Origin: Eledone cirrhosa
Lineage: Eukaryota
Reading direction: 5' to 3'
DNA length: 64,000 nucleotides
Assembly: GCA_964016885.1 (NCBI GenBank)
Contig: OZ024743.1
Span: 12,648,001 to 12,712,000 of the forward strand
Shown: piece after piece, positions 1 to 64,000 of the stretch
How positions within the stretch are numbered: the first letter of the stretch is position 1
Layout of the letters: every line of letters begins with the position of its first letter
Notes under the pieces: generated by a model
The model's input: only the letters and a program-made list of their open reading frames with translations
Databases searched by the model: none
Told to the model about the DNA's origin: nothing
Position numbers and translations under genes: made by a program

Positions 1-689
1 GTTCGAGAGAGGCTCTACAGACACGGGCGCCCGGGCAGGGATCCCTAAAAAAAGATTTGCCCTAGATGCGTGCGTCACGAAGAAACCGTTGCGCACGCAT
101 TGGTGCAATGTCCGGGCGTGGCTGATCTGTGGGGCTACGCCGAACGACTGCTGTCGCGGGTGGCGCCGATTAAATTGACCGCCGAGTCCGTGATGACAAT
201 CAAACCGCCTCCCCTCTTCACAAAGGAAGCAAAGGCGGTTTTTCTGTGCGTAATAGCCATGTTGAAAGAGGTTGTTTGGTGGACACGATTGAAAGGTCTG
301 AGGTCAGGCAACTTCCTCTCTGGCCATAGTCTGGTCTACTTCTTCCGATATCACTTCGGAAGAAGGATAAGAATGGAGAGAGAGGTGCTTGGCCACAGGC
401 AGTTTTATGAAAGGTGGGTGATAGTGGCGAGAATGGCTCGTGTAAATGGGCCTTCTCTGTATACCATCCTGTAGGTAAAGAAGTAAAGGAGAGGGGAGCA
501 CCTTCTCCATGTGCTCCCCGGGCAAAGGATTGCACACTTTTTCGGGGGTGTGTGCAACCCCCATCACGTCCCCTCCCTTTTGAGGTTATTTTCGATTATT
601 TTCATGTTACACCCTTTTTACTCGATTAAATGTAAAATCCCCCTTTGTATTTGTCCCTTCTTTTTATGCCTTTATGGTAAATAAAGAAA
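1..689 (+). mobile_element. 3' end of Tx1/L1-clade LINE (divergent subfamily): C-terminal Zn-finger region, 3'UTR, AATAAA, then (TCTA)n
   Basis: Translation CPRCVRHEETVAHALVQC...ARVNGPSLYTIL is homologous to the C-terminus of ORF2 at 43134-46571. In-frame TAA at 46-48, stop TAG at 472-474, AATAAA at ~680, TCTA repeats from 690. Confidence 0.92.
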
Positions 690-805
690 TCTATCTATCT
701 ATCCACACACACATATACGTATTACCACACATATACGTATTACCACACACACATATATGTATTAGAAGTGTGTATGAAGCATATACAATAATACACACAC
801 ACACA

Positions 806-863
<58 letters not shown>

Positions 864-1123
864 CAAATAAAGATTCAGCGAGAATCGCATTTTCGACGGG
901 CAGGAAAAGCGAAGCGAAACGCAAAAATCAGAAAAAAAATATATATATATATATATACATACATATATTTATATGTATATGATACATACATACTTACATA
1001 CATACACTTATACATGTATGTATGTGTGTATATATCTACGCTTGAATGTACGTAGGTAGGTACGTATGTATGTATGTATGTACGTATGTATGTATGTATG
1101 TATGTATGTATGTATGTATGTAT

Positions 1124-4100
1124 GTTTTCTCTTTCTCTTAATTTCGAGTATATTTTTTTGACCGGCCACCTTCCTGGTGGCAAGGTTGTAAAAGAAAAGA
1201 AATTATCATCCCTTGAATCGCAAGAATGTTTTGCAAATTTTGAAGGTGCCAGCTATCGCAGCCATTTGTAGACTATGAATTAGGGACTGCGCTTTTTGTC
1301 CGCAAATCCAAGTTCAGTCATACTTTGGTCCAAGCGGGTTGGTATATAACCCGTAGCACCAATAATGATGGGTATGAAGCTAAAGGTGTATCTTGGATAC
1401 TGGATTTGTAAACTCCTCATCAATGGTCCGTAGATGTCCTCCTTCTCCTGTATTTTTCTGACAACGTTTAAATCAAGTGGGTAGCTGATCTCCACAACAG
1501 AACACGTTTTCAATGTGTGGTCCCAAACTACAATATCAGGCCGGTTGTGCTTTAATTTGGTGGCAGTTTTTATTTTCAGGTTCCACCAGTATTCCTTAGT
1601 GCCATCTGTCTCAATATATTCTTCCTCGTTTGTTGTTAATTTTGTTTTCCGAAGTGCGTTCCAGATGGTTCTAGCTATCCCATCGTGTCTCATGGGAGGT
1701 AGTAGCGAGATGACATTCTTTCGCAGCTGGCAACAATGTGGCTTACATCCTCGATCTTTGTTTTACATAGCCTACATTTATTGTCAGCTGCTGGCCCTCC
1801 TCTTTTGTGCAGCAGATATTTGGTAGGGAGTTCTTGTTCCTGTATGGCATAGAGATATCCCTCAAGGTGTGATGTCATAAACTTGTCGGAACTCCATGCC
1901 AGGCTTTTTGAGTGGTTTATCCCCTCTATGGTCTGTGTTTTACGCCTCAAGTATCCATGCACAATTTTTTCTGTAAATTGGTCAATTTTTTTATCTTGTT
2001 TGAACATTGAATAGGATCTTCCGATTTCTCTGGGTGAGAGATTTATATCAGGCTTTATTCCATATCTCTCCTCCAGATCAGTCGCTATTCTAATGATATT
2101 TCTTTTTTCATGCTCATAAACCTGGGCAAGATGGTTGCCAACCTTTTTCCTCTGTTGAAGGTGTTGCTTCAGTGTTACTATCCGGGTCTCATATGTTGTT
2201 AATATTGATTTTAGACCCCGGCCACCTTCCTTGCGTGAGAAGTATAACCTATCCACATCACCATTGATGTTAAAGTTCTCAGTAACACTGAGAAGTTTGC
2301 GAGTTCTAACATCCATCTCACTTAGTTCTTGCAATGACCAGTTCAGCAGGCCAAATGTTGGCGTTAGAATTGGCACAGCATAAGTATTGTGGGCAATGTA
2401 TTTGTTGTATGCTGACAGTTCTGATGACCATATTTTCTTTACTCATCTGAGGTATTCAGTTCTGGTTCTCTCCTTATTTATGGGTCCATCATATCTGACA
2501 TTCTCATCCTGTCAAAGATATCTGTAGTTGTCACCTGACTGCAGAGGTTGTATTGCCAGGCCGTTCATTTCTAGATTTCTAGAGGAGGGCACAGCTCTTC
2601 CACGTTTTATTGCCAAATATGCACACTTGGACTCACCAAATTTCATTTTGATGTCGGTTGAAAATTGTGTAATGAGGTCCAATTGTTTCTTGATGTCATT
2701 GATATTTGGCCCATACAACTTCAGGTCATCAACAAAGAAAAGATGGGAGATACTTCTGGGTCCACTTCTTTGTCCACCTTGTTTCCTGAGTAGGTAAGAT
2801 AGTGGATTCAGTGAGAGAACGAAGAGTAGCACTGACAAGCTATCACCCTGAAAGATTGCCCTTCTGGTAATGTATCTTATCAGTCTTAACCTGCTCCTTC
2901 TCACATCTAAGGATCAAACTGGTGTACCAGTTCTTGGTCAGGCGTTCAACAGCAGCTACCAATGGTTGTGGGACTTTAGCTAACTGTAAAGCCTTAACAA
3001 TCCACCCATGAGGTACACTATCAAATGCTTTTTGATAGTCCAGCCACACGACAGTCATGTTTCTGCGATTCTTTGTTGTTTTTTCCTGAATCATTTTGTT
3101 AGTTAGTAGGTGATCTATGCAACTCCACACCTCCCTCTTTCCATCAGCTTGCTCAGGTGTTATGATGTTGTTGGTAGCACAGTGATTCTGTAAGAACAGG
3201 TTAAGGCACCAGTATATAATTTATACATGATGTTTTGGCAGGCTATTGGGCGGTAATTTTTAGCAAGGGTGGTTTGGCTATTTTGGGGAATGAGGAGAGT
3301 AGAGGCAGTTGATAACCATCTGGGCAGTTCTTGTGTGCCCTTAATGGTTTCTGTAAACAGCCGTATGAGATCTTGCCGATAGAAAGTGAAATTCTTCAAC
3401 CAGTATCCTGTAATGAGGTCTGGGCCTGGTGATTTCCTATTCGACATTTTCTGTAGAGCTGTTTCCAGTATTGACCCATCTATGTCATATTGTTTTGTCT
3501 GGACATGTTGGCAGTAGTCCTGTTCCAGTTCTTTTAGCCAATTAGCTTGTCTGTTGAATCCGTCATCCGTTTCCCATACAGATCTCCAGTAGCTCTCAAC
3601 CTGTTCTTTTGAAGGGGTGTCATTTACAGAGATTGAGCTTTTGCCACCGAAGCTGCGATAAACTGATTTAGGATCTCTGGCAAACAATCTATTTAGCACT
3701 TGTCGTTTATGTGCTGTTGACTTATATTTCAGTCTTTCTGTTGTAGCTGTGAGTTGTTGTTTCAACTGGTGTAATTTGGAGTTCAAAGTTTTAAATTTTG
3801 TATCTCCAAATCGTCTCTCTAACTTTTTCTTTAGGTCTTCCTGGTGTCGTGTGAGGTTGCTCTCTATGTTGCATTTCATAACGACTGCGATGTGTGAGAT
3901 ATTTCGTCTCAGGGACAACATTTTGGATTTTAAATTTCGCATCCACGCTGGTTCAGGCTTTCTGCTTGTATCTTGATTGCGTGGTTTTAGATGTGTGTTA
4001 TATATTAGAAATGTGACAGCTGAAACATATAACAAAACATTAAGCGTTTCAAATATCATCTCTACACCTTTAGATCGTATAGCCTTCAGATAACTGCCAG

Positions 4101-4438
4101 CTATTTCGTTCACCGCTTCCAATTCTAATTTAGTGGGTTCTTTACTGACTCTAGTGTTGTATGGTCTGTCACTCACATTAAGGCTGTGTATCTCTTGAAA
4201 CATATCGTTCCATATCACTTGTAGGAAGCCCACAAGTTTTTGGTGCTCTGTTTGTTCAGTAGAGTCATGAATTTCAGCCTCGTTGTTGATGTGGTGACAA
4301 TTACTACTAGAGTCAGCTGACCTTTCTCGCTGTTCTTCAGTGGAAGTGGGATGGATTTCAGCAAAATTGTTGATGAGCTGTTCACTGTTAGATTTAGCTG
4401 GCCATTCTCTTTGTCTGTCAGTGGAGGTGGGGTGGTTG
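1124..4438 (-). mobile_element. 5'-truncated, frameshifted R4/Dong-like non-LTR retrotransposon (RT, CCHC, restriction-like endonuclease) in (TACA)n
   Basis: Motifs KSPGPD, NYRPIAC, WLDYQKAFDSVPH, IFQGDSLS, HLFFVDDLKLY, CRLCKTKIEDVSHIVASC, RHD and HNRPDIV..VVEISYP..KEDIY across ORFs 3160-4233, 2843-3130, 2512-2904, 1690-2376 and 1280-1693. (TATG)n on both sides. Confidence 0.88.
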
Positions 4439-4550
4439 TATGTATGTATGTATGTATGTATGTATGTATGTATGTATGTATGTATGTATGTATGTACTTA
4501 TGAGGCAGCCGTTTAGCTGGTACACCAGTCAGTGACACAAAAGAGTTAAT

Positions 4551-4730
4551 TGTTTCTACTTTTGGCACAAGGCCAGCAATTACCCAGTGCATTACTGGTA
4601 CTTTATTTTATCGACCCCGTATGGATGAAAGGCAAAGTTAACCTCGGCGGGATTTGAACTCAGAATGGTGAGGGCCGTAACTCCATGCGTCAAAGCATGG
4701 TGTCCGATCTTCTACCGATACTGCAATCCC
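4551..4730 (-). mobile_element. tRNA-derived SINE (octopus-type, Meta/MESC-like core)
   Basis: Minus strand has B-box GAGTTCAAATCCC followed by core GCCTTTCATCC..GGGGTCGATAAAATAAAGTACCAG. Repeated at least 6 times in the window. Core name is from memory. Confidence 0.8.
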
Positions 4731-4995
4731 AAAATAATGAGTAGTAAATAGCTGATGTTCCACTCAAAAGAAATCTTTCAGCCCTCCTGAATTTTGTGAG
4801 GAGCCTAACAGCCCCCCCCCCCACCATGAGCCCCAAAGCTGTCTTGTCCCGCCTTACAGAGCTGGTCCTGTATGTGTGGAACTAGCTGTTGAAACCGCAC
4901 GAGTTCCGACTCTTTATAATATACCCATACTCTACTGCCACAGGTATCGAGCACTCTATTGAGTAATGGTCTAACCAGTTTCAAACTGTTCTATC

Positions 4996-5096
<101 letters not shown>

Positions 5097-5845
5097 GTTA
5101 GACACGCAGTGACTGACAACAGAATGTTTCAAGTCTGCTTGTCTTTGACATATATGCGTAGCTTTTGAATAAAAAATTCAAGGGGTGTCGCTGGCCGTGG
5201 TGATGATCGCTGCCAAACATGTTTTGTAATGTATCGTCTTATTGGCTAATCAACCAACGAGAGTAATTGTTGCTCAAAAGCATCCGCCATTTTGTTTGTA
5301 CGTTTATTTATCGTTTCGATTTCGAATCTTCCTCCTGTATTTCGTCGTTTATCATCAAAATATTTTTCTCGTTTTGGTAAGTTATATTGTTAATTTATAT
5401 ATGATTTTTAAAATTTATATTAACTATTTTTTTTTCAGTTCGTTATAACATGCTTATAATATTGGTTGTATCATATTTACTTGTATATTTGTCCATATTA
5501 TTGTTCGTTTTAAATTAGATTATTTTATTATTATTATGTTAGATTATTTTATTATTATTATGTTAGATTATTTTATTATTATTATGTTAGACTATTTGTA
5601 TGTAATATTTAATTTTTATTAATTCAACTATAACAATTATTATGTAAAATATATTTATTTAATATTGATTGTTTTTTGTAGTTGTTTGAAAATATTTTTA
5701 TACATCTTACAATAATATTTATAAGATCATTTATAAAATAACAATTACATAATCTAATTATATTACAACGATGATTTATTATTAATATATATCATGTTTA
5801 ACTAGAGTTATTACAAGCGTTGCTTTAAAAAAATATTAAACTAGA

Positions 5846-6279
5846 CCTGAAAAATGCGCACGCTCAAAAGAGCCACAGAATGTTATAATAAACCTTCAAA
5901 AGTGTGGGACTAGAGTTGTTGCTAAAAAATATTGTAATCATTATCTATCGTACACTCTGTGGCATCCTTTTATAAAAAAGAGACTCATAACGAACTCAAG
6001 ACGACACGATAATTATTTAAGTGAATTTATAATATAGAATTCGGTTTAAGTGCATTTCGTATTAATCATTACTAAACATCTAATATGAGATATTGAACAT
6101 TAGCTTAAATAATTATCGTGTGGTCTTGAGTTCGTTACGAGTCTCTTTTTTATAAAAGGATGCCACAGAGTGTACGATAGAGAATGATTACAATATCTTT
6201 GAGCAACAACTCTAGTCCCACACTTTTGAAGGTTTATTATAACATTCTGTGGCTCTTTTGAGCTTGCGCATTTTTCAGG
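5846..6279. repeat. Inverted repeat, ~176-bp arms with ~82-bp spacer, right arm abutting (TA)n
   Basis: 5846-6021 is the reverse complement of 6104-6279 with a handful of mismatches. Confidence 0.9.
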
Positions 6280-7425
6280 GTATATATATATTCATGCAGA
6301 ATAGACCCCACAACTTACAGTGGATACATCTGTGTGTATATATATATATATTCTGCATGAAGAACTCGATGTAATCCATATGTTGAAAATGTTGTAGGTT
6401 AAGATAAATCTCAGAAAACAATAAAACATTAAAAGGAAAACAGAGTCATGATATAAGTTAAAACAATGAAATAAAAAATCAAGTCATTAGAGATATACTT
6501 CTCTGCTTTACGATCGTTTCTAGATGGTGATAATACATTGTATCTATACTCAGTCATTGATCTATGTAAGTTTACAAACTATCAGATAGAGAGAATATTT
6601 ACTTACATGCATATCACCAGCTGTTTTCAAAAGCAATAATAATTTTATTCAATAATAATTTTACTCAGAATTAGTAGCATGTTAGTATCATGTCCTTATT
6701 TGGGGTTTTTGAAGAACTAACGAATCAAATTGTTTTTTTCATATGGTGTTTAGATGAAAAGTAATACACTTTAGTTGAAGTCATGACTCTTTGAAAGGAA
6801 TGGTTGAAGGGTGTTAGTAGAAATGGCATAAACATCTATTAGGAAGGAAGGGGATTGTCAAACTGAATGTATCTTGTATAGTGAATTTAAAAGGAATGTC
6901 AAAATAAATGGTGATTAGTGTTGTATTGAGTTTTAAGGTGAATATAAATTAATGTTATGGCTAGGAAAGATAGTATATTAAAAGATGAAAATTATAATAA
7001 GATAATGAGATATAGTAATGCGATAATATATACAACTTAACCAACACAATATAGTACGGTGTGGTAAACTGCACTTAGTATAATATAACATATTATACGC
7101 TCTAAAATATTACTAAGTATGTATAAACTATTTATGTATAAACTAAGTATGTATAAACTATTTATGCATAAACAATCAAACTCAGATAAGTACATGTTGG
7201 CATAGTTAAAACATAAATGTCATAGTCTACAAAGTGCATATATCCACACTATATATATAGAGAGGTACAGTTATATTGATATCTAACCAAAATATACATA
7301 CGTTCAAATAGATGCAAACCTAAATACACATCCACACGCATGCATATAATCATATATATATACATATCCATACATATCTATATCCACACATACACAACTA
7401 TATCCCCATATATACATATACACAT

Positions 7426-7490
<65 letters not shown>

Positions 7491-7513
7491 CACACACACA
7501 TACTCATACATAC

Positions 7514-7566
<53 letters not shown>

Positions 7567-7594
7567 CACTCATATATATATATATACATATACA

Positions 7595-7625
<31 letters not shown>

Positions 7626-7781
7626 CACTTGTGTGAGTATATGTACACTCCTCTTACATGTGCACATACTCATATATAAACATTCATACACCTATACTCA
7701 CATATACACACACACAAATACACACACACATATATATATATATATACACACACATATATATATACATATATATACACACAT

Positions 7782-7838
<57 letters not shown>

Positions 7839-8180
7839 CACATACACATATACATATACAAGCATATATATATATATACACATATACACATACATAAGCA
7901 CACATACATACACATATATATATACACAAATATACACACACATAAATATATTTCCATATCATATATAGATGTATATTTTTACTCATGCAATTACGGGTGG
8001 TTGTGTATCTTGTTGCCTTTAGTCATTAACGCATAAATCTTAGCAAGCTAAAACATTAAAAGGCAAAAATAAGCATGAAAGCATATAATTAGGGGAAAGA
8101 GGTACTAATAAATGCTATTCTATACGGAATTATAGTGAGTTGCTATTTAGAATATTTAATTAGATTTATAGTATTTAATT

Positions 8181-8227
<47 letters not shown>

Positions 8228-8322
8228 TTTTGAGTTTATGTTGGTTGTATACCAACACCTCAGTATGCAGGCTGGAGCACTCGACGAAGTGCGCAGGTTG
8301 GTTTGGTTACTCCGGAGTAGTG

Positions 8323-8683
8323 TAAAATAAAGTTAAATAAAAGTCAAATGATTAAAATTTAGCTTCGTTTATTACTGCTATATATATTTCAGTGACAGCC
8401 ATCTTTGGCTGTGACCTCTTCAGGCAGTTTGAATTAGTATGGTATAGACAAGTACATATGTTGTTTAGGTGTATGATATTGTCAATACTCTGATATGCCC
8501 AGTTCCGGAACTGGGCATATCAGAGTATTGACAATATCATACACCTAAACAACATATGTACTTGTCTATACCATACTAATTCAAACTGCCTGAAGAGGTC
8601 ACAGCCAAAGATGGCTGTCACTGAAATATATATAGCAGTAATAAACGAAGCTAAATTTTAATCATTTGACTTTTATTTAACTT

Positions 8684-8690
<7 letters not shown>
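8323..8690. repeat. Perfect 184-bp-arm palindrome in (TA)n; PLE-derived inverted terminal fragment
   Basis: Centre ...CCCAGTTCC|GGAACTGGG at 8506/8507 with no spacer. Left arm continues ~97 bp to (TA)n; right arm ends directly in (TA)n. Confidence 0.95.
8585..8639 (+). ncRNA. Type I minimal hammerhead ribozyme (mirror copy at 8374-8428, minus strand)
   Basis: ACTGC-CTGAAGA-GGTCACAGCC(AAAGAT)GGCTGTCACT-GAA-ATATATAT-A-GCAGT: stems I and II pair, stem III is self-complementary, AATAAA follows. Confidence 0.85.
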
Positions 8691-8754
<64 letters not shown>

Positions 8755-8756
<2 letters not shown>

Positions 8757-8951
8757 AACATGTTTCAAGCTGTTTCAATGGCTCAAGCCTTTTCGACGGC
8801 TATTTCTGGACTGAAATAGTCCAGAAATAGCCGTCGAAACGGCTTGAGCTCTGCCGTCAGGGTCATACATTTTCCTATAACCCACTCTACTATCCTAAGT
8901 ATTGAGTACTCTGGTGCGCTATGGTCCATCTGGTTCCTTACCACAACTCCT

Positions 8952-8955
<4 letters not shown>
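8755..8955 (+). mobile_element. PLE terminal fragment with the 3' half of a hammerhead, inverted within stem II
   Basis: Inverted repeat 8781-8812/8818-8849. GAA-ACGGC(TTGAGCTCT)GCCGT-C cleavage arm. Related copies at 24281-24385 and 60999-61049. (TA)n on both sides. Confidence 0.7.
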
Positions 8956-9030
<75 letters not shown>

Positions 9031-9105
9031 CGGGTTCAATCGGGGATATCCACAGTAAGTAAGGTACTCAATACATAGCAGAGTAAAAATATTTAATATA
9101 GAAAT

Positions 9106-9157
9106 GGCTTCTACAGAACTAGAACTGTTTCATTCGTAGGAAATCACCAGGGAAGCC
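9106..9157 (-). ncRNA. Hammerhead-like motif (core CTGGTGA, probably mutated) in a PLE terminal fragment at 9029-9160
   Basis: Minus strand: GGCTTC-C-CTGGTGA-TTTC(CTAC)GAAT-GAA-ACAG(TTCTAGTT)CTGT-A-GAAGCC. Its tail runs into (TA)n. Confidence 0.7.
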
Positions 9158-9295
9158 CTGATAATTATATTGTCTCCCCAAACTACCATAACACACACCT
9201 ATATGGATATGAGCTACAATTTATGTATATGTTATATCGAAGTTTTCTGACCATTTTTGAGTGCAAAGAGCTAAACGAGTTTTATTTATGGAATA

Positions 9296-10060
9296 CTAGC
9301 AGCAGTACCCAGCGTTGCCTGGGTAGGTAAACTAATATCTGCTTTGATGAAAAGGTGTTGATCTTAGCGACTACTTCTCGATGACTCATCTATGGCGACA
9401 CACAGGCCATGCTGGGGAAGGTGGTGATGACCTCTATCACTGAGAAACGCGGGTGACTGACGAAGGGGCATGCTGGGGGAGGGAGTTTCGAATTTGAACG
9501 AAATCGGTTGAAAAATGTGGGAGCTAGAGCCGAAAAGGCGGAAATTTGAGCGAAAAGGTGGTATCTTCGAATATTTAAGTGGCTGCCACGCCGTTCCTGA
9601 ACAAAAAATCCAAAATGTAAAGCCACTTTAAGACGTGAAATAATCAGATCTAGTAGGTTGATTAATGTGGGAGCTAGAGCCGAAAAAGTGGAAATTTGAG
9701 TCTAAAAGTGGTATTTTTGAATATTTAAGCGGCTGCCACGCCGTCCCTGAACAACAAATGCAAAATACAAAGCCATTACAGGATGTGCAATGATAAATTC
9801 TATTTTGATTTAAAATTTGAACGAAAACGGTGGCAAAATGTGGGAGCTAGAGCCAAAAATCTTATTTTTCGATACCTAAAAAAAGGTGATTTTTATTTGC
9901 AGAATGACCTCGGAATAAAAAAACCGATACGCTGATATATAGAAAACACTCCCCGATGACTAATCTATGAGCCTGTAAAGTTTCATGAAAATCGGTCGTA
10001 AGATGTAGGCCCCTATAGGTAATACACAGACACACATACTTAATTTTATATATATACAGA
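9296..10060 (-). mobile_element. Non-autonomous Helitron
   Basis: Minus strand starts A|TCTGTATATATATAAAA and ends in hairpin TACCCAG(GCAACG)CTGGGTA then CTAG|T. Three internal repeats starting AATGTGGGAGCTAGAGCC. Confidence 0.8.
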
Positions 10061-10557
10061 TAAAATGTAAATACAGTTTAAGAGAAAAAGAAAAAAAAAA
10101 GATTTAGATTGAGAAGAATGGAATGTAAAATAGGAAAATATAAAGAAAAAAGAGAATAAGAAACAAAAAACGGGAAGGGGAGGGGATGGCAAGTACTCTA
10201 GTGTCAGAAGAATGGGGAGGGGTAAAGGGGAGGGTGATTGGGCTCTAGGCCTAGGGCGTGTTGGTGGAGGGGTTGCGTCCCACGGACAAAACCACAAAAG
10301 GATTCCCGTGGACAATGGCCAGCGACACCCGCTACAACAGCCACCCCACCTCGCAGGACTCCCTCCTCAGAGCTAATCTAATCACTACAACTAAATTGTC
10401 CAAATTTGCCACGTCCCCCAAATTCAGAAATACTTTCACCGCCCCTGATTAATATATATATATATTGCAGGTGGTGTGTCGGAACCTATCAGAGCGATCA
10501 AATACACACACACACAAGCATATATATATATAAATATATATATACACACATATATAT

Positions 10558-10598
<41 letters not shown>

Positions 10599-10768
10599 TA
10601 TACACATATATATATATATATATACACACATATATATACACACATATACATATATATACACACACACATATATATATATATACACACATATATACGATAT
10701 AAAATAAATGGAAACTATATTTATAAAACCATATTTATTTCATTATATATATTTCAGGGATATCATTT

Positions 10769-10822
<54 letters not shown>

Positions 10823-10847
10823 TATATATATATAGACATACATATGA

Positions 10848-10879
<32 letters not shown>

Positions 10880-11348
10880 AGGGGAGGGGGGTATACACAT
10901 GCACAGTTTTCCTCTTTGTTCGCACAATGATGTATCTATTACAGCGCTGTGGCGTAGTTAACAGAAGCAGACTGCCGAATTCACTAAATATGTATACTGA
11001 CGTAGATTATCGGGCAAACTAGAACACGGTTTGCTAAAACAATTCTCAAAATAATGTGCGAGTAATATATGTATTTATTTACGTGGCGACTAAATAGTCG
11101 ACTGGATAAATTGTATGGTGTAATGTTGTTGTTGGACCTCCGTCGCTTCTAACGAGGAGAGTTCTAGTTTTTTTTACTGATGGAACAGCTTGCTCATGAA
11201 AGTAACGTACAAATGTCTAAGTATTACAGAATATAATTCTCAGTGAGATGCCACATATCTGACATTCATAGGTACAAATAATTTTTACCAGTTGAATGGG
11301 CTGGAATAACGTGAAATAAAATCTCTTGTTCAAGAATACAATGCGCCA

Positions 11349-11510
11349 GTTGTTGTGAATGATGTTGTAGAAAGAGGTGTGAAACTTATTCAGGATTACA
11401 ATAACATTCTCACAAAAGATGAAACTGAGAAACAATTTGTTTTACAGATCCTTACCGAAAACTGTAAAACATATCGAACTGCCACTAAATCCTCTCTTAT
11501 GCAAAAATAA
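11349..11510 (+). pseudogene. C-terminal remnant of a DNA transposase (hAT-related, hATm-like)
   Basis: Reads VVVNDVVERGVKLIQDYNNILTKDETEKQFVLQI..., matching a remembered VVNDxAERGVKL transposase motif. Family assignment is tentative. Confidence 0.55.
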
Positions 11511-11511
11511 T

Positions 11512-11700
11512 TGTTTCTACTTCAGGCACAAGGCCAGCAATTACCCAGTGCATTACTGGTACTTTATTTTATCGACCCCGTAAGGATGAAAGGCAAAGTC
11601 AACCTCGGCGGGATTTGAACTCAGATCGTAAAGGGACGTAAATATGCTGGAAAGCATGGCGTCCGACCCTCTACCGATACTGCCAATCCACCGCCCTGTT
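11512..11700 (-). mobile_element. Full-length tRNA-derived SINE with 21-bp target-site duplication
   Basis: Same family as 4551-4730. CCTCTCTTATGCAAAAATAAT occurs at 11491-11511 and 11706-11726. Confidence 0.88.
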
Positions 11701-13288
11701 ATCCACCTCTCTTATGCAAAAATAATGTTCAATATTCAGTGTTCAGTGTTCACATTATGTTTTTGATTCTATAGAAATTATTGTTGTAAATAAAAATGCG
11801 TTTCTCTTATAGAAGGTGTGTGCTTTATTAAGAAAACCTTTTTCAAATTAACTATTGGTAAATTTGATTCAGAACGTTTAAAAACATTTGGTGGGGTTGC
11901 CTGGTTATGTCCACATACATTTCTCTAAGAAGAAAAAAGGAATGGTCGAGATAGGGTATACCGCTTTTGAACAGAATTAATTGTTGCCTATACTATGTTC
12001 CAACTCATATATATATATAATAGCAGCCTATCGGCTGTATTAACATTACAACAGGTGGAAATCATTTCTTCCCCGTCATTTCAGTATGGGCCCGCTGCGC
12101 CTGTTCCCCATGACGTAATGGCCATTTTGAGTACTTGAGCTTGAGATCCCTGTTCTAGGCAGTAGTGTAAAAATGAATCGAAGGAACGAGTTTTGAAAAT
12201 GTTACTGATGTGTATGTATTTGCTGGGAACTGACGAATGTTGTGTGCCTATACATCTGCAGTTTCGAGAGTGCTGTGACGTGTACGGATTTTATGGGGAG
12301 GTGAAAAAAAAAGGATTGGTGGGGCAGCATCAACGCAAGGAACAGGGTATATACGTATGAATTCGTAACACCTGTTGGAGTTGGTCACTTTCATGCTGGT
12401 GGAGCACATCACTCTCCAGGTCCGAACTCAGCCAATTTCTTCCAGAAAGAGAGAGAATCGACCAAAATACTGGCCTGGAACATTTTTTCTCAACCTTGAA
12501 ATAATGAAAGGCAAAGGAGGCCACGGTGGGTTTTGAACTCAGAGAGCAGATAGCCAGAACGAATACCGTATTCTCGTTCTAACCACTTTTCAATTATGAC
12601 AGAGGACAATATCAATGCCAAATAGACATTCGCATAAGTGCTATGTTCTGATTTTGGTAACAACTGGTCAACGATATTTATGTAGTCATCAGAATTGAAA
12701 TAGTTAATAAGTCATATAAAGGTGAAAAATAACACTGCATCCTTTAAAACCTCAATGCTTCCTGAAATTCGCAAACACTACACCTGATATCCCCCTTCAA
12801 CACACACACACACATGTATATAATGACTCATACATTGTTCACTTTCCTGACATTTGTACATTATTCTATGTACTATACATGCACCCTTGACAAGTTGTAG
12901 TGCACCTGAGCACTGTACACAATAATTTCATTATTATTATATTACTTTAGGTAATTCTTCCGTGACACTGGAGACCTTGCCTTTCTCTTCAGTTTCCGTT
13001 TTTTTAATATTTACTTATTTTACATTATATTCTTTTTGTACAAAGTTCCTGATATAATACATATCTATTTATTTTTCTGTTTGTTTCTTCATGTTCTTTC
13101 ATATTAGAGGAACTTAAAATTTGTATTTAATTGAAATAGTAATAAAACAATATTTTCTCCTTTATTCCTCTCCATTAAGAGAAACTCGTTACTACAGCAT
13201 TACACCACTGTCACTAGACAGAAAGGTTATTAGATATTCCTAAATATGTCAGAGGTAGGATGTAGATTTATAGGACTGGGCATATATA

Positions 13289-13457
13289 CAGTGCCGGGTT
13301 TACCATTGTGCTTAGGTGTGCTTAGGCACAGGGCACCGTTGGCTGCTTTCTAAAGTTTTTACGATGAATTTTTCAAATATTTCCCAAATGTCAAACGTTC
13401 AAAGGGGCCTCATAACTTAACTACCACAGGGCCTCGTTTGTCGTAAATTCGGCACTG
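13289..13457. mobile_element. hAT-type MITE
   Basis: TIRs CAGTGCCGGGTTTA / TAAATTCGGCACTG. A second copy lies in opposite orientation at 55506-55687. Confidence 0.75.
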
Positions 13458-13792
13458 TATAATATATATGTGTAAATATTGCTGATATTTTTATTTTAGT
13501 CCTGATGGTTAAAACCATGTGGAACCCCGAGTACACACACACACACACACATCCCCAACACACCCACCCCCACACACATGCACACACGCACGCACACACA
13601 CACACACACATACACATATTCACACAGGCACACACATTCACACTCATGCACACAAACACACATACGCATACACACATGCACTCACACACATGCACATACA
13701 TTCACACTCATGCATACACACTCACACGCACATGCAATCACACACATGCACACACACTCACATGCACACACACACTCATACACACACACACT

Positions 13793-13892
<100 letters not shown>

Positions 13893-14576
13893 CAGACGGT
13901 TTGAAAATATCTTGTAATTGCTGTTGCTATTAAATAAGTGAGTAGGTATGTTAAGGATTAATAGTAAATGTGGTAACTTGATTAAGAAGAAACAATGGCG
14001 AGAAGCAGAGAAAGACAGCAGTTGGAAGTCAGTAATGTGGGAGTTATCTGATATGAGGAGAGGCGAACAAACAAACGATATAACAATATAAGAGGAATGT
14101 CTGTGAAGGGAAAGAAGGATATATATGATGAAACCATAGATTAACGATGCCTCAGTGTGTGCGTGTATGTGTGTGTATGTGTATGTATGCGTGTGTGTAT
14201 GTGTGTGTATGTGTATTGTATGTATGTGTGCGTGTATGTGTATGTGTATGTGTGTGTGTATGTGTATGTATGTGTAGGTATGTGAGTGTGTGTGTGTATG
14301 TGTGTGTGAGATAGATAGGGAAAGAGAAAGAGATAGGTAGATAGATAGAAATAGAGAGATAGAGAGAGATAGAGATAGTGATAGAGATACAGATAGATAG
14401 ATAGAGAGAGGGAGAGAGAGAGAGTGTGTGTGTGCGAGAGAGATATAGAGATATAGAGATAGTGATAGAGATACAGATAGATAGATAGAGAGAGGGAGAG
14501 AGAGTGTGTGTGTGTGTGTGTGTGTGTGCGAGAGAGAGAGAGAGAGAGTGTGTGTGTGTGTGAGCTAGCTAGCTAG

Positions 14577-14632
<56 letters not shown>

Positions 14633-14850
14633 GAGCTGGAAGTATATAATGTCATGTCCACCCATTCACAACAATCAACCTTATTATTTTTGAACTATGA
14701 ACTATATATGGTTAGAACAACACTGGTGTCACAAAGAAGGACGCAGCAAAAACAACAACAAAAGAAATGAGAGAACAAAATAATAAATATATCCATCACT
14801 CACAAACACACACCCTACTATACACACACACATACAACTATAAACATTCA

Positions 14851-14895
<45 letters not shown>

Positions 14896-14900
<5 letters not shown>

Positions 14901-15636
14901 AGTATGCATGTATACGTACATACATATATGTATACAGACGTACAGTAGCATGCACATATATATACATATGCATACAGGTACACATACATATATGCACGTA
15001 TCAGTTTAGCGGCGCTAACGTCGCTTTGTTCGTTTGTAAACAAACTGAACAGCCTGAATTTATGCCATACGGTGTTAAGGCAACCACGTCACCTTTTTGT
15101 TCAACACTGACACAGGAACGATGTACTAGTTTCAAGCTTGTTAGCTATCATCAGCACCGTTTACCCATCTGCCAGATAGTTGAACGTTCGAAAGTATATA
15201 CTTTCCTTATGAAAATTAACGGCTGAGCAGCCTAATTTGCATATTGAGTGAGTTAAATCGGTCAGGCATACCGAAAACGATAAATTGAAACAAAATGAAA
15301 ACGAAATTTCATTTCTCACTCTTAGTATGGCACTTACTTAAATGTAAGTATGCATGTATACGTACATACATATATGTATACAGACGTACAGTAGCATGCA
15401 CATATATATATATATATACACATATATATACATATGCATACAGGTACACATACATATATGCACGTATCAGTTTAGCGGCGCTAACGTCGCTTTGTTCGTT
15501 TGTAAACAAACTGAACAGCCTGAATTTATGCCATACGGTGTTAAGGCAACCACGTCACCTTTTTGTTCAACACTGACACATAGTGCCATACTAAGAGTGA
15601 GAAATGAAATTTCGTTTTCATTTTGTTTCAATTTAT
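14896..15636 (-). mobile_element. Non-coding PLE-like cassette with partial tandem duplication plus terminal inversion, in (TA)n
   Basis: 14896-15114 is repeated at 15342-15580; 15280-15334 is inverted at 15582-15636; contains a hammerhead. Confidence 0.75.
15117..15161 (-). ncRNA. Type I minimal hammerhead ribozyme with canonical core
   Basis: Minus strand: AACGGTG-CTGATGA-TAGCT(AACA)AGCTT-GAA-ACTAGT-A-CATCGTT. 7-bp stem I, palindromic stem III, GUA triplet. Confidence 0.88.
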
Positions 15637-15660
15637 ATATATATATATATATATATATAG

Positions 15661-15993
15661 TAGTGAAAGAGTGAAGAATAACATGGTCGGCTATACAAAA
15701 GGGGTTTTATTTACAGTATTAACAATTGTTTCATTGATCAGGTGAGTCTAAAGGCCGCTAATCACTCGAAGTTACGTCATTCGACCTTAAATACAGTGCG
15801 TGTCTCTGATCAAATCATCGGAATACAGTATTCCGATGATTTGATCAGAGACACGCACTGTATTTAAGGTCGAATGACGTAACTTCGAGTGATTAGCGGC
15901 CTTTAGACTCACCTGATCAATGAAACAATTGTTAATACTGTAAATAAAACCCCTTTTGTATAGCCGACCATGTTATTCTTCACTCTTTCACTA
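15661..15993. repeat. Perfect 166-bp-arm palindrome (1-nt centre at 15827) with a ~160-bp tail to (TA)n
   Basis: Centre ...CATCGGAATAC-A-GTATTCCGATG...; left arm abuts (TA)n. Confidence 0.95.
15826..15940 (+). ncRNA. Hammerhead-like motif with extended stem II and CCGATGA core (mirror copy on minus strand)
   Basis: CAGTATT-CCGATGA-T-TTGATCAG...CTGATCAA-T-GAA-ACAATTGT-T-AATACTG, followed by AATAAA. Confidence 0.75.
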
Positions 15994-16154
15994 TTATTAC
16001 TTCAAGAACTACCTGCATGGGAATTCTCGCAAAATCGGTACCTAACTAAGGAAACCTCTTGTTGAGTCAAACAACGCCGTACTTTAAAACTATCCATAGT
16101 ACAGAGTACTCACAACCTCTCACTGGATTACCTAAAACGATAACTTGTTATCCC

Positions 16155-16277
<123 letters not shown>

Positions 16278-16474
16278 CAATTGGAAGCTTAGTAAAATCG
16301 AAGCTTTGTCTGTGGCCAAGCAAAGTCGACCTACAATATGGAATGAGCAACAAAGCACTCGATAAGGGTAGGTCCTTAGAGTAATAACATACATTTACAT
16401 AGCTTGACAAATTGAAAATTACGGTAGGCAAAACCCAACCATACAATACCAAAGTAACAAAAGAACTAATCAGG

Positions 16475-16510
<36 letters not shown>

Positions 16511-16586
16511 TACTATCACCATAACAACCGTTGTCATGCATATCACACACAAATAGCACACGAATACATAGAACATTAAGAAAATT

Positions 16587-16706
16587 TGTTTCTACTTTTG
16601 GCACAAGGCCAGCAATTATCCCAGTGTATTACTGGTGCTTTATTTTATCGACCCCGTAAGGATGAAAGACAAAGTTAACCTCGGTGGGATTTGAACTCAG
16701 AACGTA
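16587..16706 (-). mobile_element. 5'-truncated SINE of the same family as 4551-4730
   Basis: Near-identical core and tail. Confidence 0.8.
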
Positions 16707-17099
16707 CACCGCACACAAACTGTACCCCACGTATACTTAAAATAATCTATACACATACTACAATATACATAAATTACAGGCATGCACGCACATACAGAGA
16801 AACAGCATTTATATGCTGAAATATATACACCATTAAATATATATTCATACACACCATTATCGCTATAACTATTGCCCACACACAACAGCTTAAACCTGCT
16901 CTATATATTCCATACCCAGCCGTTGTTGTTCTTTAAACTATGCACCAACCGTACCTATACTTTCACACGCTCACGAACACAAACATACACAGATACACAC
17001 AAACACACACGCGCGCATGAGCACACGCACTCCTATTACTACATCTGTTGCATTCTTTTTGGGCCTAAATGATTATTATAAGATGCCATCTAGTGCGAC

Positions 17100-17890
17100 A
17101 TGGCTTCGGACAGTTTAGAGCTCCAGCTTGACCAGAACCACCTCGCATGTTTTCGTTCGGCCTCGCAACACCAACAGCGGTGCCTGGTTCAATACCTTAC
17201 CCTCCTTTCCGACTGGCTCGCAGCTGGATAACGATAGCCTGCAAATCTGGGTTTCCCTGAGTTTCGGCCTCCGGATATCCGAGCCTCACAAATGTTGCAA
17301 CGGATTCTTTCGGCCTCCACCTGCTGTTCTGTCGCTACAGTGCCGGGTGCCTTTCACGGCTTCGATGCTGTAGGCTTCCCCTCCCAGCTCGAGCCGGAGG
17401 GGCTGAACCGACGGGAGGGCAAAAGGCCAGACGACATAACCATCTTCCCGTTTCGCGGTGGTAAACCCCTCTTCAGCGATGCTACATGCAGCGATACTTT
17501 CTCCAGCGGCAACCTGGTGCAGTCTGACTAATCGAGGCTCTGCTGCACTTCGAGCGGTAGAGGGTAAACTCTCCAAATATCAGTCACTTTCCGTCAGGTT
17601 TGCAGTCAAACCCGTTGCAGTGGAGACTTCTGGCGTCCTTGGCCCTAGGACCACATCCCTACTCACTACCATTGGCACGGAGTTGGTTACTCGCAGGTGT
17701 GAGTTTCGTGAGCTGGAATGGCTCTTCCAACGCGCCTCCTTTACCATCCTCCGGGGAAATGCCTTCTCTATTATGTGCGTCAGGGTCGCTTAATATAGTC
17801 AGAGATGGGGAGGCTGAGAGAGACAGATGCAGTGACAATGGGAATTTGATCCCTTTATGTTCAGTCCTTGTTAGGAATTTTTTGTTTTAG
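17100..17890 (+). mobile_element. Decayed 3' portion of a CRE-clade (RLE-type) non-LTR retrotransposon
   Basis: SGAWFNTLP...LSFGLRI.EPHKC, EPEGLNRREGKRPDDITIFPF.GGKPL.SDATCSDT, KLSKY...PVAVETSGVLG...LFQRASFTILRGNA, spread over three frames. Confidence 0.78.
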
Positions 17891-17988
17891 TGTATGTATA
17901 GATACCCCCCCCCCCCTCCCCACACAACCACACACACCTAACTGCACACACAACCGCGCGCGCACACACACACACACACACAACCGCG

Positions 17989-18092
<104 letters not shown>

Positions 18093-18343
18093 TTTACGCT
18101 TGATATAATAGAAAAAGAATCTTAACGATAAGAATTATAAATTGGTCTGGTAAATATCAGAAATTCTACGATGTTGCTGCTTTCTTGTCAAAAACTTCGG
18201 TAATACAAGGCTGTTGAAGTGAGAGGTGCAAGGGACGTAACTGGGTTGGCTTGTGGAGCATGATTTTATATGGAGCCAATGTCAGTTCCGTTTTGAGTAG
18301 AAACGATAAATGCGTTCGGTGTGTGGAAATTTCTTGTTTTTTG

Positions 18344-18375
<32 letters not shown>

Positions 18376-18381
<6 letters not shown>

Positions 18382-20114
18382 ATTAGAAACACACAGATAC
18401 ATGCGGACACACACACATATATACATGAATGCATCCGCACCCAACTGTGAGTTAAGGGTGCCAACTTCACCGATGTTGCTCAATGAATGACTGGGACAGA
18501 CCAATTCAGTTGAACTAGACTGAACCAGTATCAGAGTTACTGGAAGGCTTCCATTACTCATACTTCTCGCCTTCTTCACCACCTCTTCTACGGCCTCGAT
18601 ATAAATACCCCCTCCGCCTCCGTGGTATTTTCTTCGGGGTTATAGGAGGCTTAGCTCTGTTTCTCAACCGTTATATCGCGTGACTATCTCCCCCTCCGCC
18701 TTTTGGGATTCTTTCTCACGTCGTGTAGACGCGTTCTTGAGACTAGTAAAATGAGGTATCCTCTTGATAAGTCGGCAGACCTCGCAAGGACTCTATATCT
18801 TTATAATATATTGTTTTTGTTTATGCCACGAAACTACGTAGTCGAGGAATTTAGGAGCAGTTTAGGTATGATACATTTTATTACTAATTATATCTAAATG
18901 TTTCTTCTCTCTTCATAATGTATTTTTAACTCTGATACTGGTTCAGTCTAGTTCAACTGAATTGGTCTGTCCCAGTCATTCATTGAGCAACATCGGTGAA
19001 GTGGGCACCCTTAACTCACAGTTGGGTGCGGATGCATTCATGTATATATGTGTGTGTGTCCGCATGTATCTGTGTGTTTCTAATTATATTGTTAATAACT
19101 CCCTATGGTCGAGCAATCTTTGAAGTGTGGGGACAGCTGGAAGGCTTCCATTACTCATACTTCTCGCCTTCTTCACCACCTCTTCTACGGCCTCGATATA
19201 AATACCCCCTCCGCCTCCGTGGTATTTTCTTCGGGGTTATAGGAGGCTTAGCTCTGTTTCTCAACCGTTATATCGCGTGACTATCTCCCCCTCCGCCTTT
19301 TGGGATTCTTTCTCACGTCGTGTAGACGCGTTCTTGAGACTAGTAAAATGAGGTATCCTCTTGATAAGTCGGCAGACCTCGCAAGGACTCTATATCTTTA
19401 TGATATATTGTTTTTGTTTATGCCACGAAACTACGTAGTCGAGGAATTTAGGAGCAGTTTAGGTATGATACATTTTATTACTAATTATATCTAAATGTTT
19501 CTTCTCTCTTCATAATGTATTTTTAACTCTGATACTGGTTCAGTCTAGTTCAACTGAATTGGTCTGTCCCAGTCATTCATTGAGCAGCATCGGTGAAGTT
19601 GGCACCCTTAACTCACAGTTGGGTGCGGATGCATTCATGTATATATGTGTGTGTGTCCGCATGTATCTGTGTGTTTCTAATTATATTGTTAATAACTCCC
19701 TCTGGTCGAGCAATCTTTGAAGTGTGGGGACAGCTGGAAGGCTTCCATTACTCATACTTCTCGCCTTCTTCACCACCTCTTCTACGGCCTCGATATAAAT
19801 ACCCCCTCCGCCTCCGTGGTATTTTCTTCGGGGTTATAGGAGGCTTAGCTCTGTTTCTCGACCGTTATATCGCGTGACTATCTCCCCCTCCGCCTTTTGG
19901 GATTCTTTCTCACGTCGTGTAGACGCGTTCTTGAGACTAGTAAAATGAGGTATCCTCTTGATAAGTCGGCAGACCTCGCAAGGACTCTATATCTTTATGA
20001 TATATTGTTTTTGTTTATACCACGAAACTACGTAGTCGAGGAATTTAGGAGCAATTTAGGTATGATACATTTTATTACTAATTATATCTAAATGTTTCTT
20101 CTCTCTTCATAATG

Positions 20115-20117
<3 letters not shown>
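18376..20117 (+). mobile_element. Retrozyme-like non-coding element: 2.6 tandem copies of a 597-bp unit plus a 164-bp 5' inversion, in (TA)n
   Basis: Units start at 18540, 19137 and 19734 and differ at only a few bases. 18376-18539 is the reverse complement of 18927-19090. (TA)n on both sides. Confidence 0.85.
18759..18848 (+). ncRNA. Variant hammerhead (TTGATAA core); repeated at 19356-19445 and 19953-20042
   Basis: TCCTC-TTGATAA-GTCGGCA...TGCCAC-GAA-ACTACGTAGT-C-GAGGA: 5-bp stem I, 10-nt palindromic stem III, GUC triplet. Confidence 0.72.
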
Positions 20118-20163
<46 letters not shown>

Positions 20164-20175
20164 GTGTGTGTGTGT

Positions 20176-20795
20176 TTTGATTAAGGATAGACTGTTGTCT
20201 AATAACTATATTAATGAGTCTGCAAGTTGGTTTATTAGCGAAATCATCTTTATGATCGTTAAGTGCAATATAAACCTCTCTCCTAGCCAATCATTTTAAC
20301 TTGTTGTTTACTTTGAGAGTGGTAGCTATATGCTTTACCCCATCATTGATGGCATGGTAAGTAGCAGGGTCAGCTTTTTTTTATTTAGACTCTATGGTGT
20401 TGTTCAGAAGTTGGTTGTAGGTAGAATTATCGAGTTCATAAAGATTCTTCGTTTTATAAGATAGTATGAAGATCTTATCAGACAACCTAAAGTTTTTAAT
20501 GTCTCTACTTAGTTTATTCTGAAAGGAGTTGGAGTGTTTGCAGAACGATATGTTAGCAACTAGATCAGCTTCAAAAGGAGAGAGGTCATTTCCCTTAGGT
20601 GGGTAATTTCTAGACTTCAGGTTGAAAATATTGAGCGAACTTGATAGTTTCCCGTCGAAGACCAGTGCCCTCCATCTCACTTAGTTGACCACATCTTCAA
20701 CGTTTTGAAGGAAGAGCTTAAAATAAGTCCTGTTGGATGGAGTCAGTATACTTTTCAGGGAGTAGTCAATCTCTCGGAGGTCGATTTTCACGTTT
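20176..20795 (-). pseudogene. N-terminal part of a Penelope-like element ORF (Naiad-like), decayed
   Basis: DYSLKSILTPS...VRWRALVF...PFEADL...NSFQNKL..DI...SYKTKNLY and YIALNDHKDDFANKPTCRLIN resemble the remembered YSLKNIPIP / KRMRWKA / DKT / KDHKxNF..CRLINP motifs. Clade name is tentative. Confidence 0.7.
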
Positions 20796-21108
20796 GGTCG
20801 GGTACTCGAATATATAGAGCGCTCAACAGATTACAGCGCGTTGCCAATCGTACATATTGTGTATGATTCTATTGGTCACAATAAGTTTCTGGAGCTAGTT
20901 ACTGTAGTATGCTCATGCAGAAGGCCAGATACATGCGCCCTGGATCGACAGTACGACACTCCAGCTGTGATATATGAAGCAGAAGTGACTTCAATCAGCC
21001 AGAACCACCAAACAGAAGCCTGGACTTATGCTGGAATGTATTAGAGCTGGTTAAAAAATCAAAAACCTTTTCCTGAACCACGAAACAATCTACTGACACC
21101 ATGACAAA

Positions 21109-21141
<33 letters not shown>

Positions 21142-21476
21142 GTGCCACCCATGCTATATGTGATTAGTGCAGGGATATTGTGCTGCCGTAACATTTAGGC
21201 ATATTGTGCCACGTGATCAGGTTGGGTCAAGGCCTCAAATACGTTGCCTCATACAATACTGTGTGCACCATCTGCGCGGCGGCGCGTGGGTGGACGGATA
21301 GGGGGGGGTCCTCATCAAGTATATGCATCCGGTGTGGGAGCATGTGGGTGCATGTATGTATGTGTGCCCACACAGACATGCATGAGCACGGGTGTGTGCA
21401 TGCATGGGTCGATGTATTTGTCTGAGCATGTCTGCGTGGGGGTACGGATGTCTTTCCATGGATATTTCTTTTCTCA

Positions 21477-22167
21477 TCTATATATATAAAGCTGTGGTTG
21501 TCTGTCTGTTTATCGATTTTTGGTACACATCTCCTCTTAGAATCTCTGACGGAATTGCACCGAAATTGCTATACTTGTACATTGAGCCCTAGCGAAGACA
21601 TCGGAAAAAAAATATTTCAAATTGACCCACCCTATGTGACGAAATCGAATCTAATGTATCGATTTTTGAGCGTAAGTGACGAGTTATTTCCCTTTGTTCT
21701 GTTTACATTGAGCGTCTTACGTTGTTTACATTTTCTGCGTGCAAAAATTAAAAAAATTACGCTGGCTTTCTCAGCGTTTAAAATGACATTAACACAATAC
21801 ACGAACAGTTGTCGAGCCAGCAAAATTTTGACCTGCAAAATTCATCAGTTCGAACACTAAGCTTCCGTTTTGCTTCATTTCCATTTAAAAGCCTTTTAAA
21901 ACAATATTTTTACTTGAAAACAAGTCTATTTAAAGACTACGTAAAACAAGCAAATATTTCGTAAAAAAAAAGCAAAAATTATATACGTTTATTTAAAATA
22001 TATGTATCTGTAAATTTCGTTAGGCGTGCAGACAGACAGTCGTGCAGACAGACAGTCGTGCAGACAGACAGTCGTGCAGACAGACTTTAAGCCAAAAAAG
22101 AAACTTAACATTGTAACTTTAACACAGCTACTGAGCGACCCCGAGCGACGCCGGGCTTTACTGCTAG
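21477..22167 (+). mobile_element. Non-autonomous Helitron
   Basis: Starts A|TCTATATATATAAAG; GC hairpin CCCGAGCGACGCCGGG then CTAG|T at the end. Confidence 0.8.
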
Positions 22168-22917
22168 TCTGTCTATATATGTGCAGCGTCTTGGCTACGC
22201 ACGCTCCCCTCAGTCCAGTGTGAGAGTGTAGAATTGGGTCTATTTGTTGAAAACACCTTTGATATAGCCCTTCCGTTTGAATGGGTGTTGAAAGCAGCTT
22301 TCTTTTTAAAAACGTTCTTGCTACAGGTTCTTTCATTTTCTTGTTCATTTTCTTTTGAAATATGTATGGCGGAGTGTATCCTAAGGCTGTGTCATACAAA
22401 TGTTACGCTAAACATCCCCATGATATGTGTTTTTTTTTTTAAATTCCCGCAAAAGATTATTTATGATGAATGCCGCATAAAGTATAATTGCGGGTGTGCA
22501 TCAGACCGATGTAGACTAAGGCGCCTAGGGGCAATAAAGACGTTCAAGATTACAGCCCCTCTCCCACCACAGTAGTAATTCTGATACATGAAAAAATTTT
22601 GATTGACAGGTGGAGAACGAGAGGAAGCAAGAAGTGGGCAACCATGAGCGGCTAGAAATATCGATCACGTGTACAATTCTTGACCACTCATAGAATATGA
22701 CAACAACATGATCCAAATCAACAAACGAAGAAATTCGATGTTAAAGGACTATCGGAAAATCTGCTTCGTAGAATCGAGACGTATCTGACGACCGTGTTGA
22801 TTTCAGAGTCAGGTGTGATCACCATATCGATCGTGCCTCGAGCTGGTCGTTCGAGAAACATTTGTAATATGTCCAATAAATTCCTTTCGTCGCAACACTG
22901 ATTCCCTTTTTTCTGTG

Positions 22918-22948
<31 letters not shown>

Positions 22949-23952
22949 CCATCTATCTAGATGTATACTGCATCTTCAGCCATTTTTTCGCTACTCCAGA
23001 GATTATCTGTTGAAATTGGTTGAATAAAAGTATTGTACGCATCATCAATAAACATAGAGATTGGAAAGAGTACGTTCACTGTTATATTAATTCATCACAC
23101 ATAGAATACTTAGGGAGGATGAAGATAACTTGCGGTATTTATCCTGACTCGCCGCTCTTAATTTAAATCTCAAGAGGTCTACTTTGCCTTTTATCTTTTC
23201 GCGAGTCGATATAATAGAATACCAGTCCAGGGCTATTGATTGGTGGAATTTCTAGACGGTTAGAAGAGAGGCTTTGTGGCATTTCTTCCGGTTCTTTGCG
23301 TTCACTACCTGGATATTGGTTGTCTTTAGAGTAGTCCACTGTAAGGCAATCAATCAGGGCAGGTCACTGGTTTAAGAATATATTTAAAATGTGTCATAGG
23401 CTCTTCCCATTCCCGCCTTATATGCGAAGTTGAGGTAGGTTAATGCTTTTTCCTCTTAATATTCCATCCTGAAATATCCGGGGATCCTATATGTCATAAT
23501 ATGGTGTGACCCAATTAGTTTCGAAAATCATGTTGTGGAAGCACCCATATATAACAAAATCCCTCAAGACATTTTACATATTACCTAAAGAAATGCAGAT
23601 GAATCTGAAAAATTATAATTGTTTTTTTACTTAGATATGAGAGTTTAGTAGAAGGCAAATATTTAGTTTCAATGTTTATACGGATATAACTACGTATCTG
23701 AAATATTACTTTAATTTACATTTTAGCAAAAAAGAAAGACAACTCTAATGACTGAAAACCATTCATAAGAGTTGTTTCTCTTGTAAGTTTATTTAGGCAG
23801 GGGAAGCAACTCTGAGGCAGGAGAAGCTTTATTCAGCAGCAACCATTCTTTGCGTTCTTCGCTACCTTCGCCAACTAGACACCCCCCCACACGCATGTTT
23901 ACACACACATACATGTATGTGTATGTATATCTCTCTCTCGCTTTCTCCCCCC

Positions 23953-24033
<81 letters not shown>

Positions 24034-24119
24034 GAGGTAGAACACTAGAAGGTAATATCCGTAGTGGTAGAGCACTCAGTCCATGGGAATATGGGCTGTT
24101 CCGTGTAACCATTACCAGT

Positions 24120-24160
24120 CCGAGCTGAAGATCCTCATAAGGTGAAACAATGGTTCTCGG
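24120..24160 (+). ncRNA. Type I minimal hammerhead in a PLE fragment between (TC)n(TA)n tracts
   Basis: CCGAG-CTGAAGA-TCCT(CATA)AGGT-GAA-ACAATGGT-T-CTCGG. Confidence 0.82.
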
Positions 24161-24186
24161 TACGGTGAACTAACTGCGGTGTTACT

Positions 24187-24282
<96 letters not shown>

Positions 24283-24385
24283 CGAAGGAAGTATGGTAAG
24301 GTATCAGGTGGACCATAACGCACTTGAATACTCGATACCTAGCCGTCGAAACGGCCGGAGCTCAGCCGCCTAGTTCCTGACTCTT

Positions 24386-24473
<88 letters not shown>

Positions 24474-24812
24474 TTATCTACCATAGATATGAAGGCGCTT
24501 CTACATACACATAACATCCATATAGTATGCGTGTATACAAAGTACAACCGGCTGAGATGTCGATGGTGCATCGTAACTCCCTATGGAAAAACTCTCCGAG
24601 TTTAATTCGGATATCATATAATTTGTATGCTGGCAATCGTTGTAATTACTGTCAAATGTTTTGGTAGAGTGTAATGTTGAGCTCGCATATAATTTACTGC
24701 GGGTTATCAGAGAAGGTATATGAGTGTAATCAGTGTAATCAGGAGATGAATATCACATATTCAGTGGAGTCTTACCGAAACAAATTCGAAATGAATATGT
24801 GTTACACACAGA

Positions 24813-24900
<88 letters not shown>

Positions 24901-25789
24901 TTATCACACACACACAGTAATAAAATATGAATTATCGATATATTTGTAAATGAACTCTTACAGAGATACAGTTATGAAGGTTTATATTTTGACTTTGTTG
25001 AAATTTAAATGAAAAATAAATCTTTGTAACTTTATATGAATAACATTACCGGCTTAAACAAAATTTTGCTCTTTGATATTATTCATTATACTCATGAAAT
25101 TGGAAGGCATGCTGAAATATTTCTACTCAACACTTCAGTATTGAGTGCTTAACCAATTAATGTTTGAATGTTCTTTAGTTTTTTAAAATATATCTTCTAA
25201 TATACTTATATACATGTTGATTGCTATTTCTTGTCATAAGTATGATCATGTGCACGCAGATGACTTTTCAGACACGCTTTTGTTTTACTGGTACGTTCAC
25301 GGATGTGACACTTGAACTGTCTATCTCCTGACATTACCGGATGGTCGGTGTTTTCATGCATTCTACCATGTCTGGTCAGACCACCGGCTGTCTTGAAAAT
25401 TAACCTATATTCCTTGCAAATGTACTGTGGAGTGAGAGGTAGTAGAACTATTTCACACGTACCTCAATTTCTCTCTGGTTCATGTCACTTCATATAGTCG
25501 ACAAGTCCAGCTCTTGATAGAATAAATAAGCCACCTTGCTGATTAGTTTTGAAGGCATTGCATACGTGTCCCACTTACGAAGTGAACGCTTCAAAACAGC
25601 ATGCTCAACTCTATTTTTCCTCAAAGATATCACATCCATACTTGATAATCATTCTTCGTGATGTACGATCATCAGCCAATACTTTACTGTTCTCCATATC
25701 AATCTTCAGAGCTTTAAGATTGTCTTTTATGACATCCTTAAATCGCTTCTTTGGTTTATGCTGTGGTCCTTTTTCTTTGGTCAGCCCCA

Positions 25790-25851
<62 letters not shown>

Positions 25852-26128
25852 CATCAGACTATAGGTGAGGAAGATGAAAGACCAAGGGAGCACCCCTTCT
25901 CTGTGCTCCTAAGGAGAAGGGTTGCACACTTTTTTCGGGGGTGTGTGCGACCCCCCAAGGCGCCTCCTCTCTATTGAGGATTTTGTTATAAATTTTATTT
26001 TTTGTTATATCTTATTTTATTTTTATATTTTGTTATTGCCTCCTCCTTATTGAGGACGCCTTTTTGTGTAAACTCCCCCCTTTGTACTTGTCCCACTTTT
26101 GATGCCCTAGTGGCAAATAAAAGAAACA

Positions 26129-26129
<1 letters not shown>
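25852..26129 (+). mobile_element. Severely 5'-truncated Tx1 copy (3'UTR only) between (TCTA)n tracts
   Basis: Near-identical to the 3'UTRs at ~52105-52385 and ~46590-46836. TCTA repeats at 25789-25851 and 26130-26197. Confidence 0.92.
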
Positions 26130-26197
<68 letters not shown>

Positions 26198-29100
26198 CGA
26201 AGAAGATAGACGTGTTTTTGTTTCGCTCCTGCATTTTATCGGAATTTATTACGAGAAGCGGTAGGTTTGTTTAAGCTACTTGTTATTTGTTCTGTTTAAC
26301 CCCTCGCCTGGGACTGCAGACGTTGGTTAAAATAAATTTCGCCCCCTTTTGGAGCAAAATTTGATAGTTATAAGTTATCGATAAAAAGTCGTTTAGTGAC
26401 AATGCATGCTATTAACACGACGCATGCCACGCCCCCCAAGGAAAGTGATAGAGAGAAGGTAGCAGCACAACGCTGTAAGCCTTCCCTCCTCACTCCCGCA
26501 AAAGACACCACGGAATCAAAAGAAAAAATTGTGGAAATGGGTGAAAACCCCAAAAGTAACAATTACACAAACAAGAACAACAATGACAATAACAGCACAA
26601 CCAACAACAGCAACAATGACAATAACAACACAACCAACAACAGCAACAATGACAATAACAACACAAACAACAACAGCAATAATGACAACACCAACAAAGG
26701 AAAAAAGCAAGCCAACACGAATAGCAACAACAACAATGATAACAACACGAAAGAAAACGGACCCACAGATGCAGTCTCCTTCGCACAGGCGGTCCGAGAA
26801 ACGCAGACATACAAGGCACTGGACATCTCGAATGCCAAGAAACTGCTGAAAGAAGCAAGGAATTGTGTAAGTTTCGGGGAAGGTGGGGAATTCACAATTA
26901 CCTCCCCCGAAGAAAGTAGAAGGGACACAATCCTCAGGACCGTAATTTTTAGGACAGTTTCGAACGCGACTAGGAAACCGGCTCAATTGTCCCAAAGCGA
27001 AATTGAGCTGGTCCTAAGTAGTGCCTGGAAGGATATCGCTTTCATACAGAAAGGGAAACTGTATGGAAGTATATCTGTTTTAATGCAAGATGAATTGGCG
27101 GCACGGAAATATTCTGTGTCGCCAATTGTATCCAAAGCATACACCTTTTTCCCCACATATTTGGGGAAAAGAACTCAAAAGATAAGAATCTCGGGCATCG
27201 GGCCAAATGTGAGCATTTGGTGGGTGCCAACGGGATTCTTAGAAGATGAGGACACAATCCTTTCGATAGGCGAATCGACCGGAGGCGTATTCGGCGGCAA
27301 TAGCCTTGAAGTTCTGGATCAAATGAGACCAGAACGGATAGCAAGAATACCGCATGAAGTCGCCTTCATAAACATTTCTGTTGAGGGCAGGCGGCCTTCA
27401 TGCTACCACTGTTCAAGAAGTGGTCACTTGAGGGCTTCCTGTCCCCTTTTAAATGACCCCCCCCCCAAAAAAAAGACGCTTCTGCCCACCCCACACACAA
27501 CAACACATCAACAAAAATACAACAAACACACAGCCACCAGCACAAACAGAACAAACATCTCAAACAAAAAAACCCACCCCTCCCGAAAACATAACACATA
27601 CTACAAAACGCAAACACATACAAGAACAACAAACAAAAACAAACACAACACAACAAAAACAGTATAATATACATCAACACAAACAACAAAACAATTGTGC
27701 AAACAATAGACAAAGACCCTTCGGTGGAAACCGAAGGGAAAATGTTCACCAACGCGGCGACTAAACCGCATTTAAATATGATTAGGGTCCCAAGGGTCAC
27801 CTACGCAATGTTCAAACAGAACTTTCCCGAGGACGTGGGGAACCCCTGTACTAGACCTAGCAACCGCGTCCTCTTGAAATGTTTCCCCACCACCACCCCA
27901 GACACCCCTCCCCCACCAAACACCCCCACCCCACCACACACTGATGTCCCCACCACATCCCAAACCCCCACCCCACCAAACAACCCCGCCGACACCCCGA
28001 TGGAAATTGTGCAGCCTGGTCCCCAGGAGAAGGACAGGGAGGTGTCTCTTTTTTTCTCCACTCTAAACTCTTCACCACCAACATGGCTGTTATGAGAGTT
28101 GGATGTTTAAATGTGCGCGGCCTGGGGATATCCTGGAAGCAGGGCAAACTCTTAAATGACCTCAGGTCGCACAGAATGGATATGATAGCTATTTGCGAGT
28201 CCAGGATCAGCAGCGAGCACCAACTGGCCCCCATCTTCGATGACTTTGAGATCTATGCATCTCTCTGTCAGCCGGGGGTAGGGGCGGGTGGTCGTTCTGC
28301 TGCGAAAACACCTGGGCCTTGCAACACAGAAGTACACCTGTACCCGGAGGGCCAACTGGTGGTTCTAGACGTCGGCAGTAGTGAAGGTGGAGCCTTCAGG
28401 CTGGTGGCAGCGTATGCCCCATCTGGGACACCGCGACCGGACTTCTTCCAGCGCCTAAGACTTTTCTGGGAAGGTCTCGCTCCTTGCTTTTAGTGGGGGA
28501 CTGGAATGGTATCCTGGATGCACGTTGGGACTATGTAGGGGCATGTCCCGATAGAGTGGGGTGTAACAGCCTCAAACGGTTAATCGGCTGCCACTGTGGA
28601 CGTGGACTAATCTCAGGTCGTACCTAGATAGGTTCCTAGTTAGAAATAAGGATAGGGACATATTAAGCTGTCAACTAATATTCATGGTTAATTATTCAGA
28701 TCACAAGTTGGTGACCGGAGTGGTCAACCTTGATAGAACCCATAGACAAGGACTCGGTTACTGGAAGCTAAACTTGTCCTTACCGACAAACAAAGCTTAC
28801 AGTAAGCGGATTAGCACTCTAGTTAAGCAGCGGTTGACGGGGGCAATTGTCAACAGCAGGTGGTGGGGCTCTATCAAGGGAGAAATTAGAATAGAATCGA
28901 TAGGTTTTAGTCAGGAATTAGCATCAGATAGGAATAGAACTGAAAGGGAATTGATAGATAGAGTAGAAGAGGCGATTAGTAGTAGCAACGTGCCGGCGTC
29001 CTGGCGTCAAGAACGGCCCTAGACCAGTTCTTTGATGCGAAGCACGAGGGCTGCGTTGTCAGGAGTAAAATACGTGCTCTGGGTAACGAGGGAGCCAAAG

Positions 29101-31697
29101 CTGTTAGCTGGGCCCGAGTGACAGGAAAAAAGTGGAAAGAAGTCCACTATTCGGTCTTTGAAGGACCAGGATGGACGCGGGATCCTTGAACCTGAGCGGT
29201 TGTGCGCGGCCTTTCAACGGCGCTTTGCACGACTGTTCGGGAATGGCGGCGGGCCGGGTGAGGCCATCGGTTTTGGTCCATACCTCGACGGTCTGCCGCG
29301 GCTCTCGGACGGGGAGGCGAAGTCCTGCGAAAGGCCGATTTCAGCCGCTGAGATAGGGGAAGCGCTAAGCCAATGCGGCAAACGCAAATCTCCCGGTCTC
29401 GATGATCTACCATACGAACTTTATGTAGCGATGCCGGACTTGTTCTTCAATCTCCTCGAGGCGGTCTACTGCAACTGGCAACCGCACGGGAGAATTCCCA
29501 GTTCTGTGACCAAGGGCGTAGTCACGCTGGTGAGGAAGGACAAGAACAAGGGGGATGACATAGATAACTTCAGGCCCATAACTCTGCTAAACACACAGTT
29601 AAAGATTTTGGCCAAGGTGTTAGCGAAGAGGTTGGCGTTTGTCGTCGGGAACCTGGTGGGAGAAGCGCAGACATGCGCAATCCCGTCCAGGTCCATACAC
29701 GACAACCTCCACCTCATGCGATACATCGTAGAGAGGGTAGGTAACGAACCCGGCTTTGGTGGGGCTCTGATCAACTTGGGTCAATCTAAGGCGTTCGATA
29801 GGGTCGACCATCGGTACCTGGATGCGGTATTCGCGGCGGCAGGCTTCGGACCCGTTTTCAGGGGCTGGATTGCTGCAATGCACAGCAGCAACACCTGCTC
29901 GAGGGTCAAGGTGAACAGCTACCTCTCAGAGCCGTTCCAAATCGCGCGATTCATCCGACAGGGATGCCCTCTCTCCTCCCTTCTGTATGTGCTGGCTCTC
30001 GAGCTACTACTGCGGAAGTTGGAGCTGTTGCAGGGAATCCCCTTGGAACTGGGATTGCGGAAAGCGGTGTCGGCCTACGCCGATGACGTGACAGTAATGG
30101 TGTCGTGCGCCTCGGAAATCGAGCAGATCGGCACCTTACTGGAGGAATACGAAAGGTTTACAGCAGCCAAGCTGAACCGGGACAAGTCCGTCGGTTTGCA
30201 ACTCGGATCGTGAAGAGGCAAACCGATGCCCTCCGACGGCGTCGTCGGACGCTGGACGGAGGGACCGGTGAAGCTGCTTGGAACTGGTTCGGACCGGACC
30301 TCCAGGTGGAGAAAAACTGGGACGAGGTAACGGGCAGGGTGTTTGCACTCGCCCAGAAGTGGGCCGAGTGCAAACTATCCCTGAAAGGTCGAGCGGAGGT
30401 GGCGAACACTTATATAGCGTCCGTCATCTACTACCGCTTGACCGTCGTGGCTTGCCAAGCGAAAACGCTCGCCAAAATGGAGCGCGCGCTTTTCCGATTC
30501 CTTTGGAAGAAGCGGGCCCCTTTGGTGAGAAGATCCATCTGCTGTCAACACCCTTCGAACGGAGGGCTGGGGATGCTGTGGCTGACGATGCGTAGACACG
30601 CATTAAGGCTACGGCACCTCCAGATGTTCCTCACCGGTGAGCCGGTGTGGGCCCCTTTTGTGAGGCGAGCCTTTCCGAGACTCGTCTCACTCACCGAGCT
30701 GCAATCCTGGGTCAAGCAAAGACCGAGAAAAATGGGCGACTGGTACATTGAATGTGCCCAGGCGCTCACTGCCCTCTGGCAAGCGGATCCGGCAATCAGT
30801 GGAGACTCAACCTCAACATTCTATAGAGGGTTGGTGCGCAGCAAGTGCGACGACGCTCTCGGAGAGGCTCTGGGCATGGAGGAAGACGAGCTAGCCAGTC
30901 TGTTCGGTAGGACGTTTGGCCCAGGACTGATGGACAACTTCCAAAAGTCCCTGGCTTGGCAGTGCTACCGAGGAGCTCTACCCGCTCGGGACAAGCTCTA
31001 CAGACACGGGCGCCCGGGTAGGGACCCCTCGAAGAAGATCTGTCCGAGATACGTGCGTGACGAGGATACCGTCGCGCACGCATTCGTACACTGCCCGGGC
31101 GTTGCTGACCTGTGGGGATATTTGGAACGACTACTGTCGCGGGTGGGACCAATCCGGTTGACCACCGAGTACATTGTCACGATCAAACCGCCACCCCCTT
31201 CAAAAACGAAGGAGAGGCGGTTTTCCTCTGTGTGATAGCTATGGCGAAAGAGGTTGTATGGTGGACGAGGTTGAAAGGGCTGAGGTCAGACACTTTTCTC
31301 TCCGGCCAACAACTGGTCCTTTTTTTCAAGTACCATTTTAGAAGAAGGATCAGAATGGAGAGAGAGGTGCTCTACCCCAGCAAGTTTTATGAAAGGAGGG
31401 TGAAAGTGGCGAGAATGGCCCGAGTGAATGGGCCTTCTCTCTATATCAGCCTGTAGGTGAGAGAGGAGAAGAAAGAGGAGAGGAAGGGAGCATCCGCTCT
31501 TTGTGCTCCTGAGGAGGTGGGTTGCAGATTTTTTTCGAGGGTGTGTGCGTCCCACGTCAACGCCCCCTCCCTATTGAAGACTTCGATTGTTGAATTTTAT
31601 TTGTTATATGTTTTTACACGTCCTTTGAAATGTATGTAACCCCCCCCCTGTATTTGTCCCAATCGTTGATGCCCTGGTGGCAAATAAATAAAAAGTT
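26198..31697 (+). mobile_element. Full-length but frameshifted Tx1-clade LINE (ORF1 with CCHC; ORF2 APE-RT-ZnF)
   Basis: ORF1 from ATG 26402 with CYHCSRSGHLRASC. ORF2 from 28083 in pieces with LNVRGL, YSDHKLV, QGCPLS and YADD. (TCTA)n on both sides. Confidence 0.93.
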
Positions 31698-31808
31698 ATC
31701 TTTCTATCTATCTATCTATTCACACACACACACCACACACACATACACGCACACAAACATACATACACACACACACGCACACACACATACACACACGCAA
31801 ACACACAC

Positions 31809-31934
<126 letters not shown>

Positions 31935-32161
31935 TAATGAATTTTACTTCGTGGTGAACAGTTGAATTCCACTACTATAAACTTTCTTATGAAGTGTAAT
32001 AAATAACTACGTATTGCATATGATTGAACAATATATATTGTAGTCAACATATGTAGACAATTTATAATAGACACAGAAACATGCGTCAAAGCAAATAAAT
32101 TCATAATCTTTCACGCCGACGTTTTATTTTTCTTGGTGCAATACTTGCTTATATATATATA

Positions 32162-34323
<2,162 letters not shown>

Positions 34324-34377
34324 CGTTTCTGAATTTGTTTACCAAGATTTTTTATCTGAAAACGTGTGTTGAAACCG

Positions 34378-35230
34378 ATATTGTTATACTTTGGGAGGGT
34401 CATGTTGCCAATAAGAAACACACGCACCAGTTGCTTTCACTTCAATTTATTATAAATTTAATTTATAAATTTAGGAATTTATAAATTTCCGGTTGGTTGG
34501 TTGGTTCCACAACCAGACGATTGTTCATATATTGTCAAAGTTCTTTCGTCACACATTCTGTGACCTCTTCAGTGACTGGGAATGCTTTTCTTTGTTTTTG
34601 TGCCTCTCCTTTGTTCTGTCCTACGCCATCTTGTTTTTGTGTGTGTTGTGTGCTTAGTATGCGCATGTGTTACATCCGGGTGTCTGTGTGTGTTTATATT
34701 TGTTTATTTATTTGTTTATTTACATGTTACAAAAAAAAAAAGACGCAATGTTTAGACAAATCACAGAGGCAATAAACATAAATGAACTCCAACCAAATTA
34801 AATAGAAAGCATGAATGGAATAGCAACATCACAACTTACAATTAAGGACAAAATGAAAACACACACGCACATAGAACAAACAACCAACCAGTAACATGTA
34901 AATAAACAAAAAATAAACAAATATAAACACACACAGACACCTGGATGTAACACATGCGCAAACTAAGCACACAACACACACAAAAACAAGATGGCGTAGG
35001 ACAGAACAAAGGAGAGGCACAAAAACAAAGAAAAGAATCCCCAGTCACTGAAGAGGTCACAAAATGTGTGACGAAAGAACTTTGACAATATATGAACAAT
35101 CGTCTGGTTGTGGAACCAACCAACCAACCGGAAATTTATAAATTCCTAAATTTATAAATTTAATTTATAATAAATTGAAGTGAAAGCAACTGGTGAGTGT
35201 GTTTCTTATTGGCAACAAAGTATAACAATA
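34378..35230. mobile_element. PLE 3' fragment with ~340-bp inverted duplication; spacer encodes the end of a GIY-YIG endonuclease
   Basis: Arms 34378-34730 and 34891-35230. Spacer from 34742 reads DAMFRQITEAININELQP, then after a frameshift KLNRKHEWN. (TA)n on both sides. Confidence 0.85.
35044..35086 (+). ncRNA. Minimal hammerhead (mirror copy at 34534-34576)
   Basis: GTCA-CTGAAGA-G-GTCACA(AAATG)TGTGAC-GAA-AGAACT-T-TGAC. Confidence 0.78.
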
Positions 35231-35280
35231 TATATATATATATATATTTAAAAGAATACTGGTGTAACATACGAGTTGTG

Positions 35281-35660
35281 ATATATTAGTAAAAGGAAAA
35301 GAAAATGCTGACAAATTTTTCCCAGTGAAAAATAGTTTAATTAGGAATAAGTAAAAATTAGTAATAAGTATTGGTTAGTATTCAGTTTTAGTTTTAAGTT
35401 TTTACCGGTTGCGCATTTCTAATGCTTTTCAAAAATAATTTTGAGATAGAGCGCCCGTGATGTTTGCTCTAATCTGATTAGAGCAAACATCACGGGCGCT
35501 CTATCTCAAAATTATTTTTGAAAAGCATTAGAAATGCGCAACCGGTAAAAACTTAAAACTAAAACTGAATACTAACCAATACTTATTACTAATTTTTACT
35601 TATTCCTAATTAAACTATTTTTCACTGGGAAAAATTTGTCAGCATTTCCTTTTCCTTTTA

Positions 35661-35669
<9 letters not shown>
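35281..35669. repeat. 194-bp-arm palindrome (1-nt centre at 35475, one mismatch) in (TA)n with a degenerate hammerhead-like motif
   Basis: Centre ...GCTCTAATC-T-GATTAGAGC...; TTGAAAA-GCAT(TAGAA)ATGC-GCA-ACCGGT-A at 35518-35547. Confidence 0.9.
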
Positions 35670-35736
<67 letters not shown>

Positions 35737-35750
35737 ATGTATGTGTGTGT

Positions 35751-35815
<65 letters not shown>

Positions 35816-35974
35816 CGCGCGTGTGTATGTGTGTATATATATATATATATACTAAGTTACGGTACTATAACATATAATATGTATGATGATTATGTTTCTC
35901 AGCAGAAAAGGTCAATAATGTCCAGAGCATCAATAATTCAAATTAAGATAAGAACTTTTTCACCTTAAAATATA

Positions 35975-38178
35975 TCACTTTGATCACCTTGACCGACCAG
36001 TCTGTCGGGCGTCCATTCGGCGCCGCTGGTCACAGCACGCCGTCCATTCCTCTCTGGATCGTGCTTTCCTCATCCATGTAGTCCCAATTATATTCCTAAA
36101 ATCGTAACTCCACCTTTGTGGAGGCCTTCCGAGTGGTCGTTTCCGCTCGCGCGGGTACCACTCGGCAACTGCGCGGGTCTACCGATTATCGGTGAACCGG
36201 GCGACGTGTCCAGCCCATCTGAACTTGCTGCGCATATATTCCGTGATGACGTCCCTCACGCCGGACTTCTGTCTGATGACTTCGCTCCTGATGTGCTCTC
36301 TCAACGAGATTCCTAGCATTGATCTCTCCATGGCTCTTTGAGCCGTTACCAGCCTCTGCTCTTCTCTCTTCGTTATAGCCCAAGTTTCACTGCCATATAA
36401 CATTGCAGGTAAAACTGTGCTATTGAAGAGTTTGGCGCGGGTGGTCTTGTCCAACCTCCCCTTGAGCACATCCCTTATGCCGTTGAACGCCTTCCATCTG
36501 GCCCTTACTCTCTGCGAGATCTCCCTCTCAATGTCTCGGTGCATGTTCACTTCTTGTCCTAGGTAGACGCATTCCTCTACCCCCTCTATTTCATCACCGC
36601 CAACCACCATTCGACCTATTGATACGTTGTCGGACGGCATGATCTTCGTTTTCATGCGGATCATCTTGAGGCCTACTGCAGAGCTTTTGATGTCGAGCTC
36701 TGTCAGCATGGTCTGAAGTTGATCCGTGGTTTCAGCGATGAGTACGATGTCATCAGTGAAACGGAGGTGGGTAAGTATCTCGCTGTTGATGTTGACACCG
36801 CCTTGCCAGTCAATGCCTCTGATGATTCGCTTGAGACACGCGGTGAAAAGTTTTGGAGAAATCGTATCTCTTTGCTTCACTCCCTTCTCGACAGGCACTC
36901 GTGCGGGTGATGACAGCAGAGCTATGTCCGTGGTGCATTCGGAATTCGCCTCCTTGAGCAGTTGAACGTATTGCGCCTCGACTCCTTGCCTCTGCAGCGA
37001 GTTCAGCACTGCGTTGATTTCGACGCTGTTGAAGGCCTTCTCGTAGTCTACGAACGCGACGCAAGAGGCATCTTGTACTCTTTCGCTCGCTCAAGCAGTT
37101 GTGTCAGAGTAAATATGTGGTCCATCGTGCTGTAGTTCATCCAGAAGCCGGCTTGCTCTCTCGGTTGCTGTTCGTCCAGATGACGTGATAACCTGTTCAG
37201 GATTATCTTCGTGAACAGCTTGTACACGTGAGACAGCAGGCATATGAGTCGGTAGTTCTTCAGATCTTCTCTATCGCCCTTCTTGTATAGCAGGATGGTA
37301 TTCGACTCTTTCCACTGCGAGGGTATTCTTCCCTCGTCCAGATAGTGTGTGAATCGCTCGGCGAGGATTTTCCAGAGCTGCTCTCCGCCTGACATCAACA
37401 CCTCCGATGTTATACCGTCTTTCCCTGGCGCCTTTCCGGTTTTCATCAAGTCGGCGGCTCTTTCGACCTCACTGACAAGGATGGGTGGCACATTTTCTTC
37501 CTGTTGGAGTGACGGCAACGACTGCACATTCCCGGCAGACTTGAAGAGCTTGGTGTAGAAGTCTTCGCAAACCTTTTCCACCTCACTCTTGTCGCTGACC
37601 GGTACTCCAGCTGTGTTCTTCAGGGTCGTCACCTCTGATTTCTACATTGCCATGTATCTCTCGCATTTCTTGAGGCTCTTCTTTTCCTCTGCAGCCTTCA
37701 GGAGCTTCTCCATCCGGTATGCCTCGAAGTCTCTCTTCAGTTGTTGACGTATCACTCTGCTGAGAAGGGAATATTCGAGGTGATCTTCAGGTGTCCTCTT
37801 CATATTCTTCTTCTCAAGCAGCTTCATAGTTTCCTCCGAGACTCTTCCCTTCCGCTCCCTCGGGCACAGACCCTTAGCCTTCCTCAAGCACTCCTTCAGT
37901 TTCCTTATCAGTGAGTCGTAGTCAGCGTCTATGTCGTCTCCTTGACGCCAGTTTTCCTGCATGATGGCTTCCTGCAGCTGCGCCTCGTTGAAGACCCGGA
38001 CGCCTTCTCCCTTCGACGCCAAATGCAGCGGCTTCTTCTCCCTCGTCCGGTCGATGACGACCTTCGCCCTCACCAGACGATGATCACTGCCAGTGTTGAA
38101 TGGCGCTATGACGGAGACGTCCTGTAGTATGCGTCGCTTGTCGACCAGGATGTAGTCGATCTCGTTTCGGTGCTCAGA
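35975..38178 (-). mobile_element. 5'-truncated, frameshifted RTE-clade LINE (end of APE plus RT)
   Basis: NEIDYIL..GSDHRLV, GKAPGKDGIT, NYRLICLLSHVYKLFTKII, QPREQAGF, GVKQRDTISPKLF, LRFTDDIVL, LYGSETW, RWAGHVAR. Confidence 0.9.
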
Positions 38179-38355
38179 ATTAGGCGACCCAGGTCCATCT
38201 CTTCTCCCCCTTCTTCCTGAATAGGCTGTTTCCGATGTAGAGCCGTCTCGTTTCCTAAATATTATATACTTTATATTTATGTACAAAATACTATGTTTCT
38301 ATAACGATATATGGCTCTTTCTCATTCTATTGAATTATATATATATACACACATA

Positions 38356-38490
<135 letters not shown>

Positions 38491-38524
38491 CTATTGAATT
38501 GAATTATATATATAATATAATATA

Positions 38525-38604
<80 letters not shown>

Positions 38605-39828
38605 CATGAATATGTATATATACACATGAATACGCGCACGAACACAGACATACAAATATTTGTATTTACTGAGGCAAGCTTTTCATTTATAACATATATT
38701 CTAGTTCGTTTTTTATTCAGTTTCTTTTTTCATATATCAGATAAAAATACATCAGATACTACACCATTAAACTTACACAAACTACAAATATAATGTTTTA
38801 CAAATATCAAAAGCATAGTGACTATAGAAAAGATGAACATATCAAAACCTCAATAAACAGAATACGAATTGCAATATATCAAACAAACTAACCTTAATAA
38901 TATATTACAAAAACACCAAATTTGTAAAACAAAGAAAAGCAAAACAAAACTCATCACCAGAATCCTTCACCAGCAAACTACATCATCTATGTATATCCGA
39001 TGCCGAATTATTAATGAGTAATGCTATTTACAAAATATATTGAAAATGTCAACGTGTTAACTCCACAACTCCAACTGTGCTATTGGTCATACGATTTCTC
39101 CACTCAGATAGCCTACAACAGATACAGCAAGGAGAATTTACGATGGACTCCATCACACGACAAAACATAATTACACAGGAAAATATTAGTAAATATCCTA
39201 TACTATACAGAATTCCGCATAATAATATATAATTAATAATGATTTATATTTTAGGGAAAATGTCAACAAAGATTTTGGGAAAGGGCAAAGTTGATTAAAT
39301 TGACACCAGGAGGAGTCAAGGCTAATTTGACCTCGGCAGGGTTTGAACGCAAAATGCAAAGAACCGGAGCAAATACAATTAAGCATTCTACGACGCTCTA
39401 ATGCCTCTATCAAGCTGCCACACTATATATGATAAATAATGGAAGCAATATTCAATGTAAAAATAAACATACTGAAAACGCACTGATCACAAACAAAAAT
39501 ATACACATAATGACACATATATAAACAAAAATATACACATAACCGATGGCACATATATCTAATTGTTAAAATTCAAATTCTGGAGGTATGTTTATACCAA
39601 CACAATACCTCATATAAAAGGACAGATACACATCCGGAAGATATGCCTCATGAACGTCTAGAAATACAGATGATGGATTTAGAAATTTGACAATTCTAAG
39701 CAAGCTGGAAGCAACCCATAGGAAAATATGAAAAAAAAGCATTGATAGAAAAGATAGAATAAGAGAACAGTGATGTTTTCAATACAATACACATACACTC
39801 ACACACACCCTCATATTTATTTACAATC

Positions 39829-39939
39829 TTATGTCATACTTGTAAATGTATAATTTAATGTATGTGTGTATGTTCTCTCTTTCTCTGAGAGAGAACATAC
39901 ACACATACATTAAATTATACATTTACAAGTACGACATAA
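39829..39939. repeat. 52-bp-arm fold-back next to an R4/Dong 3' fragment
   Basis: Arms 39829-39880 and 39888-39939, one mismatch, 7-nt loop. Confidence 0.85.
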
Positions 39940-39951
39940 TATATGTATGTA

Positions 39952-40148
39952 TGTTATCTCTTTCTCTTAATTTCGAGTATATTTTTTTGACCGGCCACCT
40001 TCCTGGTGGCAAGGTTATAAAAGAAAAGAAATTGTCATCCTTTGAATCGCAAGAATGTTTTGCAAATTTTGAAGGTGCCAGCTATCGCAGCCATTTGTAG
40101 ACTATGAATTAGGGAGCTGCGCTCTTTGTCCGCAAATCCAAGTCAGTC
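39952..40148 (-). mobile_element. ~200-bp 3' fragment of the R4/Dong-like family, in (TACA)n
   Basis: Near-identical to 1124-1320; (TATG)n on both sides. Confidence 0.9.
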
Positions 40149-40179
<31 letters not shown>

Positions 40180-40249
40180 TGTATGTATGTATGTATGTAT
40201 GTATGTATGTATGTATGTATGTATGTATGTATGTATGTATGTATGTATG

Positions 40250-40500
40250 TGCCTTTGCTCACTATAAAAGCTTCAGAGGACAGGCATTGCTTTATATCTG
40301 GAGATCTCTCTGCACTTGTCGTCACATGGTATCATGGGCCAGCACTATGTGTCAATAATTGTCACAAGTGTAGTGTTTGTACCAGAGTTTTCAAGTCGCT
40401 GGCTGGACTAAAAAGTCACACTCGTTCAGCGCTTCGGTAGGGGTTCTCCTACATGGATATAAAGTAGTGGCCGTACTCGAAAACGAGTTGGCAGCCACCA
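40250..40500 (+). mobile_element. 3' end of a probable RTE-like LINE with a C2H2 finger and terminal stem-loop, in (TATG)n
   Basis: CSVCTRVFKSLAGLKSHTRS; tail TGGCCGTACTCGAAAACGAGTTGGCAGCCA is shared with 56912-56944. Confidence 0.6.
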
Positions 40501-40734
40501 TGTATGTATGTATGTATGTATGTATGTATGTATGTATGTATGTATGTATGTATGTATGTATGTATGTATGTATGTATGTATGTATGGATGGATGGATGTA
40601 TACACATACACACCGTTCTTGCTTTCCTCTTTTTATAAGTACACCTTATGCAGCAACTACACAACCCCTGTTTATTTAAAAATATATACATACACACACG
40701 CACATATATATATATATATATATATACTGTATAT

Positions 40735-40792
<58 letters not shown>

Positions 40793-41315
40793 GTGTAGAA
40801 ATCATATGTGTGTGCTTATATGTGTATATTGCTGCAACCTGCTACTTATCCGTCTTCCTTGTTGTTTTTATTTCCTTCTTTTGTCTCCCCATACTTTTCC
40901 TCATTCTCTCTACATCATCCATCTTCTTACACATTCATCCTATTAAACTCCTTAAGTCGTTGGAGCAAATATAAATGTTTTTATTGCTTTGAACATATAT
41001 CCTTGCTTTGTAGAAGTAATTGACTTTGCTGCTGGGCTATAAGCTCGCATTACAACTTTATCGTCTCGACCAAACATCTATCTATCTATCTATTTATCTC
41101 TGGGATGGACACACGCGTATAACTTGCTGAGTAAGTTCTGTTTAAATTTCTATAGAAATTCTTGTCTGATAACTTTAATTTTTGTACCATTTTGTAGAGG
41201 GACTGCCAGGTCAAACTTTGATCTGGTCAGTCTCTCAAAATATTCTACGCCTTTAGGCGAAATAGTTAAACAAAAAAAAAAAGTTTTTTCTTGTTGAAAA
41301 GTCAATATTTTTTAA

Positions 41316-43109
41316 ATGGCCGAAGCTTCTTCACCAAAATTCGAAGGAGGAAAGGGGAAGATGAACTTACAGCTTCCCCCTGCCACTGTCACAGTAGCAG
41401 AGGTCAAGAAGAAAGGTCAGCCAGAGGAAGAATTCTCTCCACCTGTTAACCGACAACTTGACGTTGCCATGGCAACAACCCAAAGAACCAGCAGCAACAG
41501 CAACAACAACAACAATGCGACGGACGAAAACAACACCAATAACAATAACAATAACAACAACAACAAGACCAATAACGGTGACAACAACAACAATGATAAC
41601 AACAACACCACCAACGACAACAACAACACAAACAAACAAAATTTCTCCTTCGCCGAGACGACAAGGAAAACCCTCGACTATCTGCCAGTAGATATAACAA
41701 AAGCGAAGGAGCTACTGGCGGATGCGAAAAAATATATAGTGTACGGAGAAAATGGTTCATTCACAATCCATTCCCCACCGGAACTAAAAAGCCAGAGACT
41801 CCTAAACACGGTCATGTTTAGGACAATCTCGAACAAAAGTAAAAAACCAGCTCAACCATCACAGAGCGAGATAGAGCTGGTTTTAAAAGACGTCATGAAG
41901 GACATCACCTTCATTCAGAAGGATAGACTCTACGGGAGTCTATCCATTCTCATGAAGGACAGGGACACAGCAGTGAAACTGTCCATCAAACCAATCACAT
42001 CCACCGCATACACCTTCTACCCTATGTACATGGGTAGAAGAACACAAAAAATAAAAATCCACACCATCCTGCCGATTATGGACATATGGTGGGTTTTGAC
42101 AGGTTTTCTGGACCTGGAGGATGACATGCTGGTGTCCATGGGAAAGGCATCGGGTGACGCGTTCAGTGGAACGAGCCTCGAACTTGTAGTTCAAATGAGG
42201 CCCGAAAGGATCGCCCAGATCCCTGAACGCGTCATACTGGATGATCTAACCTTCATCAACATTACCGTTGAGGGTAGACGGCCCTCGTGTTACCTCTGCG
42301 GAACCAGAGGTCACCTGAGGGCTGTCTGTCCCCAACTTAATAAGAAAACCCCAATCCTGCCTACACCACCAACAACTGCACAACCAACACAATCACCACA
42401 ACTACCACTACAAAAACAACCACCACAGCTCAAACCAAAACAAAACAATGTCCAACCCATCCCCTCCACTCAAAAAACAAAAACAATTTCCAAAACACCC
42501 GTACCGCAAACACAACCCGAAAATATACCCCTCCCCTCCAACGCGGAAGATGACCCTAGTTCGTCGTCAGACGAGGAGGAGCACTTCCACACAATCAAAA
42601 GAAAAAAAAGAAAACACACCTCAGACACACAAATGAAAAAAACCCCTCCCCAAAACATAACACTGACACCAACACAAAAGAGCTCACAACAACAGCAAAC
42701 AAAAAACACAACACAAAAACAAAAACATGCATACACATACATAAACACAAGAAACAAAAAACTGTTAAACATTGTGTACAACAACAATCTAATAAAAACA
42801 CAAGGGCCTAACTTCACCCAGGCAGGGGATTTCCCCCACCTCAAAATGATTAAGGCCCCACAGGACACCTATAAAACTTTAAAAAACAATTTTAAAGAGG
42901 ACGTGGGTCCCCCCTGCGTCGGGCCCATTAACCGCGTCCTCCTAAAAAACTATCCCACCCCCTCCCCAAACACCCACACAACTCCAAGCTCCCCAACCAC
43001 ACAACACACTGATGCCCCCACACTTCCACAATCCACCACCCCACCCAACAACCCATCCCCCACCCTAATGGAAATTGTGCAGCCCGATACCCGGGACGCA
43101 GAGAGGTAA
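41316..43109 (+). CDS. LINE ORF1p (597 aa): poly-Asn tract, CCHC zinc knuckle, Pro/Thr/Gln-rich tail
   Basis: CYLCGTRGHLRAVC; homologous to ORF1 at 26402; lies directly upstream of ORF2. Confidence 0.9.
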   Translation: MAEASSPKFEGGKGKMNLQLPPATVTVAEVKKKGQPEEEFSPPVNRQLDVAMATTQRTSSNSNNNNNATDENNTNNNNNNNNNKTNNGDNNNNDNNNTTNDNNNTNKQNFSFAETTRKTLDYLPVDITKAKELLADAKKYIVYGENGSFTIHSPPELKSQRLLNTVMFRTISNKSKKPAQPSQSEIELVLKDVMKDITFIQKDRLYGSLSILMKDRDTAVKLSIKPITSTAYTFYPMYMGRRTQKIKIHTILPIMDIWWVLTGFLDLEDDMLVSMGKASGDAFSGTSLELVVQMRPERIAQIPERVILDDLTFINITVEGRRPSCYLCGTRGHLRAVCPQLNKKTPILPTPPTTAQPTQSPQLPLQKQPPQLKPKQNNVQPIPSTQKTKTISKTPVPQTQPENIPLPSNAEDDPSSSSDEEEHFHTIKRKKRKHTSDTQMKKTPPQNITLTPTQKSSQQQQTKNTTQKQKHAYTYINTRNKKLLNIVYNNNLIKTQGPNFTQAGDFPHLKMIKAPQDTYKTLKNNFKEDVGPPCVGPINRVLLKNYPTPSPNTHTTPSSPTTQHTDAPTLPQSTTPPNNPSPTLMEIVQPDTRDAER

Positions 43110-43133
43110 GTGCCTTTTCTCTTCACCACCAAC

Positions 43134-46100
43134 ATGGCTATGCTAAGAGTAGGCTGTTTAAATGCGCGTGGCCTGGGCTCAACCTGGAAGCAAGCAATGC
43201 TTCTAAATGACCTCAGGTCACAACGTATAGATGTGATGGTTATTTGCGAGGCCCGGATCAGCAATGTGCGACAGCTGGCCCCCACCTTTGATGACTTTGA
43301 GATGCACGCATCTCTCTGTCAGCCCGGAGGTGGGGGTGGAGTTGTCGTTCTGCTGCAAAAACATCTGGGTCTCGCAACACAGATGGTACATTTGGACCCG
43401 GAGGGTCGACTAGTTGTTCTGGACCTTGGCAGTGGTAAAGGCGGAGCGTTTAGGTTGGTAGCCGCCTACGGCCCTTTCGGGTCAATGCGGCCGGACTTCT
43501 TCCATCGTCTGGAGACTTTTCTAGGGACGTCCCGCTCCTTGCTATTAGTGGGGGACTGGAATGGTATCCTAGATGCACGCTGGGACTACGTAGGGGCCTT
43601 CCCCGATAGAGAGGGGTGTAATAGCCTCAAAGGGTTAATCGGTCGATTTGACCTGGCCGATAGATATCGACTAGATTTTCCGACTGCGCCAACCTGGACT
43701 TGGGCAAATCGTAGCGGATCATCTAGGTCGTACCTAGATAGGTTCTTAGTTAGAATTAAGGATAAGGACTTTTTAAGTTGTCCAAAAATGCGCATGGTTG
43801 GCTATTCAGACCACAAATTAGTGACCTGCATGGTCAACCTTGACAGAACTCATAGACAGGGCCCCGGTTACTGGAAGCTCAACTTGTCCTTGCCGGCAAG
43901 TAGAGCCTACAGGAATCGGATTAGTACGTTAGTTAAGGAACGGTTGACTGGAGCGATCGTCAACAGCAGGTGGTGGGTATCTCTAAAGAGAGAGATTAGA
44001 GTAGTCTCGATAGAATTTAGTAAGGTTCTAGCTGCGGATAGGAATAGGAAGGAAAGGGAGCTAATAGATAGAGTAGAAGAGGCAATTAGAAGCGGCGACG
44101 TGGCCAGAGTGCTAGCGTCGAGAACGGCTTTGAGCCAGTTTTTCGACGCGAAGCACGAAGGCTGCGTTGTCCGAAGTAAAATACGTGCTCTAGGGAACGA
44201 GGGGACCAAAGCTGTTAGCTGGGCCCGCGTGACAGAGGCCAACAGTGGAACTAAATCCACCATCCCGTCTTTGCGAGACCTGGATGGACGGGCGATTCTT
44301 GAGCCTAAGCAGATGTGTGAGGCCTTTCAAAGGCACTTTGCCCGACTGTTCGGGAGGGGCGGGGAGCCGGTTGGGAACGTGGACTTCGGTCCATACCTCG
44401 ACGGCCTGCCGCGCCTCTCGGACAGGGAGGCGAAGTCCTGCGAGGAGCCGATTTCGGCCGCTGAGATAGAGGACGTGCTGAGCCAATGCGGCAAACGCAA
44501 ATCCCCGGGTCTCGATGGTCTTCCTTACGAATTATATCTAGCTATGCCGGACTTGTTCCCCGATCTCCTCGAGGCGGTCTACTGCAACTGGCAACAGAAC
44601 GGGAGAATTCCCTGTACTGTGACCAAGGGCGTAGTCACGCTAGTGAGGAAGGACGAGAACAAGGGGGACGAAATAAGTAACTTCAGGCCCATAACTCTGC
44701 TAAATACAGAGTTACAGATTTTGGCCAAGGTGCTAGCAAAGAGGTTGGCGCTTGTCGTGAGCAACCTGGTGGGAGATGCGCAGACATGCGCTATCCCGTC
44801 CAGGTCCATCCATGACAACCTCCACCTCATGCGATACATCATAGAGAGGGTTGGGAACGAACCCGGCTTTGGTGGGGCTCTGATCAACTTGGATCAATCT
44901 AAGGCGTTCGATAGGGTCAACCATGGTTACCTGGATGCGGTGCTAGCGGCGGCAGGCTTCGGACCCGTTTTCAGGGGCTGGATCACTGCTATGCACAGCA
45001 GCCGCATCTGCTCTAGGGTCAAGGTGAACGGCTACCTCTCGGAGCCGTTCAAAATCGCGCGGTCCATCCGACAAGGGTGCCCTCTCTCCTCCCTTCTGTA
45101 TGTGTTGACTCTCGAGCTACTACTGCGGAAGTTGGAGTTGTTGCAGGGCATCCCTTTGGAACCGGGATTGCGGAAAGCGGTGTCGGCCTACGCCGATGAC
45201 GTGACAGTAATGGTGTCGACGGCCTCCGAAATCGAGGCGGTCGGCACCTTACTGGAGGAGTACGAAAAGTTCACAGGGGCTAAGCTGAACCGGGACAAGT
45301 CGATCGGTTTGCAACTCGGCACGTGGAGGGGCAGACCGATGCCCTCCGATGGCGTCGTCGGACGCTGGACGGAGGGCCCGGTGAAGTTGCTCGGGGTCTG
45401 GTTCGGACCGGACCTCCAGGTGGAGAAAAACTGGGCGGAGGTTACGAACAGGGTGTTTGCACTGACCCAGAAGTGGGCCAGTTGCAAACTATCCCTGAAA
45501 GGTCGGGCGGAGGTGGCGAACACCTACATAGCGTCCGTCATCTACTACCGCCTGACCGTAGTGCCCTGCCCAAGGGAAACCCTCACCAAGATGGAGCGCG
45601 CGCTCTTCCAATTCCTTTGGAAGAGGCGGGCTCCTATGGTGAGGAGATCCATCTGCTGTCAACACCCTTCGAAAGGAGGGCTGGGGATGCCGTGGCTAAT
45701 GATGCGTAAACACGTATTAAGGCTACGGCACCTCTACGTATTCCTCACCGGACAACCGGTGTGGGCCTCGTTTGTGAGACGAACCTTTCCCAGACTCGTC
45801 TCACTCACCGAGCTGCAATCCTGGGTCAAGCAAAGACCGAGAAAACTGGGCGCCTGGCACACTGAGTGTGCCCAGGCGCTCACCGCCCTCTGGCAGGCGG
45901 ATCCGGTTATCAGTGGAGACTCCACCGCAACATTCTATAGAGGGCTGGTACGCAGCAGGTGCGACGACGCCCTCGGAGAAGCCCTAGACATGGAGGAGGA
46001 CGAACTGGCCGGCCTGTTCGATAGGACATTCAGCCCGGGACCTATGGACAACTTCCAGAAGTCCCTGGCCTGGCAGTGCTACCGAGGAGCTTTACCCGTT

Positions 46101-46571
46101 CGAGAAAGGCTCTACAGACACGGGCGCCCGGGTAGGGACCCCGCCAAAAAGATCTGTCCCAGATGCGTGTGCGACGAGGAAACCGTTGCACACGCATTGG
46201 TACACTGCTCGGGCGTAGCCGATATGTGGGGCTATGTCGAACAACTGCTGTCAAGGGTGGGACCGATCCGGTTGACCACCGAGTCTATTGTAATGATCAA
46301 GCCGCCTCCCCCCTTCAAAGATGAAGCAGAGGCGGTGTTTCTGTGCGTAATAGCCATGGCAAAAGAGGTTGTATGGTGGACGCGTCTGAAAGGACTGAGG
46401 TCAGGCACCTTTCTCTCTGGCCAACAACTGGTCCGTTTCTTCCGATATCATTTCGGAAGAAGGATCAGGATGGAGAGAGAGGTGCTGCACCCCAGTCGTT
46501 TTTATGAAAGGTGGGTGAAAGTGGCGAGAATGGCCCGTGTGAATGGGCCTTCTCTTTACATAAGCCTGTAG
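43134..46571 (+). CDS. LINE ORF2p: AP endonuclease, reverse transcriptase and C-terminal Zn finger (Tx1/L1 clade)
   Basis: LNARGL, GDWN, SYLDRFL, YSDHK, GYWKLN, KSPGLDGLP, NFRPITLLN, LDQSKAFDRV, QGCPLS, YADD, GGLG, CPRC..ETVAHALVHC. Start placed at the ATG in CCAACATGG, not the GTG at 43110. Confidence 0.96.
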   Translation: MAMLRVGCLNARGLGSTWKQAMLLNDLRSQRIDVMVICEARISNVRQLAPTFDDFEMHASLCQPGGGGGVVVLLQKHLGLATQMVHLDPEGRLVVLDLGSGKGGAFRLVAAYGPFGSMRPDFFHRLETFLGTSRSLLLVGDWNGILDARWDYVGAFPDREGCNSLKGLIGRFDLADRYRLDFPTAPTWTWANRSGSSRSYLDRFLVRIKDKDFLSCPKMRMVGYSDHKLVTCMVNLDRTHRQGPGYWKLNLSLPASRAYRNRISTLVKERLTGAIVNSRWWVSLKREIRVVSIEFSKVLAADRNRKERELIDRVEEAIRSGDVARVLASRTALSQFFDAKHEGCVVRSKIRALGNEGTKAVSWARVTEANSGTKSTIPSLRDLDGRAILEPKQMCEAFQRHFARLFGRGGEPVGNVDFGPYLDGLPRLSDREAKSCEEPISAAEIEDVLSQCGKRKSPGLDGLPYELYLAMPDLFPDLLEAVYCNWQQNGRIPCTVTKGVVTLVRKDENKGDEISNFRPITLLNTELQILAKVLAKRLALVVSNLVGDAQTCAIPSRSIHDNLHLMRYIIERVGNEPGFGGALINLDQSKAFDRVNHGYLDAVLAAAGFGPVFRGWITAMHSSRICSRVKVNGYLSEPFKIARSIRQGCPLSSLLYVLTLELLLRKLELLQGIPLEPGLRKAVSAYADDVTVMVSTASEIEAVGTLLEEYEKFTGAKLNRDKSIGLQLGTWRGRPMPSDGVVGRWTEGPVKLLGVWFGPDLQVEKNWAEVTNRVFALTQKWASCKLSLKGRAEVANTYIASVIYYRLTVVPCPRETLTKMERALFQFLWKRRAPMVRRSICCQHPSKGGLGMPWLMMRKHVLRLRHLYVFLTGQPVWASFVRRTFPRLVSLTELQSWVKQRPRKLGAWHTECAQALTALWQADPVISGDSTATFYRGLVRSRCDDALGEALDMEEDELAGLFDRTFSPGPMDNFQKSLAWQCYRGALPVRERLYRHGRPGRDPAKKICPRCVCDEETVAHALVHCSGVADMWGYVEQLLSRVGPIRLTTESIVMIKPPPPFKDEAEAVFLCVIAMAKEVVWWTRLKGLRSGTFLSGQQLVRFFRYHFGRRIRMEREVLHPSRFYERWVKVARMARVNGPSLYISL

Positions 46572-46835
46572 GTGGAAAAGAGGAAGGAACGAGGGAGCAC
46601 CCCCTCTCTGTGCTCCTGAGGAAAAGGGTTGCACACTTTTTTCGGGGGTGTGTGCGACCCCCCAAGGCGCCTCCTCTCTATTGAGGATTTTGTTAAAAAA
46701 TTTTATTTTTTGTTATATCTTATTTTATTTTTATATTTTGTTATTGCCTCCTCCTTATTGAGGACGCCTTTTTGTGTAAACTCCCCCCTTTGTACTTGTC
46801 CCACTTTTGATGCCCTAGTGGCAAATAAAAGAAAC

Positions 46836-46897
<62 letters not shown>

Positions 46898-49800
46898 CCA
46901 CACCTTAAACTTATAGGGGTTTCTATGGAAACCTATAAAGACCTGAAAATTAAATTTTCACAGGACGTGGGCAACCCCTGCCACAAACCCATCAACCGCG
47001 TCCTGTTGAAAGGTTTCCCCACCCCACCCAACACCCCATCCAGCACCCAAATGGAGATTGAACAACCCGATCTCCAGGAAACGAAAAGGTAAGTGCACCT
47101 TTCGTCCTTTTTCTCCAACTTTTCTTCACCAACATGACTGGTTTACGAGTTGGAACCGTGAATGTGCGTGGCCTAGGGATGCCCTGGAAACAGGGCCAAC
47201 TTTTAAACGACCTTAGGTCACACAGTATGGATGTGATAGCCATTACCGAGTCCAGAATCCACAACAGGCAGCAACTAACCCCCATCTTCGACGACTTTGA
47301 GATCTACGCATCTCTCTGTCAGCCAGGAGGTGGAGGTGGAGTGGCTGTTATGTTTCGGAAGAACCTGGACGTCGGAGTACAGCAAGTACACTTGGACCCG
47401 GAGGGTAGACTGGTAGTCCTAGACGTGAACAGTATCGGAGGTAGAGCCTTCAGACTGGTGGCCGTTTATGCCCCGACCGGGCAATCGCAATCACGGCCAG
47501 ACTTCTTTAAGCGTCTAGAGTCTTTTCTGGGAACGTCTCGCTCCTTACTTTTAGTGGGGGACTGGAATGGTATCCTAGATGCACGATGGGACTATGTGGG
47601 AGCATGTCCCAGTAGAGCGGGGTGCAACAGCCTCAAAACTTTAATCGGCCAATTCCAACTGGCCGATAGGTATCGACTGGATTTCCCGACTGCACCACAG
47701 TGGACGTGGGTAAACCGCAGTGGGACATCTAGATCGTATTTAGATAGGTTCTTCATTAGAGAAAGGGACAAGGATATGTTAAGCTGTCCACGAATGCACA
47801 TGGTTGCCTATTCAGATCACAAGTTAGTAGTCTGCTTAGTCAACCGTGATAGAATACATAGACAGGGTCCCGGATACTGGAAGCTGAACGTGTCGTTGCC
47901 GGCACGTAAAGCTTACAGTGAACGGATAAGTAAACTAGTCAAGCAACAGTTAACGGGAGCCATCGTCAACAATAGATGGTGGTACTCTCTCAAGAAAGCA
48001 ATTAGAATAGAATCGATAGGGTATAGCAGAGAGTTAGCCTTAGAGAAAAACAGAATAGAAAGAGAACTAGTAGCCAAGGTAGAGGAGGCACTTAGAAGTG
48101 GCAACGCGGCTAGAGTGTTAGCGTCGAGAACGGCACTGGACCAGTTCTTCGATGCGAAACACGAAGGCTGCGTGGTCAGAAGCAAAACACGTGCTCTAGG
48201 AAACGAAGGAGCGAAAGCTGTCAGCTGGGCCCGAGTGGCGGAGGCAAAAAGTGGCAACAAGTCCACGATTCGGTCTTTGAAAGACCAAAACGGACGCGTG
48301 CTACTTGACCCCAAGCAAATGTGCGCGGCCTTTCAGCGGCACTTTGCGCGACTGTTTGAGCAGAACGACGGTGAGCCGAACGGGGCAATGGACTTTAGTT
48401 CATACCTCGACGGCCTGCCGCGTCTCTCGAACACGGACGCCGAGTTCTGCGAAAGACCGATCACGGACACTGAGATACGGGACGCTCTGGGCCGCTGCGG
48501 GAAACGCAAGTCACCCGGTCTAGATGGTCTACCCTACGAATTTTACATAGGCATGCCGGACTTGTTCTCTGGCGTCCTCGAAGCCGTCTACTGCAATTGG
48601 CAGCAGAACGGGAGAATTCCCAGTTCTGCAGGCAAGGGCGTAGTAACGCTGATCAGGAAAGACGAGAACAAGGGGGACGAAATTAACAACTTCAGGCCCA
48701 TAACTCTGCTCAACACAGAGTTAAAGATTTTGGCCAAGGTTGGCCCTTGTCGTCGAGAACCTGGTAGGGAAAGCGCAAACGTGTGCAATCCCGACCAGGT
48801 CCATACACGACAACCTCCACCTCATGCGATACATCATAGAGAGGGTGGGTAGTAAACCCGGCTTCGGTGGGGCTCTGATCAACTTGGATCAGTCTAAGGC
48901 ATTCGATATCGTCGACCATCGATACTTGGAAGCGGTTCTCAAGGCGGCCGGTTTCGGTCCCGTGTTCAGAGGATGGATCGAGGCGATGCACACCAGCATC
49001 TGCTCGAGGGTCAAGGTGAACGGCTACCTATCGGAGCCGTTCGCAATCACGCGTTCCATTCGACAGGGATGCCCTCTCTCCTCCATTCTGTATGTATTGA
49101 CTCTAGAGCCACTACTGCGGAAATTGGAGCTGTTGCAGGGCATCCCCCTAGAACCGGGACTGCGCAAAGCGGCGTCGGCTTATGCCGACGACGTGACAGT
49201 AATGGTGTCGAGCACCTCGGAAATCGGGGTGATCGGCAACATACTGAAAGAATACGAAACGCTGACGGGAGCAAAACTAAACCCAGACAAGTCTGTCGGT
49301 TTGCAACTCGGTACGTGGAGAGGCAAACCGATGACATCCGACAGCGTCGTTGGACGCTGGACGGACGGACCGGTGAAATTGCTCGGGGTCTGGTTCGGTC
49401 CAGACCTCCAGGTGGAGAAAAACTGGAACGAGGTCACGGCCAAGGTGTTTGCACTCACTCAGAAGTGGGCAGAGTGCAAACTGTCCTTGAAAGGTCGAGC
49501 GGAGGTGGCGAACACTTTCATAGCGTCCGTCATCTACTACCGCTTGACTGTCGTGCCTTGTCCCCGTGAACACCTCGCCAAGATGGAACGCATGCTCTTC
49601 CAGTTTCTGTGGAAGAAGCAGGCTCCGCTGGTGAGGAGATCCGTCTGCTGTCAGCACCCTTCCAACGGAGGGCTGGGAATGCCGTGGCTGATGATGCGCA
49701 AACATGCGCTGAGGCTGCGGCATCTCCAGGTATCCCTCACCGACCCCCAACCGGTGTGGGCACCGTTTGTGAGACAGGCTTTCCCACAGCTCGTCTCGCT

Positions 49801-50800
49801 AACGGAGCTGCAGTCCTGGGTGAAGAAAAGACCGAAAACGATTGGCGCCTGGCACATTGAATGCGCTCAGGCGCTCACAGTCCTCTGGCAAGCGGGCGCA
49901 GCAATCAGTGGAGACTCCACTTCGACATTCTATAGAGGGATTGTACGTTACAAGGGCGACGACGTGCTCGGAGAGACTCTGGGCGTCGAAGACGATGAGC
50001 TCACCAGTATGTTTGGTAGGACTTTCCGCCCGGGACCTATGGACAACTTCCAGAGGTCCCTGGCCTGGCAGTGCTACCGAGGAGCTCTACCGGTTCGTGA
50101 CAAGATCTACAGGCACGGACGCCCTGGCAGGGATCCTACCAAGAGGACGTGTCCAAGATGTGCGCAGGACATTGAAACAGTTCTGCACGCAATTGTACAC
50201 TGCCCGGGCGTAAGCGACCTGTGGAACTATGCAGAACAACTGCTGTCGCGTATGGGACAAATACAGTTGACTGCCGAGTCCATAGTAAGGATCAAACCGC
50301 CAGACTCTTTCAAAAACGAAAGAGAGGCGGTTTTCCTCTGTACGGTGGCTATGGTGAAAGAAGTTATATGGTGGACGAGGTTGAGAGGACTGAGGACAGA
50401 TGCCTTTCTCTCCGGACAACAATTGATTCCATTCTTTAAGTATCACTTTAGAAGGAGAATCAGGGTGGAGAGAAAGGCACTGCACCCCAGTAAATTTACT
50501 GAAAGGTGGGTGAATGAAGCGAAAATGGCCCGAGTGATTGGTCCTTCTCTGTTTATAAGCCTGTAGGTTGAGGAAGAGAGCAAAAGGAAGAAAGGAGCAC
50601 TTGCACAACACGCTCCTTGAGTTGAGGGTTGTTCTATCGACGGGGTATTAAACAACCCATTTGTGGCGCCTCCCCCCTATTGGGGATTTCGATTGTTGAA
50701 ATTGTTTGTTTTTATATTTTTTACACGACTGTATGTAAAATCCCCGGCATGTCTTTGTATTGTCCCCTTTCTTGTTGCGCCCTTGTGGCTAATAAAGAAA
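46898..50800 (+). mobile_element. Tx1 copy of a second subfamily, truncated in ORF1; ORF2 47134-50566 with one frameshift near 48740
   Basis: ORFs 47134-48852 and 48740-50566 join across a short deletion in LAKV(LAKR)LAL. Distinct 3'UTR. Confidence 0.94.
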
Positions 50801-50814
50801 TCTAACTATCTATC

Positions 50815-51438
50815 GTGCACGCATTCATACACTGCCCGGGCGTCACTGACCTGTGGGGCTATGTAGAACGACTATTGTCGCGGGTGGGACCAATCCGGTT
50901 GACCACCGAGTCCATTGTCATGATCAAACCGCCACCCTCCTTCAAAAACGAAGGAGAGGCGGTTTTCCTTTGTATGATAGCTATGGCGAAAGAGGTTGTA
51001 TGGTGGACAAGGTTGAAAGGGCTGAAGTCAGACACCTTTCTCTCCGGCCAACAACTGATTCTTTTTTTCAAATACCACTTTGGAGGAAGAATCAGGATGG
51101 AGAGAGAGGTGCTGTACCCCAGCAAGTTTTATGAAAGGTGGGTGAAAGTGGCGAGAATGGCCCGAGTGAATGGGCCTTCTCTCTATATCAGCCTGTAGGT
51201 TGAGGAAAAGGAGGAGGAGAGGAAAGGAGTACAAGCTCTTCGTACTCCTGGAGATGAGGGTTGCACATTTTTTTTCGGGGGTATGTGTTACCCATATAAA
51301 CTGTCTCCCTCTATTGGGGAAAATCGACTAACTTTTAAATTCCATCTGTGATAACATTTTACACGTTTTTATTGTATGTAAACTTCCCCCTTTGTATTTG
51401 TCCCCTTCTTTTGTGCCCCTGTGGCTAATAAAGAAATA

Positions 51439-51439
<1 letters not shown>
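50815..51439 (+). mobile_element. 5'-truncated Tx1 copy, third subfamily
   Basis: Near-identical to 54210-54833; TCTA on both sides. Confidence 0.93.
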
Positions 51440-51478
<39 letters not shown>

Positions 51479-52385
51479 GTCATTCTATAGAGGGCTGGTG
51501 GTTAGCAGGTGCGACGACGCCCTCGGAGAAGCCCTAGGCATGGAGGAAGACGAACTGGCCAACCTGTTCGGTAGGACATTCAGCCCGGGACCCATGGATA
51601 ACTTCCAGAGGTCCCTGGCCTGGCAATGCTACAGAAGGGCTCTGCCCGTTCGAGAAAGGCTCTGCAGACACGGGCGCCCGGGTAGGGACCCCTCGAAAAA
51701 GATCTGTCCCAGATGCGTGTGCGACGAGGAAACCGTTGCACACGCATTGGTACACTGCTCGGGCATTGCCGATCTGTGGGGCTATGTCGAACAACTGCTG
51801 TCAAGGGTGGGACCGTCCGGTTGACCACCGAGTCTATTGTAACGATCAAGCCGCCTCCCCTCTTCAAAAACGAAGGAGAGGCGGTGTTTCTGTGCGTAAT
51901 AGCCATGGCGAAAGAGGTTGTATGGTGGACGCGTCTGAAAGGACTGAGGTCAGACACCTTTCTCTCTGGCCAACAACTGGTCCGTTTCTTCCGATATCAT
52001 TTCGGAAGAAGGATCAGGATGGAGAGAGAGGTGCTGCACCCCAGCCGTTTCTATGAAAGATGGGTGAAAGTGGCGAGAATGGCCCGTGTGAATGGGCCTT
52101 CACTCTACATCAGACTATAGGTGAGGAAGAAGAAAGACCAAGGGAGCACCCCTTCTCTGTGCTCCCGAGGAGAAGGGTTGCACACTTTTTTCGGGGGTGT
52201 GTGCGACCCCCCAAGGCGCCTCCTCTCTATTGAGGACTTTGTTATAAATATTATTTTTTGTTATATTTTATTTTATTTTTATATATTGTTATTGCCTCCT
52301 CCTTACTGAGGACGCCTTGTTTTGTAAACTCCCCCCATTGTACTTGTCCCACTTTTGATGCCCTGGTGGCAAATGAAAGAAACAT
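51479..52385 (+). mobile_element. 5'-truncated Tx1 copy related to 41099-46836
   Basis: ORF2 C-terminus with a frameshift and the same 3'UTR type; TCTA on both sides. Confidence 0.93.
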
Positions 52386-52403
52386 ATCTATCTATCTATC
52401 TAT

Positions 52404-53195
52404 GAGACTCTGGGCGTCGAAGACGATGAGCTCACCAGTCTGTTTGGTAGGACTTTCCGCCCAGGACCTATGGACAACTTCCAGAGGTCCCTGGCCTGGC
52501 AGTGCTACCGAGGAGCTCTACCCGGTTTGTGACAAGATCTACAGGCACGGACGTGTCCAAGATGCGCGCAGGACATTGAAACAGTCCTGCACGCAATTGT
52601 ACACTTCCCGGGCGTAACCGACCTGTGGAACTATGCAGAACAACTGCTGTCGCGTATGGGACAAATGCAGTTGACTGCCGAGTCCATAGTAAGGATCAAA
52701 CCGCCAGCCTCTTTCAAAAACGAAAGAGAGGCGGTTTTCCTCTGTACGGTGGCTATGGTGAAAGAAGTTATATGGTGGACGAGGTTGAGAGGACTGAGGA
52801 CAGATGCCTTTCTCTCCGGACAACAATTGATTCCCTTCTTTAAGTATCACTTTAGAAGGAGAATCAGGGTGGAGAGAGAGGCACTGCACCCCAGTAAATT
52901 TACTGAAAGGTGGGTGAATGAAGCGAAAATGGCCCGAGTGATTGGGCCTTCTCTGTTTATAAGCCTGTAGGTTGAAGATGAGAGCAAAAGGAAGAAAGGA
53001 GCACTTGCACAACACGCTCCTGGAGTTGAGGGTTGTTCTATCGACGGGGTATTAAACAACCCATTTGTGGCGCCTCCCCCCTATTGGGGATTTCGATTGC
53101 TGTAATTGTTTGTTTTTATATTTTTTACACGACTGTATGTAAAATCCCCGGCATGTCTTTGTATTGTCCCCTTTTCTTGTGCGCCCTTGTGGCTA

Positions 53196-53196
<1 letters not shown>
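52404..53196 (+). mobile_element. 5'-truncated Tx1 copy, second subfamily
   Basis: Matches 49974-50792 with an internal deletion. Ends at GGCTAA with no AATAAA, directly into TCTA. Confidence 0.93.
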
Positions 53197-53285
<89 letters not shown>

Positions 53286-53289
53286 CTAT

Positions 53290-54833
53290 TTTCACAGGAG
53301 CGAAGCTGAACCGGGACAAGTCCATCGGTTTGCAACTCGAATCGTGGAGAGGCAAACCGATGCCTTCCGATGGCGTCGTCGGACGCTGGACGGAAGGACC
53401 GGTAAAGCTACTCGGGGTCTGGTTTGGTCCGGACCTCCAGGTGGAGAAGAACTGAAACTAGGTGACGGCCAAGGTGTTTGCACTCACCCAGAAGTGGCCC
53501 GAGTGCGAACTATCCTTGAAAGGTCGAGCGGAGGTGGCCGAACACTTTTATAGCGTCCGCCATCTACTACCGCTTGACCGTCGTGCCTTGTCCAGCCAAA
53601 ACGCTCACCAAAATGGAGCGCGCGCTCTTCCAATTCCTTTGGAAGAGGCGGGCTCCTTTGGTGAGAAGATCCATCTGCTGCCAACACCCTTCTAAAGGAG
53701 GGCTGGGGTTGCCGTGGCTGACGATGCGCAAACACGCGCTCAGGCTGCGGCATCTCTACGTATTTCTCACCGGACAACCGGTGTGGGCCTCGTTCGTGAG
53801 GCGAGCCTTCCCACGACTCGTCTCGCTGACCGAGCTGCAGTCCTGGGTCAAGCAAAGACCGAGGAAAATGGGCGACTGGCACATCGAATGTGCTCAGGCG
53901 ATTACAGCCCTCTGGCAGGCGGATCCGGCGATCAGTGGAGACTCCACTTCGTCATTCTATAGAGGGTTGATCCGCAGCAAGTGCGACGACGCGCTCGGTG
54001 AAACTCTAGGCGTAGAGGAAGATGAACTGGCCAGTCTGTTCGGTAGGACCTTCAGCCCGGGACCGATGGACAACTTTCAAAAGTCCCTGGCCTGGCAGTG
54101 CTACCGAGGAGCTCTACCAGTTCGAGACAAGCTCTACAGACATGGGCGCCCGGGCAGGGACCCTGCAAAAAAGATCTGTCCGAGGTGCGTACGAGACGAA
54201 GAAACCGTCGCGCACACATTCATACACTGCCCGGGCGTCACTGACCTGTGGGGCTATGTAGAACGACTATTGTCGCGGGTGGGACCAATCCGGTTGACCA
54301 CCGAGTCCATTGTCATGATCAAACCGCCACCCTCCTTCAAAAACGAAGGAGAGGCGGTTTTCCTTTGTATGATAGCTATGGCCAAAGAGGTTGCATGGTG
54401 GACAAGGTTGAAAGGGCTGAGGTCAGACACCTTTCTCTCCGGCCAACAACTGATTCTTTTTTTCAAATACCACTTTGGAAGAAGAATCAGGATGGAGAGA
54501 GGGGGGCTGTATCCCAGCAAGTTTTATGAAAGGTGGGTGAAAGTGGCGAGAATGGCCCGAGTGAATGGGCCTTCTCTCTATATCAGCCTGTAGGTTGAGG
54601 AAAAGGAGGAGGAGAGGAAAGGAGTACAAACTCTTCGTACTCCTGGAGATGAGGGTTGCACATTTTTTTCGGGGGTATGTGTTACCCATATGAACTGTCT
54701 CCCCCTATTGGGGAAAATCGACTAATTTTTAAATTGCATTTGTGATAATATTTTACACGTTTTTATTGTATGTAAACTTACCCCTTTGTATTTGTCCCCT
54801 TCTTTTGTGCCTCTGTGGCTAATAAAGAAACAT
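53290..54833 (+). mobile_element. 5'-truncated Tx1 copy, third subfamily
   Basis: ORF2 3' part (53574-54593); TCTA at 53197-53289 and 54834-54897. Confidence 0.93.
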
Positions 54834-54840
54834 ATCTATC

Positions 54841-54897
<57 letters not shown>

Positions 54898-55505
54898 CTT
54901 CGCCCTCGTGGTGCCACTAGACTGCACTGCGTCAACGACTAAGTTGTTTATGTCTCAACACAATCCTACTCCAGTAACTGTGAGTAAACATGAGGGTTAT
55001 GTTGTTTTGCAAAACCGAATTGGAATCATTCATGACATATACATAAAGAGGAGCAGGCTTTTACTGGTGTCATTCATAAAATGATACGTGCGGTCATGTA
55101 TTAATGGATACTTCTGAATCAAATTATTCGTCTGATTGATAACATGATGTGGTTCATGGTGGGAAGTACGACTATATATTTGTTAACTACTGTAATAGAG
55201 TGGACTCAGTTATGAATGAGTGGGTATGATGTTCGTTTCGTAACCATGAAGTCACAGGTTCGTGTCTTTAACATAGCCTCGGGTCGATCCAGCCTTTGTG
55301 AGTGAAATTTGGTAGACGGAAACTATGTCTAAGCCTATAGGATGGATTGTATTTCTAATTCAAACTTGCAACCTTTTAAGATATTGCGTCAAACGGATTA
55401 CAGTAAGGGTATATGTGCCAGTGGAATACTCAACCAAATATATGCTAATTCAGAAGGTAGACGTTCAGTTGATCGAACACTTGAATACTCTATCATTATT
55501 TTGAA

Positions 55506-55687
55506 CAGTGCTGAATTTAAGACAAATGAAGCCCTGTACTAGTTAAGTTATGAGGCCCCTTTGAACGTTTGACAGTCGAAAAACATTTGAAAATTCATCG
55601 TAAAAAAAAAAACATTTGGCAGCAAGATGGGAGCCTCCTGTCCAACGGGGCTCTGTGCTTAAGCGTACAATGGTAAATTCGGCACTG
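55506..55687. mobile_element. hAT-type MITE with 8-bp target-site duplication
   Basis: ATTTTGAA|CAGTGCTGAATTTA...TAAATTCGGCACTG|ATTTTGAA. Confidence 0.85.
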
Positions 55688-58600
55688 ATTTTGAATGCGA
55701 TACAATATGGATAAGCTATACGTTGTAGTTGATGTTTGGATCAAGCAGGCCCATGGTTAAATGCGTTACTGCTGTGAACACAACATCTTCCTTTTAATCC
55801 CATTTTCCAATGTGTACTTATCTTTCTTGAAGATAATACGTGTGCGATTTGATGGAGGTTTGGTTGCTTATGTTGCAAGTGTAGGGACCACTTAGCAGCT
55901 TACTTCGCTGGCTCGGGTACCAAATAATTGTAGCATGTGCAGTGGTTTGTATTCTTCGTTGCAACTACTTAAATTCCCTTACACTAACATTTCATCTGTG
56001 TAAAACATGCACATCCTTGCAAATCGCTAACTCTCCCTCTCCACAACATACATTTATATGCGAAGCTTTTAGTTTATGATATAATACATCAATATGTTGT
56101 CGTGTGTCATATCATGTAAAATAAACTCTTGGTGAACCACATAAGCGACCGAACCTGAATTTTTGTTTATGGTCAGTTCACTTCAATTCACCAATGCTAT
56201 TAATACCATTAAAATGGTATGAACGTTGAAGATTTTCCCCAAAGAAATAAAATGTTTTTAGGCATTTTGGCTAAATAAAAAATCGATAACACTTTAGCCA
56301 TGAACATAGGCAAACACATCTATTCTTCTGTATAACCATGAGGTTTGTGTATGAAATAAGTATGTACGTTTGTATGTCTGTATGTATGCATGTATGCATG
56401 AATGAATGCATACATGTATGTATGTATGTATCCATGTGTGTATGTATGTATGTATGTATGTATGTATGTATGTATGTATGTATGTATGTATGTATGTATG
56501 TTTGTATGTATGCATGCATGTATGTGCGGAAGAACTCATAAGAGTCAACGGCCATCCAAAAGTATATACACATGTACATATGTATGTATATGCGCGGGGA
56601 CATAGAAATAGTTGGGCTGGATACTCATTTGCGCGGTTAACCCGCAGGGAGTGAAGGACCCCTAGCCTTTGCCAGGACATTCTTCTAGGAGAAGGCAACT
56701 CAGGAAACTGGGATAACTCCGATATAAAACCTGCAGCTCAGTAGTTACCGATGATGTTGATCTTTTCTTATTTTCGGGTTATAGCTACTGTCGCTCAGAG
56801 AGTGGGATTGGCTCAGTGCACAGTCTTTCCTCACTTTAAAAAAATATCTTCACGCACAGGCATTGCATGATAGAATTAATTAATAATTATTAATAATGTT
56901 ATATTGTGCAATGGCCATACTCGATAACGAGGGGGCAGCCATCATGTATGTATGTATTTTTTTTAAAAGGGACTTTTCGTCCCTTAAAATAATTTGTCTT
57001 TTTTTTTCTATCTCTTCTTTCTATTGTTTCTTGTCAAATTCTTCTCTTACTATAGTTTACCCTCGGTCGCTTTCGTTATCTTTCAGAAGAAGGGCCTACG
57101 CCCCCAAAATTATAGACATTTCTATTCTGGTTTCTTTAAGCCTTACTCTAATGTCATCACACACACACACATACATACACACGTACACAAACACGCACAC
57201 ACACATATTTATGTGTATTTATGTACATATTAAAGTTATTAGATAACAATCGTATGATGAAAAAAGAAGTCGTTGTCAAAGAAGCAATGGAGGACCCTCA
57301 TATCCACAGAAGACCGGAAGAATCCAGATGATGTCGTGAGGAGGCAGATATGAAAGATAACACGAACATAACCAGTGTCTACACCACCAATGAAGACAAC
57401 TGCAGCGGCGAAGACAACTGTAGCGGCTGTCACCAAGGACAAAAAAAAAATAATAATAAATAAAAACTGTTCGGGACAGGCACAAACAAAGAAACCAAGA
57501 TATAATAGTAAGAAAAGAAAAATATAATAAAAAGAAAACAACTTCATTAAAAATAAAGATACTGGAAGAACAGATGGATAGATCAGGAGAGACGGAGGCA
57601 GCGACAGTGGCAGTTTGGTTCCGTTGTGTTCGGACCTGGTGTATATGTATATATATATATATATATATGTTTCACGGCCAATCACTCATACTGAAGTATG
57701 AAATGATTGGCATACAGAATTCTAAGTATAACCGTGAATTGGGAAAGCTCTAATACTCAAAACTTTTTCAATAGCAAAGACATGTAGAGACTTTACTATC
57801 TGACTAAGCTTACACCATCTGTAGGTTCTACCTAAAAGGTACCTGTTGCTACGGCAGAATGTGAAAACCTCTCAAGCTCTTTATCTTAAGCTCTGTCAGA
57901 GATGTAACAGATGATATAGCTATTCCTTGCAAAACCGGTAGGAACACCTACAGTGGATACAGCACAAATCGTCTTTCCTCATCAAAAGAAAATATACAGG
58001 CATAACACGGTATGTTCCCAGGAAAGGACAATTTTCAGACGTAGTAAGGATTGCAGCAGCTAAGCAACACCTTTTCTTTTAATCATGACACAGAAGACTG
58101 TAGGACAGTTGAACAGATACAGAGGCAAAATCGTGTACACCAGTACGTCAGACCACTACAAATGATAGATCTGGCACTTAGCCAAATGTCACACCTATAT
58201 TATTACTGGACGTCAGTAATTACTTATTTTGCTTGCGTTCTTCGCCACTTTCCCAAACTAGATAAATATATAAACACTTTCTAGGTACTTATTTTGTTGA
58301 TCTGGGACAGTTTGAATTTGAACTCAGAGTATAAATAAATATAATTCAAATTAATTTGTTCGACACTTAAACGGTTCTGCCATCTACATGTCAAATAGAA
58401 CAAAACAAAACAAAAAAAAGAGACAACAACAAAAACAAAACAAACCCAAAGCCCCCACAATGCCAGAGAGGGCAACAACGCCACACAAGCTTACTCATGT
58501 CTCTAGTGTTAGTACTCTATAGTAAGTAGCCAATATTTTACAAACAATATAGCGAACATTGGGGATGTATGTTACAATAGTGCCGAGTTCACCCGGTTTT

Positions 58601-60826
58601 GATCATCCATTGAGACCATTTTCATCTATTTACACAATTAAATAGCTTGGGGGAAAAGGGATTCACATCAGAGAATTCCATTTTCTACTTTGCTATGATA
58701 TGAATCTCTTTCTGCCTAGTCAACACCACCTCTCCCAAATCGATAATATCTTGTTAATTATCTGAATAGGTTATTCAGCGAATAAACCTTTTCCTCTTTG
58801 CAGTCCAGATTCTTTGCCATTGCAGCGCCGTCTTTCCCTGTTCTCTAATAAGTTTTCTATGGTTTGGGTCGGGTTATGAAAGCGCAACCGACATAATTTA
58901 ATATATGCAATCAACTGCGTATGGGATATTGATTAGAAGAAAAAAAAAAGTAATGAAGAAAGCAATTATAAGAAAGCAATTATAAGAAAACGATAAAGAC
59001 TAATGGATAACATTAATGAAACGATAAACCTCAGCGTCTACATCTCACTTCATTCAGAACGGTTTATTTCTTCTAACTATTCAATCTTCTGAATCACTAG
59101 AATCACTAGTAAAGGTCGCCGTGCCATGTTGTGAGTTTGGTCAAATCTAGAAGATCCTATAGCACGATTAGGTTGCTGCTGTTATGATAAGAGATCGATG
59201 CTTCACTATTGTTACCATGGACACAATAGAGTTTGACTGAGCTAATTTTAAATCACCGTCTTAAATCTATCCATGTTAAATTACGAATGGTTTTCGATCA
59301 ATACTATTTTTTGATGGAAGAATTATATTACTTGTTGTTAAGAGAATTTCTCTCTTTTCTCTCAAGTGGAGAATTCTCTATTCTCAGAATGGTTTCTGTT
59401 TGTGCAAGCCATTCACTTCTTCAAGCTGTTACTAAAATGGTACAGTACTTCTGCTATAGCAACCACATATATTATGGATGATGTTGTTTTGAAAATATTT
59501 TTCAACCACTTAAGCGAGTTCATTTACTTGTATGAAACAAAACAAAACGAAACGATAAAGAAAAAAAGGAAGAAAAATTGTCTGAAAATTTGGATCTTTG
59601 TAAAGATTTCGAAAAAAAATCGATATCAGAGCTGAATTGATAAGCTAGATATTATACTGCGAAGATCGATAAATTTATAGATAAAATTAACCTATTTTTG
59701 TATGGGGTGAATATCTTTACTACGGATGGCTCCAACAATGTGTTGCGTAATATTGATTTCTTACTGAGGTCCAATCTCATAAATATATGAGAGAGGAGTG
59801 AGATTGTGTAACATTCATACATTTCTCAGCCGGTTACTATAAATCCTTGCTTAATTAGAAAGAACTGAGTCTGGTAAAAATAATATATAAAAAAAGAAAG
59901 ATTTTAGTTGTTTAGTATTTCATGAGAGTGCAGAGGGTTGAATTTATAAGTGTACCGTATAACAAACCTATAAGTTAGAACTGATGGGTTGTGTTGATCA
60001 AATAGTAAAGAACCACATTGGGGTATCACAGTATTAGCAGCATTTAAACATTGATTCCTGTTTCTTGAAAATGAATTATTCAGTCGAAGATCTTTTTATG
60101 TAGGAGGGGTAGTTTGGGAAAAGAGAGCTATCTTAGTGAGCTATCTTACTTTAGCTTCATTAAAATGAAAAATTAATCTTTAATGGCCACCCTATGATCT
60201 AACATTTTACGGTAATCTCCATTATTAATCTTTGAGTTCAGCTCAGCTTGAAGAGTTGAGCTCAGAATACGAGTTGTACTAATTGCTTTTCAGTCGAAGA
60301 AAATTTAAAAATAAAAAATAGAAGAGTAAGGAAAAAAACATAAATATAATAACAAAATAATAAGATTGTGAAGACATAAATAACAGTGTAAACAGGGAGG
60401 CAAAAAGATAATTTAAGGCGTAGAGGAATAGGTTTAGTAAATTATACTGTGTTAATTTAGCTGTTTATGTCAGAATCGGTATGTTATTTTTCAGAATTTT
60501 AAATGAAATGGGATAGAAGTTTTTTTCCTTTCAGAGGCATCTTTAATAAACAAAAAGAATTACATCACTCCATGATCCTCGCCGATAAAATGGGGAATGT
60601 GTTACGTCAGAGAGACGATGGTGAAGAAGATTCACTGAAATTGCCAGTCTACCAAGCGGGGCACGTCCATATCCAATATAGTAGAAAGATGCCTGGTGGT
60701 TCATTGCTAAGTAATCATAATGACGTACGTAGAATTATATACATTTTATCGGTAGGAGCTACACTAAAGTTTTTATAGCTATAGATTATATAATAATTTC
60801 TCTCTCTCTATTATATATATATATAT

Positions 60827-60945
<119 letters not shown>

Positions 60946-60959
60946 CATACATACATACA

Positions 60960-60995
<36 letters not shown>

Positions 60996-61046
60996 TATAG
61001 GAAAATGTTCAAGACCCCGACGGCTGAGCTCAAGCCGTTTCGACGG

Positions 61047-61088
<42 letters not shown>

Positions 61089-61211
61089 TTTATAAATATA
61101 TATATATATATATATGTGGGAGTTCTATTTAAATTGTTGGGATACAACAAGCAAATATTTTTATAACTGATATAAAGCACTCAACAAATTATAAATAACA
61201 AATTGGAGTAA

Positions 61212-61579
61212 AATACGATATATTAACAAATGGAAACTATATTTATAAAACCATATTTATTTCATTATACATATTTCAAGGACACCAAGTTAAATTATGG
61301 TGTGCTTTCATCAGATAAAATATAATATAGAGCAGTTTTAAAAATAAATATTGACATACCCTTAAAGAATGCGACCATTTCTGTTGGAAGCTCCCGGAAG
61401 CTTCCAACAGAAATGGTCGCATTCTTTAAGGGTATGTCAATATTTATTTTTAAAACTGCTCTATATTATATTTTATCTGATGAAAGCACACCATAATTTA
61501 ACTTGGTGTCCTTGAAATATGTATAATGAAATAAATATGGTTTTATAAATATAGTTTCCATTTGTTAATATATCGTATT
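61212..61579. repeat. 184-bp-arm palindrome in (TA)n; PLE-derived
   Basis: Centre 61395/61396 in GGAAGCTCCCGGAAGCTTCC with one mismatch. Left arm extends ~96 bp to (TA)n. Related fragment at 10693-10765. Confidence 0.95.
61470..61532 (+). ncRNA. Type I minimal hammerhead (mirror copy at 61259-61321)
   Basis: ATTTTAT-CTGATGA-AAGCACACCA(TAATTTAACT)TGGTGTCCTT-GAA-ATATGTAT-A-ATGAAAT, overlapping AATAAA. Confidence 0.83.
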
Positions 61580-61955
61580 ATATATATATATATAGTTACA
61601 TACATAATTACGAGCTGGTTACTACCGCCTGACTTTAGTCTGTAATTTTCGATTCTTAACTAGTGGATTTGGGTAGTATTAAGAGTTATAATTAACTTCG
61701 ACATTAATGCTAAATTTTATATTAGTTTAACATATGGATATGTGGGTTTGCTTAAGTGAATGTGTAGCTTTGTAAATATTATATTCAAAGGTAGTTTTGG
61801 CAAATTGCATATACGTAGGTTATTTAGGTTACTGGATGAAGTTAATTATTATTGCTACAGAATGTAAGTTTTAATTACGGCTTTTATCTGTGATTGAAAA
61901 ATGTATTCATGGTTAATTATACTAAAGTAAACCTTTGTACAGAAGCGTCGTACCA

Positions 61956-61985
61956 TCTATACATCTATATAAAATTGTAGTTGTC

Positions 61986-62070
<85 letters not shown>

Positions 62071-62316
62071 TCATTTTTGCAAAGTCTATACAAATCCACA
62101 TTTATACTCCGATTGACTTCAAACTTGCATTTATATATTCCTTGCGGTCTAAAGATACTAACTGCAGCTTTTATTTTCCAATTTTCTGTTGTTAAAGGGG
62201 TGTTAGGCGCCGGTTATCGATCTCCGTCGAGCCCTTATAATATCTATCTGTATGTCTGGTTGTTTGCATAACGGCATTCTGACGAACACGTCATTGCTGA
62301 CGTATTATCTTCGCTA

Positions 62317-62358
<42 letters not shown>

Positions 62359-62519
62359 CTTATATATACATATATATATATATACACATATATACATATA
62401 CACACGCATATATACACATATACATATATATATATATATACATATACCAGCACATATACACATATATATACACATATACTTATATATAAATATACACACA
62501 AAAATGTATGTATATATAT

Positions 62520-62552
<33 letters not shown>

Positions 62553-63380
62553 CATACATACACACACACACACACATATATATATAATATATATATATAT
62601 ATGCATACACACTCACACATATATATATTATATATATATATGTATCTGTATATATATATATACACACATGTATATACACAGATACATTGTAGGTCGCTTT
62701 AACCCGTCTTTTATTATTCAAAAACTTCTTGCCAATAAACATTAACCCTTTGTGCACCATTCATCTAACTGTAGACCAACAAATACCAAGTAAACTGAGC
62801 GTTGACAAGAACGATGGTGAATGAATCTTAGAGGTAAGCAGTTTCCTCCCGAGCTGTTAGTTCACGCGGGATTCTCTGCTACACCTTTTCGTAATAATAC
62901 CGAACAACGTACTGCTGGTCACTCCTACCTCCAAAAGCCATACAAAGCGGACATGTGCATCGGGTGCAAATCTACACCAGGCCTACGCGAGAAATTCGCA
63001 AGGGACTGCACCGAGAGGGATAGAGAGAAAGAGTAACTTAGTGGAAAGAGTGCGAATGAACTTTTGAGGTAAGTAGCCTAGGCCTTACTGCTATGACACT
63101 GGAACTTTCAACCTTCTGCCTCCTGTGACTTTCTCTTTCACATTTACTCCAAAAGGCCAAAACAGAGGAGTATGAAAAAAAGGGGCTCAACAATATTTCT
63201 ATGAACAATGCACGTAGACAGCTAAACTGTACTTTCAACTTCTTAATTTTCTTCAAATAAAAGAAGTTTCCTGTCGGTATATTTTCGTGAGTTTTTAACA
63301 GGCACACACAAATAAACGTTTCTCATTGGTGGTGCTATTACCAATGTTCTTACCCGTGCAACGCCGGGATACACTGCTAG
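61956..63380 (+). mobile_element. Non-autonomous Helitron with internal microsatellites
   Basis: Starts A|TCTATACATCTATATAAAA; ends CCCGTGCAACGCCGGG..CTAG|T. Confidence 0.7.
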
Positions 63381-63394
63381 TATAATATAATATG

Positions 63395-63939
63395 GTTTCT
63401 GATTTAGGCATAGCGCTAGCAATTTTGGCGCAGGGGAAAGTCGATTAAATCAACCCCTATACGTGATTGGTACTTTACCACCCCCTACAGATGAAAGGCA
63501 AAGCTAACCTAGGCGGAATTTGAAATCAAAATTTAAAGGGTCATAACTCTATGCCGCAATGCATATCCAACGTTCTACCGATACTGCTAATACACCGTCC
63601 AATAATATACTATAATTGTTTTTACTTTTGGCACAAGGCCAGCAATTATCCCAATGCATTACTGGTACTTTATTTTATCGACCTCATAAGGATGAAAGGC
63701 AAAGTTAACTTTGATTTGAACTCAGACCATAAAGGGCCGTAACTCTATGCTGCAAAGCCTGGCGTCCGACCCTCTACCGATACTGCCAATCCAATCCAAT
63801 ATAATATAATATAATATGATATAATATAATATAATTGTTTCTATTTTTGGCACAAGGCCAGCAATTACTCAGTACATTACTGGTACTTTATTTTATCGAC
63901 CCCGTAAGGATGAAAGGCAAAGTTAACCTCGGCGGGATT
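63395..63939 (-). mobile_element. Three adjacent SINE copies (63395-63600 diverged, 63617-63792 full, 63836-63939 truncated)
   Basis: Each carries the GGATGAAAGGCAAAG core and CAAGGCCAGCAATT-type tail of the family at 4551. Confidence 0.85.
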
Positions 63940-64000
63940 ATAATCTTTATAAGAAAACCCAACTGTCACGTGACAACCACTTTGCGCTAGATTTGCTTGT

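Follow-up and report, generated by a model that had tools for sequence, protein, structure and literature searches.

A young L1-group LINE family of Eledone cirrhosa that inserts at TATCT and stacks head-to-tail in GATA repeats, and a sister lineage on a second motif

Several APE-type LINEs of the L1 group are known to insert into microsatellites. In the accounts of PMC4494074 and PMC3812793, the Tx1 families Kibi and Koshi target (TC)n and (TTC)n, respectively, and crocodilian Tx1 families occupy (TTCC)n/(TTTC)n; by the criterion of Kojima given in PMC4494074, a LINE is microsatellite-specific when more than 20% of its flanks belong to one repeat. The same source cites Takahashi and Fujiwara (2002) as reporting, for other LINEs, that swapping the endonuclease transfers the specificity. 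Pairing between RNA and target is described to aid priming in L1, SART1, R1Bm and R2Ol (PMC3649969, PMC7265360, PMC6530143). In R1Bm, SART1Bm and R2Ol, pairing of read-through or internal RNA with the primer strand helps to start reverse transcription; the protein is described as setting the site, and pairing as making its use more efficient or accurate (PMC7265360, PMC6530143). Human L1 is reported to nick 5'-TTTT/A-3', to need about four paired bases and to tolerate compensated mismatches, a mode of priming termed snap-velcro (PMC3649969). In Octopus vulgaris 13 recently active L1-Tx1 families have been annotated (PMC13282606); the words "GATA" and "target" are absent from the main text of that paper, and the families may be catalogued, with no target given, in its supplement or repeat library. 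Among the titles and passages covered by our literature searches, none describes a GATA-targeting LINE or a target switch inherited through flanking DNA.

We analysed a window of 64,000 nucleotides from the 3.0 Gb genome of Eledone cirrhosa (contig OZ024743.1, positions 12,648,001 to 12,712,000), in which all features given below lie on the + strand. A sequence-only reading of this window had described six same-strand LINE copies from at least three subfamilies, each bounded by TCTA repeats, and closer analysis bears this out. The copies form a head-to-tail stack at 41094-54834 that passes twice through the subfamilies A, B and C in this order, and TCTA runs lie at 41077-41092, 46839-46894, 51441-51476, 52387-52402, 53197-53288 and 54835-54894. 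The stack opens with (TCTA)4 and a short TATC-phase head (41077..41100), followed by a full-length subfamily A element with both ORFs open (E1, 41094..46838) and a (TCTA)14 junction (46839..46894). Next come a 5'-truncated subfamily B copy with a frameshifted ORF2 (E2, 46895..50800), which serves below as the reference for comparisons within subfamily B, and a junction that is only an imperfect TCTA repeat of 14 nt (50801..50814). A truncated subfamily C copy (E3, 50815..51440) is separated by (TCTA)9 (51441..51476) from a truncated copy of an A sub-branch (E4, 51477..52386), and this in turn by (TCTA)4 (52387..52402) from a truncated copy of a B sub-branch that stops 8 nt short of the usual 3' terminus (E5, 52403..53196). 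An interrupted (TCTA)n junction of about 23 units (53197..53288), a second truncated subfamily C copy (E6, 53289..54834) and a terminal, interrupted (TCTA)n (54835..54897) complete the array. The second stack and the further copy ending near 690 that had been noticed are both present. The former (25792..31719) consists of (TCTA)15, a 279-nt A copy (25852-26130), (TCTA)16, a long, degraded element from a further subfamily (about 26195-31702), (TCTA)4 and (CA)n; the latter (1..701), from another subfamily, is present with its 3' end, which stops at 689 and is followed by (TCTA)3.

The coding capacity of E1 places the family in the L1 group. Its ORF2 (43134..46571, 1145 aa) combines an N-terminal APE endonuclease (aa 23-227) with a reverse transcriptase (aa 512-755) and a weakly recognizable C-terminal zinc-binding region; Pfam Exo_endo_phos and RVT_1 are both recovered above cut-off, and the best PDB match is human L1 ORF2p (E 1.9e-48), with R2 at E 5e-18. 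The element is thus an APE-type non-LTR retrotransposon of the L1 group, and like members of that group it shows 5' truncations together with target-site duplications. ORF1 (41316..43109, 597 aa) has low-complexity spacers and one CCHC knuckle that falls below the Pfam cut-off (zf-CCHC, E 0.051), and matches neither Transposase_22 nor RRM; Tx1 ORF1 proteins are described in PMC5203782 as being of the RRM/CCHC type rather than Transposase_22. Membership in the Tx1 clade is plausible, and Tx1 is the likely label, although homolog searches and a cluster look-up returned no named Tx1, Kibi, Koshi or Keno sequence. The resemblance to human L1 includes homology of ORF2 over aa 8-855 and a similar duplication length; unlike human L1, the present family has a putatively CCHC-type ORF1 and no poly(A) at its junctions (0/191).

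The family is young, abundant and present in high copy number. Eighteen full-length A copies were recovered from 20 fetched regions; together with E1 they show a mean difference of 0.9%, and ORF2 is open in 11 of the 18. As they were chosen as best matches to E1, they represent the young end of the family. Within the stack, identity is 93.2%, 93.6% and 96.8% for the same-subfamily pairs and 70-82% between subfamilies. The last 600 nt of each of E1-E6 reach 98.0-99.7% identity with the closest dispersed copy among the loci fetched; E4, for instance, is 93.2% identical to E1 and 98.5% identical to a dispersed copy. As each element is closer to a copy elsewhere than to its in-stack relatives (93-97%), the six represent independent insertions, as the sequence-only reading had argued against segmental duplication. 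That A, B and C follow one another twice might suggest a duplicated A-B-C block, and the CTAT head carried by full-length copies (see below) might suggest that TCTA is merely the tail of the element. However, the truncation points and pair identities of the supposed blocks are unequal and their closer relatives lie elsewhere, and copies at non-repeat sites lack a TCTA tail and have clean duplications, so that we regard both versions of this explanation as extremely improbable. The left flank of the main stack is single-copy in the genome, and both of its flanks are covered, as separate records, by contigs of a more divergent run. The left flank of the second stack is an old RTE-like fragment, whose continuation was not found after the stack.

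To define the target we considered the sequences following exact 3' ends of subfamily A throughout the genome (n=3,479). Two bases and then TATCT (NN+TATCT) follow 2,956 of these (85%), and NN+TATATA follows 294. In 20 arbitrary 10-kb stretches TATCT starts at 0.16% of positions and TATATA at 1.44%, and the background for a TATC repeat is 0.11%; the enrichment of TATCT after A ends is therefore far beyond chance. In a position-ordered sample from contig 1, made up of the initial 30 ends of each of A and B, TATCT continues 26 and 21 copies, respectively, and at least three TATC units lie downstream in 14/30 A and 15/30 B copies. These latter fractions exceed the 20% of flanks used to delimit microsatellite-specific LINEs. 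As a real downstream repeat is present in 14/30 and 15/30 copies, the target is a short motif of 5-6 nt more than (GATA)n itself; GATA repeats supply TATCT densely, and insertion takes place in one orientation. The family thereby differs from Kibi and Koshi, in that its A ends are followed by TATCT and not by (TC)n or (TTC)n.

The 5' side was studied in a set of 191 junctions, which remained from 332 raw ends in fetched loci after duplicates and copies with 5' ends outside the DNA examined were dropped; this set is enriched for the junction types searched for, and in older copies the 5' junction may sometimes have been misplaced. Among truncated TATCT-type copies, at least three TATC units lie just upstream in 67/106, of which 36 have no family member upstream, and 38/106 follow another member of the family at a distance of no more than 200 nt. 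Target duplications could be measured in 42 informative cases and span 7-21 nt (median 14). No junction among the 191 has a GATA-oriented, that is opposite, repeat upstream. The duplications and the lack of poly(A) together indicate that the repeat derives from the target and is not a tail. Part of what had been claimed from the sequence alone is accordingly upheld: the repeat is a target and not only a tail, the insertions have a single orientation, and, as the copies sitting closely behind other members show, they regenerate their own landing site. The designation of (TCTA)n/(GATA)n as the target holds only in part, with TATCT following the large majority of A ends but about half of the copies lacking a real downstream repeat.

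TCTA lies upstream of the first element in both stacks, and this had been taken as a mark of the target. Full-length copies at non-TCTA sites (L159, which landed in a short TA run, L224/L225, L371, L384 and L055) have a CTAT-repeat head between duplication and element. Since full-length copies bring this head even to such sites, the TCTA before E1 is no proof of a pre-existing repeat, and this part of the argument does not hold for a full-length first element; the truncated copies supply the proof in its place. The head is likely RNA-borne, and the repeat at 41077..41100 is likely part target duplication and part RNA-borne head. Through such heads full-length copies seed new landing pads.

Subfamily B contains a sub-lineage, B', with a second target. 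Among 29 dispersed B copies chosen by identity alone, five end in TC+AATA, and the four of these that reach the informative sites have two substitutions in common. In this identity-chosen set the AAT end occurs in 4/4 copies with the derived allele and in 0/17 with the other allele; at the more 3' of the informative sites the derived base is found in 0/17 TCTA-type rows that reach it, the window copy included. Genome-wide, B-pattern ends (n=2,099) are followed by TCTA in 1,276 cases and by TCAA in 129. Two sets of TCAA ends showed AAT(A/G) without a TCTA repeat in 28/30 and, in the later set, 37/40; in these sets the first two A's are fixed by the search pattern, whereas the later bases and the base before the site are free. 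A further 20 TCAA ends were seen in another set. A derived synonymous allele is present in 37/43 AAT copies and 0/21 TATCT copies, a comparison in which TCTA copies with identical ends were merged, whereby one copy, L239, was dropped. On a 50-row B tree, which has low support and no starred branch, the target label requires 3 changes, versus a shuffled mean of 14.7, and 0/1000 shuffles were as low. One AAT copy (L244) clusters with a TCTA copy on this tree, so that B-type RNAs may also get to AAT sites that their flank does not match, a point against a model based on the flank.

B and B' are about 99% identical, with only about six linked sites over the whole element. No linked difference was found in ORF2 aa 1-245 among seven B' and six B copies. 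B' lands at Y^AATAT outside TCTA repeats with, judged from these sequences, the same endonuclease as B, and its target has thus changed with no accompanying change in endonuclease sequence. The proposal of a strand-specific, GATA-recognizing APE accordingly does not explain B'. Two protein residues are linked to B': residue 932 of ORF2, near the C-terminal side (D932Y), and one in a low-complexity stretch of ORF1 (4/5 versus 0/3). The tight linkage of D932Y to B', and the linkage of the ORF1 change, speak against a model based on the flank.

These linked changes open the possibility that the protein alone determines specificity, with ORF2 reading TATCT and B' having switched by means of D932Y, outside the endonuclease, or of the linked ORF1 change. 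Specificity set by the endonuclease is the textbook model as presented in PMC4494074. Within the present family D932Y occurs in 29/35 AAT copies and 0/19 TATCT copies, subfamily A keeps D932, and one target is retained across subfamilies whose endonucleases are 73% identical. However, no linked change lies in the endonuclease itself, D is kept in six of the 35 AAT copies, including an older long copy (L263), and Y is found in a TCTA copy (L239); these exceptions could be recombinants. Further, a full-length copy that ends in TC+AATCT (L384) has an unchanged endonuclease and one B' allele, and its junction has changed with D932 intact. This intermediate suggests a path from TCTATCT through TCAATCT to TCAATAT, in which the flank changed before the protein. 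On balance we consider determination by the protein alone unlikely, though not negligibly so. It is also conceivable that B' RNAs were moved by a protein from a different LINE family whose target is AT-rich, as this genome has many active LINE families and the full-length B' copies seen have a frameshifted ORF1. Against such mobilisation in trans, four B' copies (L225, L226, L229 and L258) retain an open ORF2 of 1148 aa, most B' sites are something other than (AAT)n repeats, and a helper should move both B and B', given their common 3' end; we hold this explanation to be very unlikely.

We favor, as the rather more probable account, independent insertions at TATCT in which the motif is chosen by a loose nick combined with base pairing between the nicked strand and read-through RNA. 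A T precedes ATCT at 18/18 informative TATCT sites and a pyrimidine precedes the duplicated motif at 20/20 and 20/21 B' sites, so that one 5'-T/R-3' nick rule fits both. The endonuclease would accordingly nick the primer strand loosely at 5'-T/R-3' (GAT/A on the GATA strand), a rule that resembles the 5'-TTTT/A-3' of human L1. The element ends no more than about 10 nt from an AATAAA signal, and with a polyadenylation signal in that position transcripts would likely end inside the flank. Transcription is proposed to pass the terminal AATAAA into the 3' flank, and reverse transcription to begin where 4-6 read-through nucleotides pair with the primer, such that pairing would pick among the nicks. 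The pairing sequence would then derive from the flank and not, as in human L1, from a tail. A copy lying before TATCTA would send its progeny to TATCTA, and one that had once landed before AATAT would found a lineage going to Y^AATAT. Site duplication and the CTAT head of full-length copies would renew the landing pad and so give rise to head-to-tail stacks. The only 3' RNA structure found among eight ends was a hairpin of three pairs, without compensatory change.

That near-identical B' elements with the same endonuclease use another motif suggests that the target is likely set in part by RNA pairing and not by the enzyme alone. In subfamily A, the dinucleotide that follows the conserved end is passed on along the tree (13 changes versus 28.0). 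Whether the target is inherited through flanking DNA rather than through protein, with one endonuclease serving two lineages (TATCT and AATAT), we regard as an even question. As in R1Bm, SART1Bm and R2Ol (PMC7265360, PMC6530143), read-through RNA would pair with the primer strand and help to start reverse transcription, here as judged from junctions; unlike in those elements, pairing appears to alter the site itself, and the alteration to be inherited along a natural lineage. The likeness to Kibi, Koshi and the crocodilian Tx1 families lies in the insertion of APE-type L1-group LINEs at microsatellites. The TATCT/(GATA)n target is absent from the lists given for them in the sources cited above, a comparison by description only, and the present family differs also in its short motif, its many off-repeat sites and its sister lineage with the same endonuclease on another motif. 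Taken by itself, the GATA target extends the known list only modestly; it likely adds a new family to the microsatellite-targeting LINEs, and a flank-inherited target is likely what sets this one apart.

A target change in a site-specific LINE is usually ascribed to a change in the endonuclease. A natural pair that is about 99% identical and shares its endonuclease, each member with its own target, makes the flank-based alternative directly testable. If this alternative is true, it would explain the origin and drift of microsatellite-targeting families and their self-building stacks, and one off-target landing could found a new specificity. Insertion preference would be set by the RNA, and insertion could be redirected by altering the 3' end of the RNA.

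We also considered a second switch, to (TA)n in subfamily A. The A copies in (TA)n show no clustering on the tree (18 changes versus a shuffled mean of 16.1) and form no lineages, so that the switch in B' stands as a single, unreplicated one, which counts against the flank-based account; the A copies in (TA)n are near-match landings.

The dispersed copies whose 3' part belongs to subfamily A at 99% while the 5' part is different (L157, L159, L160, L163, L165, L171, L172 and L173) show an overall identity of 88-97%; these mixed copies are chimeric families exchanging the 5' UTR/ORF1. In E5, the truncated fifth copy of the stack, the usual 3' end is shortened by its last 8 nt and joined to the repeat through a 2-nt match (window 53190-53200), as if reverse transcription had started within the RNA. 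L129 and L014 are isolated copies in which a CCTA-type sequence follows the element in place of TCTA. Copies of B', the sub-lineage of subfamily B that lands at Y^AATAT, are often hosted by CAATAT-containing satellites (L194-L196, L208, L214-L222), and the four in L214-L217 look to have been amplified together with their satellite.

A LINE distinct from the stack family, at 1126-4436 on the minus strand, carries a restriction-like endonuclease motif that reads by eye as R4/Dong-like. It has (ATGT)n on either side, and ATGT units likewise adjoin both ends of its 97% identical 195-nt copy at 39955-40149; this is possibly a second family targeting microsatellites.

Two degraded RT elements are RTE-like by eye, one at 36179-38298 on the minus strand and the other an old fragment at 25400-25791, which has 77% identity to other copies and stops where the second stack's TCTA run begins. 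The window further contains three near-perfect palindromes (99-100%) of 310-380 nt, at 8323-8690, 35281-35669 and 61209-61582. Two inverted segments, 34378-34583 and 35037-35231, form a pair set between (TA)n runs. A dispersed SINE-like short repeat of 110-185 nt (identity 74-96%) occurs at 4547-4729, 11508-11689, 16586-16702 and 63468-63939. Repeated units of about 597 nt, 99% identical and accompanied by a short inverted piece, occupy 18426-20117.
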